Part shown: piece after piece, positions 1-64,000 of the stretch
Layout: every line of letters starts with the position of its first letter
Position numbering within the stretch: the first letter of the stretch is position 1
Source: Escherichia coli
GTDB taxonomy: Bacteria; Pseudomonadota; Gammaproteobacteria; Enterobacterales; Enterobacteriaceae
Reading direction: 5' to 3' (one strand)
Assembly: GCF_003790525.1 (NCBI RefSeq)
Contig: NZ_CP033635.1
Length of the DNA stretch: 64,000 nt
Program-made: the position numbers and the translations under genes
The notes under the pieces: generated by a model
What the model was told of the DNA's origin: nothing
The model's database searches: none
The model's input: the letters and a program-made list of their open reading frames with translations, nothing else

Positions 1-59
1 TCAGGCGATAAGGGTAACATTCGATGCCAGAACAGGCTATGGCTGGATGAGAAAACGGG

Positions 60-93
60 AAGAGGCCTCGCAAAACGAGGCCTCCGGGAGAGA
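60..93 (-). terminator. putative sdaB terminator hairpin (gaggcctcg / cgaggcctc)
   Basis: 9-bp inverted repeat with 5-nt loop immediately downstream of sdaB stop; weak U-run on minus strand. Confidence 0.35.
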
Positions 94-1461
94 TTAATCG
101 CAGGCAACGATCTTCATTGCCAGGCCACCGCGAGAGGTTTCGCGGTACTTGGCGTTCATATCTTTACCTGTTTCGTACATGGTCTCGATAACTTTATCGA
201 GGCAGACGCGCGGCTCGCTGGTACGGCGCAGCGCCATACGTGCAGCATTTACCGCTTTCACTGCCGCAATGGCGTTACGCTCGATGCATGGCACCTGGAC
301 CTGTCCAGCAACCGGGTCACACGTCAGACCGAGGTTGTGCTCCATGGCGATTTCCGCCGCGATGCACACCTGCGCCGGGCTTGCGCCTAACAGTTCTGCC
401 AGACCAGCCGCCGCCATTGAGCACGCCACGCCAACTTCACCCTGGCAACCCACTTCGGCACCAGAAATCGACGCGTTCATCTTATAAAGAGAACCAATGG
501 CGCTGGCTACCAGCAGGTAACGAGCCAGTGAGTTAGCGTTCACTTCGCGGATAAACTTATCGTAGTACGCCAGCACAGCTGGGATAATCCCGCACGCACC
601 GTTAGTCGGCGCAGTCACCACGCGACCGCCAGCAGCGTTCTCTTCGTTCACTGCCAGTGCAAACATGTTGATCCAGTCAACAACCGCCATCGGGTCAGTG
701 GTGGTTTTATCCTGGCTGACCAGCATCCGGCGTAGTGCCGCAGCACGGCGTGGAACGCGCAGTTTGCCAGGTAACACGCCTTCGGTAGAAATACCGCGCT
801 CAATACCGCCACGCATGACTTCCCAGACGTTCGCCAGGTGCTGTTCCAGCTCTTCTTTGCTGTGCAGCGCCAGCTCGTTTTTCATCATCAGGCCAGAGAG
901 TGACAGCCCGGTTTCCTGACAATGTTTTTGCAGATCGGCTGCTGAACTGTACGGATAAGGAACTTCAACCGGTGCGCTATCCTGCTGACCAAAATGTTCT
1001 TCATCAACAATAAAGCCACCGCCGATAGAGTAATAAGTCTGGCTGTAAACGACTTTATCGCCCGCCAGCGCGGTAATGCGCATACCGTTTTCATGCAGAG
1101 AAAGGTTGTCGGCATGGAAGTTCATGCACTGATCAACCGGGAACTCCACTTCATGCTGACCGTTTGCCAGCATCAGGCGACCATGAGTATTCACATCCTG
1201 AATAAAACCAGGGATGGAATCGATATCCACGGTATCCGGCAGGTTACCCGCCAGACCCATAATTATGGCGATATCAGTGTGGTGGCCTTTACCGGTCAGA
1301 GAGAGCGAGCCGTACACGTCAACCACCACGCGGGTCACGTCTTTAAGCAGGTCACGGGCAATCAGATCGTCGGTAAATTGTTTACCCGCTTTCATTGGTC
1401 CAACGGTATGAGAACTGGAAGGGCCAATGCCGATTTTGAAAATATCGAATACGCTAATCAT
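94..1461 (-). CDS. sdaB: L-serine dehydratase 2
   Basis: 455-aa ORF; translation MISVFDIFKIGIGPSSSHTVGPM is the characteristic Fe-S L-serine dehydratase N-terminus; sdaC immediately upstream. Confidence 0.9.
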   Translation of the reverse strand: MISVFDIFKIGIGPSSSHTVGPMKAGKQFTDDLIARDLLKDVTRVVVDVYGSLSLTGKGHHTDIAIIMGLAGNLPDTVDIDSIPGFIQDVNTHGRLMLANGQHEVEFPVDQCMNFHADNLSLHENGMRITALAGDKVVYSQTYYSIGGGFIVDEEHFGQQDSAPVEVPYPYSSAADLQKHCQETGLSLSGLMMKNELALHSKEELEQHLANVWEVMRGGIERGISTEGVLPGKLRVPRRAAALRRMLVSQDKTTTDPMAVVDWINMFALAVNEENAAGGRVVTAPTNGACGIIPAVLAYYDKFIREVNANSLARYLLVASAIGSLYKMNASISGAEVGCQGEVGVACSMAAAGLAELLGASPAQVCIAAEIAMEHNLGLTCDPVAGQVQVPCIERNAIAAVKAVNAARMALRRTSEPRVCLDKVIETMYETGKDMNAKYRETSRGGLAMKIVACD

Positions 1462-1518
1462 AGGAAATACATCGCGTTAAAACGGAGGAAGCGCCGCCCG
1501 AAAGCGGCGCGAAAGGAC

Positions 1519-2808
1519 TTAGCTGAACAGAGAGTAGAAGATTGCGGAGATTGCAATCAGACCCATCACGACAACGAATACGTTGCTGATGTGACCGCTG
1601 TACTTACGCATTGCCGGTACTTTCTGAATTGCGTACATCGGCATCAGGAACAGGATCATCGCGATGATTGGGCCGCCCAGGGTTTCAATCATACCCAGGA
1701 TGCTCGGGTTCAGGGTGGCAACAATCCAGGTCGTTACCAGCATGAACAGCGCAGTGATACGGTTCAGCTTGTTGATTTCGATAGACTTACCTTTACCACG
1801 CAGAGATTTAATCACCATACCGTTGAAGCCTTCACGTGCGCCCAGGTAGTGGCCGAGGAAGGATTTGGTGATAGCGATAATCGCGATAATCGGAGCCATC
1901 CACGCGATGATCGGCGCGTTAAAGTGGTTAGCCAGGTAAGACAGAATCGAGATGTTCTGCTCTTTAGCCGCAGCCAGGTCTGCCGGAGTCAGGCTCAGTA
2001 CGCAGCTGAAGACGAAGAACATTACGGTCAGCACCATCATGATGTGTGCGAATGCCAGGATCTTAGAGCATTTCTGTTCTGCCATATCGCCGTACTCTTC
2101 ACGCTTCGCAACGGCGAAAGAAGAGATGATCGGAGAGTGGTTGAACGAGAACACCATTACCGGAATTGCCAGCCACAGGGTCATCCACAGACCGTTTCCG
2201 GTTGCAGATGCAGTGTCCAGAGACAGTGTTTCCAGTGCTGCGCCGTTCCACTGCGGGATCAGGTACAGAGCCAGCAGCATCAGTACGCCAACAAACGGGA
2301 ATACCAGAATGCTCATCGCTTTAACGATCATCTGCTCACCGAAGCGAACGATGGTCATCATACCCACGATCAGGATCAGCGACAGAATCGCACGCGGCGG
2401 TGGTGTCATACCCAGCTGGTGAGACATGAAGCTTTCAACTGTATTGGTGATTGCCACGCTATAAACCAGCAGGATCGGGTAGATAGCGAAGAAGTAGAGC
2501 AGGGTAATCAGTTTACCTGCGCCAATACCAAAGTGTTCTTCTACAACCTCGGTGATGTCTTCGCCTGGGTTTTTACCAGACAGTACGAAGCGAGTCAGGC
2601 CGCGGTGAGCAAAAAATGTCATCGGGAACGCAAGGATAGCCATGATGATCAGCGGGATCATACCGCCAACACCGGCGTTGATTGGCAGGAACAGCACGCC
2701 CGCGCCGATTGCCGTGCCGTAAAGGCCCAGCATCCACATGGTGTCTGTCTTGCGCCAGGCACTACGAGAGTCTTTCGACGCAATCGTGCTGGTTTGAGTC
2801 GTTTCCAT
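1519..2808 (-). CDS. sdaC: serine:H+ symporter
   Basis: 429-aa polytopic membrane protein, HAAAP-family features, conserved position upstream of sdaB. Confidence 0.9.
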
Positions 2809-3363
2809 CTATTTCTCCTGGAGGAATGCAAATAATTCAGCTTTTAGCCAGTTCAGCCCGGGAAGGTGCCTGACCGTAAAAATGAAATCTGTCTATCGGC
2901 GATGGCTTAATCATTTACCGCCGTAATAATTTGAGGGCGGAAAGATACACACAAGTTATGTATCTATCAGTGATCTTGATCCCAAATACAATAATCTACT
3001 TGGAAGATAGATTATCCCAACGCTTTACTCTGTAAATCAAAAGTAAAAGAGAATTTAAGGGCAATATTTGCCCATTAAACGACATCTGACTTCTTCCGGG
3101 GCGCGCAATATATGTAGGTTGAACTGAAAAAATCAATACTTTTAGTTAATCATGGCGATAATTTCTTTTTCATAGCGATAAAATGTGGTTTATGAAAATA
3201 GGGAAACGTTTGCGTTACAACATAAATTGTATGACATATTAACTATAATGATATTTATCGCGTGAGGGTGGTAAGAAACATTCATATAACAAATGAAATA
3301 AATTGATGGGTATGTGACCAAAAACGAGAAAACCCGGCAACAAACGTCACCGGGGGAGGGAGA

Positions 3364-4728
3364 TTACGTGCAGATTTCGTAGCAAGGGATGTAGGCTGAG
3401 CCTGGCAACTTCATACGATGCTGGGCAACAAAACCCTGTAGCAGGTCATCCATACGACGCATAATCTCTTTATCGCCGTTGATTTTATAAGGACCAAACT
3501 CTTCAATGGCGCGAATACCGACTTCTTTTACGTTACCCGCCACAATACCGGAGAACGCACGGCGCAGGTCGGCAGCCAGCACTTCAACGGGTTGATCCGG
3601 GTAAAGCTTCAGATTAGCCATATTCTCGTGAGACGGCTCAAACGGCATTTGCAAATCTGGCGCAATGCGCATTGACCAGTTAAAGCTGTAGGCATCGCCT
3701 GTGTCGCGGCGATTTTCTTTCACCAGCGGCATCGATTTTTTCATCTGACGAGCGACTTCAGCGGCGTCATCAATGATGATGCGGTAATGGCGGCGCGCGT
3801 TTTCACCCAACGTATGCACGACAAACTCGTCCAGTACGCGGAAGTAGTCGGCGCTCTCTTTCGGGCCGGTGAGGAGCAATGGTAAAACCTGATCTTTGTT
3901 GGCCGGGTTCATTAAAATTCCCAGCAAATACAGCAACTCTTCTGCCGTACCCACACCGCCAGGGAAGATAATGATACCGTGAGCGATACGGACAAACGCT
4001 TCCAGACGTTTTTCGATATCCGGCATGATGATCAATTCGTTGACCAGCGGGTTAGGCGGTTCAGCGGCGATAATCGATGGCTCTGTCATACCAATAAAAC
4101 GACTGTCTTTGTAACGCTGCTGTGCGTGTCCGACCGCAGCACCTTTCATTGGCGCTTCCATCGCTCCCGGACCACAGCCGGTGCAGATATTCAGCTCACG
4201 CAGGCCCAGCTGATTCCCGACGCGACGGGCATACAAATACTCGTTTTCGTTAATTGAGTGCCCGCCCCAGCAGACCACCATATTTGGCGCTTCACCAACA
4301 TGCAGCGCGCGAGCGTTACGCAAGATGGAAAAGACCAGGTTAGTGATGTGGACGGAGTTGTCGAGATTCAGGTTGGGAAAACGAACGGTGTTATGGATTT
4401 GCCCGTAAACGAAGAGAATGTCGCGCAGAACCGCGAACAAGTTGGCCTGCAAAGCGCGAATAATTCGCCCATCGACAAAAGCCTCTTCCGGGGGATTAAT
4501 CAGTTCCAGCTTTACGCCGCGTTCACGGCGCAGGACGTTAATATCGAAATTTTCAAAACGAGACAGCAATTCTTTGCTGTTATCGGTCAAACTACCGGAG
4601 TTCAGTACGGCAAGTGAACAGTTGCGAAACAGTTGATAGAGGTCGCTGCTGGCGGTGCGTTTAAGCATATCCACTTCCAGCTGCGACAACATATCCATGG
4701 AGCCAAGCGGGCTAATATGTGTAATCAA
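3364..4728 (-). CDS. ppnN: LOG-family nucleotide 5'-monophosphate nucleosidase (YgdH/PpnN)
   Basis: 454-aa ORF with PGGxGTxEE LOG motif ([12 protein letters not shown]); conserved synteny with sdaC and queF. Confidence 0.85.
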
Positions 4729-4839
4729 GAAAAACTCCTTATGGGACGAATATCGTCATTCCCTTTGATTACAATAGCCCTGCCTGATGACCTTTCACAA
4801 CCTTCTGCGTGAATCCAGCACGCAAAATTGAGAAAAAAT

Positions 4840-5688
4840 TTATTGCCGAACCAGTCTTGTGGTCGATGGGACAAAATCGCTATTACTGCGCCACGGGTTA
4901 ATGTCCAGACCGCCACGACGGGTATAACGTGCGTAAACGCTCAATTTCTCTGGCTGGCAGAAGCGTAACAGGTCATTAAAGATGCGTTCCACGCACTGTT
5001 CGTGGAACTCGTTGTGATGGCGGAAAGAGACCAGGTAACGCAGCAGTTTTTCTCTGTCAATTTGGCGTCCACGATACTGAATTTGGATCGATCCCCAATC
5101 TGGTTGATGGGTGATCAGGCAGTTTGATTTCAGCAGGTGGCTGACGAGCGTCTCTTCTACTACTTTTTCGCCACTGGTGGCATTCTCCAGATAGTCAGTA
5201 GTGAATTCATAGTTATCGATAGTGATATCCTGGTCATCAATGCAAGTGCCATTGAAATGACCTATCGGTTGGCCTTCCAGTTCATCAAGACGATATAACG
5301 CCACGCTAACCTTACCCTGAGCGCAAGTGCTTAAGTCGCGCTCCAGCGTCTGGCGCACCTCATCCCAGTTATTAAAACGCGTCTGGTTAAAACTGTTGAG
5401 ATAGAGCTTAAAACTCTTCGACTCAATCAGATTTGCGCTGGTGTAATCAAGTTCAACATGACCGACGGCGACCTGCGGCAAACCTTTCGCATTCAGCCAG
5501 GAAAGTTCATATAGCGTCCAGATATCCGTACCGTGAAAAGGCAGGTTATCCGCTTTCAGACCCAGCGGATCGCGATTCAGACTACGCGGAACGCCTTGCA
5601 GTAGGCTGGCGTCATAGGTATCCCGGTAATCGGTTGATTTTCCAAGAGTCAGGCCCGCAAGTGCCTGATGGTTTGCATAAGAAGACAT
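4840..5688 (-). CDS. queF: NADPH-dependent 7-cyano-7-deazaguanine (preQ0) reductase
   Basis: 282-aa ORF, two-domain QueF architecture, conserved synteny. Confidence 0.9.
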
Positions 5689-5755
5689 GTTTCACCGTCA
5701 TAAACCAGATAAACTAAACGACAAGTGTATCTGGTTTAAGTGAAGAGAGAAATTA

Positions 5756-6301
5756 GTGGACGATTTGACCGCACAAGCCCTGAAAGATTTTACTGCACGC
5801 TACTGCGATGCGTGGCATGAAGAGCATAAAAGCTGGCCGTTGAGTGAGGAACTGTACGGTGTTCCTTCACCGTGCATTATTTCAACTACCGAAGATGCCG
5901 TATACTGGCAACCCCAGCCGTTTACCGGGGAACAAAATGTAAACGCGGTTGAACGTGCTTTTGATATTGTGATACAACCCACAATTCATACCTTTTATAC
6001 GACTCAGTTTGCCGGGGATATGCACGCGCAGTTTGGCGATATCAAACTGACATTGCTGCAAACCTGGAGTGAAGACGACTTCCGTCGGGTGCAGGAAAAT
6101 CTGATTGGTCATCTGGTGACTCAGAAAAGGCTAAAACTGCCGCCCACGCTATTTATCGCGACGCTGGAAGAAGAGTTAGAGGTGATCTCGGTGTGTAATC
6201 TCTCCGGTGAAGTGTGCAAAGAGACGCTGGGAACACGTAAACGGACGCATTTAGCCTCAAATCTTGCGGAATTCCTTAATCAACTTAAGCCTCTTCTGTA
6301 A
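5756..6301 (+). CDS. syd: SecY-interacting protein Syd
   Basis: 181-aa ORF divergent from queF, matches K-12 Syd length and position. Confidence 0.85.
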
Positions 6302-6320
6302 TCCAAATACCCCATCTGGT

Positions 6321-6338
6321 TGTGAGAGATCTCTTACA
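6321..6338 (+). promoter_or_regulatory. 18-bp perfect palindrome TGTGAGAGATCTCTTACA upstream of csrB (UvrY response-regulator box)
   Basis: perfect palindrome about 180 bp upstream of csrB 5' end; matches the recalled UvrY binding site. Confidence 0.6.
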
Positions 6339-6520
6339 GACTCTGTAGGAGATCGCCAGGAAATAAGCGAATACTTAAAAAGATAAGAATCGTTATTTTC
6401 ATTTAAAATCAATATATTGCTTGTCAATTCTTAACTTTCATATGAAATTTTCCTTAAGGCATTGTCTGTAAGCGCCTTGTAAGACTTCGCGAAAAAGACG
6501 ATTCTATCTTCGTCGACAGG

Positions 6521-6877
6521 GAGTCAGACAACGAAGTGAACATCAGGATGATGACACTTCTGAAGGACACACCAGGATGGTGTTTCAGGGAAAGGCTTCT
6601 GGATGAAGCGAAGAGGATGACGCAGGACGCGTTAAAGGACACCTCCAGGATGGAGAATGAGAACCGGTCAGGATGATTCGGTGGGTCAGGAAGGCCAGGA
6701 ACACTTCAGGATGAAGTATCACATCGGGGTGGTGTGAGCAGGAAGCAATAGTTCAGGATGAACGATTGGTCGCAAGGCCAGAGGAAAAGTTGTCAAGGAT
6801 GAGCAGGGAGCAACAAAAGTAGCTGGAATGCTGCGAAACGAACCGGGAGCACTGTGAATACAGTGCTCCCTTTTTTT
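6521..6877 (+). ncRNA. csrB: CsrB regulatory RNA (CsrA-sequestering sRNA)
   Basis: about 360 nt with roughly 20 reiterated CAGGATG / AGGA(N) motifs on the plus strand, ending in a GC hairpin (gggagcactg...cagtgctccc) plus T7 run; non-coding (minus-strand ORFs here are spurious). Confidence 0.9.
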
Positions 6878-6922
6878 ATTCCTGCTATCCTTCGCGGCAG
6901 TTTTTCTTATTGAGGTTGCTTT

Positions 6923-7252
6923 ATGACCACTCATGACCGCGTTCGTTTCCAGTTGCAGGCGCTTGAAGCGTTACTGCGTGAACATCAGCACTGGCGAAAC
7001 GATGAACCCCAGCCGCATCAATTTAATAGTACCCAACCGTTCTTTATGGACACCATGGAACCACTGGAGTGGTTGCAGTGGGTGCTGATCCCGCGAATGC
7101 ACGATTTGTTAGAAAACAACCAGCCGTTACCGGGCGCTTTTGCCGTTGCTCCCTATTATGAAATGGCGCTGGCGACGGACCACCCGCAACGCGCGCTTAT
7201 TCTGGCTGAGCTGGAAAAACTGGATGCTCTTTTTGCGGATGATGCGAGCTAA
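6923..7252 (+). CDS. yqcC: DUF446 protein YqcC
   Basis: 109-aa ORF, stop overlaps truC start; conserved synteny. Confidence 0.8.
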   Translation: MTTHDRVRFQLQALEALLREHQHWRNDEPQPHQFNSTQPFFMDTMEPLEWLQWVLIPRMHDLLENNQPLPGAFAVAPYYEMALATDHPQRALILAELEKLDALFADDAS

Positions 7253-8034
7253 TGCTGGAAATACTCTATCAGGATGAATGGCTGGTTGCGGTAAATAAAC
7301 CCTCCGGCTGGCTGGTTCACCGCAGCTGGCTGGATCGCGACGAGAAAGTAGTGGTCATGCAAACCGTGCGTGACCAGATAGGCCAGCATGTGTTTACTGC
7401 TCATCGTCTGGACCGACCCACTTCTGGTGTGTTGTTGATGGGATTATCCAGCGAGGCCGGACGGCTGCTGGCACAACAGTTTGAACAGCACCAAATCCAG
7501 AAACGTTACCATGCGATTGTGCGCGGCTGGTTGATGGAAGAAGCGGTGCTGGATTATCCACTGGTGGAAGAACTGGACAAAATCGCTGATAAATTTGCCC
7601 GCGAAGATAAAGGCCCGCAGCCAGCAGTGACGCATTATCGCGGTCTGGCGACCGTAGAAATGCCGGTAGCGACCGGACGTTACCCGACCACGCGCTACGG
7701 CCTGGTGGAACTGGAGCCGAAAACCGGACGTAAGCACCAGCTCCGTCGCCATCTTGCCCATTTGCGCCACCCGATTATTGGCGACAGCAAACATGGTGAT
7801 TTACGCCAGAATCGCAGCGGTGCTGAACATTTTGGCCTTCAGCGGTTAATGCTGCATGCCAGTCAGTTGTCATTGACGCATCCTTTTACTGGCGAGCCGC
7901 TGACTATTCACGCGGGCCTGGACGACACCTGGATGCAGGCGTTATCACAATTTGGCTGGCGGGGTCTGCTTCCTGAAAATGAAAGGGTTGAGTTCAGTGC
8001 GCCATCGGGTCAGGATGGAGAGATAAGTTCCTAA
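7252..8034 (+). CDS. truC: tRNA pseudouridine(65) synthase
   Basis: 260-aa ORF with RluA-family HRLDRPTSG catalytic motif. Confidence 0.9.
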
Positions 8035-8051
8035 TCCAGGGAGAAAACGGT

Positions 8052-8501
8052 ATGGCGGAAATTGGTATTTTTGTCGGCACTATGTACGGAAATTCGCTGT
8101 TAGTGGCGGAAGAAGCGGAAGCAATTCTGACCGCGCAGGGCCACAAAGCAACGGTATTTGAAGATCCTGAATTAAGCGACTGGCTGCCCTATCAGGATAA
8201 GTATGTTCTGGTGGTTACGTCCACGACCGGGCAGGGCGACCTTCCTGATTGCATTGTGCCGCTCTTTCAGGGAATTAAAGATACCCTGGGCTTCCAGCCG
8301 AATCTGCGTTATGGCGTGATTGCGCTCGGCGACAGTAGTTATGTGAATTTCTGCAATGGCGGCAAACAGTTCGATACCTTGTTGCAGGAACAGAGCGCTC
8401 AGCGAGTGGGAGAAATGCTGTTGATTGACGCCAGTGAGAACCCGGAACCGGAAACGGAATCAAATCCGTGGGTCGAACATTGGGGCACGCTGTTGTCCTG
8501 A
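8052..8501 (+). CDS. yqcA: flavodoxin-like protein YqcA
   Basis: 149-aa ORF with flavodoxin fold signature (TSTTGQGD). Confidence 0.85.
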
Positions 8502-8553
8502 TACGTTCAGCGAGCGGTAAATGCCGTTTTAGCAGTGCTGAATCGAATCTTTT

Positions 8554-8610
8554 CAGGCAAATGCCAGTAAAAACTGCTTCATAGCGCGGATTTTTACTGG
8601 CGTTTGCCTG
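8554..8610. repeat. long inverted repeat / hairpin (20-bp arms, 1 mismatch) downstream of yqcA
   Basis: caggcaaatgccagtaaaaa ... tttttactggcgtttgcctg; no flanking U-run on either strand. Confidence 0.5.
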
Positions 8611-8935
8611 GAGTCAAGCGATCCATTTCATACTCTTCTTTATTTCTTCGATTTAACCCTTCCTTTCTTGTTTTTGTTTTCATTTCCGTGAAGTGGATTC
8701 CACCGTCCAGGGCTAATGCCAAAATCGGGCCTCATTGAACGCATTAATGTTGTGTTGTTGCACGGTGAGCCGCTATGGCGCGCTTTTTATACTGCTATTG
8801 CCAGATATAAACACGCGCCGTATTCGGCGAACGACCTATAAAAACGGCAAAAAACACCCTACGTCACCTCTGATTTCCTGGCGATGTCGCAGTCCAGAGT
8901 GAGCGTGGCTAACGCGAATTTTCAGGAGTGCAACA

Positions 8936-10288
8936 ATGAGTTCTTTAAGTCAGGCTGCGAGCAGTGTGGAAAAACGCACGAATGCTCGTTACTGGATAGT
9001 GGTGATGTTGTTTATCGTCACATCCTTCAACTACGGCGACCGCGCTACGCTCTCTATCGCCGGTTCGGAAATGGCCAAAGATATCGGCCTTGATCCTGTG
9101 GGAATGGGCTATGTGTTCTCTGCTTTCTCATGGGCTTATGTTATCGGGCAGATCCCTGGTGGTTGGTTGCTGGATCGTTTTGGTTCAAAACGCGTCTACT
9201 TCTGGTCGATCTTTATCTGGTCGATGTTTACCTTGCTGCAAGGCTTCGTCGATATCTTTAGTGGATTCGGCATTATCGTTGCCCTGTTTACGCTGCGCTT
9301 CCTGGTCGGGCTTGCTGAAGCGCCCTCTTTCCCCGGCAACAGTCGCATTGTTGCGGCCTGGTTTCCGGCGCAGGAAAGGGGAACGGCGGTGTCGATTTTT
9401 AACTCCGCTCAATACTTCGCAACGGTGATCTTCGCGCCGATTATGGGCTGGCTGACGCATGAAGTGGGCTGGTCACACGTCTTTTTCTTTATGGGCGGTC
9501 TGGGCATTGTCATCAGCTTTATCTGGTTGAAAGTCATCCACGAGCCAAATCAACATCCGGGTGTAAATCAGAAAGAGCTGGAGTACATCGCCGCGGGTGG
9601 CGCGCTGATCAATATGGATCAGCAAAACACCAAAGTTAAAGTGCCGTTCAGCGTGAAGTGGGGGCAGATCAAACAGCTGCTCGGGTCACGGATGATGATC
9701 GGCGTTTATATCGGTCAGTACTGTATCAACGCCCTGACTTACTTCTTTATTACCTGGTTCCCGGTTTATCTGGTGCAGGCGCGTGGGATGTCGATTCTGA
9801 AAGCGGGCTTTGTGGCTTCCGTTCCGGCGGTTTGCGGTTTTATCGGCGGTGTGCTGGGTGGGATTATTTCCGACTGGCTGATGCGCCGCACGGGATCGCT
9901 GAACATTGCGCGTAAAACACCGATCGTAATGGGCATGTTGCTGTCGATGGTGATGGTGTTCTGCAACTACGTCAACGTTGAGTGGATGATCATCGGCTTT
10001 ATGGCGCTGGCCTTCTTCGGTAAGGGCATCGGGGCGCTGGGTTGGGCAGTAATGGCAGATACCGCGCCAAAAGAGATCAGCGGTCTTTCCGGTGGCCTGT
10101 TCAACATGTTCGGTAACATTTCTGGCATCGTCACGCCAATCGCAATTGGTTATATCGTTGGCACGACTGGCTCCTTTAATGGGGCGCTGATTTATGTTGG
10201 TGTTCATGCCTTAATCGCGGTACTGAGCTACCTGGTGTTGGTGGGCGATATCAAGCGTATCGAGTTGAAACCTGTTGCGGGGCAATAA
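8936..10288 (+). CDS. gudP: D-glucarate/D-galactarate MFS transporter
   Basis: 450-aa 12-TM MFS protein heading the gudPXD operon. Confidence 0.9.
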
Positions 10289-10289
10289 G

Positions 10290-11630
10290 ATGGCGACACA
10301 ATCCAGTCCTGTTATTACTGATATGAAAGTCATTCCGGTGGCCGGGCATGACAGCATGTTGCTTAATATTGGTGGTGCACATAACGCATATTTCACCCGC
10401 AATATTGTGGTACTCACCGATAACGCCGGGCATACCGGCATTGGTGAAGCGCCGGGCGGAGAGGTGATTTATCAGACACTGGTCGAGGCTATTCCGATGG
10501 TGCTGGGCCAGGAAGTTGCGCGCCTGAATAAAGTGGTTCAGCAGGTGCATAAAGGTAATCAGGCAGCCGATTTTGATACCTTCGGCAAAGGTGCCTGGAC
10601 TTTTGAATTGCGCGTTAATGCCGTGGCGGCGCTGGAAGCCGCCTTGCTTGACCTGCTAGGTAAGGCGCTGAATGTTCCGGTCTGCGAACTGTTAGGGCCA
10701 GGCAAGCAACGTGATGCTATTACCGTTCTCGGTTATCTGTTTTATATCGGTGATCGGACCAAAACCGATCTTCCTTATCTGGAAAATACTCCGGGCAACC
10801 ATGAGTGGTATCAATTGCGGCATCAGAAAGCGATGAACAGCGAAGCCGTTGTGCGTCTGGCGGACGCCTCACAGGATCGCTATGGCTTTAAAGATTTCAA
10901 ACTTAAGGGCGGAGTGTTACCTGGCGAGCAAGAAATCGACACTGTTCGTGCATTGAAGAAACGCTTCCCGGATGCGCGGATTACCGTTGATCCCAACGGA
11001 GCATGGCTGCTTGATGAAGCTATTTCTCTGTGCAAAGGGCTGAATGATGTTCTCACCTATGCCGAAGATCCGTGTGGCGCAGAACAGGGTTTCTCCGGAC
11101 GTGAAGTGATGGCGGAATTTCGGCGGGCGACCGGCTTGCCCGTCGCGACTAATATGATCGCCACCAACTGGCGCGAAATGGGCCATGCGGTGATGCTCAA
11201 TGCGGTAGATATTCCACTTGCCGACCCGCACTTCTGGACGCTTTCCGGTGCAGTCCGCGTAGCGCAGCTTTGCGACGACTGGGGGCTGACCTGGGGCTGC
11301 CATTCCAATAACCACTTTGATATCTCTCTGGCGATGTTTACCCATGTGGGCGCGGCGGCACCGGGTAATCCTACCGCTATCGATACCCACTGGATTTGGC
11401 AGGAGGGCGATTGTCGCCTGACCAAAAATCCGCTGGAGATTAAAAATGGAAAAATTGCCGTTCCTGATGCGCCCGGTCTGGGCGTGGAACTGAACTGGGA
11501 GCAGGTACAAAAGGCGCATGAGGCCTATAAACGTCTGCCTGGCGGTGCGCGTAACGACGCGGGCCCGATGCAGTACCTGATCCCCGGCTGGACCTTTGAC
11601 CGTAAACGTCCCGTTTTCGGCCGTCATTGA
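10290..11630 (+). CDS. gudX: glucarate dehydratase-related protein
   Basis: 446-aa enolase-superfamily paralogue of gudD; ATG at 10290 right after gudP stop (ORF track start 10275 likely an extension). Confidence 0.85.
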
Positions 11631-11650
11631 TTTTGAAAAAGGACATAAAG

Positions 11651-12991
11651 ATGAGTTCTCAATTTTCGACGCCTGTTGTTACTGAAATGCAGGTCATCCC
11701 GGTGGCGGGCCATGACAGTATGCTGATGAATCTGAGTGGTGCACACGCACCGTTCTTCACGCGTAATATTGTGATTATCAAAGATAATTCTGGTCACACT
11801 GGGGTAGGGGAAATTCCCGGCGGCGAGAAAATCCGTAAAACGCTGGAAGATGCGATTCCGCTGGTGGTGGGTAAAACGCTGGGTGAATACAAAAACGTTC
11901 TGACGCTGGTGCGTAATACATTTGCCGATCGTGATGCCGGCGGGCGCGGTTTGCAGACATTTGACCTGCGGACCACTATTCATGTGGTTACCGGGATAGA
12001 AGCGGCAATGCTGGATCTGCTGGGGCAGCATCTGGGGGTTAACGTGGCATCGCTGCTGGGCGATGGTCAACAGCGTAGCGAAGTCGAAATGCTCGGTTAT
12101 CTGTTCTTCGTCGGTAATCGCAAAGCCACACCGCTGCCGTATCAAAGCCAGCCGGATGATCAATGTGACTGGTATCGCCTGCGTCACGAAGAAGCGATGA
12201 CGCCGGATGCGGTGGTGCGCCTGGCGGAAGCGGCATATGAAAAATATGGCTTCAACGATTTCAAACTGAAGGGCGGTGTACTGGCCGGGGAAGAAGAAGC
12301 AGAGTCTATTGTGGCACTGGCGCAACGCTTCCCACAGGCGCGTATTACCCTCGATCCTAACGGTGCCTGGTCGCTGAACGAAGCGATTAAAATTGGTACA
12401 TACCTGAAAGGTTCGCTGGCTTATGCAGAAGATCCGTGTGGTGCGGAGCAAGGTTTCTCCGGGCGTGAAGTGATGGCAGAGTTCCGTCGCGCGACTGGCC
12501 TGCCGACCGCAACCAATATGATCGCCACCGACTGGCGGCAGATGGGCCATACGCTCTCCCTGCAATCCGTTGATATCCCGCTGGCGGATCCGCATTTCTG
12601 GACGATGCAAGGTTCGGTACGTGTGGCGCAAATGTGCCATGAATTTGGCCTGACCTGGGGTTCACACTCTAACAACCACTTCGATATTTCTCTGGCGATG
12701 TTTACCCATGTAGCCGCTGCTGCACCGGGTAAAATTACTGCTATTGATACGCACTGGATCTGGCAGGAAGGCAATCAGCGTCTGACCAAAGAACCGTTTG
12801 AGATCAAAGGCGGGCTGGTACAGGTGCCGCAAAAACCAGGATTGGGCGTAGAAATCGATATGGATCAGGTGATGAAAGCCCACGAGCTGTATCAGAAACA
12901 TGGGCTTGGTGCGCGTGACGATGCGATGGGAATGCAGTACCTGATTCCTGGCTGGACGTTTGATAACAAGCGCCCGTGCATGGTGCGTTAA
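11651..12991 (+). CDS. gudD: D-glucarate dehydratase
   Basis: 446-aa enolase-superfamily ORF; ATG at 11651 with AAGGA RBS (track start 11627 is an extension). Confidence 0.9.
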
Positions 12992-13002
12992 GACTGAAAA
13001 CA

Positions 13003-13030
13003 AAAACCGGCTCTGTCAGGAGCCGGTTTG
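13003..13030 (+). terminator. gudD terminator hairpin (aaaccggct...agccggttt)
   Basis: 9-bp stem immediately after gudD stop, between convergent gudD and barA. Confidence 0.5.
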
Positions 13031-13113
13031 AGACTGATGCCAAACGCAAAATTGCCTGTTGCGCTACGTATCAGGCCAACATACTTTTTAATTCATTGAA
13101 TTTAATTGGTTTT

Positions 13114-13148
13114 GTAGGCAGGATAAGGCGTTAACGCCGCATCCGGCA
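13114..13148. repeat. REP (repetitive extragenic palindrome) element
   Basis: gtaggcaggataaggcgttaacgccgcatccggca; classic REP consensus. Confidence 0.7.
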
Positions 13149-13221
13149 TAAACACAGGCACTTTGTCACCAGTCTGAAACCAGCTTCATAAAAAGCCGAT
13201 TGCTACTCGACAAGACGTCCG

Positions 13222-15978
13222 TTACCCGAGAATTTTGCTGGCTTCGCGCGCTACATTATCCATCTCGTCTAACAGTTCCAGCAGCTCCGGCTCCAAATCT
13301 TCTTCTTTAGTACCGCTACGTAGCTGTTGTTCGATCAGTTGGCAGAGATTTTTCATACGCGGCACACCGCTATAGCCGCAACTGCCATGCAGTTTATGAA
13401 TCAAATCAACCAGGCCTTCCGGGTTTTCTCCAACCAGCTGTTCCTCAACTTTGTTGCGAACTTCAGGCAGGAAATCGAGTAACATTTGCAGCATATCGCG
13501 CGCTAAATCGGTTTTTCCTGCTGCCTGGCGTAGTGCCAGTTGCCAGTCGAGGGTCGCATTCGGGTTCACCACAATTTCGTTGACTTCGGGCGTCACGACG
13601 CGAGAGGAAATACCGCTGCCAGGCTTATAGCGCAACAACAAATTATGCAATCGCTCTTCTTCAATCGGTTTCGCCAGATAATCGCTCATCCCTGCGCCAA
13701 GCAGCTTCTCTTTTTGCCCGGCCATTGCATGCGCCGTTACCGCGATAACCGGCGTTTGTTGCTGATGGGGGAGCTGGTGGATGAGTTCGCAGGCCCGAAT
13801 GCCGTCCATGTCCGGCATTTGAATATCCATTAAGATCAAATCGAACGGCATCTGTTTCGCCCGTTCAACCGCCTGATGCCCGCTATCGCAAAGTTCCACA
13901 TGTTGCACCATATCTTCCAGCAATGCGCCGATAAGTTTCAGGTTAGCGGGGTTGTCATCAACCGCCATGACTGTCATTGCCAGCTTACTTTCATCGGTTA
14001 CAGGCAAAAGCGTGTTTTGTTTGTGATGACAAAATTCCGTCAGGGCAGGTAACAGGCGCGTAGGTGTTAATGGTTTCAGCAGACACGCGCCGATACCATC
14101 TTGCTTAAGTTTTTCAGCATTGACTTGTGCATGGCAAGGAAGTGCCAGCATCAGAAAATCGGTCATCGATACTGCTTTCGCTAATCGCTCATGTTGCATT
14201 GTTAGCGGCTCGCGGAAGGTCACCGCGATGCCTAACAACATCATGTCGTAATGCGCGGGAGGCAGCGCGGAGAACGTTGGGCTATAAACCACTTCCAGCG
14301 GCGTTTCACTTAAAATATCCAGCGTGCATTGCGCTGCTGCGGAGTTTGGTTCGACATAGGCCAGGCGCTTACCGGCGAGGCACTGGGTGGATGGCCCTTC
14401 GATAATAATGTTCGGGTTCAGATCGAGATTAATGTGGAACCAGAAAGTTGAACCACGATTCGGCTGGCTATGGAACGAAATATCACCGCCCATTTCATTA
14501 ACCAGTTTTTGTGTAATCACCAGCCCCAGCCCGGTGCCACCATGACGGCGGGAAATACTGGCATCAGCCTGTCTGAAGGCCTGGAATAAGCGCGATTGGT
14601 CGCGTTCAGGAATACCAATGCCGGTATCCCGAATCTGCACTTCAATTTGCACTTTGGTATTACTCAGCGCACGTTTTTCTACCAGAATATCAATGTTGCC
14701 ATTCTCGGTGAATTTAATTGCATTCCCCACCAGGTTAGTGATGATTTGCTGTAATCGTAGTGGGTCGCCGATAACGTTATCAGGCACGTCGCTTTTAATA
14801 TTGAGCGTCAGTTCCAGCCCTTTATCGTGAGAAGAATGTGCCAGCAGGGTAACGACTTCATCCAGCGTGCTGCGTAGTGGGAATGGAATACTTTCCAGAA
14901 TCAGCTTACCTGCTTCCAGTTTCGAGAAGTCGAGAACATCATTAATAATTGCCAGCAAATTATTTGCCGAACGTTCAATCGTATTCAGGTGATCGCGCTG
15001 CGTTGGTGTTAATTCTGTTTTCAGCGTCAGGCGGGTAAAGCCAATAACACCATTCAGTGGTGTACGCAGCTCGTGTGACATATTTGCCAGAAACTCGGAT
15101 TTAATACGCGCCGCTTCCTGGGCGCGCTTTTTCGCCAGATCCAACTCAACGTTCTGAATTTCCATCTGCTCCAGCGTCTCACGCAGATCGGACGTCGCCT
15201 GGTCGATATTGTGTTGCATCTCTTCGTGATAAGCCGCCAGCGACATTGCCATCGAGTTGATACCGTTTTTCAGCATATCCAGCTCGCCGAGCATAAATCC
15301 TTCCACCCGGCTGTCGAGTTGCCCGCGACGGATGCGGTCGACGGTATTCACCATGTTGCGAATCGGGCCGGTAACATCGCGCATTAAGCGCCAGCCAAAA
15401 ATAAGCGCAATACCGATACAAAACAGCATCATCACGCTGGAAATAAAGATCTCTTTATATTGCTGCAAGCGAACCGATTTAAGATCCAGCTCCAGCGCAA
15501 TATATCCCAGCATATTTTGACTATTTTTGGCATCGCTACTGGGCGATTCGTCGGGGGAGTAACTTTCAGAAATAATCGGCGTGCGGAGGATCATTATATC
15601 GCCGTCACGAGTGACAGTGAGCTGGCGAGGAAACGGCACGTTGCTGCCGAGCTGCATTGATGAGGGATCAAGATGAAAATTGGAGGTGACAAAGAGTCGG
15701 TTATTTTCATCATAAACCGAAATCGCGCGAACAATATCAGAATGGCGACGATGCAGTACGCTTATTAACTGACCGATAGATTCGCGATTTTGCAGACTCA
15801 TGCCATATTCAGTAGAAACTGCAAGCGGCTCAATAATGCTGGCACCGGCATCTTCCAGTTGACGCTGCAAGTCGTTATAGCGATGCACGACGAAAAAGAT
15901 ACTCAGCAATAAACCAATAAGGACGGTCGGTGCCAGGATCAGAATCATCATGCGTGCGCGCAGGCTGTAGTTGGTCAT
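13222..15978 (-). CDS. barA: hybrid sensor histidine kinase BarA
   Basis: 918-aa ORF with HAMP, HisKA (SHELRTPLN), HATPase, receiver and HPt domains. Confidence 0.95.
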
Positions 15979-16034
15979 GGAGTTCCGTTATGGGACAATT
16001 AAGGTCACACTGTTAAATTGAGAAAGTCTCGCCA

Positions 16035-17336
16035 ATGGCGCAATTCTACTCTGCAAAACGACGCACGACGACGCGTCAGATCATAACCGTTTCAGTCAAT
16101 GACCTCGACTCTTTTGGTCAGGGCGTGGCGCGACATAACGGCAAAACGTTATTTATTCCTGGATTATTGCCACAGGAAAACGCGGAAGTTACTGTTACTG
16201 AAGATAAAAAACAGTACGCCCGCGCTAAAGTCGTACGCCGGTTAAGCGATAGCCCGGAACGCGAAACGCCACGCTGCCCTCATTTTGGCGTATGCGGTGG
16301 CTGTCAGCAACAACACGCCAGCGAGGATTTACAGCAGCGAAGCAAAAGTGCGGCACTCGCCCGATTAATGAAACACGAAGTCTCTGAAGTGATCGCCGAT
16401 GTTCCCTGGGGCTATCGCCGTCGCGCGCGTTTAAGTTTGAACTACTTACCGAAAACACAGCAACTTCAGATGGGGTTTCGCAAAGCGGGCTCCAGTGACA
16501 TTGTCGACGTTAAACAATGCCCCATTTTAGTGCCCCAACTTGAAGCATTGCTGCCCAAAGTCAGGGCATGCCTGGGCAGCTTACAAGCTATGCGCCATCT
16601 TGGTCATGTTGAACTGGTACAGGCAACCAGCGGCACGCTGATGATTTTGCGCCATACCGCACCGCTAAGTTCGGTAGATCGCGAAAAACTGGAACGCTTT
16701 TCGCATTCTGAAGGCCTGGATCTGTATCTCGCCCCCGATAGTGAGATACTCGAAACCGTCTCTGGTGAGATGCCCTGGTATGACTCAAACGGGTTGCGCT
16801 TAACTTTTAGCCCGCGCGATTTTATTCAGGTCAATGCGGGTGTGAACCAAAAAATGGTAGCGCGTGCGTTGGAATGGCTGGATGTACAACCTGAAGATCG
16901 CGTACTGGATCTGTTCTGCGGTATGGGCAACTTTACACTGCCATTGGCGACACAAGCTGCCAGTGTGGTGGGTGTAGAAGGCGTTCCGGCGCTGGTGGAA
17001 AAAGGCCAGCAGAATGCGCGTCTTAATGGCTTACACAATGTGACGTTTTATCACGAAAATCTTGAAGAAGATGTCACAAAGCAGCCGTGGGCGAAAAACG
17101 GCTTCGATAAAGTGTTGCTGGACCCGGCGCGAGCAGGTGCCGCAGGTGTTATGCAGCAAATTATAAAACTGGAACCTATTCGTATAGTTTATGTATCCTG
17201 TAATCCTGCAACGCTGGCTCGGGATAGCGAAGCGTTATTAAAAGCAGGATATACCATTGCGCGACTGGCGATGCTGGATATGTTCCCACACACGGGACAT
17301 CTGGAATCGATGGTACTTTTCTCGCGCGTTAAATAG
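16035..17336 (+). CDS. rlmD: 23S rRNA (uracil1939-C5)-methyltransferase
   Basis: 433-aa ORF with TRAM domain, Fe-S Cys cluster ([11 protein letters not shown]) and SAM-MTase fold. Confidence 0.9.
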
Positions 17337-17383
17337 TTACGATTTGCCGATTTCGGCAGGTCTGGTCCCTAAAGGAGAGGACG

Positions 17384-19618
17384 ATGGTTGCGGTAAGAAG
17401 TGCACATATCAATAAGGCTGGTGAATTTGATCCGGAAAAATGGATCGCAAGTCTGGGTATTACCAGCCAGAAGTCGTGTGAGTGCTTAGCCGAAACCTGG
17501 GCGTATTGTCTGCAACATACGCAGGGGCATCCGGATGCCAGTCTGTTATTGTGGCGTGGTGTTGAGATGGTGGAGATCCTCTCGACATTAAGTATGGACA
17601 TTGACACGCTGCGGGCGGCGCTGCTGTTCCCTCTGGCTGATGCCAACGTAGTCAGCGAAGATGTGCTGCGTGAGAGCGTCGGTAAGTCGGTCGTTAACCT
17701 TATTCACGGCGTGCGTGATATGGCGGCGATCCGCCAGCTGAAAGCGACGCATACCGATTCTGTTTCCTCCGAACAGGTCGATAACGTTCGCCGGATGTTA
17801 TTGGCGATGGTCGATGATTTCCGCTGCGTGGTCATCAAACTGGCAGAGCGTATTGCTCATCTGCGCGAAGTAAAAGACGCGCCGGAAGATGAACGCGTAC
17901 TGGCGGCAAAAGAGTGCACCAATATCTACGCGCCGTTGGCGAACCGTCTTGGGATTGGGCAACTGAAATGGGAGCTGGAAGATTACTGCTTCCGTTATCT
18001 CCACCCGACCGAATACAAACGCATCGCAAAACTGCTGCATGAACGCCGTCTCGACCGCGAACACTATATCGAAGAGTTTGTCGGCCACCTGCGCGCTGAG
18101 ATGAAAGCTGAAGGCGTTAAAGCTGAAGTGTATGGTCGTCCGAAACACATCTACAGCATCTGGCGCAAAATGCAGAAAAAGAACCTCGCCTTCGATGAGC
18201 TGTTTGATGTGCGTGCGGTACGTATTGTCGCCGAGCGTTTACAGGATTGTTATGCCGCACTGGGGATAGTGCACACTCACTATCGCCACCTGCCGGATGA
18301 GTTTGACGATTACGTCGCTAACCCGAAACCAAACGGTTATCAGTCTATTCATACCGTGGTTCTGGGACCAGGTGGCAAAACCGTTGAGATCCAAATCCGC
18401 ACTAAACAGATGCATGAAGATGCAGAGTTGGGTGTTGCTGCGCACTGGAAATATAAAGAGGGCGCGGCAGCTGGCGGCGCACGTTCGGGACATGAAGACC
18501 GGATTGCCTGGCTGCGTAAACTGATTGCGTGGCAGGAAGAGATGGCTGATTCCGGCGAAATGCTCGACGAAGTACGTAGCCAGGTCTTTGACGACCGGGT
18601 GTACGTCTTTACGCCGAAAGGTGATGTCGTTGATTTGCCTGCGGGATCAACACCGCTGGACTTCGCGTACCACATCCACAGTGATGTCGGACACCGCTGC
18701 ATCGGGGCAAAAATTGGCGGGCGCATTGTGCCGTTCACCTACCAGCTGCAGATGGGCGACCAGATTGAAATTATCACCCAGAAACAGCCGAACCCCAGCC
18801 GTGACTGGTTAAACCCAAATCTCGGTTACGTCACAACCAGTCGTGGGCGCTCGAAAATTCACGCCTGGTTCCGTAAACAGGATCGTGACAAAAACATTCT
18901 GGCTGGACGGCAAATCCTTGATGACGAGCTGGAACATCTGGGGATCAGCCTGAAAGAAGCAGAAAAACACCTGCTGCCGCGTTACAACTTCAATGATGTC
19001 GACGAGTTGCTGGCGGCGATTGGTGGCGGGGATATCCGTCTCAATCAGATGGTGAACTTCCTGCAATCGCAATTTAATAAGCCGAGTGCCGAAGAGCAGG
19101 ATGCCGCCGCGCTGAAACAGCTTCAGCAAAAAAGCTACACGCCGCAAAACCGCAGTAAAGATAACGGTCGTGTGGTGGTAGAAGGTGTCGGTAACCTGAT
19201 GCACCACATCGCGCGCTGCTGCCAGCCGATTCCTGGAGATGAGATTGTCGGCTTCATTACCCAGGGACGCGGTATTTCAGTACACCGCGCCGATTGCGAA
19301 CAACTGGCGGAACTGCGCTCCCATGCGCCAGAACGCATTGTTGACGCGGTATGGGGCGAGAGCTACTCCGCCGGATATTCGCTGGTGGTCCGCGTGGTGG
19401 CTAATGATCGTAGTGGGTTGTTACGTGATATCACGACCATTCTCGCCAACGAGAAGGTGAACGTACTTGGCGTTGCCAGCCGTAGCGACACCAAACAGCA
19501 ACTGGCGACCATCGACATGACCATTGAGATTTACAACCTGCAAGTGCTGGGCCGCGTGCTGGGTAAACTCAACCAGGTGCCGGATGTTATCGACGCGCGT
19601 CGGTTGCACGGGAGTTAG
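17384..19618 (+). CDS. relA: GTP pyrophosphokinase ((p)ppGpp synthetase I)
   Basis: 744-aa RelA/SpoT-family ORF; synteny rlmD-relA-mazEFG. Confidence 0.95.
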   Translation: MVAVRSAHINKAGEFDPEKWIASLGITSQKSCECLAETWAYCLQHTQGHPDASLLLWRGVEMVEILSTLSMDIDTLRAALLFPLADANVVSEDVLRESVGKSVVNLIHGVRDMAAIRQLKATHTDSVSSEQVDNVRRMLLAMVDDFRCVVIKLAERIAHLREVKDAPEDERVLAAKECTNIYAPLANRLGIGQLKWELEDYCFRYLHPTEYKRIAKLLHERRLDREHYIEEFVGHLRAEMKAEGVKAEVYGRPKHIYSIWRKMQKKNLAFDELFDVRAVRIVAERLQDCYAALGIVHTHYRHLPDEFDDYVANPKPNGYQSIHTVVLGPGGKTVEIQIRTKQMHEDAELGVAAHWKYKEGAAAGGARSGHEDRIAWLRKLIAWQEEMADSGEMLDEVRSQVFDDRVYVFTPKGDVVDLPAGSTPLDFAYHIHSDVGHRCIGAKIGGRIVPFTYQLQMGDQIEIITQKQPNPSRDWLNPNLGYVTTSRGRSKIHAWFRKQDRDKNILAGRQILDDELEHLGISLKEAEKHLLPRYNFNDVDELLAAIGGGDIRLNQMVNFLQSQFNKPSAEEQDAAALKQLQQKSYTPQNRSKDNGRVVVEGVGNLMHHIARCCQPIPGDEIVGFITQGRGISVHRADCEQLAELRSHAPERIVDAVWGESYSAGYSLVVRVVANDRSGLLRDITTILANEKVNVLGVASRSDTKQQLATIDMTIEIYNLQVLGRVLGKLNQVPDVIDARRLHGS

Positions 19619-19629
19619 GCCGAAACTTG

Positions 19630-19680
19630 TTCGTATCTACAATGTAGATCGATATATACTGTATCTACATATGATAGCGG
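19630..19680 (+). promoter_or_regulatory. mazEF promoter/operator region with alternating palindrome
   Basis: atctacaatgtagat palindrome and a second gtatctacatatgatag copy directly upstream of mazE. Confidence 0.5.
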
Positions 19681-19695
19681 TTTGAGGAAAGGGTT

Positions 19696-19944
19696 ATGAT
19701 CCACAGTAGCGTAAAGCGTTGGGGAAATTCTCCTGCAGTGCGGATCCCGGCTACGTTAATGCAGGCGCTCAATCTGAATATTGATGATGAAGTGAAGATT
19801 GACCTGGTGGATGGAAAATTAATTATTGAGCCAGTGCGTAAAGAGCCCGTATTTACGCTTGCTGAACTGGTCAACGACATCACGCCGGAAAACCTCCACG
19901 AGAATATCGACTGGGGGGAGCCGAAAGATAAGGAAGTCTGGTAA
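19696..19944 (+). CDS. mazE: antitoxin MazE
   Basis: 82-aa AbrB-fold antitoxin, overlaps mazF start. Confidence 0.9.
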
Positions 19945-20279
19945 TGGTAAGCCGATACGTACCCGATACGGGCGATCTGATTTGGGTTGATTTTGACCCG
20001 ACAAAAGGTAGCGAGCAAGCCGGACATCGTCCGGCTGTTGTCCTGAGTCCGTTCATGTACAACAACAAAACAGGTATGTGTCTGTGTGTTCCTTGTACAA
20101 CGCAATCAAAAGGATATCCGTTCGAAGTTGTTCTATCCGGTCAGGAACGTGATGGCGTAGCGTTAGCTGATCAGGTAAAAAGTATCGCCTGGCGGGCAAG
20201 AGGAGCAACGAAGAAAGGAACAGTTGCCCCAGAGGAATTACAACTCATTAAAGCCAAAATTAACGTGCTGATTGGGTAG
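19944..20279 (+). CDS. mazF: endoribonuclease toxin MazF
   Basis: 111-aa PemK/MazF-family ORF. Confidence 0.9.
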   Translation: MVSRYVPDTGDLIWVDFDPTKGSEQAGHRPAVVLSPFMYNNKTGMCLCVPCTTQSKGYPFEVVLSGQERDGVALADQVKSIAWRARGATKKGTVAPEELQLIKAKINVLIG

Positions 20280-20350
20280 GTGTTACTAACTCACTTCTAT
20301 TCTGGTCACAGGTTTCCACCTGACAGACCCGCAATTTTCAGGACAATTCA

Positions 20351-21142
20351 ATGAATCAAATCGACCGTTTGCTCACTATTATGCAGCGCCTGCGCGATCC
20401 GGAAAACGGCTGCCCGTGGGATAAAGAGCAGACATTTGCCACCATTGCGCCTTACACCCTTGAAGAAACCTACGAGGTGCTGGACGCCATCGCCCGTGAA
20501 GATTTTGACGATCTGCGCGGTGAACTGGGCGATCTGCTGTTCCAGGTGGTGTTTTACGCACAAATGGCTCAGGAAGAAGGGCGCTTTGACTTTAATGATA
20601 TTTGCGCTGCTATTAGCGATAAATTAGAGCGTCGCCATCCGCATGTTTTTGCTGACAGTTCTGCCGAAAACAGTAGTGAAGTGCTCGCCCGTTGGGAGCA
20701 AATCAAAACCGAAGAACGCGCGCAGAAAGCACAGCATTCGGCGCTGGATGATATTCCTCGTAGTTTACCGGCTTTAATGCGTGCGCAAAAAATCCAGAAA
20801 CGTTGCGCCAACGTTGGCTTCGACTGGACGACGCTTGGTCCGGTAGTCGATAAAGTCTACGAAGAGATCGACGAGGTGATGTACGAGGCGCAGCAGGCTG
20901 TTGTCGACCAGGCTAAACTGGAGGAGGAAATGGGTGACCTGCTGTTTGCCACGGTCAATCTGGCTCGTCATTTAGGGACAAAAGCGGAAATCGCATTGCA
21001 AAAAGCGAACGAAAAATTCGAGCGTCGTTTTCGCGAAGTGGAGCGTATTGTTGCCGCGCGTGGACTGGAAATGACAGGTGTTGACCTCGAAACAATGGAA
21101 GAAGTCTGGCAACAGGTAAAACGGCAGGAAATTGATCTCTAA
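20351..21142 (+). CDS. mazG: nucleoside triphosphate pyrophosphohydrolase MazG
   Basis: 263-aa ORF with tandem MazG domains. Confidence 0.9.
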   Translation: MNQIDRLLTIMQRLRDPENGCPWDKEQTFATIAPYTLEETYEVLDAIAREDFDDLRGELGDLLFQVVFYAQMAQEEGRFDFNDICAAISDKLERRHPHVFADSSAENSSEVLARWEQIKTEERAQKAQHSALDDIPRSLPALMRAQKIQKRCANVGFDWTTLGPVVDKVYEEIDEVMYEAQQAVVDQAKLEEEMGDLLFATVNLARHLGTKAEIALQKANEKFERRFREVERIVAARGLEMTGVDLETMEEVWQQVKRQEIDL

Positions 21143-21354
21143 GGGAATTACGCGGTCAAGCGCCATTTGTGTCATTTTTTAAATGACAAGCGCTTGATTT
21201 GCGTCAAAAACATTTACCCCAAAGGGGCTATTTTCTCACTCCTGATTTCAATAGTGCGCTGGCGAAGAGGAGGGATAATGAAAGTTTGTGGCACAGGTCA
21301 TGTTCGGGTATACTGCTTTCCCGTCCTGGTTATTCCATCGTCTTTTCAACCTAA

Positions 21355-23007
<1,653 letters not shown>

Positions 23008-23018
23008 GAAAAAAGTTA

Positions 23019-23050
23019 GAACGGCAACGCGTACCCTGGGTACGCGTTGT
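23019..23050 (+). terminator. pyrG terminator-like hairpin
   Basis: caacgcgtaccctgggtacgcgttg inverted repeat after pyrG stop. Confidence 0.4.
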
Positions 23051-23078
23051 TTGTCTGGAGTTTCAGTTTAACTAGTGA

Positions 23079-24392
<1,314 letters not shown>

Positions 24393-24433
24393 GTCTGACT
24401 TTATCTGATTTAAAAATGCCAGCCTTCGGGCTG

Positions 24434-25859
24434 TAATGCCAGTCAGTTAAGCAACTGACTGGCTCTTTTTCGGGGCTGTGGGGTATTTCCAGGGCCTCTC
24501 CTTTACCACTCTCGGGAAGGCCCTTTCCCTTCTTGTCGGTAATTTCACAAGTTGTCCCATACTTGCAAGATCGCGCATCAGCTCCGGTATACGTCCCGGT
24601 GAAGCGCCCTGCAATGTCATCAGCATTCTCATCACCATTCCACATGATTCTGAGAAACTCAGTTGATTCGGCCAGTAACCTTTCAGATATTCCGCCATTT
24701 TAATCATCTGATATCTCACCAGATTATAAGCCAGTAAGACACCCCACAGCTCTTGCTCCACAAGCTCCGGTTTTTTACTTCTCAGCGTCAGCCTGCTCAG
24801 TTGCATCGTCTGTTTTATCTCCCTGTATCCCAGTTCGATTTCCCAGCGATGACTGTACAGATCCGCCATTTCTCCTCCGGGGAAGCGCATGGCGTCCGTC
24901 ATCGACGTCAGCAGATGGCAGACTTTTCCTTTGCGCGTCACGGTCAGCAGGCGGGCTGTCACTTCATTTCCCAGTCCCGGCCACTTTTTTCGTGCCTGCG
25001 GGCTGGTTTTCAGCTTCACCAGATGATCGCCTTTACCCAGTTTTCTGATCTCTTCATATTGCGCTCCCTTTCTGAGAGGTATCATCCAGTGGCGGTGTTC
25101 TCCCGCCAGGCTCCAGGCATTTAACAGTCCCAGTGAGTAATAACCTTTATCCATTAACGTCAGAGTGTTATCGCCGGTTTGTTCTATAAGTTGCTCAGCA
25201 AGCTCATTTTCGCTGTTCTTCATCGTGCCGAAGGCTGCAGCCGTCAGCAGATGGCTGGTCAGTTCCATCTGGCAGACCATTTTGACCTGCGGGTAGAGCG
25301 CCGGGTTCCCGGCATGTGTCTGGCGGGGGAAGGCTGCATCGTTCTCTGGTGTATCCGGTGTGCGCCAGAACACACCATCGATGGCCAGCAGGGTCAGGCC
25401 GCACCAGTGCGGATGCGGCGTGGCGTTATGCCAGAGCTGCGCTGTTTTCGTGAACACGCGGCGGACAGCCTCACTTCCCAGGCGCTGGCGGGCCTGAATA
25501 ACGGCACTGGGGGCAACGAAGGGGCGATTGCCCGGCAGCATGATGTCCAGGCGATTCACAATCTGGTGAAGAGGTTCTTTACGCTCAAGCGCCATGCCAA
25601 CAATACACCAGACCATCATTTCGAGGGGAAGACGGCGCTTGCGTAGCGTTACAGTACCTGATTCGGCAAGGCAACGAGAGATGAGTTCGGGGTCGAGGTA
25701 ATCCCCCAGAGAAGTCAGTGGGTTACGCAGAGAATCGTAACGGGATACCAGATCAAGAGCCTGTCCAATGTGCATAAAAAAATCCGGAAACAAGTGAGCG
25801 TTTCCGGATTCTTACACAGCCACTGGATCGGTCAACTGATCCTTAACTGATCGGCATTA
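24434..25859 (-). mobile_element. IS4 insertion sequence
   Basis: about 1426 bp; terminal imperfect IRs (taatgccagtcagttaag / cttaactgatcggcattac); flanked by direct repeat cagccttcgggctg (13-14 bp); contains DDE transposase. Confidence 0.9.
24447..25775 (-). CDS. insG: IS4 transposase
   Basis: about 442-aa IS4-family DDE transposase ([15 protein letters not shown]...); track start 25793 is a short extension. Confidence 0.9.
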
Positions 25860-25891
25860 CAGCCTTCGGGCTGGCATTTTTTATGGCTGAG

Positions 25892-26764
25892 TTACCAGCG
25901 GCCAGACGCGCCGCCACCGCCAGAAGAACCGCCACCTCCGTTAAATCCGCCGCCAGTTGAGCCGCCACCAGAACCGCCGCTGTCTGAATGATAACTTCTA
26001 CCTGATGCTTTTTTCTGTGGGACACATAACCAGGTAAAGACCATAATGATGGTGAAAGCAAAAAAGAAGGAAAATACAGCAATGGAAAAAGTTTGATCGG
26101 AGAACAGGAATAAATCTATAAGATAGACTGTTGAAATACAAACACTGCTTTTAAATGCCCGACAAAAATTATTGCCTTGATGAAAAAACCAGAAAGGGAA
26201 GAACATCACTGCAAATACCCAAAAAATAGCAAAGTAGTAATGATCACTGGAAGACGCTGATTCACTTTCTGAAGGATTAGACGAATATTGGTGTTGTGAA
26301 GTGAGTTGGTTATTCAAAGCGATTATAGCTAATTCTAATCCCTTAGCTAATTTTTGTTTTTTAAAGGCGGGTATCATGATGCTACGGATGATATTGCCAG
26401 CCAGAGCATCGGTTACCTTTTCTTCCAGCCCATAACCTACCTGGATGCGGACAGTACGATCCGACCAGGCAACAATGATCAGTATCCCATCATTACGTTT
26501 GGCATCTCCTAAACGCCAATTGTCAAAAACTCTTGTAGCATATTGTTCAATAGAATCGTCTCCGGTGGATGGCACTATTAATACAGCGACCTGTGCCCGT
26601 GTTTTTTGTGTAATATCCTGCAGCTGTTGTGTTAGTGATTGTTGTTCAGACGTGCTTAAGGTACCAGTAATATCGGTCACCTGTTGGCGCAGCTCCGGCA
26701 CAGCAATTTGCTGGGCAAGCACAGGAAGGCACCATAAAGTGAGTAGAAAAAGGATTATACGCAT
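25892..26764 (-). CDS. ygcG: TPM-domain membrane protein YgcG
   Basis: 290 aa from MRIILF...; signal peptide, TPM domain, TM segments, C-terminal Gly/Ser tail ending GGGGASGRW. Confidence 0.8.
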
Positions 26765-26769
26765 AACGA

Positions 26770-27918
26770 TCACCAACGGTCGGATGAACCGCCGCCTCCT
26801 GAAGAACCGCCGCCACCGCGGAAAGAATTTTTCGACGAAGAGCGAGAATGAGCATTACGATTCCCCGTTTTCCTGTTGCTTTTTTCTCCTGACCCCAGCT
26901 TAAGATTGCCAGTAAATTTGGCCACAATGATCAGCAGAACGATGCCAGCAATGGTTATTGGGCCGATAAAATGATCAATTAACCCAATAATTGTTGAGAT
27001 GAATGCTATATCTTTATTACTGGCGAATACCAGGCACCATCCCACAACAATTATCAGCAGCACGACAAACAATGAGTTTCGTTCGGATTGAGAAACCTGC
27101 TGAGTCGTCTTTTGTTTTTTCACTTTAGCGTTTTTATTTTTTGGGGCCAGCATCATAGGAAATACGCGATACATATGAAAAATTACCGCGAGACGCTGCC
27201 AGCAGGTTGCTGCGAAAAATAAACTAAAACAAACGAGCGATACCCGCCGAATGATGACATCATCCTGAAAGAAGAAAAACCAGACCATAGGAGTAATCAT
27301 CGATATCATCCATATGCCAGGCCCGGGACGGCTGGTAAATCGCCAGAGGACAACGATGGCAACGATCATCAGTAATGTCCAGGCAAGACATGGCAGCGAG
27401 CGTTGCGGATTAGCAAACAGATGATTGGCTAAAGCATCCAAAGGGCTAAGATTCGCTTTTATATAGGTAAACTGTGCGATGCCTTCAATTCCCTGCGTTA
27501 ACCCGGAGAAGAGATTATTTTTTTTGAATTCCGGTTGCATATGGTAATGAACAATTTGCGCAGCTTGTTCCGGTGGCAGCATCTCTTTCAGTCCATGCCC
27601 AATCTTCATTGACGCCAGCCCTTCCGGCCAAACGACGAGAATTAAGATACCTTCGCCGTACCGCTTCTCTCCAACGGGTTTCCAGTGATATAACCCGTAG
27701 CTCTGAGAGGCTGCAAGTTTAATGTTTTTGCCCCCTGTGGTCGGCGTAACCAACACGGCCACCTGGAAGTGGTTTTGCTGCTCGAGAGTCTGTAATTGTT
27801 GATTTAAAGCAGTTTGTTCTTCTGTCGTTAATGTCCCGGTTAAGTCAGTTACTGAAGGCAATTGTTCAGCGAATGCCTGGAAACCATATAGCATCAGAAG
27901 TAAGAGAAAAATACGCAT
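26770..27918 (-). CDS. TPM-domain membrane protein, divergent paralogue
   Basis: 382 aa; signal peptide, divergent TPM-like domain, several TM segments, Lys-rich linker, C-terminal [15 protein letters not shown]. Confidence 0.7.
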
Positions 27919-27932
27919 TTCAATTCCTTTTG

Positions 27933-28826
27933 TTACCAGCGCCCGGAGGCGCCACCGCCGCCAGATGAACCGCCGCCGCCGCGGAAATTGTCATTGTCGA
28001 ATGAAGAGGATGACGATGACGAATAGTGGGAGGAAGAATTACTTCTTGTATGGCGTGATGGCTGGTTGGTATTACGCATCGAATCCCGAACCTTTTTGCC
28101 GAAGGGAGTAAAAGCGATGGCGACAGCCAGGAACGGTGTGGCGAAGCAGAGTAATGTTGCGAGCACTCCCCAGCTTCCGCTGAAACCTGCTATAGGTAAA
28201 ACAAAGGCCAGTACAATAGCTGCGAAGCAAATCAGTCCCAGCGTTTTGATATATCCTCTGGCAGAAATAAACGTCAGTATTATCGCCCAGACTAACAAAG
28301 CCCACCAACCGCTAAAGGGCAAAGGGTGATCGGTCGGTGTTATCGTTGCTGAATTATTCCCCGTCAGGCGACTTTCAATATCGTTGATCCCCTTTTGTAA
28401 ACCACCAGCCAGGTCGCCTTTTTTAAATGCCGGAATAATACTGTTGCGAATAATTTTCCCGGACTGTACATCCGTAATAATACCTTCCAGTCCGTAACCG
28501 ATTTCAATACGCACGGTATGATCCTGCCAGGCGACTAACAGTAGAACGCCATCATCGCGGTCTTTATCACCCGGTTTCCAGCTATCGAATACCCGCGTTG
28601 CGTACTGCTCGATGGTTTCATCGCCTGTTGTATCAACCACTAACACGACCAACTGTGCGTGGTTTTTTTGCGTCAGGGCTTTAATCTGGTTGGTCAGGGT
28701 GTTTACTTCGCTGTTTGTTAATGTGCCGGTTAAGTCATTCACATACTTGGGGGATTCAGGTACTGGAATTTGTGTGGCAAACACAGATGAACAGAAGAAA
28801 GCCATAAGGAAGATAAAATTTCGCAT
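27933..28826 (-). CDS. TPM-domain membrane protein, close paralogue of YgcG
   Basis: about 297 aa from MRNFIFLMAFF; shares [11 protein letters not shown] and VAW-D-TVRI-GYGLE blocks with ygcG; C-terminal [15 protein letters not shown]. Confidence 0.75.
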   Translation of the reverse strand: MRNFIFLMAFFCSSVFATQIPVPESPKYVNDLTGTLTNSEVNTLTNQIKALTQKNHAQLVVLVVDTTGDETIEQYATRVFDSWKPGDKDRDDGVLLLVAWQDHTVRIEIGYGLEGIITDVQSGKIIRNSIIPAFKKGDLAGGLQKGINDIESRLTGNNSATITPTDHPLPFSGWWALLVWAIILTFISARGYIKTLGLICFAAIVLAFVLPIAGFSGSWGVLATLLCFATPFLAVAIAFTPFGKKVRDSMRNTNQPSRHTRSNSSSHYSSSSSSSFDNDNFRGGGGSSGGGGASGRW

Positions 28827-28839
28827 AGAACTTCCCCGC

Positions 28840-29442
28840 TTAATGCGCATTAGCATTCTGGCTAAAATCTATTGTTGGGGCTTTACTTACTGCGGTGACA
28901 TCATCCGGCAAATAATTTTTCTTTGGTGTGTAATCCATGACCTTTGCGGTTAATACAGCGGGGAATTTGCGGATAGTGACATTATATTGTTCAATGGCTT
29001 TAATATATCTTCCTCGCGCAACGGCAATTCTATTTTCACTTCCTTCGAGCTGTACCATTAAGTTTTGATAGAGTTCCTGAGCTTTTAACTCAGGGTAACG
29101 TTCACTAATTATCGTTAACTGACCGAGAGTGCGAGACACCTGCGCCTGGGCTTGTTGCCAGGCTTGTAATTTTTGCGCATCTCCCGGAGCTTGCTGAAGA
29201 TCGCTACTGGCGCGATTAGCCTGGCTACGTGCCAATGTTACGGCTTCCAGTACCTCTTGTTCATGGCTAGAATAACCTTTAATACTGGCGACAAGATTAG
29301 GAATAAGATCGGCGCGACGTTGATATTGATTCAATACCTCAGACCAGGAGGCGTTAACCTGCTCATCATAGGTTTGAATATCGTTATATCCACAGCCTGA
29401 TAAATTGACAATAAATATAATTACGATGAATATCCTGAGCAT
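28840..29442 (-). CDS. lemA: LemA-family lipoprotein
   Basis: 200 aa; lipobox LSGC at N-terminus; LemA proteins typically sit next to TPM-domain genes. Confidence 0.75.
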   Translation of the reverse strand: MLRIFIVIIFIVNLSGCGYNDIQTYDEQVNASWSEVLNQYQRRADLIPNLVASIKGYSSHEQEVLEAVTLARSQANRASSDLQQAPGDAQKLQAWQQAQAQVSRTLGQLTIISERYPELKAQELYQNLMVQLEGSENRIAVARGRYIKAIEQYNVTIRKFPAVLTAKVMDYTPKKNYLPDDVTAVSKAPTIDFSQNANAH

Positions 29443-29614
29443 GTCTATGTCCCTTTTAATTAATTCCTTAAAACATAATACGCCGCTTCATTTTATTCTT
29501 TATGATCTCATCCACTTTTTGCCTTAAACCTGCCTGTAACAGAATGTTAATAAGACATGATTGTTGTGGCAGGATCTGCAATAATTAACAATTATCCACT
29601 TCACAGAGAATGCT

Positions 29615-30286
29615 ATGCAGTACCCGATTAACGAGATGTTCCAGACCCTGCAAGGTGAGGGTTACTTTACCGGCGTCCCCGCCATTTTTATTCGTTTACA
29701 GGGATGCCCGGTTGGCTGTGCCTGGTGCGACACCAAACACACCTGGGAAAAGCTTGAGGATCGGGAAGTCTCCCTTTTCAGCATTCTGGCGAAGACCAAA
29801 GAGAGTGATAAGTGGGGGGCGGCGAGCAGTGAAGATTTGCTGGCTGTCATTGGTCGGCAGGGATATACCGCGCGGCATGTGGTGATTACGGGTGGTGAGC
29901 CTTGCATTCATGATTTGCTGCCACTGACTGACCTGCTCGAAAAGAACGGTTTTAGCTGCCAGATCGAAACCAGCGGTACTCATGAAGTACGCTGCACGCC
30001 GAATACCTGGGTTACCGTATCGCCAAAGCTGAACATGCGCGGCGGCTATGAAGTGTTGTCACAGGCACTGGAGCGAGCCAACGAAATCAAGCATCCAGTG
30101 GGACGCGTACGTGATATTGAAGCACTGGATGAACTACTGGCAACGCTGACCGATGATAAACCGCGAGTCATTGCACTCCAGCCGATTAGCCAAAAGGATG
30201 ATGCCACACGTTTGTGCATTGAAACCTGCATTGCGCGTAATTGGCGTTTGTCGATGCAAACACATAAATATCTAAATATTGCCTGA
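29615..30286 (+). CDS. queE: 7-carboxy-7-deazaguanine synthase (radical SAM)
   Basis: 223 aa with CxxxCxxC-like radical-SAM Cys cluster (GCPVGCAWCDT). Confidence 0.9.
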   Translation: MQYPINEMFQTLQGEGYFTGVPAIFIRLQGCPVGCAWCDTKHTWEKLEDREVSLFSILAKTKESDKWGAASSEDLLAVIGRQGYTARHVVITGGEPCIHDLLPLTDLLEKNGFSCQIETSGTHEVRCTPNTWVTVSPKLNMRGGYEVLSQALERANEIKHPVGRVRDIEALDELLATLTDDKPRVIALQPISQKDDATRLCIETCIARNWRLSMQTHKYLNIA

Positions 30287-30371
30287 TTTGATTATTCATC
30301 ATTAATATTTAACGTTCAGGTTGAAAAACAATCGCCCCGTTTTACAGGGGCGATGCAAGATAGTGACGGGA

Positions 30372-31379
30372 TTATCGGTAGCGTTTTTGTAGACTGGCAG
30401 GAAGATAACGCTGTAATGGGGATGGCGTTTCACCTTCAATCAGTTGCGAAATAAGTTCAAAGCAGTGAAAAGCAAGTTGGCGATTATCCTGTTGTATTGT
30501 GTCGATTCTTACCGAAAGTGAATCATACAAGTAATGATCATCAAAACTCGCCAGGTGGATTTTACTGTCGAGTAAATTATATTGGCTCATATAGCGCAGA
30601 ACGCCTTCCAGTAATCCACAAGCGGCAGTGAATAAGGCTTTAGGGGGACGTCCTAAACGAGCGCATAGCGCGGCAAACATTTCATAGCCTGAGCTCGGAT
30701 GATAATTACCGTGAATAATCCATTCAGGTTGTAGCGTTACTCCGGCTTGCTGCAAGCCTTGTGTAAATCCTTCCAGTCGATCGCGAGTCGGTGACAAACG
30801 GGGTTGTCCGCCCAGAAAATAGAATTCATCCGGGTGACTCCGTGCAATATCTGCCACCAGAGCGGCGGTGGGAGAAACAGAGTCAGTAATGACCAATGGC
30901 AATGTGCTGCCGTTCATGTGGCGATCGAACAACACAACAGGTAATTGCTCGCTAAGTTTTTGATAGTCATTATCATGCAGCATACTGGATGCGACGATTA
31001 ACCCATCAACCTGGCGGGCAATCATATTGTTCACCACCATTGTTTCCTGTGAAGGATTTTCATCAGTACAGGATATGAGGAGTTGGACTCCCGCTTCCCG
31101 ACACAATGTTTCCAGTTCATGGGAAAATACTGCAAATCCGTAGTTAGTGATTTCAGGAACGACGAGACCAATGGTGTGACTGCGGTTGTCCCGTAATGAG
31201 CGGGCATGAATGCTGGGCTGATAATGCTGCTGTTGGGCAATACTCAGCACACGCTCACGCGTTTCCTGCGCAACACGTAACTCTTTGCCACGACCATTGA
31301 GAACCAGACTGGCGGTTGCTTTCGACACTCCCGCCAGTTCAGCAATGTCTTTAATAGTAACGCGTTTGGTTTTTCTCAC
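30372..31379 (-). CDS. scrR: LacI-family sucrose operon repressor
   Basis: 335 aa; N-terminal HTH ([22 protein letters not shown]) plus periplasmic-binding-like fold; last gene of the scr cluster. Confidence 0.8.
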
Positions 31380-31404
31380 GACGAGGATCCGTAATTCAAA
31401 ACCC

Positions 31405-32814
31405 TCATTCTACCATGCAGGCGCGTAGCGACCAGTAGTGTAACGTGACGTCAGACTCGCCCTGTAATATCAGCGAAGCTGGATGATGGGGAAAATAACG
31501 ATTGCTCATTACGCCTTCGCCATTATTGATGAATATCTCTATGCTGGAACTGTCACAGAGAATCTTCAGTGACGTTACGCTTCCTCGCCAGTAACGAGTT
31601 AGTTTCTCTTGCCCTGCAAGGCTTTTCCTCTGTAGTTGAATACCATCGTCATTAAGATGCAGTGCCAGTGCGTTGCCAAAATTCAGATGTAGCTCGCCTG
31701 ATGGAATGATGTCCATTTCCAGACGTTCAATTGCGACAGGCGGCGCATGATCCGCTTTTCCTTGCCAGAAGTGTTCAGCTTCACGCAGTTGCGCGAGTTC
31801 CCTGATTGGCATCTGAAATAATTTTCCCTTCTGGAATGAGAGTTCGCGAAAACAGGTCATTTGATGCTGCCAATGATGCTTTCTGGTTGGTTGCAACATC
31901 TCTTCGCCATCAGGAACCCCCATCCAGCCGACCAGTAATCGTCGCCCGTCCGGGGCTTCCATCGTCTGTGGTGCATAGAATTCAAATCCCGCATCCAGCT
32001 CTGAGAAAGCGCCATGCGTAAATTTGCCTGTCTCGTAATCAAACTGTCCATGTAGCCAGGCGCAGGGATAGGTATTCAGATAGCGCTCATGTTCGCGCGC
32101 CATTCCCTGGGGGCAGCAGAGGAGAATGTATTCACCATCAAGGGCGAAAAGATCAGGACATTCCCACATGTATCCTGCGTTATCAATTTCATTCAGACCA
32201 TTACCAGCAATTTCTCCATGAAAAGACCAGGTATAGAGATCGACAGAGGAATACAGCAGCACTTTCCCCCGTTTCTCTTTATCTTGCGCGCCAAGCACCA
32301 TGTACCATCGGCTGTTGTGCTTCCAGACTTTTGGATCACGAACATGTCCGGTGTAACCATCAGGTAACGGTATGACAGGGCCTAATTTATCAAACCCGCC
32401 CTGGTTATTTTCGGTGGCCAGACATTGCCATGCCGTTCTGCTGCCATCATCAAACTTAACATTACCGGTATAGCAAAGTGTGAGAACGCCCTGATTATTA
32501 ACCGCGCTTCCTGAGTAACAACCATTACGGTCATACTCTTTATCGGGCATTAGCGCTAATGGTTCATGCTGCCAGTGCAATAAATCCGTCGAACTCCAGT
32601 GCCCCCAACATTTGTACTTATGATTACAATCCAATGGATTCCACTGATAAAACAGATGATAGCGGCCTCCTGACCAGCAAAAGCCATTTGGATCGTTCAT
32701 TAGTCCGGTGACGGGAGCGAGATGCCAACAAGGATAGTGGGCATCTGCCTGTGCTTTGGACTGACCTTTCATCACTGCCTGTAAAATCGCGGGCATTTGT
32801 GAAGGCATCGACAT
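31405..32814 (-). CDS. scrB: sucrose-6-phosphate hydrolase (GH32 invertase)
   Basis: 469 aa with GH32 NDPNG catalytic motif. Confidence 0.85.
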
Positions 32815-34184
32815 TACTCCTCGTCTGTTTTGTATTTGAGCAATAAAGAGAGACTAAAAGCGACAGCGAAAGCAATCACCATTCCAATAATATAATTAAC
32901 CAACGATGTTGGCTGAACGATTGCCATGCCGGGTATTGCGGTCAGACCAACGGCAGTCATATAAACGTGAACAGAGACAACCCAGGCACCGCCGGCAGCG
33001 CCACCAATTAAGGCCGCAATAAAAGGTTTAACAAAACGAAGGTTGATACCAAAAATAGCGGCTTCAGTAATCCCTAACATTGCGGAAAAAGCCGAGGGTA
33101 GGGTGATTGCTTTAATTTTTGTATCTTTGGTTTTAAACCATACCGCCAGACATGCACCGCCTTGCGCAACGTTTGCCATTGCCCAAATAGGCAGCAGGAA
33201 ATTAACACCGATTGCAGGGTTACCTAAAAGTCCTGCTTCAATTGCGTGGAAGCTATGATGAATACCCGTAATAACAATCGCTGAATATAGCCCGCCGAAT
33301 AACAACCCCGCTAACCAGCCAGCGTGTGCAATCAGCGTGCTGAGAACGAAAGAGATACCATCACCTAACGCTCGCCCTGCCGGACCAATAATTAAAAGAG
33401 CGATAAAGCCAGAAATGACGACAGTCAGAAATGGCGTCAGAATGAGATCCAGAGCATCAGGGATAAACCTGCGTAACTGTTTTTCCACTATGCTCATAAA
33501 CCATACTGCCAGAAGCACGGGGAAAACCGTTCCCTGATAGCCAATCATGGCGATTTCAAAACCGAAGAAGTTCATTGTCTGAAATCCCGCAGCAACGCCC
33601 CAGGCATTTGTGAGTGCCGGGTGAGTCAGAATCCCTCCTAATGTCGCGCCAAGATAAGGATTTCCACCAAATTCACGAGCAGCAGTAAAGCCAATCAGGA
33701 TGGGGAGAATAATAAATGCGGCTGAACTGCACATATCCAGCAGGATATAAATCGCATTATCGGCATTCACCCAGCCATATGTTTTCACCATTCCCAGAAG
33801 CCCCATTAATAAACCAGAAGCAACAATGGCAGGAATGATGGGGACAAAAATATTAGAAAGCAGCCGTGCTATTCGCTGAAAAGGATTGAGTTTTTGAGCG
33901 GCGAGTCGAGCGGTATCTGCTTTACTGGATTCGCTAATACCCGCAACCTGAATAAAGGCAGCATAGACTTTATTAACCACGCCGGTGCCAAAGATGATCT
34001 GCATTTGCCCTGAATTACGAAAACAACCTTTCACTCCATCAATCTGGCCAATGGCATGTTGATCGGCAAGTGTGTCGTCAACCAGTACCAGCCGTAGGCG
34101 AGTGGCGCAATGTGCTGCACTGGCGATGTTCTCCTTACCACCTAATAAAGGAAGCAACGATTGGGCGATTTTATCGAAATCCAT
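32814..34184 (-). CDS. scrA: PTS sucrose-specific EIIBC component
   Basis: 456 aa; N-terminal EIIB Cys motif (CATRLRL) followed by polytopic EIIC. Confidence 0.85.
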   Translation of the reverse strand: MDFDKIAQSLLPLLGGKENIASAAHCATRLRLVLVDDTLADQHAIGQIDGVKGCFRNSGQMQIIFGTGVVNKVYAAFIQVAGISESSKADTARLAAQKLNPFQRIARLLSNIFVPIIPAIVASGLLMGLLGMVKTYGWVNADNAIYILLDMCSSAAFIILPILIGFTAAREFGGNPYLGATLGGILTHPALTNAWGVAAGFQTMNFFGFEIAMIGYQGTVFPVLLAVWFMSIVEKQLRRFIPDALDLILTPFLTVVISGFIALLIIGPAGRALGDGISFVLSTLIAHAGWLAGLLFGGLYSAIVITGIHHSFHAIEAGLLGNPAIGVNFLLPIWAMANVAQGGACLAVWFKTKDTKIKAITLPSAFSAMLGITEAAIFGINLRFVKPFIAALIGGAAGGAWVVSVHVYMTAVGLTAIPGMAIVQPTSLVNYIIGMVIAFAVAFSLSLLLKYKTDEE

Positions 34185-34244
34185 ATAACCCTCTAATTCA
34201 TTGTTATTTCAGTAAAAGCCTCACATTCGTGAGGCTGTCTGGTA

Positions 34245-35786
<1,542 letters not shown>

Positions 35787-35805
35787 TTATAAAAATTGCT
35801 AAAAT

Positions 35806-35879
35806 GCTAAACCGGTTTAGGTGTTGATAATAAAGCTGACTTTTTAGCCAGAGCAATTATTTTCGCTAAACCGATTTAG
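35806..35879. promoter_or_regulatory. two palindromic operator-like sites (gctaaaccggtttag at 35806-35820; gctaaaccgatttag at 35865-35879) in the scrY promoter region
   Basis: near-perfect LacI-type palindromes TAAACCGGTTTA in the scrK-scrY intergenic region. Confidence 0.55.
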
Positions 35880-35929
35880 TAAATGTGACAGGCACGACAA
35901 ATCGGGTTACAGATACAACAGCAGGATCA

Positions 35930-36850
35930 CTATTGTGAAGGGAGATCGTGTTGTCGGGGTAAGGCGGTTATCGCGCCTTTAGCCGTGGTCGCCAGAGCAC
36001 CACAAATCTGAGCTTGTGCAATGATTCGTTCAAGCTGTCTGGTATTTGTTGGTATTCCAGAATCAGCCAGACCTGCAAGTAATCCAGCGACAAAAGCATC
36101 TCCTGCCCCGGTCGTATCGACGACAGAAACAGGTTTGGCGGGATAGTGGATAAACTGCCCCTGAAAATACACAAGTACGCCATTTTTTCCTTGTGTAATA
36201 AGCAATAAAGTCAACGAATAACGTTGTACTAATGAATATGCGCCTTGCTGAACCTGGCTTTCGCCACTGATGAATAGCAACTCTTCTTCGGACAATTTAG
36301 CGATATTCGCCAGCGAAAGTGCGCGATCAAGGTATTTCCTTAATAGCGCTTCACTCTGCCAGAGATCGCTGCGGATATTGGGATCAAAACTGATGTTTCC
36401 GCCAGCCTGACGTATTTTCTCCATAGCCAGAAATGCGGTACTTCGGGAAGGTTCTGCACTGAGCGCAATGGAACAAAGATGGAGCCATTCACCCGGCCCA
36501 AATGCAGGAAGGTCACCAGGTTGTAAAAAAAGATCGGCACTTGGGCGTACCATAAAGGTAAAGTTTCTTTCTCCTTGCTCATCAAGTCCTACAGCCACAA
36601 TTGAGGTGCGTTGTTGAGGATCAAGAGACATATAATGTGTATCAACATTTTCTGTACTCAGTGTCTGATACATAAAGCGACCGAAAGGATCATCGCCAAC
36701 TTTGCCAATAAAGGCACTTTTCCCCCCCAGCCTTGCGATACCGACTGCAACATTAGCAGGCGCCCCGCCAGGACACTGTAGTAGTCTCCCCTGGCTTTCG
36801 GGTAATAAATCAACAACCGCATCACCGAGTACCCATACTCTTGCGCTCAT
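35930..36850 (-). CDS. scrK: fructokinase (PfkB family)
   Basis: 306 aa with PfkB signature (DTTGAGDAF). Confidence 0.85.
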   Translation of the reverse strand: MSARVWVLGDAVVDLLPESQGRLLQCPGGAPANVAVGIARLGGKSAFIGKVGDDPFGRFMYQTLSTENVDTHYMSLDPQQRTSIVAVGLDEQGERNFTFMVRPSADLFLQPGDLPAFGPGEWLHLCSIALSAEPSRSTAFLAMEKIRQAGGNISFDPNIRSDLWQSEALLRKYLDRALSLANIAKLSEEELLFISGESQVQQGAYSLVQRYSLTLLLITQGKNGVLVYFQGQFIHYPAKPVSVVDTTGAGDAFVAGLLAGLADSGIPTNTRQLERIIAQAQICGALATTAKGAITALPRQHDLPSQ

Positions 36851-36870
36851 AAAGGCTCCAATATACTAAT

Positions 36871-36897
36871 TGCTAAACTAATTAAATCGGTTTAGCA
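36871..36897. promoter_or_regulatory. inverted repeat tgctaaac-N11-gtttagca upstream of scrK (operator-like)
   Basis: shares the gctaaac half-site with the scrY operator-like palindromes. Confidence 0.45.
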
Positions 36898-37014
36898 ATT
36901 AAAGCATAAACGCTGCTCAGGAGAGAACAATATTCAGCAGTGGTTACCCGGTATTTTGTGGTGGAAACGTGAATATGCCGGGATTAATCATCTACCCGGC
37001 ACTGTTTATCTCAC

Positions 37015-38493
37015 TTACGCATTCGACCAGCTCTGGATCGAATCTTCATTCCCCAGCTCACCATGCATCACTTCATACGATTTTTTCAGGATCACATCAG
37101 TGTGCTTGGTTAGGTCTTTGAAAATGCCTTTATTCATCGCGTCGTAGCGTTTGGCGTTGCTCTCAACAGGCATAAAGATATCTTTCACGCGAACCATTTT
37201 GTCGACAGCCGTTGCGTAATCCGGGTATAGCCCCAGACCTGCCGCCGTATTGATCGCAGCCCCCAGACTTGCACAACCATTAATGGCGTTTCGGCGTGCC
37301 GGAAGGTTGAACACGTCGGCAAAAATCTGCATAAACAGATCGCTGTTCGAACCGCCGCCAGTAATGATCACATGCTTTGCAAAGTGATTCATTTCATTAC
37401 ACATATTGTCGTAATTGTTCTTCAGCGTCAGCGCCACGCTTTCCAGTATCGAACGATATATCCATGCGTAATCCATGCTGGAATCAAAGCCGATCATAAT
37501 CCCGCGTTTGTATGGTTCCCACGGATTGGTCAGCCAGTCCAGCACCGTCATCAGACCATTACAGCCAGGCGGCACACAAGACGCTTTTTTGTTGAGCAAA
37601 TCTTCCGGTGAAAGATCCTGTGCTTTGGCATCCTGAATTAACGACTCGCCTAGCATGTCGCGTAGCCAGCTCACCGTCCACATGCCTTTGCGAATACCGT
37701 AACCTTCATACAGCAAGGTTTGCGGAATAGAAGACATAATCGGCCAGTACGCTACCGGATCTTTCGGCAGTGCTTTGCCGTTCATCATCAACGCGATGTA
37801 AGTGCCAAGAGAAATTACCGCCGTTTCATCATCCAGTAACCCTGCTCCCAGTGCTTCTACCGGTTTATCACTGGTGGTACAAACAACGGGCAGTCCAACC
37901 GGGAAATGTGTCGCCAGCGCGGCTTGTGGTGTGATATGCCCAAGAACAGTGCCCGGCATTTGCACATCAAAAAGCATCTGTCGGGGAATATTAAACTTCT
38001 CCATTACCGCGGTATCTTCGCTCCATGCCCAGGTCTTATAATCCACCGGCCACTGACCAAAATAGTTGGCGATATTGTCTTTAAACTCGCCGGTTAAACG
38101 GTGTGTCAGATAACCTGAAAAAGAGGTGACATATGCCACATCAGGATTGGTGTGCTCGTAGGGACGTGTAACGCGTGCATCCTGCCAGCTAATCAACGGC
38201 GCAGCTGGCGTGCCATCGGCTTTCAATAACGCACGGCAGCAACGGATGGATCCCAGACCAATACCGACAATATCTTCTTTATTTCCGGCAAACTGACTCA
38301 TCAAATCGTGACCGGCAAAACATAATGATGCCCATAAATCGTCGTCAGGATGTTCTGCGGTATCGGCATCTGGCGTGTGCATCGGCTGCAATAAGCCTTT
38401 GCCTTCGCAAACCACATTACCTTCCAGATCATACATCACCACTTTTGTGCTCTGACTTCCGCCATCAATCCCTATGATGTATTTTTTCGACAT
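37015..38493 (-). CDS. ygcE: FGGY-family carbohydrate kinase
   Basis: 492-aa FGGY kinase; conserved K-12 position. Confidence 0.85.
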   Translation of the reverse strand: MSKKYIIGIDGGSQSTKVVMYDLEGNVVCEGKGLLQPMHTPDADTAEHPDDDLWASLCFAGHDLMSQFAGNKEDIVGIGLGSIRCCRALLKADGTPAAPLISWQDARVTRPYEHTNPDVAYVTSFSGYLTHRLTGEFKDNIANYFGQWPVDYKTWAWSEDTAVMEKFNIPRQMLFDVQMPGTVLGHITPQAALATHFPVGLPVVCTTSDKPVEALGAGLLDDETAVISLGTYIALMMNGKALPKDPVAYWPIMSSIPQTLLYEGYGIRKGMWTVSWLRDMLGESLIQDAKAQDLSPEDLLNKKASCVPPGCNGLMTVLDWLTNPWEPYKRGIMIGFDSSMDYAWIYRSILESVALTLKNNYDNMCNEMNHFAKHVIITGGGSNSDLFMQIFADVFNLPARRNAINGCASLGAAINTAAGLGLYPDYATAVDKMVRVKDIFMPVESNAKRYDAMNKGIFKDLTKHTDVILKKSYEVMHGELGNEDSIQSWSNA

Positions 38494-38519
38494 GATTTTT
38501 CTCCTGTAATTTTCTGGAC

Positions 38520-39797
38520 TTACTTGCTGCTAGCCATAGCAGGGGCGCTATCAGCAGTACGAATTTTTTGGAACAGCAAAAAGGTAAAGATGATCACCAT
38601 GGCAAGCGCCGCCATGCCCATTAGCCACATGTTGCGGTAGGCTTCTGCAGCGGGCAGGGTGTCTTGCCAGTGGCCGATAATCGGGTAAACGAAGACATCC
38701 GGCAGGAATCCAATCACCGAACAAATACCTACCGTGGTGCCCATAATGTAAGACGGTGTTCTCGCTTCGCCGGGGCAGGCCCAGTACAGTCCACGTGAGG
38801 CGTAGCAGGTGAATCCCAGTAGTAAAATCAGGCCAATCCCCATAGCGACCGATTGCGGGTTAGAGTTGGTAACAAGCAGGGCAGTCAGTGCCAGCAGGCC
38901 GATGATGGAAAGGATTTGAATTACGCGGGTAGGGGATTTCACTTTACTGTAGGTGGTGATAATGCCGCCAAGTGGACCACACAGCGCGCGGAAGATTTTG
39001 TTGATCACAATCCCCATGTAGCTCGCCGCCACCAGCGACATGCCGTACATTTCGGTGAGATAGTTGGTGGAGTAACTCAGAATGGCGTAGATGGTGAAGA
39101 CGCCAAAAATCACCATGCTGCAATACCAGGTGGTGCTGATGCGCAAAACAGCCAGGATGTCGCTAAGCTGGAATGATTGTTTTTCTTCGTTATTGGCACT
39201 GCGCAGGTTGTTGTTATCGCTAACAAAAAACCAGCACAGAATCCCCAACAAGATGTAAACCACACTATAGATGATAATGACCGTTTTCAGGCTGGCGCTG
39301 TCATCCGGTGCAAAGCGAGAAAAGACCCACATGGTAAACACCGCCAGCGACATTACACCGACGCCGCGCAGCCCTTCCATCCAGCCCATAATTTTCCCTT
39401 GCTCGCTATGATCGCCCAGCAACGATGCGGCTTTAATCGACACCGACCACAGCATTAAAATCGTCGTTATCGCAAAGGCAACCTGAATACAGAGCATTAC
39501 CCACAGCGGTGGATAAGTTGCCATTAACAGACCCAGTAATCCGGTAATGATCATCGCGGAAGTAATCATTTTGCGATGTGAGAATTTATCGGCAATAACG
39601 CCACTGGGCGCATAAAGAATAATAGCTGCAATACCAAAGGTACTCATTATTAAACCTATCTCGGTATTGCTGAATCCCATAAATTTCGCCATGGGAATTT
39701 GATAAATATAACGTAAATAAGCCAGGTCGAAACTAACGCCGCCGCTAAAACTAATTATCGCGAGGGTTATCCAACGGCGATATGAGTTGTGTTGCAT
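38520..39797 (-). CDS. yqcE: MFS transporter
   Basis: 425-aa polytopic MFS protein downstream of ygcE. Confidence 0.8.
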   Translation of the reverse strand: MQHNSYRRWITLAIISFSGGVSFDLAYLRYIYQIPMAKFMGFSNTEIGLIMSTFGIAAIILYAPSGVIADKFSHRKMITSAMIITGLLGLLMATYPPLWVMLCIQVAFAITTILMLWSVSIKAASLLGDHSEQGKIMGWMEGLRGVGVMSLAVFTMWVFSRFAPDDSASLKTVIIIYSVVYILLGILCWFFVSDNNNLRSANNEEKQSFQLSDILAVLRISTTWYCSMVIFGVFTIYAILSYSTNYLTEMYGMSLVAASYMGIVINKIFRALCGPLGGIITTYSKVKSPTRVIQILSIIGLLALTALLVTNSNPQSVAMGIGLILLLGFTCYASRGLYWACPGEARTPSYIMGTTVGICSVIGFLPDVFVYPIIGHWQDTLPAAEAYRNMWLMGMAALAMVIIFTFLLFQKIRTADSAPAMASSK

Positions 39798-40043
39798 ATC
39801 GTATTCCCATTTGTAATAGACAAAAAAAAGAGAAAAGTAAGCCGCCCTTTCAGGTGGATTACTTTTCTCAGGTCTCTAGTAATTGCAATAAGAAATAACA
39901 TGGAAAGCAGTGGTGTTGTGTGAGAGTAGTCACGCTTCTGCTTTTTAAAATTATTTGACAATACGAATATCACACTGTGATTACGATCACATTAGCGCTT
40001 ATGCCCTTATGCTAAAAATTATCTCCAGTTACCAGAGATAATG

Positions 40044-40090
40044 AGAAAGGTAACTTCCCTCTCGCGGGGGAAGTTACCTTTCTTTTTTTT
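40044..40090 (+). terminator. intrinsic-terminator-like hairpin plus T8 in the ygcW leader
   Basis: 17-bp stem gagaaaggtaacttccc / gggaagttacctttctt followed by tttttttt, ending 25 nt before the ygcW ATG. Confidence 0.5.
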
Positions 40091-40114
40091 GCTTTACGGA
40101 AATTGGAGTTAACT

Positions 40115-40900
40115 ATGTCAATCGAATCTCTCAATGCGTTCTCAATGGATTTTTTCTCCCTGAAAGGTAAAACAGCAATTGTTACCGGCGGGAATAGCGG
40201 TTTAGGCCAGGCATTTGCCATGGCGTTGGCCAAAGCTGGCGCAAATGTCTTTATCCCTAGCTTCGTCAAAGATAACGGCGAAACAAAGGAAATGATTGAA
40301 AAACAGGGTGTCGAAGTTGATTTTATGCAGGTGGATATCACCGCAGAAGGCGCGCCGCAGAAGATTATCGCTGCCTGCTGTGAGCGCTTCGGTACCGTAG
40401 ATATTCTGGTTAACAATGCCGGTATTTGTAAGCTGAATAAGGTGCTGGACTTTGGTCGTGCCGACTGGGACCCGATGATTGACGTGAACCTGACCGCCGC
40501 ATTCGAGTTAAGCTATGAAGCTGCAAAAATTATGATCCCGCAGAAAAGCGGTAAAATCATTAATATCTGTTCATTATTCTCTTACTTAGGTGGACAATGG
40601 TCACCTGCATATTCTGCCACTAAACATGCTCTTGCCGGATTCACCAAAGCTTATTGTGATGAACTAGGTCAATATAATATTCAGGTAAATGGTATTGCCC
40701 CTGGATATTACGCTACCGATATCACCCTGGCGACACGCAGTAATCCAGAAACCAATCAGCGCGTTCTTGATCATATTCCAGCAAACCGTTGGGGCGATAC
40801 TCAGGATTTAATGGGCACAGCCATATTTCTCGCAAGTCCGGCATCGAATTATGTCAACGGACATTTATTAGTGGTTGATGGCGGTTATTTAGTGCGCTAA
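40115..40900 (+). CDS. ygcW: short-chain dehydrogenase/reductase
   Basis: 261 aa from MSIESLN; Rossmann TGGNSGLG motif; GGAG RBS. Confidence 0.85.
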   Translation: MSIESLNAFSMDFFSLKGKTAIVTGGNSGLGQAFAMALAKAGANVFIPSFVKDNGETKEMIEKQGVEVDFMQVDITAEGAPQKIIAACCERFGTVDILVNNAGICKLNKVLDFGRADWDPMIDVNLTAAFELSYEAAKIMIPQKSGKIINICSLFSYLGGQWSPAYSATKHALAGFTKAYCDELGQYNIQVNGIAPGYYATDITLATRSNPETNQRVLDHIPANRWGDTQDLMGTAIFLASPASNYVNGHLLVVDGGYLVR

Positions 40901-40969
40901 TCCATAACGGTGGTTTCTGTTTTCTCTTATTAATGATTATTCCATTTTTATTATCAGGAAGGAATTACT

Positions 40970-42424
40970 ATGTCTTTATCTCGCGCAGCGATTGTCGACC
41001 AGCTAAAGGAAATTGTTGGTGCAGATCGCGTAATTACCGATGAAACAGTATTAAAGAAAAACAGTATTGACCGTTTTCGCAAATTTCCGGATATTCATGG
41101 CATTTATACTTTGCCTATTCCGGCAGCGGTCGTAAAACTCGGTTCCACAGAGCAAGTGTCCCGTGTGCTGAATTTTATGAATGCGCACAAAATTAACGGT
41201 GTGCCGCGTACCGGTGCTTCCGCCACTGAAGGCGGGCTGGAAACCGTTGTGGAAAACTCGGTGGTGCTCGACGGCTCTGCCATGAATCAAATCATTAATG
41301 TTGATATTGAGAATATGCAGGCCACGGCGCAATGTGGCGTTCCGCTGGAGGTGCTGGAAAACGCGTTGCGTGAAAAAGGTTACACCACGGGGCATTCACC
41401 GCAATCAAAACCGCTGGCGCAGATGGGCGGCCTGGTAGCAACCCGCAGTATCGGGCAGTTCTCCACACTCTACGGCGCAATCGAAGATATGGTCGTTGGT
41501 CTGGAAGCAGTATTGGCTGATGGCACCGTCACACGTATTAAAAACGTACCACGCCGCGCGGCAGGCCCGGACATTCGTCACATTATCATCGGCAACGAAG
41601 GTGCATTGTGCTATATCACTGAAGTAACAGTGAAAATCTTTAAGTTCACCCCGGAAAACAACCTCTTCTACGGCTATATCCTGGAAGACATGAAAACCGG
41701 CTTCAACATCCTGCGTGAAATCATGGTGGAAGGGTATCGTCCGTCGATCGCTCGTTTGTATGACGTTGAAGATGGCACCCAACACTTCACCCATTTTGCC
41801 GACGGTAAATGTGTGCTGATCTTTATGGCTGAAGGTAACCCTCGCATTGCGAAGGCGACGGGTGAAGGGATTGCTGAAATCGTGGCGCGCTACCCGCAGT
41901 GCCAGCGCGTGGACAGCAAGCTGATCGAAACCTGGTTTAACAACCTGAACTGGGGACCGGATAAAGTGGCTGCCGAACGTGTGCAGATCCTCAAAACCGG
42001 CAACATGGGCTTTACCACCGAAGTGTCCGGCTGCTGGAGCTGCATCCACGAAATCTACGAAAGCGTTATTAACCGTATTCGCACCGAGTTCCCGCACGCC
42101 GACGACATCACCATGCTGGGCGGTCACTCCTCTCATAGCTATCAGAACGGCACCAACATGTACTTCGTCTACGACTACAACGTCGTTGACTGTAAGCCGG
42201 AAGAGGAAATCGACAAGTACCACAATCCGCTCAACAAAATCATTTGCGAAGAAACCATTCGCCTCGGCGGTTCGATGGTGCACCACCACGGTATTGGTAA
42301 ACATCGCGTTCACTGGAGCAAACTGGAACACGGCAGCGCGTGGACGTTGCTGGAAGGGCTGAAAAAACAGTTCGATCCTAACGGCATTATGAATACGGGT
42401 ACTATCTATCCGATTGAAAAATAA
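40970..42424 (+). CDS. ygcU: FAD-linked oxidoreductase
   Basis: 484-aa FAD-binding PCMH-type oxidase fold. Confidence 0.8.
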   Translation: MSLSRAAIVDQLKEIVGADRVITDETVLKKNSIDRFRKFPDIHGIYTLPIPAAVVKLGSTEQVSRVLNFMNAHKINGVPRTGASATEGGLETVVENSVVLDGSAMNQIINVDIENMQATAQCGVPLEVLENALREKGYTTGHSPQSKPLAQMGGLVATRSIGQFSTLYGAIEDMVVGLEAVLADGTVTRIKNVPRRAAGPDIRHIIIGNEGALCYITEVTVKIFKFTPENNLFYGYILEDMKTGFNILREIMVEGYRPSIARLYDVEDGTQHFTHFADGKCVLIFMAEGNPRIAKATGEGIAEIVARYPQCQRVDSKLIETWFNNLNWGPDKVAAERVQILKTGNMGFTTEVSGCWSCIHEIYESVINRIRTEFPHADDITMLGGHSSHSYQNGTNMYFVYDYNVVDCKPEEEIDKYHNPLNKIICEETIRLGGSMVHHHGIGKHRVHWSKLEHGSAWTLLEGLKKQFDPNGIMNTGTIYPIEK

Positions 42425-42517
42425 TGTGTGAGGCAGCGTTCCGCGATGACGGGGCGTTGCCTTTTCGGCTTCTCAGGCGAGAAGCCGTTCTTATTACCGG
42501 ACAATGAAGGGGTAAAG

Positions 42518-43855
42518 ATGAACACTTCACCGGTGCGAATGGATGATTTACCACTTAACCGTTTTCACTGCCGCATTGCTGCGCTCACTTTCGGTGCGCA
42601 CCTGACCGACGGTTATGTCCTCGGCGTCATTGGTTACGCCATTATTCAGCTTACGCCCGCCATGCAACTGACGCCGTTTATGGCGGGAATGATTGGCGGC
42701 TCAGCACTCCTTGGTTTGTTTCTTGGCAGCCTGGTTCTTGGATGGATCTCCGACCATATTGGTCGGCAAAAAATCTTCACCTTCAGCTTTTTGCTGATTA
42801 CGCTCGCTTCGTTCTTGCAATTTTTTGCCACCACGCCAGAGCATCTTATTGGGCTGCGCATTTTGATCGGCATTGGTCTGGGAGGCGATTACTCAGTCGG
42901 TCACACCTTGCTGGCTGAATTTTCCCCGCGCCGCCATCGCGGTATTTTACTGGGCGCATTCAGCGTGGTGTGGACCGTAGGCTATGTGTTGGCAAGTATT
43001 GCCGGACATCACTTTATTTCCGAAAACCCGGAGGCCTGGCGCTGGCTGCTGGCATCAGCGGCGTTACCAGCCTTGCTGATTACGCTGCTACGTTGGGGCA
43101 CGCCGGAATCGCCACGCTGGCTACTGCGCCAGGGACGTTTTGCTGAAGCTCACGCTATTGTGCATCGCTATTTGGGGCCACATGTTTTACTGGGCGATGA
43201 AGTGGCAGCGGCGACCCATAAACACATCAAAACCTTGTTTTCTTCGCGCTACTGGCGACGCACGGCGTTTAACAGCGTCTTCTTTGTCTGCCTCGTAATC
43301 CCATGGTTTGTGATTTATACCTGGCTGCCGACCATCGCCCAGACTATTGGTCTGGAGGATGCGCTGACCGCCAGCCTGATGCTTAATGCGTTGTTAATTG
43401 TGGGCGCGCTGCTGGGATTAGTTCTGACGCACCTGCTGGCACATCGCAAGTTTTTGCTGGGAAGTTTTTTGCTGCTGGCGGCAACGCTGGTAGTGATGGC
43501 CTGTTTGCCTTCCGGCAGTTCATTAACGCTGCTGCTTTTTGTTCTCTTCAGCACCACCATTTCGGCAGTCAGTAATCTGGTGGGCATTTTGCCTGCGGAA
43601 AGTTTTCCTACTGACATTCGCTCGCTGGGCGTCGGTTTTGCCACCGCCATGAGTCGGTTGGGGGCGGCGGTAAGTACTGGCCTGCTGCCGTGGGTGCTGG
43701 CGCAGTGGGGAATGCAAGCCACCTTATTGCTCCTGGCGGCAGTGTTGTTGGTTGGTTTTGTTGTGACCTGGCTATGGGCACCAGAAACCAAAGCACTCCC
43801 GCTGGTGGCGGCGGGAAATGTAGGAGGTGCGAATGAACATTCTGTTAGCGTTTAA
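42518..43855 (+). CDS. ygcS: MFS sugar-porter-family transporter
   Basis: 445 aa from MNTSPVR; MFS sugar transporter signatures; track start 42428 is an extension. Confidence 0.8.
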   Translation: MNTSPVRMDDLPLNRFHCRIAALTFGAHLTDGYVLGVIGYAIIQLTPAMQLTPFMAGMIGGSALLGLFLGSLVLGWISDHIGRQKIFTFSFLLITLASFLQFFATTPEHLIGLRILIGIGLGGDYSVGHTLLAEFSPRRHRGILLGAFSVVWTVGYVLASIAGHHFISENPEAWRWLLASAALPALLITLLRWGTPESPRWLLRQGRFAEAHAIVHRYLGPHVLLGDEVAAATHKHIKTLFSSRYWRRTAFNSVFFVCLVIPWFVIYTWLPTIAQTIGLEDALTASLMLNALLIVGALLGLVLTHLLAHRKFLLGSFLLLAATLVVMACLPSGSSLTLLLFVLFSTTISAVSNLVGILPAESFPTDIRSLGVGFATAMSRLGAAVSTGLLPWVLAQWGMQATLLLLAAVLLVGFVVTWLWAPETKALPLVAAGNVGGANEHSVSV

Positions 43856-44612
43856 AGCCGAACCGGATGCCGGAATGCTGGCGGAAAAAGAGTGGCAGGC
43901 GGCGGCTCAGGGTAATATTGGACCAGATGTTTCGCTACTGCGAAGTTTACTCGGTGCTGATGAACAGGCTGCCGCCGCGCTGCTGTTGGCGCAGAGAAAA
44001 AATGGTACTCCGATGTCTTTAACCGCGTTGAGCATGGGGGATGAACGGGCGTTGCACTGGCTGCGCTATCTCATGGCTCTTGGGTTTGAGGAAGCTGTAT
44101 TGCTGGAGACGGCGGCAGATCTGCGCTTTGCGCCGGAATTTGTCGCTCGCCATATTGCCGAGTGGCAGCATCAGAATCCGCTGGATCTGATCATTACCGG
44201 CTGCCAAAGCAGCGAAGGACAGAATGGGCAAACGCCATTTTTGCTGGCGGAAATGCTGGGCTGGCCCTGTTTCACCCAGGTGGAGCGTTTCACACTCGAC
44301 GCGCCGTTTATCACCCTCGAACAGCGTACTGAAAATGGGGTGCGCTGTTGCCGGGTTCGCTTGCCTGCGGTGATTGCCGTGCGTCAGTGCGGTGAAGTGG
44401 CCTTGCCAGTACCGGGAATGCGCCAGCGAATGGCTGCGGGGAAAGCAGAAATTATCCGTAAAACTGTTGCTGTCGAATTGCCAGCGATGCAGTGTCTGCA
44501 ACTGGCAAGAGCAGAGCAACGACGCGGAGCGACGCTGATTGATGGGCAAACGGTAGCAGAAAAAGCGCAAAAGCTATGGCAGGACTATTTACGCCAAAGG
44601 ATGCAGCCATGA
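43833..44612 (+). CDS. ygcR: electron-transfer flavoprotein beta-subunit-like (FixA-like)
   Basis: 259 aa; AGGAGG RBS before ATG 43833; overlaps ygcS end. Confidence 0.75.
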   Translation: MNILLAFKAEPDAGMLAEKEWQAAAQGNIGPDVSLLRSLLGADEQAAAALLLAQRKNGTPMSLTALSMGDERALHWLRYLMALGFEEAVLLETAADLRFAPEFVARHIAEWQHQNPLDLIITGCQSSEGQNGQTPFLLAEMLGWPCFTQVERFTLDAPFITLEQRTENGVRCCRVRLPAVIAVRQCGEVALPVPGMRQRMAAGKAEIIRKTVAVELPAMQCLQLARAEQRRGATLIDGQTVAEKAQKLWQDYLRQRMQP

Positions 44613-45469
44613 ATATCGCCATTGTGACAATAAATCAGGAGAATGCCGCAATAGCGAGCTGGCTGGCAGAACAGGATTTCAGCGGTTGTACCCTGGCGCA
44701 CTGGCAGATTGAACCTCAGCCCGTAGTGGCGGAACAGGTGCTGGATGCGTTGGTGGAACAGTGGCAGCGAACGCCTGCGGACGTTGTTCTCTTTCCGCCG
44801 GGAACGTTTGGCGATGAACTGTCGACCCGGCTGGCCTGGCGTTTACATGGTGCAAGCATCTGCCAGGTGACTTCGTTAGATATTCCAACCGTAAGCGTGC
44901 GCAAATCCCACTGGGGAAATGCGTTGACGGCGACGCTGCAAACAGACAAACGCCCGCTATGCCTTTCGCTGGCACGTCAGGCGGGAGCAGATAAAAACGC
45001 CACGTTGTCCTCTGGGATGCAGCAACTGAACATTGTCCCCGGCGCGCTTCCCGACTGGCTGGTTAGCCTAGAAAACCTGAAAAATGTTACCCGCGACCCA
45101 TTAGCTGAAGCCAGACGGGTGCTGGTGGTGGGGCAGGGCGGAGAGGCAGATAACCAGGAAATCGCTATGCTGGCAGAAAAGCTGGGAGCCGAAGTGGGCT
45201 ACAGTCGGGCACGAGTGATGAACGGTGGCGTTGATGCCGAAAAAGTCATTGGTATTTCCGGACATCTGCTGGCACCTGAGGTGTGTATTGTTGTTGGTGC
45301 TTCCGGCGCAGCAGCGTTAATGGCGGGCGTACGCAATAGCAAGTTTGTGGTGGCGATTAATCATGACGCCAGCGCAGCGGTATTTTCACAGGCAGATGTT
45401 GGCGTGGTTGATGACTGGAAAGTGGTGCTGGAGGCACTGGTGACAAACATTCACGCAGATTGCCAATAA
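44609..45469 (+). CDS. ygcQ: electron-transfer flavoprotein alpha-subunit-like (FixB-like)
   Basis: 286 aa; ATGA overlap with ygcR stop. Confidence 0.75.
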   Translation: MNIAIVTINQENAAIASWLAEQDFSGCTLAHWQIEPQPVVAEQVLDALVEQWQRTPADVVLFPPGTFGDELSTRLAWRLHGASICQVTSLDIPTVSVRKSHWGNALTATLQTDKRPLCLSLARQAGADKNATLSSGMQQLNIVPGALPDWLVSLENLKNVTRDPLAEARRVLVVGQGGEADNQEIAMLAEKLGAEVGYSRARVMNGGVDAEKVIGISGHLLAPEVCIVVGASGAAALMAGVRNSKFVVAINHDASAAVFSQADVGVVDDWKVVLEALVTNIHADCQ

Positions 45470-45473
45470 CGTG

Positions 45474-45580
45474 TTGCCGGATGATCCTGCCTACGGTTCT
45501 GGCCTGGGGACTTGTAGGCCTGATAAGACGCGTCAAGCGTCGCATCAGGCGCTGAATGTCGGATGTGGCGTGCAGCCTAC
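45474..45580. repeat. REP/BIME cluster
   Basis: several REP units (gtaggcctgataagacgcgtcaagcgtcgcatcaggc etc.) between convergent ygcQ and ygcP. Confidence 0.75.
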
Positions 45581-45615
45581 AAATCACACAAATTCAATTC
45601 GTTACGATTATCCCG

Positions 45616-46191
45616 TTAAAGCAATTTTTTCGCCAACGTCCAGACCCCGGTATTCGTGGTGGAAAGCGCCACGACACCCGCGTTAATCGCATTACGCGCA
45701 TCTTCTTCATCGCACACCAGCCCGCCGGCAATCAGCGGTTGGCGGATTTTCTCCGTCACCCAGCCCAGCACTTTGGGCATACAGCCAGGCAGGATCTCAA
45801 TACAATCCGGATTCGATTGCGCAACTTGCTTATCAATGTTGTGAAACGAAATCGAATCAACAATAAACAGTCGATGAATACAGAAAAAACCTTCCGCTCT
45901 TGCTGCTTTCAGCATTGAGGCTTTGGTACTGATAATTCCGTCCGCCTCGGTCACCAGTTTCAAAAACTGAATCACCACTTCTTTATTTGACGCGCCTTCC
46001 AGCAAATCAACATGAATAAAAGCATATTTCCCGGCGTTCTTAATCTTTTTAACGATATTACTAATGGTGCAGATATTGCCGTACAACACGGAAATAAACT
46101 GGCATTCAGAGTCGATTGCCAGTTGCAGGCTGGCATTATCTTTAACGGCAGCAATCACCGGATTCTGGCGGAGCAGGTGTAAGAGGGGCAT
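45616..46191 (-). CDS. ygcP: GlpP-like glycerol-3-phosphate-responsive antiterminator family protein
   Basis: 191-aa ORF; family and position as in K-12. Confidence 0.7.
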   Translation of the reverse strand: MPLLHLLRQNPVIAAVKDNASLQLAIDSECQFISVLYGNICTISNIVKKIKNAGKYAFIHVDLLEGASNKEVVIQFLKLVTEADGIISTKASMLKAARAEGFFCIHRLFIVDSISFHNIDKQVAQSNPDCIEILPGCMPKVLGWVTEKIRQPLIAGGLVCDEEDARNAINAGVVALSTTNTGVWTLAKKLL

Positions 46192-46207
46192 AAATTATCC
46201 TTATTAT

Positions 46208-46468
46208 TTATCCAAAACGGTAGGTGATGCCGAATCCGGAAGGTGGATAGCGCCACTGTTGTAGTGTTTTTTCGTCGCACAGCAAACGGCAGGTGCCACA
46301 CTCCAGGCAACTGCGATAGTCAATACGTAAGTCACCTTCTGGTGTGAGCGAAAAAAGACCAGCCGGACAAGCGTTAATCAACCATTGTACCGTCTGACGC
46401 TCAACGGAGTCAGCCGGAACAATGTGCGGCGCATCGGCAACGCGCCAGAGATTACGGGCTACAGACAT
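46208..46468 (-). CDS. ygcO: ferredoxin-like protein (FixX-like)
   Basis: about 86 aa with Cys cluster (CLECGTCRLLC). Confidence 0.7.
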   Translation of the reverse strand: MSVARNLWRVADAPHIVPADSVERQTVQWLINACPAGLFSLTPEGDLRIDYRSCLECGTCRLLCDEKTLQQWRYPPSGFGITYRFG

Positions 46469-47730
46469 CGCAGACTCCTGATAACATCGCCCGCCAGATG
46501 CCACAGGCCGTGACGACGTAAATGACGCCAGAATAACTGGTGCAGCGGTGGAACAGGTTTATCACCCTGATCCCATAAATCGCGGGAAATATCCTGCATT
46601 AACGCAGGCCACGCCCGATACCAGCCAGGGCGTTGCAAAAGCGCCGGAACATGCTGATAACGTTGTAGAACATCCCACAGCAGGCTGCGCTCTACGTTGT
46701 GATGATAAAGCGCAAACAGATTTTGCGGCTCGCGGTGCTGGCAGGCGCTTATCAGCGTTTGTGCCGCCGCCTGCGCGCCAGTTAGCGCCATATCCATGCC
46801 GCGCACGGAAATTCCGGTATTGACGCAACTGCGCAACGTATCGCCCACCAGCAGCCAGCCGTTACCGGCGTATTGCACCTGCATACTGTGCAAGCCACCT
46901 TCTGGCACCAGATGCGCACCATACTCCAGTGATTCCGTGTTTTTGATAAGCGGGCGCACTGCCGGATGCGTTTTAAAGCGAGCCAGCAGCTCGCTTGCCG
47001 GAACACGACTTTGCGTAAGTGAAGAGAGCGGGCAAACAATCCCTAACGAGAGCGTTTGTTGATTAGTATAAAGAAATGCGCCGCCGGGTAAGTCATCACA
47101 GATCCCGCCGCTGAACAGCAACGCTGCGCCTTCGTTATTCTCCAGATGAAAACGTTCTTCAATAGCGGATGTTTCCAGCGACAGCACTTCTTTGATCCCC
47201 AACGCCATCGCTTCGCCAGCAGGACGAGTCACTAACCCGTGACGTTCAGCCAGGACGCTGTTGGCACCTTCTGCCAGCACCACATAACGGGCGCGGAGAA
47301 TATCGTCACCACAAATGACACCACACACCCTGCCGTTTTCTTCATACAGCGCATCCACCGTCGCACCGGGGATGCATTCGACACCTTCTTTTTCGGCTTC
47401 GGCAACCAGCCACGGATCGAACCGTGCACGTAATACACTCCAGGATTCACCGCCGGGCTGTAAGCTGGAAAACGTCGTTGCGCCATCCGGCGTTAACAGG
47501 GAAAGGCTTTCGTGAGTGATGCGTCGTTCAAGAGGCGCGGTCAGATGAAATTGTGGGAGGAGTTCCGCGAGCGCCTGGGTATATAAACGCCCGCCGGAAA
47601 GATTTTTGCTGCCGGGGATTTCAGCGCGTTCCAGTAACAAAACGGATAAACCCGCTCGCGCGCAGCGTAACGCGCAAGCGGTGCCTGCAATACCGGCACC
47701 AATAATAATAATGTCGCAGTCGTCTTCCAT
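46459..47730 (-). CDS. ygcN: FAD-dependent oxidoreductase (FixC-like)
   Basis: about 423 aa; N-terminal GAGIAG dinucleotide-binding motif. Confidence 0.8.
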   Translation of the reverse strand: MEDDCDIIIIGAGIAGTACALRCARAGLSVLLLERAEIPGSKNLSGGRLYTQALAELLPQFHLTAPLERRITHESLSLLTPDGATTFSSLQPGGESWSVLRARFDPWLVAEAEKEGVECIPGATVDALYEENGRVCGVICGDDILRARYVVLAEGANSVLAERHGLVTRPAGEAMALGIKEVLSLETSAIEERFHLENNEGAALLFSGGICDDLPGGAFLYTNQQTLSLGIVCPLSSLTQSRVPASELLARFKTHPAVRPLIKNTESLEYGAHLVPEGGLHSMQVQYAGNGWLLVGDTLRSCVNTGISVRGMDMALTGAQAAAQTLISACQHREPQNLFALYHHNVERSLLWDVLQRYQHVPALLQRPGWYRAWPALMQDISRDLWDQGDKPVPPLHQLFWRHLRRHGLWHLAGDVIRSLRCL

Positions 47731-47807
47731 GTCATGCCCCAGATATCCAGAACACAACACCCTAACATAGCGTTACTTAAGGGAAATTGACCGCCGACAC
47801 ACTCTTA

Positions 47808-48173
47808 TCATTCGCCGCGATAGATACAACCTGCGGTGCAGGTTTCTTTTACCATCACCGCACTTAACAGCGGCACAACGGGTTTAACCTGATCCCAAAT
47901 CCATTTTGCTAAAACTTCGCTGGTTGGGTTTTCCAGACCTGGAATATCATTGAGATAATGGTGATCGAGGCGCTCGTAGGTTGGCTTAAACGCCGCTTTC
48001 AGTTCAGCGAAATCGATAATCCAGCCCGTATGCGGATCGACTTCCCCGGTAATTTCCAGTCGCACCATAAAGGAATGCCCGTGCAGGCGACCACATTTAT
48101 GTCCTTCCGGGACGTGTGGTAAGCGGTGAGCGGCTTCGAAGGTGAAATCTTTAAATAACGTGGTGGACATCAT
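47808..48173 (-). CDS. queD: 6-carboxy-5,6,7,8-tetrahydropterin synthase
   Basis: 121 aa from [21 protein letters not shown]; track ORF extended to 48257. Confidence 0.85.
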
Positions 48174-48488
48174 AATTTCTCTACAGGACGATAAAACCGC
48201 CGTAGAGTACCGGAAAGGCTGTTTTTTCGCATTATCTAAAACGACTTTGTTGCGCAAAATCGCTGATTTATCTTAATGATTGGCTAAATTCATTTGTTTT
48301 TCATTGGGTTGAGTAATCTATTTTGTTGTTAAAGACTATTGCTAAAACAGGTTAGTCGATTTGGTTATTAGTTATCGCTATCCCGTCTTTAATCCACACC
48401 GTTCACCCCGTTAACCTTACCTTCTCTTCTGTTTTATGGGCGCTGACAGGGCGCAGAAACAGCTTTGCTTACTGGAACATAACGACGC

Positions 48489-50288
48489 ATGACGACACAG
48501 GTCTCACCTTCCGCGTTGCTTCCGTTGAACCCGGAGCAACTGGCACGCCTTCAGGCGGCCACGACCGATTTAACTCCCACCCAGCTTGCCTGGGTTTCTG
48601 GCTATTTCTGGGGCGTGCTCAACCAGCAGCCTGCTGCGCTTGCAGCGACGCCAGCGCCCGCCGCAGAAATGCCGGGTATAACTATTATCTCCGCCTCGCA
48701 AACCGGCAATGCGCGCCGGGTTGCTGAAGCGTTACGCGATGACTTATTAGCGGCAAAACTAAACGTTAAGCTGGTGAACGCGGGCGACTATAAATTCAAA
48801 CAAATCGCCAGCGAAAAACTGCTTATCGTGGTGACGTCAACGCAAGGGGAAGGGGAACCGCCGGAAGAAGCCGTCGCGCTGCATAAGTTCCTGTTCTCCA
48901 AAAAAGCGCCGAAGCTGGAAAACACCGCATTTGCCGTGTTTAGCCTCGGCGATAGCTCTTATGAATTTTTCTGCCAGTCCGGGAAAGATTTTGACAGCAA
49001 GCTGGCGGAACTGGGCGGTGAACGCCTGCTCGACCGTGTCGATGCCGATGTTGAATATCAGGCCGCTGCCAGCGAGTGGCGCGCCCGCGTGGTTGATGCG
49101 CTTAAATCGCGTGCGCCTGTCGCGGCACCTTCGCAATCCGTCGCTACTGGCACGGTAAATGAAATCCACACCAGCCCGTATAGCAAAGACGCGCCGCTGG
49201 TGGCGAGCCTCTCTGTTAACCAGAAAATTACCGGGCGTAACTCTGAAAAAGACGTTCGCCATATCGAAATTGACTTAGGTGACTCGGGCCTGCGTTACCA
49301 GCCGGGTGACGCGCTGGGCGTCTGGTATCAGAACGATCCGGCACTGGTGAAAGAACTTGTCGAACTGCTGTGGCTGAAAGGCGATGAACCTGTCACCGTT
49401 GAGGGCAAAACCCTGCCGCTGAATGAGGCGCTACAGTGGCATTTTGAACTGACCGTCAACACCGCCAACATTGTTGAGAACTATGCCACGCTTACCCGCA
49501 GCGAAACGCTGCTGCCGCTGGTGGGCGATAAAGCGAAGTTGCAGCATTACGCCGCGACGACGCCGATTGTTGACATGGTGCGTTTCTCTCCGGCGCAACT
49601 GGATGCCGAAGCGCTGATTAATCTGCTGCGCCCGCTGACGCCGCGCCTGTATTCCATCGCCTCTTCGCAGGCGGAAGTCGAGAACGAAGTACACGTCACC
49701 GTTGGTGTGGTGCGTTACGACGTGGAAGGCCGCGCCCGTGCCGGTGGTGCCTCCAGCTTCCTCGCGGATCGTGTGGAAGAAGAGGGTGAAGTCCGCGTCT
49801 TTATCGAACATAACGATAACTTCCGCCTGCCAGCCAATCCGGAAACGCCGGTGATTATGATTGGCCCAGGCACCGGCATTGCGCCGTTCCGCGCCTTTAT
49901 GCAGCAACGCGCCGCCGACGAAGCGCCGGGGAAAAACTGGCTGTTCTTTGGCAACCCGCACTTTACGGAAGATTTCCTCTACCAGGTGGAATGGCAGCGC
50001 TACGTCAAAGAGGGCGTGCTGACGCGTATCGATCTTGCCTGGTCGCGCGATCAAAAAGAAAAAATTTACGTACAAGACAAACTGCGCGAACAGGGCGCGG
50101 AGCTGTGGCGCTGGATCAATGACGGTGCCCACATTTATGTCTGCGGCGACGCTAATCGCATGGCGAAAGACGTTGAACAGGCACTTCTGGAAGTGATTGC
50201 CGAATTTGGTGGCATGGACACCGAAGCGGCGGATGAATTTTTAAGTGAGCTGCGCGTAGAGCGCCGTTATCAGCGAGATGTCTACTAA
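48489..50288 (+). CDS. cysJ: sulfite reductase [NADPH] flavoprotein alpha-component
   Basis: 599-aa flavodoxin plus FAD/NADPH-binding ORF. Confidence 0.95.
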
Positions 50289-52000
50289 TGAGCGAAAAAC
50301 ATCCAGGGCCTTTAGTGGTCGAAGGAAAACTGACAGACGCCGAGCGCATGAAGCTTGAAAGCAACTACCTGCGCGGCACCATTGCGGAAGATTTAAACGA
50401 CGGTCTGACCGGCGGCTTTAAGGGCGACAACTTCCTGCTGATCCGCTTCCACGGCATGTATCAGCAGGATGACCGCGACATCCGCGCCGAACGTGCTGAA
50501 CAGAAGCTGGAGCCGCGCCACGCGATGCTGTTGCGCTGCCGTCTGCCGGGTGGCGTGATCACCACCAAACAGTGGCAGGCGATCGATAAATTTGCCGGTG
50601 AAAACACCATCTATGGCAGCATTCGCCTGACCAACCGCCAGACGTTTCAGTTCCACGGCATTCTGAAAAAGAACGTCAAACCGGTGCACCAGATGCTGCA
50701 CTCGGTCGGTCTTGATGCGCTGGCGACTGCTAACGACATGAACCGTAACGTACTCTGCACCTCGAACCCTTACGAGTCGCAGCTACACGCGGAAGCGTAT
50801 GAATGGGCGAAGAAAATCTCTGAACATCTGCTGCCGCGTACCCGCGCGTATGCGGAGATCTGGCTCGATCAGGAAAAAGTCGCCACCACCGATGAAGAAC
50901 CGATCCTCGGTCAGACTTATTTGCCGCGTAAATTCAAAACCACGGTAGTGATCCCGCCGCAGAACGATATCGATCTGCATGCCAACGACATGAACTTCGT
51001 GGCAATCGCCGAAAACGGCAAGCTGGTGGGCTTTAACCTGCTGGTGGGGGGTGGGCTTTCTATCGAACACGGCAACAAGAAAACCTACGCCCGCACGGCG
51101 AGTGAGTTTGGCTATCTGCCGCTGGAGCATACGCTAGCGGTGGCGGAAGCCGTCGTGACAACTCAGCGTGACTGGGGTAACCGAACCGATCGTAAAAATG
51201 CCAAAACCAAATACACGCTGGAGCGCGTGGGGGTCGAGACGTTTAAAGCAGAAGTGGAACGTCGCGCGGGGATCAAGTTCGAACCGATCCGTCCGTATGA
51301 ATTTACCGGGCGCGGCGATCGTATCGGCTGGGTTAAGGGCATTGATGATAACTGGCACCTGACGCTGTTTATCGAAAATGGTCGCATCCTTGATTATCCG
51401 GGGCGTCCGCTGAAAACCGGCTTGTTGGAGATCGCGAAGATCCACAAAGGTGATTTCCGCATTACGGCGAACCAGAATCTGATCATCGCCGGCGTGCCGG
51501 AAAGCGAGAAAGCGAAGATCGAGAAGATCGCCAAAGAAAGCGGGTTAATGAATGCCGTCACGCCGCAGCGTGAAAACTCAATGGCCTGCGTGTCATTCCC
51601 GACTTGCCCGCTGGCGATGGCGGAAGCGGAGCGTTTCCTGCCGTCTTTTATCGACAAAATCGATAATTTAATGGCGAAACATGGTGTCAGCGATGAGCAT
51701 ATCGTGATGCGTGTAACAGGCTGCCCGAACGGTTGTGGTCGCGCGATGCTGGCGGAAGTGGGTCTGGTGGGGAAAGCGCCGGGTCGCTACAACCTGCATC
51801 TTGGCGGCAACCGCATTGGGACACGTATCCCACGGATGTATAAAGAAAACATCACCGAACCGGAAATCCTGGCGTCGCTTGATGAACTGATAGGGCGCTG
51901 GGCGAAAGAGCGCGAAGCGGGTGAAGGCTTCGGCGACTTTACGGTGCGTGCGGGCATCATTCGCCCGGTGCTCGATCCGGCGCGCGATTTGTGGGATTAA
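50288..52000 (+). CDS. cysI: sulfite reductase [NADPH] hemoprotein beta-component
   Basis: 570-aa siroheme/Fe-S sulfite reductase; ATGA overlap with cysJ. Confidence 0.95.
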
Positions 52001-52002
52001 CC

Positions 52003-52058
52003 ATCAGCCCGGTCTTGAAGGCCTGATAAGACGCGTGAGCGTCGCATCAGGCAAGGCA
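52003..52058. repeat. REP element
   Basis: gcctgataagacgcgtgagcgtcgcatcaggc between cysI and cysH. Confidence 0.7.
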
Positions 52059-52073
52059 AACAGTGAGGAATCT

Positions 52074-52808
52074 ATGTCCAAACTCGATCTAAACGCCCTG
52101 AACGAACTGCCGAAGGTAGATCGCATTCTGGCGCTGGCGGAAACTAACGCCGAACTGGAAAAACTGGACGCTGAAGGCCGCGTTGCCTGGGCGCTGGATA
52201 ATCTGCCCGGTGAATATGTACTTTCTTCCAGCTTTGGCATTCAGGCGGCGGTGAGCCTGCATCTGGTGAATCAGATTCACCCGGATATTCCAGTGATCCT
52301 CACCGATACCGGTTATCTGTTCCCGGAAACCTACCGCTTTATTGACGAGTTAACGGACAAACTCAAACTCAACCTGAAAGTGTACCGTGCTACCGAAAGC
52401 GCTGCCTGGCAGGAAGCGCGCTACGGCAAACTGTGGGAACAGGGCGTTGAAGGTATTGAAAAGTACAACGATATCAACAAAGTCGAACCGATGAACCGGG
52501 CGCTAAAAGAACTGAACGCGCAAACCTGGTTTGCCGGCCTGCGCCGTGAACAATCCGGCAGTCGTGCCAATTTACCGGTGCTGGCAATTCAGCGTGGCGT
52601 ATTTAAAGTGCTGCCGATTATCGACTGGGATAACCGAACTATTTATCAGTACCTGCAAAAACATGGCCTGAAATATCACCCATTATGGGATGAAGGATAT
52701 TTATCGGTCGGTGATACCCATACAACCCGTAAATGGGAACCCGGCATGGCGGAAGAAGAAACGCGTTTCTTTGGCTTAAAAAGAGAATGTGGGTTACACG
52801 AAGGGTAA
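52074..52808 (+). CDS. cysH: phosphoadenosine phosphosulfate (PAPS) reductase
   Basis: 244 aa from [14 protein letters not shown]; GAGGA RBS; track start 51921 reads through the REP. Confidence 0.95.
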
Positions 52809-52826
52809 ATATTGCCGGATAAATTA

Positions 52827-52864
52827 AACGCCTCTGTCAGAAATGATGGGGGCGTTTTTATTTT
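52827..52864 (+). terminator. putative cysH terminator
   Basis: aaacgcc...ggcgttt stem followed by tttttatttt. Confidence 0.4.
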
Positions 52865-53072
52865 GCGAGCAGCATTCCTGATTTTAAACGTGAACGTCGT
52901 TGGAAGAATTAACAGGTATAGAATGGCGTTGGGTGCTTGAGGCTGTCTGGCGTTAAGCATTCGCGAGGTTCCAGATGGACAAAAGCCCCAGGCGATATTT
53001 CTATCAACCTGAGGCCAGCGTTCGAACCCAAACAATTCGAATGTTAGTCTCTTCTTTGCAGGGAGGCAAGAC

Positions 53073-53225
53073 ATGCTGACAAAATATGCCCTTGTGGCAA
53101 TCATAGTGCTGTGTTTTACAGTACTGGGATTCACGCTGATGGTAGGCGACTCGTTGTGTGAGTTGAGTATCAGAGAACGTGGTATGGAGTTTAAGGCGGT
53201 TCTCGCTTACGAATCGAAGAAGTAG
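53073..53225 (+). CDS. Hok/Gef-family type I toxin (HokE-like small membrane peptide)
   Basis: 50-aa [53 protein letters not shown]; single TM helix, conserved Cys and C-terminal AYES motif; GGGAGG RBS; not in the supplied ORF track (below length cut-off). Confidence 0.8.
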
Positions 53226-53246
53226 CCACCACGCGGGGGTAAAACC

Positions 53247-54585
53247 CATAAGCGCTAACTTAAGGGTTGTGGTATTACGCCTGATATGATTTAACGTGCC
53301 GATGAATTACTCTCACGATAACTGGTCAGCAATTCTGGCCCATATTGGTAAGCCCGAAGAACTGGATACTTCGGCACGTAATGCCGGGGCTCTAACCCGC
53401 CGCCGCGAAATTCGTGATGCTGCAACTCTGCTACGTCTGGGGCTGGCTTACGGCCCCGGGGGGATGTCATTACGTGAAGTCACTGCATGGGCTCAGCTCC
53501 ATGACGTTGCAACATTATCTGACGTGGCTCTCCTGAAGCGGCTGCGGAATGCCGCCGACTGGTTTGGCATACTTGCCGCACAAACACTTGCTGTACGCGC
53601 CGCAGTTACGGGTTGTACAAGCGGAAAGAGATTGCGTCTTGTCGATGGAACAGCAATCAGTGCGCCCGGGGGCGGCAGCGCTGAATGGCGACTACATATG
53701 GGATATGATCCTCATACCTGTCAGTTCACTGATTTTGAGCTAACCGACAGCAGAGACGCTGAACGGCTGGACCGATTTGCGCAAACGGCAGACGAGATAC
53801 GCATTGCTGACCGGGGATTCGGTTCGCGTCCCGAATGTATCCGCTCACTTGCTTTTGGAGAAGCTGATTATATCGTCCGGGTTCACTGGCGAGGATTGCG
53901 CTGGTTAACTGCAGAAGGAATGCGCTTTGACATGATGGGTTTTCTGCGCGGGCTGGATTGCGGTAAGAACGGTGAAACCACTGTAATGATAGGCAATTCA
54001 GGTAATAAAAAAGCCGGAGCTCCCTTTCCGGCACGTCTCATTGCCGTATCACTTCCTCCCGAAAAAGCATTAATCAGTAAAACCCGACTGCTCAGCGAGA
54101 ATCGTCGAAAAGGACGAGTAGTTCAGGCGGAAACGCTGGAAGCAGCGGGCCATGTGCTATTGCTAACATCATTACCGGAAGATGAATATTCAGCAGAGCA
54201 AGTGGCTGATTGTTACCGTCTGCGATGGCAAATTGAACTGGCTTTTAAGCGGCTCAAAAGTTTGCTGCACCTGGATGCTTTGCGTGCAAAGGAACCTGAA
54301 CTCGCGAAAGCGTGGATATTTGCTAATCTACTCGCCGCATTTTTAATTGACGACATAATCCAGCCATCGCTGGATTTCCCCCCCAGAAGTGCCGGATCCG
54401 AAAAGAAGAACTAACTCGTTGTGGAGAATAACAAAAATGGTCATCTGGAGCTTACAGGTGGCCATTCGTGGGACAGTATCCCTGACAGCCTACAAAACGC
54501 AATTGAAGAACGCGAGGCATCGTCTTAACGAGGCACCGAGGCGTCGCATTCTTCAGATGGTTCAACCCTTAAGTTAGCGCTTATG
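53247..54585 (+). mobile_element. IS186 insertion sequence
   Basis: 1339 bp; perfect 23-bp terminal IRs (cataagcgctaacttaagggttg); flanking about 11-bp direct repeat gggtaaaaccc within a GGGG-N6-CCCC palindrome. Confidence 0.9.
53302..54414 (+). CDS. insL: IS186 transposase (IS4 family)
   Basis: about 370 aa from MNYSHDNWSAILAHIGKPEEL, recognisable as the IS186 transposase. Confidence 0.9.
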   Translation: MNYSHDNWSAILAHIGKPEELDTSARNAGALTRRREIRDAATLLRLGLAYGPGGMSLREVTAWAQLHDVATLSDVALLKRLRNAADWFGILAAQTLAVRAAVTGCTSGKRLRLVDGTAISAPGGGSAEWRLHMGYDPHTCQFTDFELTDSRDAERLDRFAQTADEIRIADRGFGSRPECIRSLAFGEADYIVRVHWRGLRWLTAEGMRFDMMGFLRGLDCGKNGETTVMIGNSGNKKAGAPFPARLIAVSLPPEKALISKTRLLSENRRKGRVVQAETLEAAGHVLLLTSLPEDEYSAEQVADCYRLRWQIELAFKRLKSLLHLDALRAKEPELAKAWIFANLLAAFLIDDIIQPSLDFPPRSAGSEKKN

Positions 54586-54768
54586 GGGTAAAACCCCGCG
54601 TACTGAATTGTGATGGTTTGGTCTCCTGCACCCTTTTTTAATTTATATTGTTTATGTGAATATTATGCCTATGTTTATTATTCATATATATTACGGATGA
54701 AAATTATTTGATTATTCATAATGTAAATATTTTATTGAACGATATATATCACAGATAATTTTTAATAT

Positions 54769-57468
54769 ATGCGTAAATATCCTTTAAGTTTACTGAAGGA
54801 TAAAAATATTGTGACTTTTTTTGATTTCTGGGGAAAAACCCGACGCGGCGAGAAAGACGGGGGCGACGACTATCACCTTCTTTGCTGGCATTCGCTGGAT
54901 GTAGCCGCGATGGGCTATTTAATGGTTAAAAGCAATTGCTTCGGACTGGCTGACTATTTTCGTCAATTAGGTTTCGCTGACACGGAGCAGGCAGCACAAT
55001 TTTTCGCCTGGCTGCTGTGCTGGCACGATATTGGAAAATTTGCCCGCTCTTTTCAGCAACTTTACCTGCACCCACAACTCAAGGTCCCGGAAGGCGCAAG
55101 AAAGAATTACGAAAAGATCTCTCATTCAACGCTGGGCTACTGGTTGTGGAACCATTATTTAAGTGAATGTCAGGAGTTGCTTCCTTCATCTTCACTCTCT
55201 CCGCGCAAACTTAAACGGGTGATGGAGATGTGGATGCCCATGACTACCGGGCATCATGGTCGACCCCCTGAGCGTATGGATGAACTGGATAATTTTCTGC
55301 CTGAAGACAAAGGTGCCGCACGAGATTTTCTCCTTGCAATCAAGGTACTGTTTCCGCTCATAGAGATCCCCACATTCTGGGATGATGACGAGGGCGTTGA
55401 ACTTATAAAACAACTTTCCTGGTATATCTCTGCAACCGTCGTACTTGCAGACTGGACGGGATCGTCAACGCGATATTTTCCACGCGTCGCACAGACAATG
55501 GATATTGAAGATTACTGGCAGAAAACTTTAGTTCAGGCTCAAAACGCCTTAACCGTCTTTCCTCCAAAAGCAGAAAGCGCGCCTTTCACCGGAATTAATA
55601 CGCTGTTTCCTTTTATTGAGAATCCGACACCGCTACAGCAAAAGGTGCTGGATCTGGATATCAGCCAGCCGGGACCACAGTTATTTATTCTGGAGGATGT
55701 AACCGGCGCAGGTAAAACAGAAGCGGCGCTTATCCTGGCGCACAGGTTGATGGCTGCGGGGAAAGCGCAGGGTTTGTTTTTTGGCCTGCCAACAATGGCA
55801 ACGGCCAATGCCATGTACGATCGACTGGTCAAAACCTGGCTTGCTTTCTATTCGCCAGAGTCCCGCCCCAGCCTGGTGCTGGCACACAGTGCCCGAACAT
55901 TAATGGACCGCTTTAATGAATCACTCTGGTCCGGTGATTTAGTCGGGTCAGAAGAACCGGATGAACAAACGTTCAGTCAGGGATGTGCGGCCTGGTTTGC
56001 CGACAGTAACAAGAAGGCGCTACTGGCTGAAATTGGCGTCGGCACGCTGGATCAGGCGATGATGGCTGTGATGCCGTTCAAACATAATAATCTGCGGCTT
56101 CTGGGACTGAGTAACAAAATCCTGCTGGCTGATGAGATCCATGCCTGTGACGCTTACATGTCATGCATTCTTGAAGGGCTGATCGAGCGGCAGGCGCGTG
56201 GCGGAAACAGCGTCATTTTGCTTTCTGCCACGTTATCTCAACAGCAGCGCGACAAACTCGTTGCTGCCTTTGCGCGTGGTATAGAGGGCCAGCAAGAAGC
56301 TCCGTTCCTGGAAAAGGATGATTACCCCTGGCTGACGCACGTTACGAAATCCGATGTGCATTCACACCGGGTAGCGACGCGCAAAGACGTTGAGCGCAGC
56401 GTGAGTGTGGGTTGGCTTCATAGCGAACAAGAGTGTATTGCGCGTATCGCATCGGCGGTAAGTCAGGGGAAATGTATCGCCTGGATCCGAAATTCTGTCG
56501 ATGACGCCATCCAGGTTCATCGTCAGTTACTTGCCCGCGGCGTCATTCCTGCTTCCAGCCTTTCACTTTTTCATAGCCGCTTTGCTTTTAGCGATCGCCA
56601 GCGAATTGAAACGGAGACGCTGGCACGCTTTGGTAAAGAAGACTGTTCACAGCGTGCCGGAAAAGTCCTCATTTGTACTCAAGTCCTGGAGCAGAGCGTT
56701 GACTGCGACCTGGACGAAATGATTTCCGACCTTGCCCCTGTTGATTTACTGATCCAGCGAGCAGGGCGATTACAGCGACATATCCGCGATATGAATGGCC
56801 AGTTAAAGCGTGACGGTAAAGACGAGCGTCACCCTCCTGAATTGCTGATTCTGGCCCCCGTCTGGGACGACTCTCCGGGTGACGAATGGTTTGGCAGTGC
56901 CATGCGTAACAGTGCATTTGTCTATCCCGATCATGGGCGAATCTGGCTGACGCAGCGTGTGCTGCGTGAGCAAGGTGCTATTCAGATGCCACACTCAGCC
57001 CGGCTTCTGATTGAATCAGTCTACGGTGAGGACGTAGTAATGCCGGAAGGGTTTGCCCGCAGCGAGCAGGAGCAAGTGGGCAAATATTACTGCGATCGCG
57101 CAATGGCTAAAAAGTTTGTACTGAACTTCAGGCCCGGCTATGCCGCCAATATCAACGATTACCTCCCGGAAAAACTGTCGACACGTCTGGCTGAAGAGTC
57201 TGTTTCCCTGTGGCTGGCTACCTGTATTGACGGTGTGGTGAAGCCTTATGCCACAGGTGCACACGCATGGGAAATGAGCGTTGTCAGAGTGCGCCGAAGC
57301 TGGTGGAAAAAACATCGGGATGAGTTTTCTTTACTGGAAGGGGATGCGTTCAGGCAGTGGTGCGTTGAACAGCGGCATGATCCGGAGATGGCAAACGTGA
57401 TTTTAGTCACCGATGACGAAAGTTGTGGGTATTCGGCTACGGAGGGATTGATTGGCAAGGTTGGTTGA
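54769..57468 (+). CDS. cas3: Cas3 nuclease-helicase (type I-E)
   Basis: 899 aa; N-terminal HD motif (HSLDVAAM), Walker A (TGAGKTEAAL), DExH (DEIHA); heads the cas operon. Confidence 0.9.
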   Translation: MRKYPLSLLKDKNIVTFFDFWGKTRRGEKDGGDDYHLLCWHSLDVAAMGYLMVKSNCFGLADYFRQLGFADTEQAAQFFAWLLCWHDIGKFARSFQQLYLHPQLKVPEGARKNYEKISHSTLGYWLWNHYLSECQELLPSSSLSPRKLKRVMEMWMPMTTGHHGRPPERMDELDNFLPEDKGAARDFLLAIKVLFPLIEIPTFWDDDEGVELIKQLSWYISATVVLADWTGSSTRYFPRVAQTMDIEDYWQKTLVQAQNALTVFPPKAESAPFTGINTLFPFIENPTPLQQKVLDLDISQPGPQLFILEDVTGAGKTEAALILAHRLMAAGKAQGLFFGLPTMATANAMYDRLVKTWLAFYSPESRPSLVLAHSARTLMDRFNESLWSGDLVGSEEPDEQTFSQGCAAWFADSNKKALLAEIGVGTLDQAMMAVMPFKHNNLRLLGLSNKILLADEIHACDAYMSCILEGLIERQARGGNSVILLSATLSQQQRDKLVAAFARGIEGQQEAPFLEKDDYPWLTHVTKSDVHSHRVATRKDVERSVSVGWLHSEQECIARIASAVSQGKCIAWIRNSVDDAIQVHRQLLARGVIPASSLSLFHSRFAFSDRQRIETETLARFGKEDCSQRAGKVLICTQVLEQSVDCDLDEMISDLAPVDLLIQRAGRLQRHIRDMNGQLKRDGKDERHPPELLILAPVWDDSPGDEWFGSAMRNSAFVYPDHGRIWLTQRVLREQGAIQMPHSARLLIESVYGEDVVMPEGFARSEQEQVGKYYCDRAMAKKFVLNFRPGYAANINDYLPEKLSTRLAEESVSLWLATCIDGVVKPYATGAHAWEMSVVRVRRSWWKKHRDEFSLLEGDAFRQWCVEQRHDPEMANVILVTDDESCGYSATEGLIGKVG

Positions 57469-57565
57469 GATGTCTGCGACAGGATTCTCTGAATAGTTGA
57501 TACACAAAAAAGGATGGAAGGATGGACAACCGACCAGGGATGGTCTTTTTTACGAGAGGATGCGT

Positions 57566-59128
57566 ATGAACTCGTTTTCACTTCTGACAACCCCGTGGTT
57601 GCCTGTTCGTTTCAAAGACGGAACGACAGGCAAGCTGGCACCAGTCGATCTGGCTGATGAAAATGTTGTCGATATCGCCGCACCGCGAGCAGATTTACAA
57701 GGTGCGGCCTGGCAGTTTTTGCTGGGACTACTACAAACCAGCTTCGCGCCAAAAGATCATCGTCGTTGGGATGATATCTGGGAAGACGGACTGGAAGCTG
57801 AAAAGCTACGAGAAGCATTGCTGTCTTTAGAACATGCTTTCCAGTTTGGGCCTGATTCATCTTCATTTATGCAGGATTTTGAGGCGCTCACGGGAGATAA
57901 AGTTCCGGTCGCTTCGCTACTGCCTGAGATTCCCGGCTCTCAAACGACGAAGTTTAATAAAGACCATTTTATCAAGCGGGGTGTAACGGAATATCTGTGC
58001 CCCCATTGCTTAGCATTGGCCTTGTTCTCTTTACAGTTGAATGCACCCGCGGGCGGCAAAGGCTATCGCACCGGTTTACGAGGCGGTGGGCCGATGACGA
58101 CTCTCATTGAATTACAGGAATATCAGGGCAATCAACAAACACCCTTGTGGCGCAAACTGTGGCTCAACGTGATGCCGCAGGATGAAGCCGACTTACCGCT
58201 ACCCAAAAAATTTGACGATCTGATTTTCCCCTGGCTAGGCCCGACGCGTACCAGCGAACTGGTCGGTGCGGTGGTAACCCATGATCAGGTCAATAAACTC
58301 CAGGCGTACTGGGGAATGCCGCGGCGTATACGTATTGATTTTAATACCACGACAGTCGGCAACTGCGATATTTGCGACGAGCAGAACGACGCGCTCCTGA
58401 GCCTGATGACGACCAAAAATTATGGTGCCAATTATGCCATGTGGCAGCATCCCTTAACGCCTTACCGTGTACCACTTAAAGAGGGTGGCGAGTTTTACTC
58501 CGTTAAACCACAACCGGGCGGTTTAATCTGGCGCGACTGGTTAGGCCTTATCGAAACGGGTAAATCAGAAAACAATACGGAACTTCCCGCGTTGGTGGTG
58601 AAACTCTTTAATGCCAGCAGTCTGAAACAGGCAAAAGTGGGCCTATGGGGATTTGGTTATGATTTTGACAACATGAAAGCGCGCTGTTGGTACGAACACC
58701 ATTTCCCGCTACTGCTCAATAAAAAAGAAGGCCAGATACCGAAGCTGCGGCTGGCTGCGCAAACGGCTTCACGGATTCTGAGTCTGTTACGGAGTGCATT
58801 GAAAGAAGCATGGTTCTCCGATCCAAAAGGTGCAAGGGGTGATTTCAGTTTTGTGGATATCGACTTCTGGAACAAAACTCAGCATCGCTTCCTGAGGTTA
58901 GTGCGCCAAATTGAAGAAGGTCAGGATGCGGATGAATTACTCGGCAAATGGCAAAAGGAAATGTGGTTATTCGCGCGTCAGGATTTTGACGAGCGTGTAT
59001 TCACTAATCCTTATGAGCCCGTTGATTTGAAACGCGTCATGACCGCGCGCAAGAAATATTTTACAACATCGGCGGAGAAGCAAAGTGCTAAAGCCGCCAG
59101 GGAGAAAAAGCAGGAGGCTGCTGAATGA
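57566..59128 (+). CDS. casA: Cascade large subunit Cse1/CasA (Cas8e)
   Basis: about 520 aa from MNSFSLLTTPWLPVR with AGGA RBS; track start 57497 likely an extension; position after cas3. Confidence 0.8.
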   Translation: MNSFSLLTTPWLPVRFKDGTTGKLAPVDLADENVVDIAAPRADLQGAAWQFLLGLLQTSFAPKDHRRWDDIWEDGLEAEKLREALLSLEHAFQFGPDSSSFMQDFEALTGDKVPVASLLPEIPGSQTTKFNKDHFIKRGVTEYLCPHCLALALFSLQLNAPAGGKGYRTGLRGGGPMTTLIELQEYQGNQQTPLWRKLWLNVMPQDEADLPLPKKFDDLIFPWLGPTRTSELVGAVVTHDQVNKLQAYWGMPRRIRIDFNTTTVGNCDICDEQNDALLSLMTTKNYGANYAMWQHPLTPYRVPLKEGGEFYSVKPQPGGLIWRDWLGLIETGKSENNTELPALVVKLFNASSLKQAKVGLWGFGYDFDNMKARCWYEHHFPLLLNKKEGQIPKLRLAAQTASRILSLLRSALKEAWFSDPKGARGDFSFVDIDFWNKTQHRFLRLVRQIEEGQDADELLGKWQKEMWLFARQDFDERVFTNPYEPVDLKRVMTARKKYFTTSAEKQSAKAAREKKQEAAE

Positions 59129-59661
59129 GTATTGTAAAAGAGGAGCACAAAGCCACGCTGCGTAAATGGCACGAAGAGTTGCAGGAAAAACGCGGCAATC
59201 GTGCCAGTCTGCGGCGTAGCACAACGGTTAATGATGTTTGTCTGTCAGAAGGTTTTCGTTCTCTGCTGATGCAGACCCACACGTTGTGGAAAATTGAATC
59301 ACAGGAGTGGCGTTTTACCGCACTGGCGCTGGTTGCCGCCGTTGCCGCCAATGTAAAAGCCATTGATGAACGGCAGCCTTTTGCCGCGCAGTTGGCGGCG
59401 GTAATGTCTGAGGGGCGTTTTACTCGCCTGTCGGCAATCAAAACGCCGGATGATTTACTGCGCCAGTTACGTCGCGCGGTCAAATTATTAAACGGTTCCG
59501 TCAATCTTATCTCTTTGGCAGACGATATTTTCCGCTGGTGCCAGGAGAGTGACGACCTGCTCAACCATCACCGCCGTCAGCAGCGGCCAACAGAATTTAT
59601 CCGTATCCGCTGGGCGCTGGAATATTACCAGGCTGGCGACGCCGATAACGAACAAAATTAA
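59125..59661 (+). CDS. casB: Cascade small subunit Cse2/CasB
   Basis: 178 aa; ATGA overlap with casA stop; operon position. Confidence 0.8.
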   Translation: MSIVKEEHKATLRKWHEELQEKRGNRASLRRSTTVNDVCLSEGFRSLLMQTHTLWKIESQEWRFTALALVAAVAANVKAIDERQPFAAQLAAVMSEGRFTRLSAIKTPDDLLRQLRRAVKLLNGSVNLISLADDIFRWCQESDDLLNHHRRQQRPTEFIRIRWALEYYQAGDADNEQN

Positions 59662-59675
59662 TAAAGGACTATCTC

Positions 59676-60731
59676 ATGACGACATTTATTCAGCTTCATT
59701 TGTTAACCGCTTACCCTGCAGCCAACCTTAACCGTGATGACACCGGTGCGCCGAAAACCGTGGTGCTGGGTGGAGCAACGCGTCTGCGCGTTTCCTCGCA
59801 AAGTCTGAAACGTGCGTGGCGCACTTCTGCACTTTTTGAACAGGCGCTGGCGGGCCATATTGGTATTCGTAGTGGGCGTATCGCGCGCGAGGCAGCAACT
59901 ATCATGATAGAGAAAGGAATCGAAGAAAAAAAAGCCATCGAATGGGCGGCAGATATTGCCGATTATCTTGGTAAAGCCAAAAAAGACAAAAAACCAAAAG
60001 ATCCGCTCACTAACGCTGAAACTGAACAGCTCGTCCATATCAGCCCGGCAGAATTTGACGCCGTAAAAGCGCTGGCCCATCAACTGGCAGAAGAAAAGCG
60101 CGCGCCAAAAGAGGACGATCTCGCTTTGTTACGTAAAGATCGTATGGCGGTAGATATCGCCATGTTTGGTCGTATGCTGGCGAATAAACCCGAGTTTAAT
60201 GTTGAAGCCGCCTGTCAGGTCGCGCACGCGTTTGGTGTCAGTGAAACGATTGTCGAAGATGATTTTTTCACCGCCGTTGATGATTTGCGCCAGGCCTCTG
60301 AAGATGCTGGTGCAGGGCATCTTGGTGAAACTGGATTTGGTTCTGCGCTGTTCTACACCTATATCTGCATTGATAAAGATCTGCTGGTCGAAAACCTCGG
60401 CGGTGACGAAGCATTAGCTAATCAGACCCTGCGCGCCTTTACGGAAGCAGCGTTTAAAGTTTCCCCAACCGGTAAACAAAACAGCTTTGCCAGCCGTGCC
60501 TACGCCTCCTGGGCGCTGGCAGAAAAAGGCACCGAACAACCGCGTTCTCTGGCGGCGGCTTTCTATGAACCCATTAATGGCACACGTCAGTTAGATGTGG
60601 CGGTGCAGCGTATTACAACGCTTCGCGAAAACATGAATACGGTTTACGAACAGAAGACCGAATGCGCAAGTTTTGACGTGATGAACAAACAGGGAAGCAT
60701 GAAGGACGTGCTGGACTTTATCTGCGCGTAA
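59676..60731 (+). CDS. casC: Cascade backbone subunit Cas7/CasC
   Basis: 351 aa; operon position. Confidence 0.85.
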   Translation: MTTFIQLHLLTAYPAANLNRDDTGAPKTVVLGGATRLRVSSQSLKRAWRTSALFEQALAGHIGIRSGRIAREAATIMIEKGIEEKKAIEWAADIADYLGKAKKDKKPKDPLTNAETEQLVHISPAEFDAVKALAHQLAEEKRAPKEDDLALLRKDRMAVDIAMFGRMLANKPEFNVEAACQVAHAFGVSETIVEDDFFTAVDDLRQASEDAGAGHLGETGFGSALFYTYICIDKDLLVENLGGDEALANQTLRAFTEAAFKVSPTGKQNSFASRAYASWALAEKGTEQPRSLAAAFYEPINGTRQLDVAVQRITTLRENMNTVYEQKTECASFDVMNKQGSMKDVLDFICA

Positions 60732-60741
60732 GGGGCGGCTT

Positions 60742-61488
60742 ATGAGCCAATATCTGATTTTTCAGCTTCATGGGCCAATGGCATCCTGGGGCGTTGATGC
60801 ACCCGGTGAGGTGCGTCATAGCCATGAACTGCCTTCGCGTTCAGCATTGCTGGGGCTGCTGGCTGCCGGGGTAGGGATACGGCGTGATGACACCGAATGC
60901 TTAAACGCGTTTAATCGCCACTATTCACTGGTGGTTTGCGCCAGCCGTAACCCGCGCTGGGCACGGGATTATCACACGGTCCAGATGCCAAAAGAGGTGC
61001 GTAAAGCGCGTTATTTCAGCCGTCGCGAAGAGTTGAGCGACCCTGATCTTCTAAGCGCGATTATCTCCCGGCGCGACTACTACACCGATGCCTGGTGGAT
61101 GGTGGCCGTGGCAACAACAGCTGATGCGCCTTACAGCCTCGAACAGTTGCAGGAAGGTTTACGCCATCCGGTTTTTCCGCTTTATCTGGGGCGAAAAAGC
61201 CATCCGCTGGCATTACCCCTTGCGCCGTTACTGCTCGAAGGCAACGCGTCTGATGCCTTACGTAACGCATACCAACAGTATCAGGATCGTTTCCACGAAC
61301 TAAAAGTCTCACTCCCGAAACTTCAGGATGAATGCTGGTGGGAAGGGGAGCACGATGGCCTGGTCTCGAGCAAAATATTACGCCGCCGGGATGTTCCTTT
61401 AAATCGTCAGCAGTGGCTGTTTGGGGAACGCACCGTCAATCAGGGGCCGTGGCTCAGCAAGGAGGAACCATGTACCTCTCAAGAATAA
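60742..61488 (+). CDS. casD: Cascade subunit Cas5/CasD
   Basis: 248 aa; operon position; N-terminal LIFQLHGPMASWG resembles the K-12 CasD N-terminus. Confidence 0.8.
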   Translation: MSQYLIFQLHGPMASWGVDAPGEVRHSHELPSRSALLGLLAAGVGIRRDDTECLNAFNRHYSLVVCASRNPRWARDYHTVQMPKEVRKARYFSRREELSDPDLLSAIISRRDYYTDAWWMVAVATTADAPYSLEQLQEGLRHPVFPLYLGRKSHPLALPLAPLLLEGNASDALRNAYQQYQDRFHELKVSLPKLQDECWWEGEHDGLVSSKILRRRDVPLNRQQWLFGERTVNQGPWLSKEEPCTSQE

Positions 61489-62116
61489 CCTTACATACCG
61501 GCCAGCTTTCGCCTGCGCAGTTGCTGCATCTGGTGGATCGCGGGGAATATGTGATGCATCAGTGGCTGTGGGATCTTTTTCCTGGCGGCAAAGAAAGGCA
61601 ATTTCTTTATCGTCGGGAAGAACTCCAGGGCGCGTTTCGCTTTTTTGTCCTGTCGCAGGAACGCCCGGCGGAAAGTGAAACGTTCACCATCGAATGCCGG
61701 TCATTTGCGCCTGAACTGCATACCGGACAATCCCTTTGTTTCAACCTGCGGGCGAATCCAACAGTCTGTAAAGCGGGTAAGCGCCACGATCTGCTGATGG
61801 AGGCGAAACGGCAGGTGAGGGGGCAGGCGGAAGGAAGAAATGTCTGGTTGCATCAACAACAGGCGGCGCTGGACTGGCTGGCAGCGCAGGGGGAGAGAAG
61901 CGGTTTTACACTGCTGGATACCTCGGTCGATGCCTACCGACAACAGCAACTGCGGCGGGAAAACTCCCGGCAACTGATCCAGTTCAGTAGCGTGGATTAT
62001 ACAGGGATGCTTACAGTCACCGATCCAGGGTTATTTCTGCAACGTCTCTGCCTGGGGTATGGCAAAAGCCGGGCGTTCGGCTGTGGTCTGATGTTAATCA
62101 AACCCGGAGCAGAGGC

Positions 62117-62120
<4 letters not shown>
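61470..62120 (+). CDS. casE: CRISPR RNA endoribonuclease Cas6e/CasE
   Basis: 216 aa from MYLSRITLHTGQ with AGGAGG RBS; ends GCGLMLIKP; track start 61332 is an extension. Confidence 0.85.
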
Positions 62121-63330
<1,210 letters not shown>

Positions 63331-63426
63331 GTTACCCGTTCTTTAAAAATAAGGAAAAGTTTGAATTTAGTTGGTAGATTGTTGTTGTGGAATAAAATTG
63401 TTTAAAAACAGATACGTATGCTTAGT
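63331..63426 (+). promoter_or_regulatory. CRISPR leader (AT-rich)
   Basis: 96-bp AT-rich segment between cas2 stop and first repeat. Confidence 0.7.
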
Positions 63427-64000
63427 GTGTTCCCTGCGCCAGCGGGGATAAACCGGTGACCATAAGGGCATTTCATACTGCCTTGCTGTGTTCCCTGCGC
63501 CAGCGGGGATAAACCGGTGAACGTGACAACGCCCGCGACAGAAACGTCGTGTTCCCTGCGCCAGCGGGGATAAACCGGGAAGAAGCGGTAAAGCGGGTTC
63601 CAGTTCAGCGTGTTCCCTGCGCCAGCGGGGATAAACCGAAATTAATTTCGAAACGGGCGTTGATGGTGAAGTGTTCCCTGCGCCAGCGGGGATAAACCGG
63701 CTGGCGCACCTTACGCAAAAATAGACGTAAAGTGTTCCCTGCGCCAGCGGGGATAAACCGCCAGGGAGCGAAGCTGTGGCCATGCTGAAAGGGTGTTCCC
63801 TGCGCCAGCGGGGATAAACCGGGGTTCTATTTCCTCGGGATTTGCCGACACGCGTGTTCCCTGCGCCAGCGGGGATAAACCGGTCAACGCTGGTCAGGCG
63901 TGGTACTTCCTCCGGTGTTCCCTGCGCCAGCGGGGATAAACCGGCTGCCGCGCTTTCGGTGTGGGAGCAGTATGAGTGTTCCCTGCGCCAGCGGGGATAA
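63427..64000 (+). CRISPR. type I-E CRISPR array, at least 10 repeats (9 complete, 10th truncated by window end), 61-bp period
   Basis: identical 29-bp repeats GTGTTCCCTGCGCCAGCGGGGATAAACCG starting at 63427, 63488, 63549, 63610, 63671, 63732, 63793, 63854, 63915, 63976; nine unique 32-bp spacers. Confidence 0.97.

Follow-up and report, generated by a model that had tools for sequence, protein, structure and literature searches.

csrB, its upstream UvrY-type repeat and barA match the K-12 reference in an Escherichia coli strain resembling SMS-3-5

Results

Organization of the csrB-barA region

The 64-kb stretch of Escherichia coli DNA analyzed here (the window) carries the gene order syd-csrB-yqcC-truC-yqcA-gudPXD-barA-rlmD, which it shares with K-12 and SMS-3-5 and which reads in reverse relative to the K-12 map. 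The segment from 6321 to 15978 starts at the first base of an inverted repeat upstream of csrB and ends with the initial base of the barA start codon (Table 1). Aligned to K-12, positions 4036-18035 show 97.9% identity and only 3 gaps, and positions 6290-6900 are 100% identical to SMS-3-5 and to at least 19 other genomes. With 100% identity where compared, the source strain is, as judged by this segment, nearly identical to SMS-3-5. A preliminary description of this DNA had placed csrB, the repeat and barA together in the window; all three are present and are intact by every sequence test applicable.

Table 1. Features of the csrB-barA segment. Positions are those of the window; promoter-relative positions refer to the csrB +1, which was taken from the K-12 annotation.
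Feature	Position	Strand	Remarks
18-nt near-palindromic inverted repeat TGTGAGAGATCTCTTACA	6321-6338	+	Predicted UvrY-P binding site; -191 to -174 from csrB +1 (6512)
Extra half-site TGTAGGAGA	6344-6352	+	5 bp downstream of the 18-mer; seen in the sequence
IHF-like site AATCAATATATTG	6407-6419	+	Matches WATCAANNNNTTR; -105 to -93
Putative csrB promoter	6477-6505	+	-35 TTGTAA 6477-6482, 17-nt spacer, -10 GATTCT 6500-6505; +1 = 6512
csrB small RNA, 369 nt	6512-6880	+	Mapped from the K-12 annotation
barA, tripartite sensor histidine kinase, 918 aa	13222-15978	-	918-codon ORF

The sensor kinase gene barA

The barA gene is located between gudD and rlmD, the site at which both K-12 and SMS-3-5 annotate barA, and it is divergent from rlmD as in K-12. 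Its product belongs to the BarA/GacS/VarS family and is identical to K-12 BarA (b2786), with 0 of 918 residues changed, and the 37 nucleotide differences that separate the two genes are all synonymous. The Pfam domains, all scoring above cut-off, follow the same order as in K-12: sCache_4 (residues 31-177), HAMP (198-248), HisKA (293-357), HATPase_c (404-518), Response_reg (670-780) and Hpt (828-910). The phosphorelay of BarA has been described previously (PMC4682653), and its residues His302, Asp718 and His861 are present in the same contexts as in K-12. The alignment thus agrees with the earlier view of barA as an intact gene.

The csrB RNA and its GGA motifs

A search with the Rfam model RF00018 (CsrB; gathering score 71) matched 6521-6880 on the plus strand with a score of 383 bits (E=2e-111), spanning model positions 1-356 of 356. 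K-12 csrB (b4408; RF00018 CsrB/RsmB; Zere et al. 2015, PMC4682653) is equal in length to the window copy, shares its terminator hairpin and -35/-10 region, and is likewise flanked by syd and yqcC. The preliminary description counted about 20 GGA motifs; the alignment gives 22 GGA triplets in the window copy and 22 in K-12, and no single-nucleotide difference removes any of them. This density is the maximum for the window, in which a 369-nt stretch contains on average 5.2 GGA (sd 2.6), and it also exceeds the 12.2 (sd 2.8) obtained when csrB's own bases are shuffled. The predicted minimum-free-energy fold puts 11 of the triplets in hairpin loops and leaves another 8 unpaired, with the remaining 3 mostly paired; the Rfam consensus structure likewise places GGA in 11 hairpin loops. 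A terminator scan identified an intrinsic terminator consisting of a stem of 11 bp, 7 of them G-C (6845-6870), followed by TTTTTTT.

The window and K-12 differ by eight SNPs over 589 nt, all of them outside the repeat, the half-site, the -35/-10 hexamers and the GGA motifs. Four are within csrB itself: C>A at 6563 brings the sequence closer to the Rfam consensus, G>A at 6700 displaces one GGA by 1 nt, C>T at 6770 converts a G-C pair to G-U, and G>A at 6851 converts a G-U pair in the terminator to A-U. The other four surround the IHF-like site and are considered below. None of the eight is predicted to matter, and near-identity to K-12 CsrB suggests that the window RNA would bind and sequester CsrA.

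The inverted repeat upstream of csrB

The 18-mer is identical to its K-12 counterpart, so the repeat is indeed intact relative to the reference, as had been proposed. It is not the perfect palindrome that it was called: its reverse complement is TGTAAGAGATCTCTCACA, which leaves 2 letters mismatched and 8 of 9 arm pairs matching, and the literature terms the repeat 'nearly perfect' (PMC4682653). Its center falls between 6329 and 6330, or -183/-182 from the csrB +1. In K-12, DNase I footprints of UvrY-P and a ChIP-exo site were found on the same sequence, centered at -183/-182 (PMC4682653). With both sequence and position equal to those of the K-12 footprint, the 18-mer is, on these grounds, the UvrY-P upstream activating site. 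A scan of the 64-kb window with TGTRAGNNNNNNCTYACA, allowing up to 1 mismatch, returned the csrB site, an exact match, and no further UvrY-type boxes. The extra half-site downstream of the repeat, reported for both E. coli and Salmonella csrB (PMC4682653), is shared with K-12, and its TGTnnGnnAT pattern is invariant across 12 Enterobacterales promoters, a conservation that the method used to find the loci does not impose.

Within E. coli, the 18-mer is near-invariant over approximately 5,425 complete genomes. The 38-mer surrounding it was found exactly in 4529 of 5425 genomes, and about 330 genomes lack an exact copy of the 30-mer at 6320-6349. Mutations in the palindrome were considered as the cause of the missing 30-mer and were set aside, as the variants sampled, including the common variants of the 38-mer, fall outside the 18-mer in all but one genome. 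They comprise the E. coli B-type change T>C at 6342, which falls in the spacer of 5 bp, and substitutions of G by T or A at positions 6318 and 6319. The exception, A1.S1.18, carries a substitution and a 1-bp deletion at the GATC of the 18-mer, which could be an assembly error.

Conservation extends beyond the species. In 11 other loci, which were located via the 18-mer and represent 10 named Enterobacterales species and 1 unclassified metagenome-assembled genome, the CsrB model match begins 164-184 nt downstream of the repeat. An identical 18-mer, comparable to the GacA/VarA/SirA boxes of other Gammaproteobacteria, is present in at least 120 stretches of species genomes, from genera that include Citrobacter, Enterobacter, Klebsiella, Pantoea, Erwinia, Dickeya, Serratia, Edwardsiella, Vibrio, Photobacterium and Shewanella, and a CsrB-family RNA lies downstream of it wherever Rfam detects one. 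Vibrionaceae loci differ in that the distance from the 18-mer is 141-281 nt as compared to about 183, the G-containing arm occurs in either orientation, and csrB may be present in several or in tandem copies. The window is of the Enterobacteriaceae type, to which these differences in distance, orientation and copy number do not apply.

The putative promoter and the IHF-like site

The hexamers TTGTAA and GATTCT probably constitute the -35 and -10 elements of csrB, as an alignment of 12 species shows no variation in the -35 TTG or the -10 T6 and almost none at the -10 A2. A sigma-70 consensus scan upstream of csrB yielded no strong promoter, a result that was not counted against this assignment because the csrB promoter is activator-dependent. 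Two TGTAAG sequences, at 6467 and 6478, were considered as extra UvrY half-sites within the promoter-proximal cross-link region; promoter sequence is the better reading of both. The copy at 6478 overlaps the -35 TTGTAA, whose TTG does not vary between species, and the copy at 6467 is conserved in Escherichia and Citrobacter only. Across the window TGTAAG is not enriched, with 19 occurrences observed and 22 expected.

Previous work placed a putative IHF site between two UvrY cross-link regions and found that UvrY binding and csrB activation are optimal only with IHF (PMC4682653). The 13-mer listed in Table 1 would correspond to that site, and the columns for its core TCA and TT are kept in the alignment of 12 species. 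Four SNPs relative to K-12 cluster in or beside it (6413, 6416, 6420 and 6425), two in the NNNN spacer and two in the 3' flank, leaving the match to WATCAANNNNTTR complete. Half of the eight differences from K-12 are thereby packed into 13 bp (-99 to -87), with no differences in the remainder of the 210-bp intergenic region.

Discussion

The segment is almost certainly the canonical E. coli arrangement of csrB, UvrY box and barA, with the elements in the window present and, as far as alignment can tell, matching the reference. Calling it expected core biology was an apt assessment, as the parts match K-12, and what is found here is already known, ordinary and well-described biology. The result matters little beyond confirming a reference-type csrB, UvrY-binding site and barA in an SMS-3-5-like E. 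coli strain. The one correction of substance concerns the claim that the BarA-UvrY-CsrB circuit is fully intact. While this holds for barA, csrB and the repeat, it overreaches the data for the circuit as a whole: a tblastn search of the 64-kb window with K-12 UvrY did not find uvrY and returned only the receiver domain of BarA (13669-13977, 29% identity). On the K-12 map, the gene is about 0.9 Mb distant. Because uvrY is outside the window, intactness of the circuit is a matter that reaches beyond a single window. The designation of csrB as the downstream target of BarA needs a similar adjustment, since the two do share the window, but csrB is a transcriptional target of UvrY and not directly of BarA.

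The literature on this system provides the mechanism by which these parts would act. BarA would sense short-chain carboxylates (acetate, formate) and autophosphorylate at His302, and the phosphoryl group would then pass to Asp718 and His861 within BarA and on to Asp54 of UvrY, whose gene lies elsewhere in the genome. UvrY-P would bind the 18-nt inverted repeat ~183 bp upstream of csrB and, with IHF bending the intervening DNA, would activate the weak csrB promoter. The ~22 GGA motifs of the resulting CsrB RNA, many of them in hairpin loops, would sequester CsrA dimers from their mRNA targets. We infer that the parts work as their K-12 counterparts do and that the remainder of the genome carries intact uvrY and csrA.

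Other readings of the locus can be weighed against this one. Short palindromes can arise by chance, and the 18-mer could in principle be such a palindrome, or the site of another factor, with no role in csrB control; nothing else speaks in favor of this. The repeat occurs once in the window, where 0 copies are expected by chance (100 shuffles), is the sole match to the UvrY-type pattern in 64 kb even with 1 mismatch, is identical to an experimentally footprinted UvrY-P site (PMC4682653), and holds a fixed distance and orientation relative to CsrB in the 11 other loci. As far as sequence evidence can refute an explanation, this one is already refuted, and its likelihood is negligible. A second possibility accepts the UvrY-P site and locates the difference from K-12 at the IHF-like site, where the SNP cluster would alter IHF binding and make csrB inducibility quantitatively unlike that of K-12. 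The concentration of differences in an otherwise identical intergenic region is in keeping with this, as are the contribution of IHF to UvrY binding and csrB activation (PMC4682653) and the finding that the same spot varies in other E. coli, with strain G749 lacking the T of ATCAA. The window allele nevertheless retains the full consensus match, with two of the SNPs at unspecified NNNN positions, two located 3' of the motif and none altering a column conserved in the 12 species, and an effect on inducibility is unlikely.

It could also be that, despite intact parts in the window, the circuit is broken elsewhere, for example by a lesion in uvrY, csrA or ihf, such that csrB is poorly expressed. 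Defects in uvrY occur in both natural and laboratory lineages of E. coli, and the position of uvrY outside the window leaves room for such a lesion. Against this, the differences between the window barA and that of K-12 are 37 synonymous and 0 non-synonymous, and the UvrY box is unchanged, a pattern in keeping with selection still acting on the pathway in this lineage; a break elsewhere is highly improbable. Continued function of a K-12-type circuit is the preferred reading, and within it a further layer of control can be imagined. The Dam target GATC occurs both at the center of the UvrY repeat (6328-6331) and at the half-site (6351-6354), 23 bp apart, and 11 out of 12 Enterobacterales csrB promoters retain the one at the half-site. 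If the methylation state of both GATCs, for example hemimethylation following replication, modulated UvrY-P binding, Csr control would be coupled to the cell cycle or to Dam activity. Such a role is very unlikely, and the simpler reading is that GATC is merely part of the half-site TGTGAGAGATC recognized by UvrY. The UvrY site of E. coli csrC, TGTGAGACATTGCCGATA, is without GATC (PMC4682653), and, among 13 papers containing csrB, GATC and Dam, the titles and abstract openings of the 10 listed do not address Dam methylation at the csrB UvrY site.

In the closest genomes, RefSeq leaves csrB unannotated, and the only feature recorded under the csrB match is syd. Because RefSeq lacks csrB in these genomes, its location in the window is useful as an annotation note.

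The csrB control region

The 18-mer TGTGAGAGATCTCTTACA upstream of csrB occurs once in the window and had no match in 100 dinucleotide-preserving shuffles of it. The preliminary description called this repeat a perfect palindrome, but its reverse complement, TGTAAGAGATCTCTCACA, differs at two letters, with one of nine arm pairs mismatched (arm position 4, G on one side versus A on the other), and the palindrome is therefore only near-perfect. Relative to a +1 at 6512, the repeat occupies positions -191 to -174, and its centre falls at -183/-182. The same sequence at the same position was termed an "18 nt nearly perfect palindrome" by Zere et al. 2015 (PMC4682653), who found that only phosphorylated UvrY protected it from DNase I and that its cross-linking to UvrY in vivo depended on barA. 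They also described a further, partial site (TGTAGGAGA) 5 bp downstream of it.

Two GATC (Dam) sites lie 23 bp apart, one at the repeat centre (6328-6331) and one at the adjacent half-site (6351-6354). Of 12 Enterobacterales csrB promoters, 11 retain the half-site GATC, and Dam methylation could in principle affect UvrY binding through these two conserved sites of the UvrY box. This is highly improbable: the csrC UvrY site lacks GATC (PMC4682653), which argues against a general role of Dam methylation, and among the papers searched none on Dam methylation at the csrB UvrY box came up.

Optimal UvrY binding and csrB activation require IHF (PMC4682653), and in that paper a putative IHF site lies between the two UvrY cross-link regions, one upstream and one promoter-proximal; the 13-mer fully matching WATCAANNNNTTR probably corresponds to it. 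Four differences from K-12 MG1655 (6413, 6416, 6420 and 6425) cluster here, two in the unspecified NNNN positions of the motif and two immediately beyond its 3' end, such that the consensus match is retained. That this cluster tunes csrB inducibility in the window's lineage is conceivable, if unlikely. With the comparison loci L005 and L006 included, 6407-6425 stands out as a small hot spot of polymorphism among E. coli strains. Six positions in ∼23 bp at the site differ among the window, K-12, G749 and 2020CK-00188, and in G749 the T of the ATCAA core is missing (AAACAA). A sigma-70 consensus scan found no csrB promoter, which is explained by the weakness of the assigned -35 and -10 hexamers; such hexamers fit an activator-dependent promoter.

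Coordinates of features in the window
Feature	Position	Strand	Basis or remark
UvrY repeat	6321-6338		18-mer
Partial UvrY site	6344-6352		Sequence match to site of PMC4682653
IHF-like site	6407-6419		Pattern match
csrB -35 (TTGTAA)	6477-6482		Predicted
csrB -10 (GATTCT)	6500-6505		Predicted; spacer 17 nt
CsrB model (RF00018) match	6521-6880	+	383 bits, E=2e-111, full model
csrB difference	6563		A vs K-12 C; agrees with Rfam consensus
csrB difference	6700		A vs K-12 G; one GGA displaced by 1 nt
csrB difference	6770		T vs K-12 C; G-C pair to G-U
csrB difference	6851		A vs K-12 G; terminator-stem G-U pair to A-U
csrB terminator	6845-6870		Terminator scan; 11-bp stem, then seven T
barA	13222-15978	-	918-codon ORF; K-12 comparison and Pfam
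hok/sok locus, chromosomal	52931-53225		Toxin-antitoxin
Rfam sok match	52931-53088		111 bits, cut-off 59
Hok/Gef ORF	53073-53225		50 codons
IS4-family (IS421-like) element	53231-54601		Insertion sequence
Its inverted arms	53231-53269, 54563-54601		39 nt, 90% complementary
Its ORF	53296-54414	+	372 codons
Complete type I-E cas operon	within 54769-64000		cas3, casA-E, cas1, cas2; CM2 and SMS-3-5 annotation
CRISPR array	from 63427		After cas operon, past window end

The csrB RNA

The annotated csrB of K-12 (369 nt) maps to 6512-6880, and the Rfam match far exceeds the RF00018 gathering score of 71. From 6302 to 6890, which takes in csrB and its control region, the window differs from K-12 by eight single-base substitutions, none of them in the repeat, and by no indels. 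The "about 20" GGA motifs of the preliminary description were counted as 22, equal to K-12, with 21 at the same positions. This number is the window maximum against a background of 5.2 per 369 nt (sd 2.6), and shuffles of csrB composition gave 12.2 (sd 2.8). In the minimum-free-energy fold, hairpin loops hold 11 GGA, another 8 are unpaired elsewhere and the remaining 3 mostly paired, in keeping with the hairpins that the Rfam consensus structure shows. In the closest genomes RefSeq annotates no csrB, and syd is the sole feature under the match to 6290-6900.

BarA and the extent of the circuit

BarA is identical to its K-12 counterpart in protein sequence, and all 37 nucleotide differences in the gene are synonymous, a pattern that indicates purifying selection. 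The Pfam domains sCache_4, HAMP, HisKA, HATPase_c, Response_reg and Hpt follow in this order, all above cut-offs. The relay runs from His302 to Asp718 to His861 and on to Asp54 of UvrY (PMC4682653); the three BarA residues are all present in the same contexts as in K-12.

In the mechanism of PMC4682653, BarA would sense acetate, formate and other carboxylates and autophosphorylate, passing the phosphoryl group to UvrY by phosphorelay; UvrY-P would then bind the repeat at -183, IHF would bend the DNA between repeat and promoter, csrB would be transcribed, and the GGA motifs of CsrB would titrate CsrA. With csrB, the cis site and barA present, these parts presumably work in this way. The BarA-UvrY-CsrB circuit had been described as apparently fully intact, which holds for csrB, barA and the cis site. 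Apart from noise, a tblastn search of the 64-kb window with K-12 UvrY returned only the BarA receiver domain (13669-13977, 29% identity, E=8e-7). On the K-12 map, uvrY is found at 1.995 Mb, some 0.9 Mb away from barA. Since uvrY lies outside the window, a fully intact circuit cannot be concluded from this sequence, which shows no more to be intact than the circuit's two ends and its cis site. The locus is well-described, already known core biology in reference form, and the expectation of core biology was borne out.

Genomic setting and conservation

The span previously assigned to the repeat and barA, 6321-15978, is exact. The segment 4036-18035 aligns in reverse orientation to K-12 2913000-2927000 (97.9% identity, 3 gaps), with the order syd, csrB, yqcC, truC, yqcA, gudP, gudX, gudD, barA (opposite strand), rlmD and relA, as in K-12 and SMS-3-5. 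None of the six genes that separate csrB from barA is known to act in the circuit; the closeness of the two (∼6.3 kb) is a plain property of the E. coli map.

All but one of 5426 complete E. coli genomes contain region 6290-6900, which is 100% identical in SMS-3-5 and at least 19 others. The remaining genome gave no match, and one of the matches is to a record classified as plasmid. Most genomes share the window's form of the 38-mer 6316-6353 (4529 of 5425 exact, 894 with one mismatch, 2 more divergent). Sampled variants, G>T at 6318, G>A at 6319 and T>C at 6342 (E. coli B type), lie outside the 18-mer, which among those sampled was changed only in strain A1.S1.18.

Beyond E. coli, the exact 18-mer occurs in at least 120 stretches of a species-genome collection, the matches listed including Enterobacterales, Vibrionaceae, Shewanella and others. 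Among these, 11 loci have an Rfam CsrB match downstream (Citrobacter, E. albertii, Klebsiella, Enterobacter, Pluralibacter, Serratia, Pantoea, Erwinia, Edwardsiella, Dickeya and a metagenome-assembled genome labelled "Proteobacteria"), with the G-containing arm distal in all and 164-184 nt from repeat end to model start, versus 183 in the window. In Vibrio, Photobacterium and Enterovibrio, by contrast, repeat-CsrB distance is 141-281 nt and orientation varies. When 12 Enterobacterales promoters were aligned, setting aside the 18-mer because the loci were found through it, the conserved columns were TGTnnGnnAT of the half-site, TCA and TT of the IHF-like motif, TTG of the -35, and A2 and T6 of the -10; these coincide with the named elements and are unaltered in the window. 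Two Enterovibrio loci carry tandem CsrB-family RNAs (L030, 1681-2846, ∼550 nt apart; L058, 149-1237, ∼470 nt apart), one copy being preceded at ∼280 nt by the exact E. coli 18-mer. In two Shewanella loci (L039, L040) that have the exact 18-mer, no CsrB match reached the Rfam gathering score; the RNA that follows the box there may lack a model.

Other features of the window

The IS421-like element lies between hok/sok and cas3, upstream of the type I-E cas3. It has no annotation at the same place in SMS-3-5; chicken isolate CM2 carries it, with a transposase annotated as frameshifted. Repeats of the CRISPR array, at least 10 in number, recur every 61 nt, and each reads GTGTTCCCTGCGCCAGCGGGGATAAACCG. 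Across 43000-64000, the best non-clonal genomes are only ∼96% identical. By SMS-3-5 annotation, ∼24400-37000 is accessory relative to K-12 and holds three things: an IS4 copy adjoining eno; LemA and TPM-domain genes, one of them a pseudogene; and a cluster for sucrose utilisation (kinase, porin, PTS IIBC, sucrose-6-phosphate hydrolase, LacI-type regulator); 18000-42999 is covered to at least 80% by only 839 of 5425 genomes.

What the first reader, a model, noticed from the sequence alone, without database searches (positions are those of the whole stretch)
8554..8610. 20-bp-arm inverted repeat with no U-run between yqcA and gudP
The arms caggcaaatgccagtaaaaa and tttttactggcgtttgcctg (one mismatch) are separated by a 17-nt loop. 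It is too long and too AT-rich internally for a typical REP, and lacks a flanking T-run on either strand. It could be a protein-binding site or RNA structure in the long gudP leader (8611-8935).
Basis: seen in the sequence. Interest (0 to 1): 0.3.

Follow-up and report, generated by a model that had tools for sequence, protein, structure and literature searches.

The report
Hairpin ending yqcA, upstream of gudP
The inverted repeat is real and present in virtually all E. coli, and it is most likely the hairpin that ends the yqcA transcript, a decayed terminator whose arms reuse a conserved DNA box of the neighbouring glucarate (gudP) promoter; this makes it an ordinary boundary element, not a new kind of system.

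Summary
It extends to a 27-bp stem at 8551-8613. It is the longest near-perfect inverted repeat in the window and is not a chance match. It is single-copy and present in 5425 of 5426 complete E. coli genomes.

It is not a REP element, does not match any Rfam family, and is not in the gudP leader. A conserved -10 at 8788-8793 puts the gudP start near 8800, about 190 bp downstream of the hairpin.

"No U-run" is only half true, because A5 and T5 runs lie inside the arms. In Citrobacter the homologous core scores as a two-way intrinsic terminator followed by a further TTTT. In Escherichia that GC core has decayed and the outer TTTT has become TTTG, which lengthens the stem.

The 5' arm also carries a conserved DNA box. 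The box resembles the main upstream element of gudP, recurs at the garP and cdaR promoters, and keeps a fixed spacing that changes only by about 10 bp.

Best reading: a terminator-derived RNA hairpin at the yqcA/gudP boundary, superimposed on a putative CdaR site. No transcript or binding data confirm this. Interest is low to moderate.

The parts
8052..8501 (+). yqcA (flavodoxin) coding sequence, the last gene of the yqcC-truC-yqcA run. The stop codon ends 52 nt before the 5' arm.
   Evidence: ORF list; RefSeq annotation of the K-12 and SMS-3-5 matches.
8538..8545 (+). Box A core CTGAATCG. In other genera it is ACTGAATCG(A/T)GTTAGC. It is a conserved block just 5' of the hairpin and its role is unknown.
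   Evidence: Conserved in about 20 of 25 aligned species.
8551..8613 (+). Full hairpin as + strand RNA: 23 outer pairs, bulged A8590, 4 inner pairs and an 8-nt loop. Equivalent to K-12 2922485-2922423.
   Evidence: RNAfold -40.1 kcal/mol, z = -9.2. The + strand is 4-12 kcal/mol more stable than the - strand in all six Escherichia lineages. K-12 is identical and colinear.
8554..8573 (+). 5' arm of the reported 20-nt inverted repeat. Includes the A5 run at 8569-8573.
8591..8610 (+). 3' arm of the reported inverted repeat. It begins with the T5 run at 8591-8595. GTTTGCC at 8602-8608 replaces the ancestral GTTTTCA U-tract.
   Evidence: Comparison with Citrobacter, Salmonella and Superficieibacter.
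8574..8590 (+). The 17-nt spacer. It holds a weak inner stem CUGC/GCGG (-3.9 kcal/mol, no better than shuffles). This is the decayed counterpart of the CCTTTC/GAAAGG terminator core of Citrobacter.
   Evidence: -3.9 against -6.9 and -10.5 kcal/mol. In L008 the core is called terminator-like on both strands.
8553..8571 (+). Box B, TCAGGCAAATGCCAGTAAA: a distal copy of the conserved promoter-upstream box and a putative CdaR site. It overlaps the 5' arm.
   Evidence: A position weight matrix (PWM) built only from gudP proximal boxes scores it 9.8, tied for second of 127,964 window positions. It is conserved at a fixed -59 to -61 from box D in 23 of 26 species, and at -51 in Salmonella.
8593..8611 (-). 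A weaker inverted copy of the same box (CCAGGCAAACGCCAGTAAA on the - strand), overlapping the 3' arm. It scores in four of the six Escherichia lineages and in no other genus.
   Evidence: PWM score 7.0, rank 11 of 127,964. Scores 7.0-7.5 in the window, L004, L005 and L006, 5.2 in L003, and below 5 in L002 and in every other genus.
8614..8635 (+). Boxes D and E, TCAAGCGA-N4-TTTCATACTC. They contain a CRP-like AGCGA-N6-TCATA (TCACA in other genera). This is the first conserved DNA block of the gudP control region and it starts at the foot of the hairpin.
   Evidence: TCAAG.GA and TTCA.A.T are invariant in 25 species. Spacing to the downstream TCCGTGAA box is 71-72 bp in 31 of 34 species and 61 bp in 2. 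The CRP assignment is inferred only.
8610..8687 (+). Pyrimidine-rich, G-poor tract. It is a possible Rho loading region for transcripts that pass the hairpin.
   Evidence: C/G ratio 2.38, above the 99th percentile of 78-nt windows in this window; 74% pyrimidine. No Rho-dependent region is listed here in Adams et al. 2021.
8685..8705 (+). Conserved box TCCGTGAA-N6-TTCCAC of the gudP upstream region.
   Evidence: Aligned in 70 species at rigid spacing.
8708..8726 (+). Box P, CAGGGCTAATGCCAAAATC (consensus TTGGGCTTATGCCATAAAC): the proximal conserved box and a putative CdaR site.
   Evidence: Present in 70 of 70 aligned loci. The same PWM finds a box at the identical distance from TTGCAC and the -10 in the garP promoter, and one in the cdaR upstream region.
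8758..8793 (+). Core gudP promoter: TTGCACGGTGAG, then 24 nt after TTGCAC, the -10 TATACT (8788-8793). The inferred start is near 8800, about 135 nt before the gudP ATG at 8936.
   Evidence: Conservation across genera. The scanner calls GTGAGA-17-TATACT in L008 and L009. garP and cdaR share the same TTGCAC-24 nt-TAT(A/G)CT layout. The start site itself is inferred, not mapped here.

Best explanation
The repeat is the Escherichia version of a conserved boundary module between the yqcC-truC-yqcA transcription unit and the gudPXD control region.

Transcribed on the + strand from yqcA, it folds into a 27-bp hairpin that marks the 3' end of that transcript. It descends from a two-way intrinsic terminator (A-tract, GC stem, T-tract) that is still intact in Citrobacter.

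In Escherichia three things changed:
- The GC core decayed.
- The external U-tract (TTTTCA) mutated to TTTGCC, which lengthened the stem.
- An upstream 3' UTR hairpin was lost.

The most likely way it works now is as follows. RNA polymerase is at best weakly released at the internal T5 or at GUUUG. Transcripts that run on are released in the G-poor tract just downstream, probably by Rho. The long stem then blocks 3' exonucleases and keeps yqcA transcription out of the silent, activator-dependent gudP promoter.

The 5' arm is at the same time a conserved DNA box, a putative distal CdaR site, so part of the sequence is constrained at the DNA level.

Shown: the structure, its conservation, its homology to terminators, the G.U asymmetry, the motif and the spacing. 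Inferred: actual termination, Rho involvement, the stabilising role, and CdaR binding.
For: Position:
- The 5' arm of the reported repeat starts 53 nt after the yqcA stop (the extended stem at 8551 starts 50 nt after it). It is the only strong structure in the 434-nt spacer.
- No canonical + strand terminator is found elsewhere between the two genes.

Homology to terminators:
- In Citrobacter MGH106 the homologous core CCTTTC-ATTT-GAAAGG plus T5 is called terminator-like on both strands.
- C. koseri, C. amalonaticus, Superficieibacter and a Raoultella sp. have GC cores followed by T4-T7.
- Core stability is -6.9 and -10.5 kcal/mol there, against -3.9 in E. coli.
- The ancestral box C, GGC(A/G)TTTTCA, supplies a second T-run after the extended stem. 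Escherichia has GTTTGCC instead.

RNA-level signatures:
- In ten Escherichia sequences the non-Watson-Crick positions of the stem are G.U on the + strand at 7 distinct sites, against 2 A.C sites.
- Every Escherichia lineage folds 4-12 kcal/mol better on the + strand.
- Across 25 species 70% of cells are paired, against 29-48% for slid controls. One pair shows A-U x7, C-G x7 and U-A x3.

Context:
- Species without this module place a plain hairpin or a REP element at the same spot, directly before box D or the promoter.
- Escherichia lacks the CCCTCCC...GGGAGGG hairpin that other genera carry just after the stop.
- The tract at 8610-8687 has a C/G ratio of 2.38, above the 99th percentile.

Conservation: 5425 of 5426 E. 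coli genomes carry it; 4751 are at least 99% identical over 111 nt.
Against: - No mapped RNA 3' end and no Rho-dependent region is listed for yqcA or gudP in the Term-seq tables of Adams et al. 2021. yqcA may simply be too weakly expressed.
- The E. coli form fails the usual terminator criteria.
- The hairpin is weak or absent in several genera (Phytobacter, Kosakonia, Silvania) that still conserve box B. The most deeply conserved feature is therefore the DNA box, not the stem.
- The spacer length between box B and box D is fixed, which suggests a DNA constraint.
- The G.U bias (7 against 2 sites, p about 0.09) and the covariation (5 of 500 shuffles) are modest, and the sequences are related.
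Confidence: 0.45

Rival explanations
1. The repeat is purely a DNA element. The two arms are an inverted pair of operator sites for the glucarate/galactarate regulator CdaR, or another protein of that regulon. The pair lies about 200-240 bp upstream of the gudP start and works with the proximal box, for example through a protein-held DNA loop. On this view the RNA hairpin is a by-product of two copies of a palindromic site.
For: - A position weight matrix built only from the proximal gudP box of 70 species scores the 5' arm 9.8 (tied for second of 127,964 positions) and the 3' arm 7.0 (rank 11).
- The same matrix finds a box in the garP promoter at exactly the same distances (31 nt to TTGCAC, a further 24 nt to TATACT), scoring 11.3. 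It also finds one 50-70 nt upstream of the cdaR start, scoring 12.1. Background frequency is about 4e-5 per position.
- CdaR activates gudP and its own gene (PMC7544201).
- Box B is kept in species where no outer stem forms.
- Box B to box D spacing is 59-61 bp in 23 of 26 species, and 10 bp shorter in Salmonella.
- Box D to the promoter spacing is fixed within 1 bp in 31 of 34 species, although the spacer is only 36% identical. In two species it is 10-11 bp shorter, one helical turn.
Against: - No binding data are available. The CdaR motif was still unpublished in 2011, and I found none later.
- The inverted copy scores as a site only in Escherichia, and there in four of six lineages (7.0-7.5 in the window, L004, L005 and L006; 5.2 in L003; below 5 in L002).
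- The arms are complementary at positions the matrix does not care about.
- The G.U bias on the + strand and the A-U / C-G / U-A covariation are not expected for protein sites.
- A GC stem plus T-run between two operator sites has no DNA-level rationale.
- The module is absent from more than half of the species that keep the core promoter, so it is dispensable for CdaR control.
Confidence: 0.3
2. The repeat is an RNase III retro-regulator like lambda sib/tI. Transcripts that stop at the internal T5 carry only a short hairpin. Transcripts that read through complete the 27-bp double-stranded stem, are cut by RNase III and decay. This uncouples yqcA from gudP.
For: - The stem is 23 + 4 bp of nearly continuous duplex, which is long enough for E. 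coli RNase III (own knowledge).
- The layout, with the T-run inside the 3' arm, matches the sib logic.
- Gordon et al. 2017 (PMC5371410), Table S1, list position 2922422, "intergenic gudP-yqcA", with 48 reads in the rnc deletion against 0 and 1 in wild type. That position is window 8614, the first base past the stem.
Against: - The same table lists many silent genes at 17-65 reads against 0-2, including gudP, gudX, garP, garL, garD, cdaR, lacZ and uhpT. The entry therefore looks like uniform background in the mutant library.
- It was not among the sites tested in vitro.
- The inner terminator is very weak (-3.9 kcal/mol), so there may be no terminated class of transcripts to spare from cleavage.
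Confidence: 0.1
3. The hairpin is the terminator of a small regulatory RNA. The RNA would either be processed from the yqcA 3' UTR or transcribed on its own, with the conserved box A (CUGAAUCG...) as its seed.
For: - Box A and further blocks upstream of the hairpin are conserved across genera. The arrangement, a conserved single-stranded block followed by a terminator, is the usual anatomy of 3' UTR-derived small RNAs.
- -10-like hexamers (TATAAA, TATTAT, CATTAT) lie 2-10 nt before box A in some species.
Against: - No Rfam family matches in E. coli, Salmonella, Citrobacter, Phytobacter, Superficieibacter or Raoultella.
- No promoter is conserved in position.
- E. coli has lost the U-tract that Hfq-type small RNAs need.
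- Nothing is annotated here in K-12.
- No paper mentions a yqcA-linked RNA.
Confidence: 0.07
4. This is the first reader's alternative: an RNA structure inside a long gudP 5' leader, such as an attenuator, riboswitch or processing site, that controls gudP expression in cis.
For: The hairpin is upstream of gudP on the same strand. Any transcript that reads through from yqcA would carry it ahead of gudP.
Against: - The conserved activator-type promoter (-10 at 8788-8793, with a layout shared with garP and cdaR) lies about 180 bp downstream of the hairpin.
- More than half of the species with the same promoter lack the module.
- There is no Rfam hit.
Confidence: 0.03
5. The repeat is a relic of a REP/BIME, ERIC or other mobile repeat, or a chance palindrome without function.
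For: It is extragenic and palindromic. REP elements occupy the equivalent site in Enterobacter and in the Citrobacter freundii group.
Against: - There is exactly one copy per genome.
- It has no similarity to the GC-rich REP consensus.
- None of 20 simulations gave a repeat of comparable length.
- It is conserved in position across genera.
Confidence: 0.02

Closest known systems
Bidirectional intrinsic (Rho-independent) terminators: A-tract, GC hairpin, U-tract
   Same: - The element has an A5 run, a stem-loop and a T5 run in that order.
- Its Citrobacter homologue is called as a terminator on both strands.
- It sits directly after a stop codon.
   Different: - In E. coli the GC core is only 4 pairs with an 8-nt loop (-3.9 kcal/mol).
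- The runs are buried in a 23-bp outer helix.
- No U-tract follows the full stem.
- The flanking genes are in tandem, not convergent.
Phage lambda sib/tI retro-regulator (own knowledge)
   Same: A terminator is nested in a longer inverted repeat, so only read-through RNA can form a full-length duplex long enough for RNase III.
   Different: - No validated RNase III cut exists here; the only entry is in a low-specificity list.
- The inner terminator is weak.
- No anti-termination system is known to act on yqcA.
Protective 3' stem-loops left after Rho-dependent termination and exonuclease trimming (concept of Dar and Sorek 2018, PMC6061677; own knowledge of its content)
   Same: A stable hairpin without a U-tract is followed by a G-poor, pyrimidine-rich tract.
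   Different: No Rho-dependent 3' end is listed at this locus in the data I could read.
REP/BIME extragenic palindromes
   Same: It is an extragenic hairpin at the 3' end of an operon. REPs fill this very position in Enterobacter and some Citrobacter.
   Different: It is single-copy, AT-rich and twice as long, with no REP consensus.
Distal operator or upstream activating sites phased with a proximal site (ara O2-I1, gal OE-OI, lac O1-O3; own knowledge)
   Same: - A second copy of the promoter-proximal box lies about 155 bp upstream.
- The intervening DNA is free to change in sequence but not in length.
- The only length changes seen are about 10 bp.
   Different: - The protein is not identified and no looping has been shown.
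- The distal site is missing in many species that keep the promoter.

Membership tests
Intrinsic (Rho-independent) terminator | GC-rich stem of about 5-14 bp with a 3-8 nt loop | tested here: not met
   The scanner finds no + strand site in 8000-9100. The inner stem is 4 bp with an 8-nt loop, -3.9 kcal/mol, and 18 of 200 shuffles are as stable. The outer helix is AT-rich.
Intrinsic (Rho-independent) terminator | U-tract (at least 4-5 U) starting 0-2 nt after the stem | tested here: inconclusive
   T5 follows the weak inner stem after one bulged A. After the 15-bp GCCAGU...ACUGGC stem comes only GUUUG, and after the full stem comes GAGUCAAG. Homologues in Citrobacter meet the criterion.
Intrinsic (Rho-independent) terminator | A mapped RNA 3' end at the U-tract | tested here: inconclusive
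   No yqcA or gudP entry, and no coordinate beginning 29224, appears in the Term-seq supplements of Adams et al. 2021. Other data sets were not held.
REP/BIME or ERIC repeat families | Many dispersed copies per genome | tested here: not met
   One place per genome by megablast. Two by blastn, which is the palindrome matching itself on both strands.
REP/BIME or ERIC repeat families | GC-rich consensus palindrome | tested here: not met
   The arms are 40% G+C with A5/T5 runs. The real REP elements at the same site in other genera look entirely different.
RNase III substrate | About 20 bp or more of near-continuous double-stranded RNA | tested here: met
   23 + 4 pairs with one bulge.
RNase III substrate | rnc-dependent change in RNA at the site in vivo, or cleavage in vitro | tested here: inconclusive
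   Position 2922422 (window 8614) is in Table S1 of Gordon et al. 2017. However, that list contains many silent genes at similar read counts.
Operator/activator site of the CdaR regulon (putative motif defined here) | Match to the conserved promoter-proximal box | tested here: met
   PWM scores 9.8 (5' arm) and 7.0 (3' arm, reverse), ranks 2-3 and 11 of 127,964.
Operator/activator site of the CdaR regulon (putative motif defined here) | The same motif at other promoters controlled by the regulator | tested here: met
   garP promoter 11.3 at identical spacing; cdaR upstream 12.1. The expected number of chance hits is about 0.01-0.03 per region.
Operator/activator site of the CdaR regulon (putative motif defined here) | Conserved position and helical phasing relative to the promoter | tested here: met
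   Fixed spacing in 23 of 26 and in 31 of 34 species; the exceptions differ by 10-11 bp.
Operator/activator site of the CdaR regulon (putative motif defined here) | Direct binding of the protein | not testable with these tools
   No footprint or ChIP data were found. The SdaR/CdaR motif was reported as unknown in E. coli in 2011.
Known RNA family (small RNA, riboswitch, leader) | Match to a curated covariance model | tested here: not met
   Only a mir-653 chance hit, E = 0.34. Nothing in five other genera or at gathering score in the whole window.
gudP 5' leader element | Location downstream of the gudP transcription start | tested here: not met
   The conserved -10 at 8788-8793 places the start near 8800. 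The start is inferred, since the original mapping paper was not held.

The most novel reading that the evidence does not exclude
The repeat may be the distal end of a previously undescribed, helically phased control region of gudPXD. In this reading, two inverted copies of the (so far unpublished) CdaR recognition box, core GGCA-AA/TT-TGCC, flank a relic terminator and cooperate with the proximal box about 155 bp away and with a CRP-like site between them. The same 60 bp would then be read twice: as DNA by the regulator, and as RNA to end or process the upstream transcript, possibly with RNase III acting as at lambda sib.
Probability: 0.25. Interest if true: 0.45.

Novelty: new member of a known kind. 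Interest (0 to 1): 0.3.

Why it matters
The hairpin on its own is a routine operon-boundary structure.

Its value is as a worked example of how an intrinsic terminator can decay and be rebuilt into a long stem without a U-tract. This explains a class of "terminator-less" hairpins that prediction programs miss.

The by-product may be more useful. The analysis yields a candidate recognition box for CdaR, shared by the gudP, garP and cdaR promoters at identical spacing. It also yields a length-constrained upstream architecture for gudP. Glucarate and galactarate use matters for E. coli and Salmonella growth in the inflamed or antibiotic-treated gut, and CdaR/PgudP is used as a glucarate biosensor. 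A defined operator would therefore be of practical use.

Tried and rejected
- Rfam, permissive and at gathering thresholds, on the locus, on five other genera and on the whole window. Nothing was found at the site.
- REP or repeat-family membership. Rejected, because the element is single-copy.
- Literature search for yqcA together with gudP, and for yqcA alone. Nothing on RNA or regulation at this spacer.
- Term-seq and Rho tables of Adams et al. 2021. No entry.
- Supplements of Dar and Sorek 2018, Conway 2014, Altuvia 2018, Grunberger 2022, Herzel 2022 and the Footprint-seq preprint were not held. Thomason 2015, Ju 2019 and Monterrubio 2000 were not held at all.
- RNase III list of Gordon et al. 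2017. It has a hit at the foot of the stem, but I judged it weak after seeing many silent genes at similar coverage.
- Plain BLAST of the gudP spacer against the garP-garD spacer. It gave only short matches. The shared layout emerged only with the position weight matrix and by hand.
- A - strand promoter, TTGACT-16-AAAAAT, at 8617-8590. It is not conserved in other genera and fires into the loop, so I rejected it.
- A small ORF across the fixed-length spacer. Rejected, because the spacing varies by 1 nt between species, which would shift the frame.
- A conserved promoter for a small RNA ahead of box A. None has a consistent position.
- The biosensor papers. They gave no promoter or operator detail in the text that was held.

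Full report
**Observation.** The window is E. coli SMS-3-5 (100% match). yqcA ends at 8501 and gudP starts at 8936. The repeat is exactly as described. The arms are CAGGCAAATGCCAGTAAAAA (8554-8573) and TTTTTACTGGCGTTTGCCTG (8591-8610), with 17 nt between them. The one mismatch is T8562 opposite G8602. As + strand RNA that mismatch is a G.U wobble.

Pairing extends to 8551-8613: 23 outer pairs, bulged A8590, a 4-bp inner stem and an 8-nt loop. Free energy is -45.9 kcal/mol with flanks (z = -7) and -40.1 kcal/mol for the 63 nt alone (z = -9.2). The - strand folds less well, at -38.3 kcal/mol. It is the longest near-perfect inverted repeat in the 64 kb, and 20 Markov simulations produced none with arms of 16 nt or more.

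**Distribution in E. coli.** The element is single-copy. Megablast finds one place per genome. blastn finds two, which is the palindrome matching itself on both strands. It is present in 5425 of 5426 complete E. coli genomes, and 4751 are at least 99% identical over 111 nt. K-12 is identical and colinear; the hairpin corresponds to K-12 2922485-2922423. Nothing is annotated there and no Rfam family matches. REP and ERIC membership is therefore excluded.

**It is not in the gudP leader.** I aligned the proximal 270 nt from 20 species. The alignment shows an invariant -10 TATACT (8788-8793), TTGCAC(G/A)(G/A)TGAG 24 nt upstream of it, and further fixed boxes. The scanner calls GTGAGA-17-TATACT in two Citrobacter loci. 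The garP and cdaR promoters of K-12 have the same TTGCAC, 24 nt, TAT(A/G)CT layout. The gudP start is therefore inferred near 8800, giving a leader of about 135 nt. The hairpin sits about 190-250 bp upstream of it, in the 3' untranslated region of yqcA. The original start-site paper could not be read, so this rests on conservation.

**Comparative anatomy.** YqcA neighbourhoods from 80 species keep yqcA next to gudP in most cases. In 26 species from about 12 genera the spacer carries a common module. In order, it consists of:
- box A, ACTGAATCG.GTTAGC;
- box B, GGCAAATGCC.GTAAAA;
- a variable inner stem-loop;
- box C, TTTTTAC.GGC(A/G)TTTTCA;
- boxes D and E, TCAAGCGA-N4-TTTCACAC.

The other species have a REP element or a plain hairpin at the same place.

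In Citrobacter MGH106 the inner part, CCTTTC-ATTT-GAAAGG plus T5, is called terminator-like on both strands. C. koseri, C. amalonaticus, Superficieibacter and a Raoultella sp. are similar. Box C supplies a second TTTT right after the extended stem.

Escherichia differs in three ways:
- The GC core is weak, -3.9 kcal/mol against -6.9 and -10.5.
- TTTTCA has become TTTGCC, which pairs with GGCAAA and lengthens the stem to 23 outer pairs.
- About 45 nt carrying a CCCTCCC...GGGAGGG hairpin and another conserved block just after the stop codon are missing.

So "no U-run" is half true. One run is buried in the 3' arm, and the ancestral external one was turned into stem.

**Evidence for an RNA-level role.**
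- Across ten Escherichia sequences, including population variants fetched from complete genomes, the non-Watson-Crick positions of the stem are G.U on the + strand at seven distinct sites and A.C at two.
- Every lineage folds 4-12 kcal/mol better on the + strand.
- On the 25-species alignment 70% of cells pair, against 29-48% for slid controls. The covariation score is reached by 5 of 500 shuffles. One pair shows A-U x7, C-G x7 and U-A x3.
- Directly after the stem lies a G-poor tract with a C/G ratio of 2.38, above the window's 99th percentile. This is compatible with Rho loading.

These signals are consistent but modest, and the sequences are related.

**Evidence for a DNA-level role.** I built a position weight matrix (PWM) from the most conserved upstream box of gudP (8708-8726, consensus TTGGGCTTATGCCATAAAC, 70 species).
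- It scores the 5' arm 9.8, tied for second among 127,964 window positions, and the reverse of the 3' arm 7.0, rank 11.
- It finds a box in the garP promoter at exactly the same distances from TTGCAC and the -10 (11.3), and a box just upstream of cdaR (12.1). About 0.01-0.03 chance hits are expected per region.
- CdaR activates gudP and its own gene (PMC7544201). Its motif was unpublished in 2011.
- Box B is kept, with scores of 8-17, even in genera where no outer stem forms.
- Box B to box D spacing is 59-61 bp in 23 of 26 species, and 10 bp less in Salmonella.
- Box D to the TCCGTGAA box is 71-72 bp in 31 of 34 species, although that spacer is only 36% identical. In two species it is 61 bp.

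Length held constant while sequence drifts, with exceptions of one helical turn, is the signature of phased protein sites.

Boxes D and E contain AGCGA-N6-TCA(C/T)A, which is CRP-like. A verified high-affinity CRP site sits at the analogous place upstream of the garP box (PMC12871828). No CRP data for gudP could be read.

**Experimental traces.** The Term-seq and Rho tables of Adams et al. 2021 have no entry here. Gordon et al. 2017 list 2922422, which is window 8614, the first base past the stem. It has 48 reads in an rnc deletion against 0 and 1 in wild type. The same list contains many silent genes at similar counts, including gudP, gudX, garP, garL, garD and cdaR. I therefore treat it as weak evidence.

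**Verdict.** The repeat is a composite boundary element. My best reading (0.45) is that the inverted symmetry exists because the + strand RNA hairpin ends and insulates the yqcA transcript. On this reading it is a decayed two-way intrinsic terminator rebuilt as a long stem, with release probably completed by Rho downstream, and its 5' arm doubles as a conserved DNA box.

The rivals are:
- a purely DNA operator pair for CdaR (0.30);
- a sib-like RNase III retro-regulator (0.10);
- a small-RNA terminator (0.07);
- a gudP leader element (0.03);
- a repeat relic or chance (0.02).

The element is a new, unannotated member of a known kind, and interest is low to moderate. The candidate CdaR box and the phased gudP upstream architecture are the parts most worth a bench test.

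Noticed in passing
window 39977-40091: A perfect CRP-type palindrome, TGTGATTACGATCACA (39977-39992), matches a 1.7 nM CRP site listed for ygcW/yqcE in PMC12871828. About 50 nt later comes an 18-bp perfect hairpin (40044-40083) followed by T8, a textbook terminator. A 23-codon ORF runs through the hairpin. There is no Rfam family. This may be a CRP-driven small transcript or a leader.
   Followed up: partly
L007, L008, L020-L024, L046-L053, L057, L064, L072: first ~90 nt after the yqcA stop: Non-Escherichia genera share a hairpin, CCCTCCCCCTAC(C)GGGAGGG, right after the stop, mostly without a T-run. It is followed by the conserved block TGCCAGTAAGCAAAATAACGACC and then box A, ACTGAATCG(A/T)GTTAGC. 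The function of these 3' UTR blocks is unknown. Escherichia lacks the first two.
   Followed up: partly
window 8614-8793 and the same region of 34 loci: The gudP upstream region is length-invariant (within 1 bp) over about 175 bp in some 30 species, although the 44-nt spacer is only 36% identical. The only exceptions are 10-11 bp deletions. gudP, garP and cdaR share a box, 31 nt, TTGCAC, 24 nt, -10 layout (cdaR lacks the separate upstream box). This gives a candidate CdaR operator, core GGCA(A/T)(A/T)TGC(C/A).
   Followed up: partly
L090 (E. coli 2014C-4135), equivalent to window 8620/8621: An IS66-family element (ISEc23) is inserted 7 nt past the foot of the hairpin. It separates the hairpin from the gudP control region.
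   Followed up: yes
K-12 gud, gar and cdaR loci, in Table S1 of Gordon et al. 2017: gudP, gudX (twice), garP, garL, garD, the garP-garD spacer and cdaR all appear with 17-65 reads in the rnc deletion against 0-2 in wild type. Either the mutant library has uniform background, or the whole CdaR regulon is up without RNase III.
   Followed up: no
window 6521-6880 and 52931-53088: CsrB small RNA lies just upstream of yqcC (383 bits). A sok antitoxin RNA (111 bits) lies elsewhere in the window.
   Followed up: no
L016 (Escherichia albertii): yqcA is followed by a different hairpin (GCCCTCTGATAATCAGAGGGC), and gudP is not found within 2.5 kb. The module is absent in this Escherichia species.
   Followed up: no

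Follow-up and report, generated by a model that had tools for sequence, protein, structure and literature searches.

Positions 19630-20279 of the analysed DNA almost certainly hold the canonical chromosomal mazEF (chpA) type II toxin-antitoxin module of Escherichia coli at its usual site between relA and mazG. The whole stretch of DNA that was analysed, referred to here as the window, comprises 64,000 nucleotides of contig NZ_CP033635.1 (assembly GCF_003790525.1), and the span in question runs from the operator through the mazF stop codon. The module is already known: it is a textbook locus in a known position and in a known genome lineage. Its identification as mazEF in a preliminary description of the DNA is supported by equivalog matches, by identity to K-12, by gene order and by the arms of the operator.

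The mazE gene (19696-19944, plus strand) encodes an antitoxin of 82 residues with an AbrB/MazE-type DNA-binding domain, and mazF (19944-20279, plus strand) encodes an endoribonuclease toxin of 111 residues; both assignments follow from the open reading frames and from Pfam and NCBIfam matches. The genes are co-directional with the antitoxin gene first, and share one nucleotide in the stop/start overlap TAATG. MazE scored 52.9 bits against Pfam MazE_antitoxin (PF04014) and 196 bits against the NCBIfam equivalog NF007312, for which the cut-off is 113. For MazF, the scores were 85 bits against Pfam PemK_toxin (PF02452) and 226 bits against the equivalog NF007386 (cut-off 120). In the alignment to K-12 MG1655, all 82 residues of MazE are identical, including those of the N-terminal AbrB/MazE domain and of the disordered C-terminal MazF-binding tail. 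The DNA-binding residues of MazE have been described as K7, R8, W9, N11 and R16 (PMC4333400). MazF is identical to its K-12 counterpart at 110 of 111 positions, the sole difference being the non-conservative exchange M9T. Near-identical chains for MazE and MazF are present in the solved structures 1UB4, 1MVF, 2MRN/2MRU, 3NFC and 5CK9. Judging from this near-identity to characterised proteins, MazF would be expected to cut at ACA and to be neutralised by MazE, which in turn would be degraded by ClpAP and Lon.

The neighbourhood is that of the relA-mazEFG cluster. Upstream lies relA (GTP diphosphokinase; 17384-19618, plus strand), identified from its open reading frame and the RefSeq annotation, and downstream follow mazG (nucleoside triphosphate pyrophosphohydrolase; 20351-21142, plus strand) and pyrG, which starts at 21370 in the list of open reading frames. 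The order relA-mazE-mazF-mazG-pyrG is the same as in the RefSeq annotations of K-12 and SMS-3-5.

The operator is located in the 77-nt spacer between relA and mazE. Two strings had been quoted from this promoter region in the preliminary description, and both are present as quoted, ATCTACAATGTAGAT at 19635-19649 and TATCTACAT (tatctacat) at 19662-19670. The former, atctacaatgtagat, is a perfect 7+1+7 palindrome. It is composed of the upstream arm 'c' (ATCTACA, 19635-19641), which is identical to K-12, and of the middle arm ATGTAGAT (19642-19649), found by the repeat finder. The downstream arm 'b', ATCTACAT, occupies 19663-19670 and holds the start of promoter P2 (A at 19667). As the middle arm is complementary to the upstream ATCTACA as well as to the downstream arm, it is able to pair with either of them, which makes the palindrome 'alternating'; an alternating palindrome has been described for this operator in PMC4803016 and PMC3879964. 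An ATATAT palindromic core is found at 19652-19657, between the middle and the downstream arm. The central MazE site, taken from the Zorzini 'a' oligo (PMC4333400), spans 19649-19662 and reads TTGATATATACTGT in K-12 and TCGATATATACTGT here. All three arms, the ATATAT core, the ribosome-binding site, the P2 -10 hexamer and the P2 start are unchanged compared with K-12, and the 40-nt operator core is identical at 39 of 40 positions. The lone difference, 19650 T>C, lies within the central MazE site. The earlier statement that the operator is intact therefore holds for the three arms, but not for this one base.

The position of the promoters was derived from published oligonucleotides. The 'Sense_MazEF' oligo comprises the 75 bp lying upstream of position +1 in the mazEF promoter (PMC8749433, Data Set S1) and maps to 19592-19666; as it ends at 19666, the +1 of P2 is the A at 19667, inside arm b. 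The P2 -10 hexamer TATACT (-12 to -7) is found at 19655-19660 on the plus strand, while the -35 zone CGTATC (19632-19637) is poor. P2 is the upstream promoter and is overlapped by arm b, and P3 is located 13 bp downstream of it (PMC3879964). With this spacing, the start of P3 would be near 19680. A generic sigma-70 scan missed P2; its sole pick was a site in the leader, which was disregarded. A Shine-Dalgarno-like GAGGA, read from the sequence, is located at 19684-19688 (plus strand), 7 nt before the mazE ATG. The degenerate FIS consensus GNNYRNNWNNYRNNC matches at 19618 and at 19606, with 0.2 matches expected per 141 nt. The first match is the 15-mer GGCCGAAACTTGTTC (19618-19632), centred at about -42 of P2, a candidate FIS activation site; the base changes 19626 T>C and 19630 C>T affect only unconstrained (N) positions of the consensus. 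The FIS site has been placed upstream of the palindrome (PMC4803016), and the 15-mer is a plausible position for this published activation site.

Few 40-mers of the region are less polymorphic than the operator core, in keeping with a real protein-binding site. The K-12-type 40-nt core is present exactly in 4,353 of approximately 4,415 mazEF-bearing genomes. Among the E. coli-type metagenome contigs with the operator, 28 of 29 have the K-12 spacer and one carries another change; in the same contigs, several variants of the FIS-like segment immediately upstream occur. The operator pattern had 38 metagenome matches, nine of which were set aside as chance matches, being unrelated, with other spacers and no MazE downstream. 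One of these nine, inspected individually (L024), lacks downstream toxin-antitoxin genes and appears to be eukaryotic, perhaps a retroelement. On one human-gut metagenome contig (L019, 12275-12310), the operator carries an A>G exchange in the P2 -10 hexamer (TATACT>TATGCT); the frame after this operator is not MazE at the expected offset, and the contig may hold a decaying copy. A collection of species-representative genomes gave no match to the operator pattern, nor to MazE residues 7-18 in degenerate back-translation; both patterns do match the window. This null result is likely caused by the representative genomes, the E. coli one included, lacking the module or being divergent in sequence.

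Alignment to the K-12 mazEF promoter, which had been proposed as a check in the preliminary description, shows three intergenic differences and unchanged arms. Over 801 aligned bases, 15 differences from K-12 were found, 14 substitutions and, just past the mazF stop codon, an insertion of 1 nt. The coding changes are five silent ones in mazE, and M9T together with five silent ones in mazF. The intergenic changes are 19626 T>C, 19630 C>T and 19650 T>C, at -41, -37 and -17 of P2, respectively. Over these 801 nt, the identity is 100% to E. coli SMS-3-5 (NC_010498.1), compared with 98.1% to K-12. For the allele counts, 40-nt queries centred on the variable base were used, as a central mismatch abolishes the megablast seed. 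With these queries, 19650C was found in 24 of the approximately 4,415 mazEF-bearing genomes, set against the 4,353 with the K-12 allele. The carriers and the 24 genomes with 100.0% identity to the window over 16 kb are the same set, the next-best genomes being at 99.4%; they are SMS-3-5 and 23 clonal relatives. None of the 29 E. coli-type metagenome contigs with the operator has the allele. The confinement of 19650C to the 24 closest relatives suggests a single inherited mutation, without any hint of recurrence. The genome analysed here belongs to the SMS-3-5 clone, and its base changes with respect to K-12 most likely represent neutral markers of the lineage.

Some of the silent changes lie in a second regulatory element. 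Opposite mazEF, an antisense RNA named aMEF has been reported (PMC8749433). Its 75-bp promoter, located with the oligo from Data Set S1 of that study, lies inside mazF at 19984-20058 on the minus strand, with the transcription start site at 19983. In comparison with K-12 it carries three silent changes, at 20021 (-38), 20033 (-50) and 20051 (-68), and is identical to the 'Shig_asmazEF' oligo of the same data set, for whose activity the main text of PMC8749433 gives no result. As very divergent aMEF promoters are reported to remain active (PMC8749433), a functional effect of the three changes is not expected. A minus-strand open reading frame of 146 codons (19665-20105) was rejected as a mechanical one; its start is upstream of the aMEF start site, and it is without support. 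The single amino acid exchange in MazF has a wider distribution than the operator change. T9 occurs in 490 genomes, with E2348/69, IHE3034 and NC101 among them, and M9 in 3,919. All 12 ACA sites of the mazEF transcript are conserved with respect to K-12.

Three other explanations of the locus were weighed against a canonical module with neutral markers. The palindromes might not be an operator, but a chance feature or the terminator of relA. A lone palindrome of 15 nt is indeed within chance for 64 kb (six 7+1+7 palindromes in the window, compared with 3.5 +/- 2.0 in shuffled sequences), and this one begins 16 nt beyond the relA stop codon. The three-arm pattern ATCTACANTGTAGAT-N8-18-ATCTACAT, however, is found a single time in the window and in none of the 100 shuffled sequences with preserved dinucleotides, and three of the window's four copies of ATCTACA fall inside these 36 nt of operator. 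No terminator-like site was found on the plus strand, the stem being AT-rich and devoid of a T run, and in the inspected strain lacking the module the palindrome is gone along with mazEF. The sequence, moreover, equals the experimentally studied K-12 operator; this identity effectively refutes a chance feature or terminator, for which we see next to no probability. A regulatory effect of 19650 T>C in an otherwise canonical module is more conceivable, as the base lies beside modelled contact bases and in a candidate P3 -35 hexamer, and through altered MazE affinity, a weaker P3 or Dam methylation the change might measurably alter regulation. Position 19650 is the second base of the 'a' oligo and the second-last base of the Zorzini 'c' oligo. 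In the 15-bp oligo of the MazE-DNA model it is position 3, one base outside the modelled contacts; in the model, specific hydrogen bonds are formed to oligo positions 4/5 and 6 (PMC4333400). The exchange, at about -30 of P3, also turns TTGATA into TCGATA. The former is the strongest -35 candidate for a TATGAT -10 hexamer that would serve P3, and the best match drops from 5/6 to 4/6. A new GATC arises within the operator (19647-19650), which is otherwise nearly invariant in the species. Finally, the MFE of the window operator, -4.4 kcal/mol, belongs to a c-a hairpin, with -4.3 kcal/mol for its a-b hairpin, while in K-12 the MFE is that of the a-b hairpin (-4.1 kcal/mol), so that the minimum shifts to c-a in the window. 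The single-strand DNA folds of -4.1 to -4.4 kcal/mol are, however, no better than those of shuffled sequences (z about -1); the stability of a cruciform is hence evidence neither way.

Other observations also speak against an altered regulation. The allele marks a single clone, without recurrence hinting at selection, numerous engineered mutations of the palindrome are reported to be without effect on MazEF binding (PMC4803016, citing Marianovsky 2001), P3 is approximately ten-fold weaker than P2 (PMC4803016, PMC3879964), and GATC is common, with 273 copies in the window. Taken together, we consider a measurable effect of 19650 T>C on regulation unlikely. Slightly more doubtful still is the more specific idea that the mazEF autoregulation of the SMS-3-5 clone, in which 19650C is fixed, has been rewired by nature and perhaps tied to the replication cycle; this would require that the methylation state of the new Dam site, or the base change itself, affects MazE/MazEF binding or promoter strength. 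A functional decay of the module in this lineage, for example with M9T making the toxin weaker or the silent aMEF promoter changes reducing MazEF expression, is very unlikely. It would be in line with the non-conservative nature of the MazF change and with the change at 20021 (-38) being equal to one of the five pMUT substitutions that jointly knock down the aMEF promoter. Against decay, the three -10 positions mutated in that knock-down are unchanged here, very divergent aMEF promoter sequences are reportedly tolerated (PMC8749433), and both open reading frames are of full length. T9 is moreover found in the 490 genomes across diverse lineages and on a metagenome contig with a MazF identical at 111 of 111 positions, so that it is a standing allele rather than a recent lesion. 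The canonical module with neutral lineage markers hence remains the preferred reading. The SMS-3-5 clone provides a natural single-base operator variant that can be used for probing the tolerance of the operator, and the common T9 allele of MazF is likewise available for experiments.

Regulation of this locus by MazE, MazF and FIS can be inferred from the K-12 literature (PMC4333400, PMC4803016, PMC3879964, PMC8749433), all elements being essentially identical in sequence. MazE dimers would bind to the three sites of the 47-bp operator via their N-terminal AbrB-type domains. MazF dimers would bridge the MazE dimers and thereby raise the affinity, while an excess of MazF would lower it again. 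The resulting MazEF complex would repress P2 and P3, both of which lie inside the operator, and FIS, binding just upstream of it, would activate P2. As MazE is expected to be labile, a stop of its synthesis would release MazF to cut single-stranded RNA at ACA, its own mRNA included. Additional control may come from the antisense promoter inside mazF. What chromosomal mazEF does for the cell physiologically is disputed (PMC7167474).

Of the known systems, K-12 mazEF (chpA; Marianovsky et al. 2001, Zorzini et al. 2015) is the counterpart, with the same relA and mazG neighbours, an identical MazE, and the same arms, ATATAT core, P2 -10 and +1, ribosome-binding site and 12 ACA sites; it differs in MazF residue 9 (M9T), at 19626, 19630 and 19650, and by the three silent changes in the aMEF promoter. 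The paralogous chromosomal module chpB of E. coli (ChpS/ChpBK) combines an antitoxin of the AbrB type with a toxin of the PemK/MazF type, the same fold families as here, but is found at another genomic location. With 34.6 bits against the ChpS equivalog (cut-off 101) and 55.4 bits against that of the ChpB toxin (cut-off 129), the proteins score far below the respective cut-offs, and the locus is therefore not chpB. The plasmid parD/pem systems (Kis-Kid of R1, PemI-PemK of R100) belong to the same toxin superfamily (Pfam PemK_toxin) and share the regulatory logic, in which antitoxin-toxin complexes autoregulate and their stoichiometry tunes operator binding (PMC4333400). In contrast to the chromosomal module described here, they are plasmid-borne, and their operators differ in sequence and architecture. 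A more distant similarity exists to the operator complex of Rickettsia felis VapB2 (PDB 3ZVK), an AbrB-type antitoxin recognising the same ATATATACT core as MazE (PMC4333400); its partner, however, is the PIN-domain toxin VapC, in an unrelated genome context.

The further claim that mazEF is part of the core genome did not hold. Of 5,425 matching complete E. coli genomes, only 4,415 have a full-length copy (at least 80% of the region), while approximately 1,010 (19%) match the relA end only, with or without the mazG leader. In the inspected example without mazEF, NZ_CP082827.1, mazG directly follows relA. This is no clean deletion: at the counterpart of window positions 19619-20327 (1560-1654 of the inspected sequence, L003), the approximately 700-nt mazEF segment, from the relA stop codon to a shared CACCTGACAGACCCGC upstream of mazG, is replaced by an unrelated filler of 60 nt, which has the hairpin CTGGATA-N12-TATCCAG. 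The two alleles are hence alternative cassettes. In agreement with this distribution, such systems are described as missing from many strains, e.g. UTI89, in which relA-mazG then forms an undisturbed operon (PMC7167474). No plasmid-borne mazEF match was found in 5,426 E. coli genomes. The pair is hence better treated as accessory, being present in ca. 81% of complete E. coli genomes.

The hok locus, listed in the preliminary description as a second toxin module of the window, is real. At 52931-53088, sok (Rfam RF01794) was detected with 111 bits, compared with a gathering score of 59, and an open reading frame of 50 codons at 53073-53225 matches Pfam HOK_GEF with 43 bits (threshold 22) and is annotated in RefSeq as 'Hok/Gef family protein'. 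Against the NCBIfam HokA equivalog it scored 57.7, below the cut-off of 89, which leaves the assignment at the level of the Hok/Gef family. An IS4-family (IS186/IS421-type) element of 1,337 bp (53248-54584) begins 22 nt beyond the hok stop codon; it has perfect 22-nt terminal inverted repeats ATAAGCGCTAACTTAAGGGTTG and is flanked by a 12-bp duplication GGGGTAAAACCC. Judging from published K-12 hok loci, the element may cut off the 3' end of the hok mRNA, and the module may not be functional. The 2-kb span from hok through the insertion element to the start of cas3 is covered to at least 80% in at least 1,382 E. coli genomes. The otherwise matching RefSeq record of SMS-3-5 does not contain the element, and over its first 40,360 bases the window differs from that record at only three positions (55, 56 and 25956). 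Taken together, these differences show that the window derives from a very close relative or another assembly rather than from NC_010498.1 itself.

Several other features of the window were recorded. The regulatory RNA CsrB gave a full-length Rfam match of 383 bits at 6521-6880 on the plus strand. Immediately downstream of eno, at about 24447-25793 on the minus strand, lies an IS4 transposase gene, followed by genes for TPM-domain and LemA proteins; one of the TPM genes is a pseudogene in the SMS-3-5 annotation. Between queE and ygcE, an accessory island at about 30372-36850 (minus strand) carries a sucrose utilisation cluster, which according to the SMS-3-5 annotation comprises a LacI-family regulator, a sucrose-6-phosphate hydrolase, a sucrose PTS IIBC component, a carbohydrate porin and an aminoimidazole riboside kinase. 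A complete type I-E cas operon, from cas3 to cas2, occupies 54769-63330. A CRISPR array (63427-64000) has a period of 61 nt and at least ten repeats (GTGTTCCCTGCGCCAGCGGGGATAA...), and runs off the end of the window.

Follow-up and report, generated by a model that had tools for sequence, protein, structure and literature searches.

A complete IS4 copy between eno and ygcG of Escherichia coli occupies a recurrent IS4 target site

The 64,000-nt stretch of E. coli DNA that we analysed (the window) carries a complete copy of the insertion sequence IS4 between the convergent genes eno and ygcG, at a site that in its uninterrupted form is predicted to be a bidirectional intrinsic terminator. The site is an IS4 hot spot to the exact nucleotide and fits the target consensus of the element; the insertion there is not a chance event. 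We consider it highly probable that an intact, typical IS4 has transposed into a preferred target. Since IS4 repeatedly picks such sites, and this very position, the insertion is an ordinary one; it is also already known, being present and annotated in public genomes.

The inserted element and its empty site

The element spans window positions 24434-25859 (1426 bp) in the minus orientation. When aligned to the feature annotated as "insertion sequence:IS4" in E. coli K-12 MG1655 (insG; NC_000913.3 4502090-4503515, also 1426 bp), it is identical at 1420 of 1426 positions (99.6%; six differences), with equal length, identical ends and the same 442-aa transposase frame. The copy starts with TAATGCC and finishes with GGCATTA, and its terminal inverted repeats are 18 bp long, with 16 of the 18 positions matching. 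In the orientation of the window the right repeat, IRR (TAATGCCAGTCAGTTAAG), forms the left end of the element (24434-24451), and the left repeat, IRL, forms its right end (25842-25859; the reverse complement of TAATGCCGATCAGTTAAG). Comparison of TAATGCCGATCAGTTAAG with TAATGCCAGTCAGTTAAG reveals the end signature -AATR... that has been described for the IS4 subgroup (Table 1 of PMC2266710).

The transposase is encoded on the minus strand (24447-25775) by a single long, unframeshifted open reading frame of 442 aa, counted from the ATG at 25775; the RefSeq annotation places the start at a TTG at 25793, giving 448 aa. Its product matches the Pfam domains Nterm_IS4 (3e-33) and DDE_Tnp_1 (9e-32), and carries at residue 307 the Y(2)R(3)E(6)K motif, the signature of the IS4 family by the family definition in PMC2266710. 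The exact protein is recorded in 392 collection blocks. The identity with the MG1655 copy, the Pfam domains and the YREK motif therefore establish that the element is IS4 itself, with an intact DDE transposase frame and both ends intact. The first-pass annotation of this DNA had called the element IS4 and left its transposase frame and repeat boundaries to be confirmed against a reference, and the alignment confirms both. The extent given there (24411-25883) had the right place and was too wide for the IS proper, the remainder being the two halves of the interrupted terminator. The intact frame and ends would be compatible with transposition activity of this particular copy, and the recurrent insertions seen in related genomes (below) show that this type of element is active. 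No second IS4 copy or IS4 end was found elsewhere within the window, and an Rfam scan of positions 23000-27000 in E-value mode returned no known RNA family.

A repeat search identified the direct repeat CAGCCTTCGGGCTG on both sides of the element, with the left copy at 24420-24433 and the right copy at 25860-25873. The two copies are 100% identical over 14 bp; of the 13-14 bp that had been proposed from first inspection, the upper value holds and the lower does not. This is one base above the 10-13 bp published as the duplication range of the IS4 subgroup (PMC2266710). Across the 23 IS4 loci that we surveyed (see below), duplications were of 11 bp (2 loci), 12 bp (8 loci), 13 bp (9 loci) and 14 bp (4 loci), and given this spread of 11-14 bp, a duplication of 14 bp would fall within the real range of IS4. 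We also considered whether the C that begins the duplication belongs to the IS, which would bring the duplications to 11-13 bp. This assignment was rejected, because in every case the C is also found at the far end of the left repeat copy and is therefore duplicated target DNA.

To the left of the element in the window lies eno (enolase; 23094-24392, plus strand; Pfam Enolase_N and Enolase_C; annotated in E. coli SMS-3-5), and to its right lies ygcG, which encodes a TPM-domain protein (25892-26764, minus strand; Pfam TPM_phosphatase; placed by mapping the SMS-3-5 annotation to the window). The two genes are convergent, and the eno transcript enters the left IS4 junction. ygcG is the last gene in a lemA-TPM-TPM-ygcG cluster. 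Deleting the IS and one copy of the repeat restores AAAAATGCCAGCCTTCGGGCTGGCATTTTT, the same 30-mer that the first-pass annotation had quoted, as a hairpin in the centre of a 59-bp gap between the eno and ygcG stop codons. A comparison with empty-site alleles, which had been suggested at that stage, was carried out here: at least 4107 of 5426 complete E. coli genomes contain the reconstructed site without interruption over 80% or more of a 400-nt query, and the empty site is the common allele in this species.

The empty site folds into a 13-bp stem with a 4-nt loop (UUCG on the plus strand and CGAA on the minus strand), at -20.7 kcal/mol on the plus strand and -20.3 kcal/mol on the minus strand (z = -4.6 and -5.9, respectively; none of 200 shuffled sequences was equally stable). 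Within this stem the GC-rich core comprises 7 bp (-13.9 and -13.0 kcal/mol), and the tails are T6 and T5. The stem is thus followed by a T-run on both strands, the layout of an intrinsic terminator that works in either direction. On the basis of the stem-loop, the U-tracts and the position between convergent genes, the empty site is predicted to act as such a Rho-independent terminator in both directions. The initial proposal that IS4 had entered the eno/ygcG terminator hairpin is borne out by this 13-bp stem. We found no paper treating ygcG, eno and the terminator together in our literature search.

Transcription at the occupied site

The insertion splits the 13-bp stem and leaves on each side a 5-bp hairpin formed from the duplicated core. 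The left remnant, recognised from sequence and fold, consists of the A-tract, TGC and the left duplicated core (24412-24433), and the right remnant of the duplicated core, GCA and the T-tract (25860-25881). In the inward direction, in which eno and ygcG read into the element, the half hairpins are followed by TAATGCC in place of a U-tract, so that they should not terminate either gene. Consistent with this prediction, the left half read from eno (plus strand, -7.2 kcal/mol) and the right half read from ygcG (minus strand, -6.3 kcal/mol) both have a T score of 1.22, as compared to 2.74 for the native terminator on the plus strand (stem of -13.9 kcal/mol) and 2.29 on the minus strand (stem of -13.0 kcal/mol). 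In the outward direction each half hairpin keeps GCA and a run of five to six T residues, and would be a weak terminator at best: the left half on the minus strand, where transcription from the transposase reads out, has a stem of -6.3 kcal/mol and a T score of 0.82, and the right half on the plus strand, where antisense transcription reads out, has -7.2 kcal/mol and 0.98.

IS4 itself contains two terminator-like structures that face inward. The first, which was reported by a terminator scan and dominates the fold of this region, lies on the plus strand at 24438-24470, beginning 5 nt inside the IS. It is composed of a perfect 11-bp stem (24438-24463) between IRR and an internal complement, followed by TCTTTTT, and it overlaps the last codons of the transposase (-17.5 kcal/mol; T score 2.9). 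The second, identified as an inverted repeat and by folding, lies on the minus strand at 25771-25813, about 46 nt inside the IRL end; it has a 10-15-bp stem and a U7 run that abuts the transposase ATG (-14.6 kcal/mol; T score 4.54). Both structures equal or exceed the native terminator in score. Transcription entering from eno is therefore predicted by these scores to be stopped by the IRR structure, and transcription entering from ygcG by the IRL-proximal hairpin, which would also shield the transposase from outside transcription. We infer that eno transcripts would extend about 30 nt beyond their end in the empty allele, to the IRR hairpin and its UCUUUUU, and ygcG transcripts about 75 nt beyond theirs, to the hairpin and U7 that precede the transposase ATG (25813-25771). 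If the transcripts end in this way, both host genes would remain terminated and the transposase would remain shielded, and the loss of eno/ygcG termination is probably compensated by the IS4-borne structures. The IRR hairpin may also exist for other reasons, as it overlaps both coding sequence and the transposase binding site.

Alternatively, the insertion may have abolished termination, with the highly expressed eno reading antisense to the transposase gene and ygcG reading into that gene, thereby changing host and IS expression; altered termination had been the concern of the first-pass annotation. The splitting of the native stem into remnants of low stability and low T score (1.22; native terminator, 2.3-2.7), devoid of an inward U-tract, is in line with such an outcome. 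However, each transcript would meet a strong hairpin-plus-T-run structure soon after entering the element (5 nt from the IRR end of the IS and about 46 nt from its IRL end), and 161 complete genomes, diverse in background and host (human, animal and water sources), have the occupied eno/ygcG allele, a distribution that speaks against a marked fitness cost. We therefore regard an outright loss of termination as unlikely, and favour replacement by the structures carried within IS4.

A consensus scan also retrieved a candidate transposase promoter, TTGACC-16-AAGAAT with an upstream TG, on the minus strand at 25808-25835; the match is weak, and the scan found 2 sites as compared to 2.1 expected. 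Transposase transcripts from this promoter would begin within the 5' arm of the IRL-proximal hairpin, which would then be formed only by read-through transcripts. Protection of IS transposases from outside activation is a classical idea, and the layout of the candidate promoter and hairpin would fit it.

The IS4 target sequence

To define the IS4 target, loci were gathered by exact matches to four transposase variants and supplemented with the K-12 copy, giving 23 distinct IS4 loci, all from extant genomes and hence already filtered by selection. Alignment of the 46 half-sites on the edges of the duplications yielded a half-site consensus of AAAA-Y-G/C-N followed by the cut, with C as the next base, so that the full site reads AAAA-Y-S-N|C...G|N-S-R-TTTT. 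Conservation is strongest in the A-tract, with A at position -6 in 44/46 half-sites, at position -5 in 42/46, and at each of positions -8, -7 and -4 in 35-36 of 46. Position -3 is C or T in 38/46 half-sites, position -2 is G or C in 39/46, and the first duplicated base is C in 36/46. The eno site shows these conserved arms, with AAAAATGC on the left (A-tract) and GCATTTTT on the right (T-tract). A striking specificity of both target arms, left and right, was reported for the IS4 subgroup by De Palmenaer et al. 2008 (PMC2266710), and our 23-locus consensus displays the same conserved arms; the arm consensus of IS4 is thus old knowledge.

The predictive value of this consensus was assessed with a half-site matrix built from 13 sites, the eno site excluded, which was used to scan the 62.5-kb window with the IS removed. 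The eno/ygcG terminator ranked first among 614 candidates, scoring 23.5 bits of a maximum possible 26.0, with the runner-up at 17.1 bits. This top match also placed the first duplicated base (24420) correctly and agreed with the actual duplication length.

At 12-, 13- and 14-bp duplications alike, 3 nt separate the A-run from the duplicated sequence. Each cut is therefore seemingly measured from its own arm, with the length of the duplication tracking the spacing of the arms; judged from the aligned sites, this seems to provide a simple reason for the variable duplications of IS4 and for the 14 bp found here. In the mechanism we propose, IS4 would select a two-fold symmetric site in which an A-tract is followed by three bases (Y, G/C, N) and a cut, usually before a C, with a T-tract on the far side as the mirror image of the A-tract half-site, and staggered cuts 11-14 bp apart would produce the duplication. 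Bidirectional terminators, being composed of an A-run, a GC-rich palindrome and a T-run, would naturally fit such a consensus, and for this reason would be the main landing sites of IS4; the near-perfect match of the eno/ygcG terminator would then account for repeated entry of IS4 at the same base and in both orientations.

The palindromic nature of many of these sites raises the alternative that IS4 recognises extruded cruciform or hairpin DNA and not the sequence of the arms. Indeed, 15/23 sites are strong palindromes that fold at -11 kcal/mol or better, and among the first 14 distinct sites 10 are at or below the 5th percentile of folding energy of 40-mers in the window. However, roughly 6-8 of the 23 sites can scarcely form a hairpin. 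Those in benE, bcsG, a DUF4049 gene, a GH31 gene, hsdS and the ravA/kup gap are nearly hairpin-free (0 to -6 kcal/mol), and these sites nonetheless keep A-tract and/or T-tract arms at the 3-nt distance. Moreover, a duplication length that tracks arm spacing would be the natural outcome of recognition of one arm by each transposase subunit. Since intragenic sites with little hairpin potential have kept their arms, the arms and not the hairpin are likely to be the signal; we thus find targeting by DNA structure improbable, and the feature recognised by IS4 is probably the pair of arms.

With regard to genomic context, 13/23 loci are at gene 3' ends. Seven loci lie between convergent genes (tdk/adhE, eno/ygcG, rpoD/mug, degS/mdh, ybaM/mscK, ail/sulfatase and ssb/yjcB), six just downstream of a gene in a tandem pair, six inside genes, and four in other or unclear contexts. 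Six loci are occupied by IS4 in both orientations.

Recurrence of the insertion and related elements

The junction between eno and IS4 was found at full length, in the orientation of the window, in 77 complete genomes, and a constructed query with IS4 flipped was matched at full length in 84 others. Detailed inspection covered six sequences: the window, SMS-3-5 and MS 21-1, which have the window orientation, and CE10, AR_0077 and RMDEC465, which have the opposite one. In all six the IS is 1426 bp long and is inserted at the identical base, with the same 14-bp repeat. The flanks of these sequences represent four distinct haplotypes, with the window and SMS-3-5 sharing one, and CE10 and AR_0077 nearly alike on the ygcG side. 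Between haplotypes, 8-21 of 1300 positions differ on the eno side, and 9 to about 550 ungapped mismatches over 850 nt are seen on the ygcG side. The gene past ygcG also varies by haplotype, being either queE or a further TPM gene, and both IS4 orientations are found on both of these backgrounds. Inversion was rejected as the source of the opposite orientation: recombination between IS copies cannot turn an element around within its own flanks, and the opposite orientation therefore represents a separate insertion. IS4 has thus inserted independently at this exact base at least twice, and probably four or more times.

The closest relative among these, E. coli SMS-3-5, carries the same insertion with an identical IS copy (NC_010498.1 2988428-2989853), and differs from the window at 3 of 44,287 positions (over the first 44,287 bases of the window). 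Its RefSeq record annotates the transposase at eno/ygcG and leaves the split terminator unmentioned; terminators divided at IS4 junctions are a feature that annotation pipelines could mark. Altogether, IS4 was found in 2686/5426 genomes, in 5494 places; the eno/ygcG position accounts for about 3% of all IS4 copies, a share that is inflated by common descent.

That IS4 inserts nearly at random and merely survives where it is harmless, for example between convergent genes, is very unlikely in our judgement: all sampled sites do come from surviving genomes and 13/23 are at gene 3' ends, at which the host can probably tolerate an insertion, but this leaves unexplained the same base and 14-bp repeat in both orientations on different haplotypes, as well as the six loci hit in both orientations, and it is at odds with the half-site motif conserved at six intragenic sites, with a leave-one-out matrix that finds the exact base within 62.5 kb, and with a non-coding bias that is also seen in selection-free mutation-accumulation lines of K-12, where 4 of 8 new IS4 insertions were non-coding (P = 0.02; PMC5009759). 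Targeted insertion into a preferred site thus remains our preferred reading. The terminators at eno/ygcG, tdk/adhE, bamD/raiA, msyB/mdoH and other places are independently hit, recurrent hot spots, and the presence or orientation of IS4 at these loci is therefore unreliable as a marker of common descent.

For the eno/ygcG locus itself the insertion has little significance, as this is a textbook IS whose position follows the known A-tract/T-tract target preference. The generalisations from the side survey may merit follow-up, namely terminators as the main sites, cuts measured from the arms, and possible replacement terminators, all of which derive from sequence comparison. A broader reading, which we offer tentatively and with somewhat more doubt than confidence, is that IS4 is a dedicated seeker of bidirectional terminators which measures its cuts 3 nt from each arm and swaps one host terminator for two of its own. 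If true, this would explain why a few dozen E. coli terminators are hit repeatedly, in both orientations and with little apparent cost. Were the terminator swap real, IS4 would also be an example of a DDE transposon that keeps its effect on host transcription small. The link to terminators, the arm-measured stagger and the idea of a replacement terminator were not found in the literature that we searched: the word "terminator" is absent from PMC2266710, in which the link to bidirectional terminators is not drawn, a Shigella IS paper (PMC7373316) mentions IS4 expansion and not IS4 targets, and a bioRxiv preprint that came up dealt with IS481 and not with IS4. A search for insertion sequences together with rho-independent terminators retrieved no relevant paper, and one for IS4 with pheS or attenuator found none.

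Mayaux et al. reportedly observed, in 1984, an IS4 insertion in the pheS,T attenuator, and are said to have derived AAA-N20-TTT as the target consensus. The eno site fits this pattern exactly (AAA, 20 nt, TTT), as does that of the K-12 copy, whose AAA and TTT arms are 20 nt apart and whose duplication is 12 bp long. The K-12 target is nevertheless at another locus, a weak palindrome (-8.1 kcal/mol) in a prophage-like region and not a terminator between housekeeping genes.

Other mobile elements show comparable preferences. IS231A, a member of the IS4 family, is said to have been found by Hallet et al. in 1994 to target a symmetric GC core between A/T-rich bent flanks; it is a different element in a different host, with a different consensus. 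Group IIC introns, which insert at terminators, and Tn7, which inserts at attTn7, likewise home to palindromes or gene ends. IS elements that target REP palindromes (Tobes and Pareja 2006; PMC1525189) share with IS4, as an analogy only, the strategy of using extragenic palindromic or 3'-end sites with little damage to the host. The recombinases and recognition mechanisms of the REP-targeting IS elements, group IIC introns and Tn7 differ from those of IS4.

Overlap of coding sequence and a predicted terminator at the right end of IS4

At window 24447-24470, the final codons of the minus-strand transposase gene (KKSQSVA-stop) coincide with the T-run and the 3' arm of the hairpin that the right terminal inverted repeat forms with its internal complement. 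A single short stretch thus has three roles: it codes for protein, it is complementary to the end bound by the transposase, and it is a predicted terminator of incoming transcription.

IS4 targets and copies elsewhere

Scanning the window, with IS4 removed, against the IS4 target matrix (built from 13 sites that do not include eno) gave the next-best scores to unoccupied sites at 13010, 8051 and 21214. The first of these, aaaaaccgGCTCTGTCAGGAGccggtttg, lies between the convergent genes barA and gudD, so that it represents a further terminator-like palindrome, one that could be used by IS4.

Copies at other loci vary in the details of their targets. At the bamD/raiA site (loci L003 and L015), alleles with a one-base difference in the loop were found, with a corresponding duplication of 14 or 13 bp. 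In L003, a single base separates the two copies of the 14-bp repeat (CAGTCC versus CAGCCC), indicating a mutation that occurred later than the insertion. The copy within benE (L010) is 1425 bp long, one base short, and only one side of its target carries an A-tract arm.

IS4 is also carried by plasmids, with 231 records in the plasmid collection containing it at an identity of at least 99%. The IS4-matching plasmid records (n = 382) were mostly from Escherichia (187) or Shigella (132), the rest including Klebsiella, Salmonella and Proteus among other genera, and the majority of the 382 were conjugative plasmids.

Variable gene content beyond ygcG

Window 1-44287 differs from the chromosome of E. 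coli SMS-3-5 (NC_010498.1) by 3 mismatches in 44,287 bases, its counterpart there running on the reverse strand from about 3014286 down to 2970000; the SMS-3-5 annotation was converted to window positions as p = 3014287 - r. This annotation places a sucrose utilisation cluster in the queE to ygcE interval (30372-36850), with genes for a kinase, a carbohydrate porin, a sucrose PTS IIBC component, a sucrose-6-phosphate hydrolase and a LacI-type regulator, which together look like an accessory island.

On the ygcG side of IS4, the window holds a cluster (25892-29442) of lemA, a TPM gene annotated as partial, a second TPM gene (382 aa) and, last, ygcG, whereas in CE10, AR_0077, MS 21-1 and one other strain a small frameshifted ORF and queE come directly after ygcG. 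Gene content past ygcG therefore varies among E. coli. The size of the ygcG product differs by strain (290, 293 or 300 aa). Two tandem 18-nt near-repeats, GCCAGACGCGCCGCCACC and GCCAGAAGAACCGCCACC, occupy the 3' end of ygcG (25901-25936), within a G/C-rich and apparently repetitive stretch.

Follow-up and report, generated by a model that had tools for sequence, protein, structure and literature searches.

The window analysed here is a stretch of 64,000 nucleotides from Escherichia coli (contig NZ_CP033635.1), 100% identical to strain SMS-3-5. Between eno (23094-24392, plus strand) and queE (29615-30286, plus strand) it carries lemA (28840-29442, minus strand; PF04011), the first gene of a lemA-TPM array, and then three TPM-domain genes, here called TPM_A, TPM_B, and TPM_C. 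TPM_A (27933-28856, minus strand; a 307-aa ORF) has lemA directly upstream and combines a TPM domain (E = 8e-41) with a TM region, a poly-Ser tract, and a Gly/Ser tail. TPM_B (26770-27918, minus strand; 382 aa; E = 4e-22) has a long multi-TM region before its tail, and the ygcG-like TPM_C (25892-26764, minus strand; 290 aa; E = 8e-38) has a TM region and a tail. All three domain matches are to PF04536 (TPM_phosphatase); an NCBIfam scan of the TPM genes returned no specific family, just weak sub-threshold matches to Psb32 and MamQ. At the amino acid level, the bodies of A, B, and C are 34-52% identical to one another.

The start of TPM_A is probably the ATG at 28826, as in RefSeq-style annotation, rather than that of the 307-aa ORF. 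The long TPM_A ORF and lemA overlap by 17 nt (within 28826-28856), and the ATG of TPM_C lies 5 nt past the TPM_B stop, inside the conserved TGGTGATCGTTATGCG (26764-26776); such tight junctions suggest translational coupling. The poly-Ser tract before the TPM_A tail (~27990-28020) differs in length among strains, with 7 residues in SMS-3-5 (the window) and in O157, 10 in MB49 (L001), 12 in isolate 127 (L004), and 9 in E. albertii (L009), which suggests local in-frame slippage. An IS4 element (24434-25859, minus strand) sits between eno and TPM_C and borders the C tail directly, lying outside the repeat system described below. Its 14-bp target duplication, CAGCCTTCGGGCTG, has copies at 24420-24433 and 25860-25873, and the insertion interrupts the stem of a terminator hairpin shared by eno and TPM_C (24420-25873). 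A query containing this IS4 was covered to at least 80% in 35 complete genomes. Apart from the unrelated IS4 transposase, no recombinase ORF was found within 24000-30500.

Each TPM gene ends in a tail repeat of 17 codons plus the stop, all on the minus strand: 25892-25945 in TPM_C (65% GC), 26770-26823 in TPM_B (67% GC), and 27933-27986 in TPM_A (76% GC). The tails are GC-rich (65-76%), whereas their genes are 43-48% GC. An earlier note on this DNA had described near-identical coding repeats at the three 3' ends. The positions and tail peptides are as it gave them, and "near-identical" suits the peptides, which share 14-16 of 17 residues between pairs, but not the DNA, which is 73-78% identical across 51 nt. 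The repeats are nevertheless significant at the nucleotide level. In the self dot-plot of 25880-28860 that the note had proposed, the three tail pairs are the top off-diagonal matches: C-A over 50 nt (84% identity, E 2e-10), B-A over 53 nt (79%, E 1e-7), and C-B over 47 nt (77%, E 2e-4). The 64-kb window also contains exactly three matches to the back-translated pattern GGN4-WSN2-GGN4, and 100 shuffles yielded none.

For A/B and for B/C, the longest in-register exact run between tails is 11 nt; for A/C it is 9 nt with the stop counted and 8 nt when the 17 codons alone are compared. Such runs barely exceed what a common peptide and codon bias would impose. The A/B run is the microhomology GAACCGCCGCC, at 27967-27977 in the A tail with its partner at 26804-26814 in the B tail (both minus strand). 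The longest run common to any tails is 14 nt, and it is out of register. A G-quadruplex or hairpin role for the tails was considered from the sequence and set aside; the G runs are just 2 nt.

When synonymous codons are drawn at random for the same peptides, the tails are expected to be 65-70% identical, and the observed identity is slightly above this (P = 0.04-0.11). Among the codons of the window tails that are capable of synonymous change, 4-7 out of 13-15 are identical. Since identity is this near to the codon-randomised expectation, the tail DNA repeat is in essence the trace left by a conserved peptide that is encoded with GGY codons.

That conservation reaches far beyond Escherichia. 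It was assessed with a representative-library search together with lemA-anchored loci, and the tail counts were read from the C-termini; a word-indexed protein search returned near-identical E. coli YgcG variants alone and is unsuited to the purpose. The tail consensus is F-x-GGGG-xx-GGGG-(A/S)-S-G-x-W-COOH, and the A, B, and C tails of the window end in (A/S)-S-(G/D)-R-W. At lemA-anchored loci of Gamma- and Betaproteobacteria, the TPM ORF beside lemA ends in ...GGGGxxGGGGASGxW in 69 of 80 cases. [quoted passage not shown] Judged from these sequences, the tail peptide is an ancient hallmark of lemA-associated, membrane-anchored TPM-domain (YgcG-type) proteins, and its conservation points to selection on the peptide.

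The three genes of the window likewise have a TPM domain, TM segments, and a terminal GGGGxxGGGG(A/S)SGxW, and the placement of TPM_A after lemA is the one seen in most Proteobacteria. What sets Escherichia apart is the number of copies. In the other Proteobacteria sampled, each lemA locus carries a single gene with the tail, at times accompanied by a short TPM gene that lacks it. In Escherichia, as many as three paralogs with tails stand in tandem, and their bodies are of four types (A, B, C, and D). In E. albertii NBRC 107761 (L009, ~4975-4983), the terminal Trp codon of TPM_B is TAG, and the protein ends ...ASGR.

One could argue instead that the repeats stem from recent duplication or from ongoing gene conversion among the paralogs, and not from selection on the peptide. 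The slight excess of identity over the codon-randomised expectation would fit, as would the patchy paralog-type substitutions in the tails of EC42405, 33E/O157, E. albertii, and a divergent Escherichia genome (L008). We nevertheless hold this to be very unlikely, given how few degenerate codons match in the window, how far the gene bodies have diverged, and that single-copy TPM genes throughout the Proteobacteria end in the same peptide with no paralog at hand for conversion. Concerted evolution of tandem paralogs is recognised by identity at synonymous sites, which is not what the window shows; elsewhere it is confined to local patches.

What the tails do at the DNA level was followed in 5,426 complete E. 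coli genomes. Junction-specific searches were carried out with chimeric queries, one per predicted junction. The query for an A/B deletion, composed of the TPM_A body, the tail, and the 5' end of TPM_C, gave a single contiguous match in each of 10 genomes (~0.2%), or 10 of the 1,114 genomes that bear the array. TPM_B is absent from all 10, and the A body is joined in frame to the end of the B tail, with the crossover within the A/B tails. Nine of them have O157-type alleles and one common junction. Against a three-gene O157 genome, FORC_044 shows a 1163-bp deletion whose crossover lies inside a 16-nt in-register identity, GAACCGCCACCACCGC. The tenth, strain 2017-02-2CC, has its crossover in the 11-nt GAACCGCCGCC, in the equivalent register on a different allelic background; the homologous block in the window is 27967-27977 / 26804-26814. 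Both junctions therefore have what defines a microhomology deletion, namely short perfect homology at the two endpoints with one copy kept (16 nt and 11 nt).

There were at least two independent TPM_B deletion events. Because the nine O157-type genomes share one junction, and may go back to a single event, just two recent independent events can be counted, in addition to the older junctions of L008 described below. It is extremely improbable that the loci without TPM_B result from faulty assembly, with tails that are just inert low-complexity sequence. GC-rich simple repeats can be error-prone in some sequencing chemistries, but here the deletion recurs in ten complete assemblies from various laboratories and countries, and there are two junction sequences, on different allelic backgrounds, both exactly in frame. 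Furthermore, the flanks of an O157 deletion locus (L006) are 100% and 99.8% identical to those of its three-gene relative (L005), and a repeat of 11-16 nt is unable to collapse 1.16 kb in long-read assemblies.

The remaining predicted junctions gave nothing in the 5,426 genomes: no true recombinant for the A/C deletion, none for the B/C deletion, and, with short-arm queries, neither a B-B duplication nor a D-to-C tandem junction. It should be noted that the A/C query did match 336 genomes of the lemA-A'-hyp type introduced below (span 1078 nt, 87% identity), which a true recombinant would outrank. Of the 1,104 genomes that carry TPM_B, 1,102 have just one copy. The reciprocal product was not seen; there are deletions alone, with no duplications beside them.

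Older crossovers can be read in L008, whose array is lemA-A-D-C. Its A and D bodies each continue into the 3' half of a B-type tail and a B-type stop/start junction, so that L008 adds two tail-located crossovers, not certainly polarised between gain and loss. Paralog-type patches are clustered in the tails of EC42405, L008, and E. albertii, with exact runs of 23, 30, and 40 nt. A more ambitious reading is that the array is a slow cassette-shuffling locus, and not simply a place of accidental deletions; the tail and the adjacent stop/start overlap would serve as a "handle" by which TPM cassettes of types A to D are swapped, with diversifying selection acting on these envelope proteins. We rate this as a long shot. 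In comparison with shufflons and silent-cassette antigenic variation, the TPM array shows no dedicated recombinase within 24000-30500, and its variants amount to just 10 of 1,114 genomes.

At least six architectures occupy the eno-queE interval in Escherichia: lemA-A-B-C, lemA-A-B-D, lemA-A-D, lemA-A-D-C, lemA-A'-hyp, and yqcG-ygcG. A locus may have three, two, or one TPM genes. Across the same 5,426 complete E. coli genomes, the K-12-type yqcG-ygcG is found in ~3,960 (~73%) and lemA-A'-hyp in 336 (~6%). TPM_B is carried by 1,104 genomes in the order lemA-A-B-third gene, the third gene being C, as in the window, in ~331 and the distinct paralog D in ~773. In total, D occurs in 783 E. coli genomes, including O157:H7 and the 10 two-gene genomes, and it is also present in E. 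albertii.

It is against this variation that the central proposal of the earlier note must be weighed. The tails were taken to be substrates for homologous recombination, with unequal crossing-over driving TPM copy number and explaining why strains differ at this locus. In this form the proposal is unlikely, and for the major haplotypes it is largely refuted. Strain variation is real, natural tail-to-tail deletions of TPM_B exist, and the L008 junctions sit in tails; to that extent the tails are indeed crossover sites and do change copy number. Yet in-register identity within the window never exceeds 11 nt, short of the ~25 bp of uninterrupted identity used here as the mark of a RecA substrate, and the copy-number survey that the note had called for yielded 10 TPM_B losses and none of the other deletions or duplications. 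The dominant haplotypes break elsewhere. Array homology in the K-12-type locus ends within the TPM domain (~26587) and where lemA begins (29410), and a tail remnant was looked for upstream of its ygcG and not found. In lemA-A'-hyp, 427 bp of unrelated sequence stand in place of B and C, and the C and D genes differ in their central 0.5 kb. The breakpoints of the major strain differences (K-12-type, lemA-A'-hyp, and C versus D) are not tail-to-tail.

Several features of these architectures are worth recording for annotators. The C and D cassettes have the 5' ~340 nt and the tail in common, with unrelated central TM regions (window 25955-26421 compared with L005 1614-2130 and L008 7853-8359). 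In the K-12-type locus, yqcG and the first ~180 nt of ygcG (L003, 3754-4084) are AT-rich and have no match in any of the loci compared. In place of TPM_B and TPM_C, the lemA-A'-hyp locus of MB49 (L001, 4603-4965) has a 120-aa ORF with no match in the NCBIfam scan; from lemA through TPM_A to queE, this architecture is ~89% identical to SMS-3-5, which is unusually diverged for E. coli. In EcPF5 (L002, 6093-8300), the array stops after TPM_B, truncated by fragments of ISEc45 and IS66, and unrelated genes take the place of lemA, TPM_A, and queE. This is an IS-mediated rearrangement, not a tail-mediated one.

Similarly, care should be taken with TPM_A. In O157:H7 (Balcarce_24.2; L005, ~3620-4527), an in-frame stop at codon 225 gives a 224-aa product. 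MB49 and isolate 127 have full-length TPM_A ORFs, yet RefSeq marks them as "incomplete; missing C-terminus" at the codon-225 point, and TPM_A is flagged likewise in L007, L088, and L089. The annotation of the truncated O157 protein seems to have been carried over to these genes.

Taken together, the observations lead us to favour, with good confidence, a reading in which selection on the peptide maintains the repeats and the tails then act as rare in-register microhomology crossover sites that delete TPM_B. Selection on the peptide, combined with a preference for GGC and GGT, would preserve three GC-rich (GGY)n runs of 50 nt each, all in direct orientation and spaced at 0.9-2.0 kb, and the similarity of the tail DNA in otherwise diverged paralogs would be a by-product of this, not of recent duplication. 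The tails supply the longest in-register microhomologies of the locus, 8-11 nt in the window and 16-40 nt in other lineages. Illegitimate or homeologous recombination could then occur there at low frequency, most likely through RecA-independent slipped or template-switch misalignment. A crossover between the A and B tails, being in register, yields an in-frame fusion of the A body to the B tail and removes TPM_B. Short patches of conversion between tails occur as well. Neither the length nor the identity of the window tails suffices for classical RecA recombination, so the events look microhomology-mediated, and we infer that the enzymology is RecA-independent; in lineages with 23-40 nt of tail identity, ordinary RecA recombination is possible. 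In-frame products would seem to be preferentially retained. The reuse of one block is plausibly explained by its being the best GC-rich in-register microhomology of the locus and by in-frame products keeping a normal tail.

There are precedents for such events. In Salmonella, Koskiniemi et al. (2012; PMC3386194) found that spontaneous deletions mostly have endpoint homologies of 6-15 bp and that short-homology, RecA-independent deletions dominate spontaneous deletion; they quote a RecA requirement of at least 25 bp (~25 bp) of homology. The TPM_B losses resemble these in their endpoints of 11-16 nt, in the single copy kept, in being deletions only, and in their kb-range size (1.16 kb). They differ in that selection on a peptide keeps the microhomology, whose copies are in register within tandem paralogs; this is why one site serves repeatedly and the genes are fused in frame. 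RecA independence is, for the TPM array, our inference. Azpiroz and Lavina (2017; PMC5426353) described how the microcin H47 island of E. coli is excised when imperfect direct repeats recombine independently of RecA. As there, the TPM repeats are extended, imperfect, and direct, with crossovers in the best-matching blocks. The H47 repeats, however, are non-coding attachment-like sites around a 13-kb island, whereas the TPM tails are the coding 3' ends of paralogs, for which neither a circular product nor reintegration is implied.

The interpretation given in the earlier note was right in kind, wrong in scope, and probably wrong in enzymology. What we describe is ordinary loss of a paralog through microhomology, in repeats kept in place by a conserved peptide, and no new mechanism. 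The effect is rare, being seen in ~0.2% of genomes. The catalogue of six architectures at the eno-queE interval should be of use for pangenome annotation and for the study of LemA/TPM envelope proteins. Beyond this, the array provides a natural example of how selection on a short peptide can preserve microhomology in tandem paralogs and thereby make a locus prone to recurrent in-frame gene loss.

Follow-up and report, generated by a model that had tools for sequence, protein, structure and literature searches.

A divergent middle YgcG-class paralogue with five predicted membrane helices in the lemA/TPM operon of Escherichia coli

TPM domains have been described as assembly or accessory factors. 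Psb32, for instance, assists a membrane complex as an accessory factor, its membrane helix docking into PSII. The assignment of TPM domains as phosphatases is weak and disputed, the activity observed in vitro is low, and no catalytic residues of the family have been agreed upon in the literature. Acid phosphatase or ATPase/ADPase activity has been claimed for TLP18.3 and BA41. A metal site is common to two crystal structures, those of LMTP1 (9H70) and Rhom172_1776 (7TBR), in which an Asp at the end of strand 1, a Leu carbonyl and a Glu at the start of helix 1 bind Mg/Mn. Many bacteria carry LemA/YgcG (TPM) operons, of which only one remnant gene, ygcG, is left in E. coli K-12. Sigma-S RNA polymerase binds the queE/ygcG promoter region, ygcG is listed under envelope or oxidative stress, and in F. 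columnare lemA and a TPM gene are induced on membrane perturbation. Envelope or membrane stress maintenance is at present the best lead for the role of the LemA/YgcG system. A literature search for a described LemA-TPM system found no paper on the operon, and a search with O157 locus tags returned nothing.

The window analysed here, a 64,000-nucleotide stretch of E. coli contig NZ_CP033635.1 (GCF_003790525.1), carries lemA and three TPM genes, designated TPM1, TPM2 and TPM3 (Table 1). A preliminary description had singled out the middle gene, TPM2, as a strongly divergent paralogue, and this observation is confirmed overall; the gene lies exactly at the coordinates that were given for it. RefSeq annotates its product as intact (WP_001217997.1), and a Shine-Dalgarno sequence, AAGGA, lies 7–8 nt 5′ of the start. 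TPM1 is labelled a pseudogene in RefSeq, although its ORF is intact as well. In E. coli SMS-3-5 the four genes form a tight operon, lemA-TPM1-TPM2-TPM3(ygcG), which is flanked by queE and eno and in which TPM2 is the third gene. Neighbouring genes in the operon are separated by gaps of 14 nt and 5 nt or have ORFs that overlap. Splitting of the operon by an internal promoter or terminator was rejected, since pattern matches to such elements were not above the shuffle expectation. LemA carries a lipoprotein signal, IVNLSG/C, with the lipobox read from the sequence. The order lemA-TPM-middle-TPM is also seen in E. albertii and in one Klebsiella-like contig. In SMS-3-5, E. albertii, K. spallanzanii, Methylocaldum and Leptospira the operon opens with lemA, beside YgcG-type genes.

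Table 1. Features of the lemA/TPM locus, in coordinates of the window
Feature	Coordinates	Strand	TPM2 residues	Remarks
TPM2	26770..27918	-	1-382	intact ORF, ATG start, 382 aa and stop
signal peptide	27868..27918	-	1-17	A-x-A type cleavage site before EQ; read from sequence
TPM domain	27469..27858	-	about 21-150	predicted periplasmic; Pfam residues 23-149
linker and juxtamembrane helix	27400..27468	-	151-173	H159-169 in AlphaFold model
membrane helices 1-3	27151..27399	-	174-241	helical extension to 256; hydropathy and AlphaFold
Lys-rich loop	27076..27150	-	257-281	predicted cytoplasmic; 17-residue Lys-rich string at 258-274 (27097-27147)
membrane helices 4-5	26914..27075	-	282-335	short helix 302-317 in between; hydropathy and AlphaFold
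basic Ser-rich tail	26773..26913	-	336-382	predicted cytoplasmic; ends in family Gly motif
TPM1	27933..28856	-		upstream YgcG-class paralogue, 297 aa from ATG 28826; 3 membrane helices
TPM3	25892..26776	-		ygcG-type downstream paralogue, 290 aa from ATG 26764; 3 membrane helices
lemA	28840..29442	-		first operon gene; LemA family, Pfam PF04011 E=1e-48

The layout of a YgcG (COG1512-type) protein is complete in TPM2: signal peptide, TPM domain, membrane helices and a Gly motif ending in an aromatic residue. The protein had been said to be about 90 aa longer than its neighbours, and it is indeed 75–92 aa longer (382 aa versus 290–294 for TPM3 and 297–307 for TPM1). The signal peptide is of Sec type; at the N terminus the AlphaFold model has a hydrophobic helix, H2-15, and the same signal peptide is kept in the Klebsiella orthologues. 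A 10-residue stretch of the linker is also conserved in these orthologues, and L163, A164, H166 and L167 are invariant in the orthologue alignment. The C-terminal tail is retained, as had been noted, in the form of a 15-residue Gly-rich end (residues 368–382); from F366 onward the tail aligns with invariant family columns, and the Gly motif itself is invariant across the YgcG family. The TPM1 model ends in a strand with a pLDDT of 87, which suggests that the ...GGGGASGRW tail may dock on a TPM domain. The C-terminal Trp is lost in 5 of 11 orthologue clusters, whereas Trp or Tyr occupies the position in 41/41 other family members.

The preliminary description held that only the outline of the TPM fold is left in TPM2, which proved to be an overstatement. 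The protein matches Pfam PF04536 end to end (profile positions 1–124 of 125; score 79.1 bits, curated gathering threshold 22.1 bits; E=3.7e-22). All secondary-structure elements of the fold are predicted in the AlphaFold model of the domain (pLDDT 80–89), in the order beta-alpha-beta-alpha-beta-beta-alpha-alpha: E23-25, H32-49, E52-58, H66-76, E90-96, E101-106, H116-132 and H136-155. The model forms an alpha/beta/alpha sandwich, that is, a four-stranded sheet flanked by helices. Foldseek comparison of the domain with 5ANP, 7TBR, 2KW7, 3PTJ and 8C7I gave target-normalised TM-scores of 0.69–0.84, and rmsd values of 2.4–3.2 Å for the first four. TPM2 gave no match to the NCBIfam Psb32 model (NF047379, cut-off 160 bits), for which TPM1 and TPM3 score 33 and 37 bits.

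The divergence of the middle paralogue was upheld. Over the domain, TPM1 and TPM3 share 52% identity, whereas TPM2 shares 39% with TPM3 and 34% with TPM1. The long identical blocks reported between TPM1 and TPM3 do exist, but they measure at most 10 aa apart from the 15-aa Gly tail, and their length had been overstated. Compared with 39 family members, TPM2 averages 33% identity, TPM1 48% and TPM3 44%. In a neighbour-joining tree TPM2 is sister to TPM3 on a long stem branch (0.72). Among the TPM-domain columns that are at least 80% conserved in the family, TPM2 keeps 26 of 40 (65%), which is below the lowest value in the family (91 ± 8%, minimum 69%), while TPM1 and TPM3 keep 88%. The replacements at conserved sites, most of them of charged residues, are E64K, E67K, Y69A, R72Q, D88G/D89E, A96V, R103S, E105K, G112E, D116P and R121Q. 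A96V and D116P fall in invariant columns, position 116 being Asp in 41/41 family members, and R72Q, R103S, E105K and G112E fall in columns conserved to at least 90%. The substitutions at conserved sites are common to all orthologues. By these sequence comparisons TPM2 is the outlier both among the three paralogues and in the whole YgcG family.

It had also been suggested that TPM2 may have lost catalytic function and serve a structural or regulatory role, an interpretation that is partly supported. Many family-conserved residues are replaced, as that reading expects, but the N-terminal residues of the putative metal site are not among them. The V-T-D-L-T-G-x-L...E motif is kept. TPM2 has D25, L30 and E33/E34, which line up with VTDLADLLTPAEE of 7TBR, the candidate Glu ligand being at either Asp+9 or Asp+10. 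TPM1 and TPM3 carry the same residues, and so this putative site does not set TPM2 apart. A reading of lost catalysis presupposes a defined catalytic site, and the literature agrees on no catalytic residues for the family. Similarly, TPM2 cannot be asserted to be a pseudoenzyme, since the parent family is without an established catalytic activity.

Alternatively, TPM2 may still be an enzyme or a metal-binding protein of the type claimed for other TPM domains, with an altered substrate or metal preference and a larger membrane module that is incidental. The retention of the complete fold and of the Asp, Leu and Glu positions through which 7TBR and LMTP1 coordinate Mg/Mn would agree with this, as would the purifying selection on the TPM domain, which is the strongest in the gene. 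BA41, the closest solved relative, has the same arrangement of TPM domain, membrane helix and Gly tail and is reported to have ATPase/ADPase activity. Nevertheless, we regard a retained activity of this kind as unlikely. The activity of TPM domains in vitro is low and disputed and lacks agreed catalytic residues, the near-invariant residues replaced in TPM2 include D116, R103 and E105, and the Klebsiella orthologues dispense with the domain yet stay conserved. The Glu ligand, too, may be in either of two registers, Asp+9 or Asp+10.

The additional hydrophobic segments described in the middle gene are borne out. Hydropathy places five segments after the TPM domain, at about residues 175–191, 201–217, 221–237, 283–299 and 317–333, versus three each in TPM1 and TPM3. 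The AlphaFold helices agree, with H171-194, H200-216, H221-256, H277-300 and H320-336 plus a short H302-317 in TPM2, and H174-189, H194-212 and H218-238 in TPM1. The five predicted helices rest on hydropathy and on a model of medium confidence in this region (pLDDT 50–70).

A basic Lys-rich stretch was likewise correctly described; it covers residues 258–274. The region 240–281 holds 9 K+R versus 1 D+E and is modelled with pLDDT <50, and the tail holds a further 9 K+R with pLDDT <40. The loops of E. albertii and Klebsiella keep the Lys-rich composition but not the sequence. The K+R residues of TPM2 are gathered in alternate loops and in the tail. We infer a periplasmic position for the TPM domain; with an odd number of helices the Lys-rich loop and the tail would then lie in the cytoplasm, in line with the positive-inside rule. 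Counting by hydropathy is too crude to establish helix parity in the YgcG family: it gives 2 or 3 helices for most members and lends this topology weak support.

An insertion into a TPM1-like module could have produced the extra membrane region. This was rejected at the level of detectable similarity (hhalign probability 0.14%), and the membrane part of TPM2 is a different module, without detectable similarity to that of TPM1, rather than a TPM1 module with an insertion. Internal duplication was also considered; no BLASTP alignment was found between helices 1–3 and helices 4–5. A profile search of 1.84 billion representatives for relatives of the module returned 10 matches, all of which were Escherichia or Klebsiella-type proteins or else frameshifted fragments, and a genome scan found it in 3 species among 100,044. 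No family in Pfam or NCBIfam covers the five-helix module. The module is lineage-specific, being detectable only in Escherichia and a few Klebsiella or Klebsiella-like genomes.

The lemA/TPM locus is chromosomal and syntenic, from queE to eno, and lies off mobile elements. It is present in 1114 of 5426 complete E. coli genomes, about a fifth, and the four-gene form is carried by O157:H7, O55:H7, O145, strain 536 and SMS-3-5 among others. The remaining genomes, about 80%, keep ygcG alone. Of the 1114 carriers, 1102 have TPM2 at full length, taken as coverage of at least 80% of the query, and the gene is intact in alleles of E. coli, E. albertii and E. whittamii that have diverged by 6–20% in protein. 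The nucleotide divergence at the locus within species is about 6%. TPM2 is under purifying selection, with a dN/dS of 0.27–0.32 (P=8e-6 to 4e-10 versus neutrality). At about 0.3, this ratio exceeds that of lemA (0.03–0.11) three- to tenfold and is the highest among the genes compared with true orthologues. Within the gene, constraint in Escherichia is strongest on the TPM domain, with dN/dS of 0.16–0.23 versus 0.41–0.59 in the membrane part (P=0.01–0.05). Because its dN/dS is the lowest in the gene, the TPM domain is not a dead relic in Escherichia. In the membrane part and the Lys-rich loop the ratio is raised, at 0.4–0.8, and nowhere does it exceed 1. The dS of the two halves of the gene is 0.45 versus 0.13, and such inequality suggests recombination within TPM2.

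In the Klebsiella orthologues of TPM2 the TPM core is deleted in frame and the open frame is kept. Three such TPM-less alleles are 74–78% identical, with dS of 0.32–0.38 and dN/dS of 0.30–0.36 (P about 1e-7 to 1e-6). Purifying selection on these alleles, as judged from their substitutions, fits a role without need for a working TPM domain. The low conservation of TPM2 relative to lemA, the absence of the locus from most genomes and the loss of the C-terminal Trp all fit a weak or conditional function.

The same observations could be read as decay, with TPM2 a redundant duplicate that drifts under relaxed selection towards loss and whose divergence and odd membrane region are its symptoms. That TPM2 has the highest dN/dS of the genes compared, in an accessory locus replaced by ygcG alone elsewhere, is in keeping with decay. 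So are the loss of the C-terminal Trp, seen in several E. albertii alleles, the deletion of the TPM core in Klebsiella and a membrane module that finds no relatives elsewhere among the 1.84 billion representatives. We nevertheless consider decay quite unlikely. The frame has stayed full length in nearly all carriers and across diverged alleles, non-synonymous changes are clearly under-represented, and the form of Klebsiella holds its open frame at a dN/dS of about 0.3 over three alleles. The substitutions at conserved sites are, moreover, fixed in all orthologues and not scattered.

The five-helix module may also have an activity of its own, as a small channel, in lipid or ion handling, or as a partner or receptor in phage/colicin conflict, with the TPM domain a mere periplasmic appendage. 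This would account for the lineage restriction and fast evolution of the module, and its conservation without the TPM core in Klebsiella, its narrow distribution and the raised dN/dS of the membrane part and loop are compatible with it, together with the recombination suggested by unequal dS and the divergence of the locus within species. However, membership in a defence system was rejected, since the PADLOC models gave no match for lemA, TPM1, TPM2 or TPM3, and the module likewise lacks a Pfam or NCBIfam family. We identified no conserved charged or polar residues of the sort that mark a pore, dN/dS never rises above 1, and the locus is syntenic on the chromosome rather than on mobile elements. 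An independent activity of the module therefore seems very unlikely.

A bolder proposal, which we put forward as rather improbable, is that TPM2 works through its lineage-specific five-helix module, together with the poly-Lys cytoplasmic loop and the Gly-rich tail. Such a unit would be a new small membrane-protein family of Escherichia and a few Klebsiella, derived from a YgcG duplicate that replaced its membrane part and is now shedding its TPM domain, remodelled in Escherichia and deleted in Klebsiella. If so, a domain protein has been caught in the act of becoming a different membrane protein, and the module could serve the LemA/YgcG system as its organiser or gate in the membrane, not as a TPM protein at all.

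The explanation that we prefer, and in which our confidence is evenly balanced, is that TPM2 is a functional, fast-evolving YgcG-class duplicate, which has become a separate and probably non-enzymatic subunit of a LemA/YgcG inner-membrane module. To judge by the operon structure, TPM2 would form a membrane complex with TPM1, TPM3 and lipoprotein LemA. Psb32, MOLO-1 and the subunit of the mycobacterial supercomplex offer an analogy, on which TPM domains may serve as accessory or assembly factors of membrane complexes and the membrane helices may select the partner. What TPM2 itself does might then reside mainly in its own five-helix module, basic loop and tail, and its TPM domain may have drifted to a modified, auxiliary binding role. 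The stronger constraint in Escherichia on the TPM domain than on the membrane module sits awkwardly with the module as the carrier of function.

The closest described relatives of TPM2 are the proteins of the YgcG family (COG1512, PF04536), such as K-12 YgcG and BA41. They share with it the signal peptide, the periplasmic TPM domain, the membrane helices, the motif F-x-GGGG-S-x-GGGG-A-S-G-x-W and an encoding beside lemA, and BA41 of Bizionia argentinensis (5ANP) is the best structural match, with a TM-score of 0.81–0.84. TPM2 differs in its five helices, where one to three are usual, in a membrane module without detectable similarity to that of TPM1, in keeping only 65% of the conserved domain columns, with D116P, R103S and E105K among the losses, and in ending its tail with SSDRW rather than ASGRW.

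Psb32/TLP18.3 (8C7I, 3PTJ), of photosystem II assembly and repair, likewise has an extracytoplasmic, lumenal TPM domain tethered by a C-terminal membrane helix, and TLP18.3 matches TPM2 in Foldseek with a TM-score of 0.73–0.74. It has, however, just one membrane helix and lacks both a Gly-rich tail and a lemA partner, and its identity to TPM2 is only 10–16%. The TPM subunit of the mycobacterial III2-IV2 supercomplex (8OVC, 6ADQ, 6HWH, 8HCR) resembles TPM2 in that the TPM fold there has a structural, accessory place in a complex of the inner membrane; the relation is one of fold only (E=1e-4 to 4e-3, 14–18% identity), and the architecture and genomic context differ. Canonical three-gene operons of lemA, a ygcG-type TPM gene and a short TPM gene, as in Methylocaldum (L007) and Leptospira (L009), also begin with lemA followed by a YgcG-type protein having the same N-terminal motif and Gly tail. 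Their second TPM protein is short (169–186 aa) and without signal peptide or membrane helices, whereas Escherichia has three YgcG-type copies instead. Orthology of TPM2 to this short protein was rejected (BLASTP E=0.001 or no match, versus 1e-20 to the YgcG type). Pseudoenzyme or degenerate-paralogue subunits offer a further likeness, namely a fold-preserving duplicate with replaced family-invariant polar residues that is under purifying selection beside conventional paralogues.

The four-gene form presents a natural dissection of the family, with two conventional copies next to one that has a rewritten TPM surface and a Klebsiella counterpart devoid of the domain. The residues given up by TPM2 (D116, R103, E105, R72 and D89) are direct candidates for the functional site of the family. 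The TPM-less Klebsiella orthologue offers a direct way to ask whether membrane module and tail suffice. Set beside these known systems, TPM2 is a new variant within a known but uncharacterised family, modest rather than striking, and its value lies not in any surprise of its own but in the handle that it offers on an uncharacterised envelope system.

The middle TPM gene of the window, TPM2, is best explained as a specialised duplicate of a YgcG-class protein. Such a duplicate would have kept the fold, the periplasmic location of the domain and the cytoplasmic tail, its conserved TPM face would have been rewritten, and it would have gained a five-helix membrane module of its own, with poly-Lys in a cytoplasmic loop.

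The window sequence is 100% identical to the E. coli SMS-3-5 chromosome, NC_010498.1. Four genes on the - strand, lemA and the three YgcG-class paralogues TPM1, TPM2 and TPM3, lie between eno and queE, and TPM2 was delimited exactly in the preliminary description. The intergenic gaps are 14 nt and 5 nt, or the ORFs overlap; the ribosome-binding site of TPM2 is AAGGA, and no promoter-like or terminator-like signal above chance was found inside the four-gene cluster. The four genes are therefore taken to form a single operon. An IS4 insertion separates eno from the operon; its end lies beside a hairpin, ~31 bp beyond the stop of TPM3, and the element is absent at the other E. coli loci examined. 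RefSeq labels TPM1 of SMS-3-5 a pseudogene with 'missing C-terminus'. This label is probably an annotation artefact, because the reading frame runs uninterrupted for 297 aa and its product shares 95–96% identity with intact E. coli proteins. At its N-terminus LemA has a lipoprotein signal, MLRIFIVIIFIVNLSG/CGY (i.e. IVNLSG/C), kept in Klebsiella, which points to a protein that is probably a periplasm-facing lipoprotein and not an N-terminally anchored membrane protein.

Coordinates of features in the window and at compared loci
Feature	Sequence	Position	Strand	Remark
eno	window	23094-24392	+	flanks operon
IS4 element	window	24447-25860		transposase 24447-25793
hairpin	window	25860-25873		
TPM3, ygcG type	window	25892-26776	-	290 aa from ATG at 26764 (25892-26764)
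TPM2	window	26770-27918	-	382 aa
TPM2 tail	window	26773-26823		
TPM1	window	27933-28856	-	297 aa from ATG at 28826 (27933-28826)
TPM1 residues 292-296	window	about 27936-27950		
TPM1, RefSeq annotation	window	28155-28826		
lemA	window	28840-29442	-	
queE	window	29615-30286	+	flanks operon
sucrose genes	window	30372-32814 and beyond		
third gene	L002 (E. coli)	3033-3935		
CRISPR array	L002	7787-8059		
third gene	L003 (E. coli)	4033-4905		
CRISPR array	L003	6210-6971		
lemA	L004 (K. spallanzanii)	4537-5127		
CRISPR array	L004	about 6900-8400		
TPM2	L005 (E. albertii)	5001-6146		
third gene	L005	6146-7063		
short TPM gene	L007 (Methylocaldum)	5840-6349		
short TPM gene	L009 (Leptospira)	5892-6452		
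129-aa protein	L013 (Klebsiella-like)	6738-7127		
129-aa protein	L014 (Klebsiella-like)	1756-2145		

The third operon gene is mosaic across strains. In SMS-3-5 it is of the K-12 ygcG type (79% aa identity, membrane region near-identical), but shares only ~53% identity with its O145 and E. albertii counterparts, which have a different membrane region; the N-terminal 60 aa of K-12-type ygcG differ in turn. Beyond queE, SMS-3-5 carries a LacI-family regulator, sucrose-6-phosphate hydrolase and a sucrose PTS transporter, in a position that a CRISPR array and ygcE hold at the remaining E. coli loci compared; the array lies beyond queE in E. coli O145 and WP5-S18. A CRISPR array in K. spallanzanii sits where the third TPM gene would be. 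In Klebsiella-like contigs the third TPM gene is followed by a gene whose hydrophobic 129-aa product has no Pfam match.

TPM2 matches Pfam PF04536 over the entire model (E=3.7e-22), and its domain, in an AlphaFold model built from 55 sequences, has a pLDDT of 80–89 with strand and helix order complete. Foldseek matched it to BA41 (5ANP), Rhom172_1776 (7TBR), PG0361 (2KW7), TLP18.3, Psb32 and BA42, with target-normalised TM-scores of 0.68–0.84 against stand-alone TPM-domain chains. The earlier statement that only the outline of the fold is left was thus overstated. The divergence that it reported is real: domain identity is 34% to TPM1 and 39% to TPM3, versus 52% between TPM1 and TPM3, although the 'long identical blocks' of the latter pair proved to be the 15-aa tail and otherwise runs of no more than 10 aa. 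Against 39 YgcG-family proteins drawn from many phyla, TPM2 averages 33% identity, TPM1 48% and TPM3 44%, and a neighbour-joining tree makes TPM2 sister to TPM3 on a long stem (0.72). Among columns where 80% or more of family members have the same residue, TPM2 matches 26 of 40, and TPM1 and TPM3 88% each (leave-one-out family mean 91 ± 8%, minimum 69%). As judged by alignment, the TPM2 domain is an outlier of the YgcG family that has lost family-conserved surface residues; TPM2 is a member of a known, uncharacterised family that departs from it in these residues and in having a membrane module peculiar to its lineage.

The losses cluster at charged or invariant positions and are common to all Escherichia orthologues. 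They comprise E64K, E67K, Q68L, Y69A and R72Q in helix 2; D88G and D89E before strand 3, and A96V within it; D99E, R100G, R103S and E105K around strand 4; G112E after the GxG turn; D116P at the start of helix 3, where 41/41 family members have Asp; and R121Q in that helix. The N-terminal motif V23-T-D25-L-T-G-x-L30...E33/E34 is kept, as are Q52, W79, G90, G107, G109, L110 and F131.

A loss of catalytic function had also been proposed. The function of TPM domains lacks a consensus according to a Chlamydomonas LMTP1 preprint, which also describes the metal sites proposed for TLP18.3, BA42 and LMTP1 as mutually different; a common site exists only in LMTP1 and 7TBR, where the first loop and helix supply an Asp, a Glu and a Leu carbonyl (10.1101/2024.10.28.620569). 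No agreed catalytic site was found in the literature examined. Aligned to the 7TBR metal-site stretch, TPM2 conserves the Asp and Leu, with Glu at adjacent positions, and TPM1 and TPM3 align likewise. TPM2 might still be an active enzyme of altered specificity, which we regard as unlikely. A phosphatase assignment of TPM domains has itself been argued to be unlikely, and a role in assembling membrane-linked complexes has been argued instead (PMC11237479; 10.1101/2025.01.14.632903, same group). In Psb32-PSII, the TPM domain lies on the lumenal face and the C-terminal membrane helix is inserted at the PsbY position (10.1101/2025.05.08.652833).

As the preliminary description held, TPM2 is longer than its neighbours (by 75–92 aa) and has extra hydrophobic segments. 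Five follow the domain (about 175–191, 201–217, 221–237, 283–299 and 317–333) versus three in TPM1 and in TPM3, and AlphaFold helices agree with hydropathy (pLDDT 50–70 for TPM2). The Lys-rich string occupies residues 258–274, and the C-terminal tail is retained at 368–382. Basic residues fall in alternate loops (RFTSR after helix 1, 9 K+R in 240–281, 9 K+R in the tail), the remaining loops being acidic or neutral. Together with a cleavable signal peptide read from the sequence (AFA/EQ), the positive-inside rule would place the TPM domain in the periplasm and the Lys-rich loop and Gly-rich tail in the cytoplasm, as in the three-helix paralogues. TPM1 residues 292–296 (...ASGRW) are predicted by AlphaFold to form a beta-strand (pLDDT ~87), unlike the TPM2 tail (pLDDT <40). 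Docking of the tail on a TPM domain would call for rethinking either the topology or the partner, e.g. a short signal-peptide-less TPM protein.

Derivation of the module from a TPM1-type module by insertion is rejected at the level of detectable similarity (profile-profile probability 0.14%), and a BLASTP comparison of helices 1–3 with helices 4–5 gave no sign of internal duplication. Its profile gave 10 matches among 1.84 billion representative proteins, all of them Escherichia TPM2, one Klebsiella-type protein, or pieces of either broken by frameshifts. Across 100,044 species genomes it was detected only in Klebsiella spallanzanii, E. albertii and E. whittamii; the E. coli representative among them gave no module match. 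The module is lineage-specific. That it has an independent activity, as a channel or in phage/colicin conflict, seems improbable; the operon proteins match no known defence system.

Full-length relatives of TPM2 (79–89% identity) occur only in Escherichia, the next match falling from ~650 to 95 bits. The gene is chromosomal and essentially single-copy in E. coli (two places in at most two genomes), present in 1114/5426 complete genomes and full length in 1102, with two main allele groups (≥99% and ~93.5% identical to the query); genomes without it retain ygcG alone. K. spallanzanii and two Klebsiella-like metagenomic contigs have a syntenic middle gene (queE-lemA-TPM-middle...eno) encoding 265–270 aa. 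This protein shares with TPM2 the signal peptide, the start of the TPM motif (e.g. ISDLTSTLAAAEQ), the tail and the membrane module (29–30% identity over the module), in which its Lys-rich loop is longer; it is without the TPM core (equivalent of residues about 38–157). The terminal residue is Trp or Tyr in 41/41 other family members; the Trp is lost in 6/11 TPM2 orthologue clusters (P0004, P0005, P0007, P0011, P0014, P0015), five of the six from E. albertii; all six end in ...GR, ...DR or ...RR. At the E. albertii locus, the TPM2 stop overlaps the next gene's start.

By the Nei-Gojobori method, with one-sided binomial P against neutrality, dN/dS is 0.27–0.32 for whole TPM2 (P 8e-6 to 4e-10), 0.16–0.23 for its TPM domain (2e-4 to 6e-10), 0.41–0.59 for the membrane part (0.05 to 0.01) and 0.56–0.78 for the Lys-rich loop. 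The values are 0.03–0.11 for lemA, 0.17–0.23 for TPM1 and <0.02 for queE. TPM-less Klebsiella alleles (74–78% identical, dS 0.32–0.38) give 0.30–0.36 (P about 1e-7 to 1e-6). TPM2 evolves faster than its partner genes, as might a redundant copy decaying under relaxed selection. Such decay is quite unlikely; the tests against neutrality establish that TPM2 is not a pseudogene, either full-length or TPM-less. Between SMS-3-5 and E. albertii, dS is 0.45 in the TPM-domain half and 0.13 in the membrane half, which suggests recombination or exchange within the gene.

For the specialised duplicate, the chances seem evenly balanced that it functions mainly through its membrane part, probably as a non-enzymatic subunit of a LemA/YgcG complex. 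This role is proposed because solved TPM proteins serve as accessory subunits, docking by their membrane helices into a partner complex, and because the Klebsiella orthologues keep only the membrane module and tail. The chief difficulty is that selection in Escherichia constrains the TPM domain more than the membrane half; the domain therefore keeps some role there, possibly by binding another partner in the periplasm. A remodelled TPM domain with a TPM-less orthologue is useful to the specialist and not surprising.

Clues to function are sparse. In K-12, sigma-S RNA polymerase binds the region between queE and ygcG, in a study that assigns ygcG to envelope or oxidative stress (PMC4447067). 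A YgcG-family point mutation arose in a halotolerance evolution study, where the family function was stated to be unknown (PMC10091555), and Flavobacterium columnare that has lost signal peptide peptidase A shows induction of lemA and of a TPM gene (PMC13236525). The order of lemA and then a YgcG-type TPM gene recurs in distant bacteria. TPM2 belongs to the YgcG class, and its membership of the short TPM class of canonical lemA-ygcG operons was ruled out. Escherichia is without an equivalent of the short protein, whereas in the operons of Methylocaldum and Leptospira the third gene encodes one of 169–186 aa, with neither signal peptide nor membrane helix, the two being 39% identical to each other.
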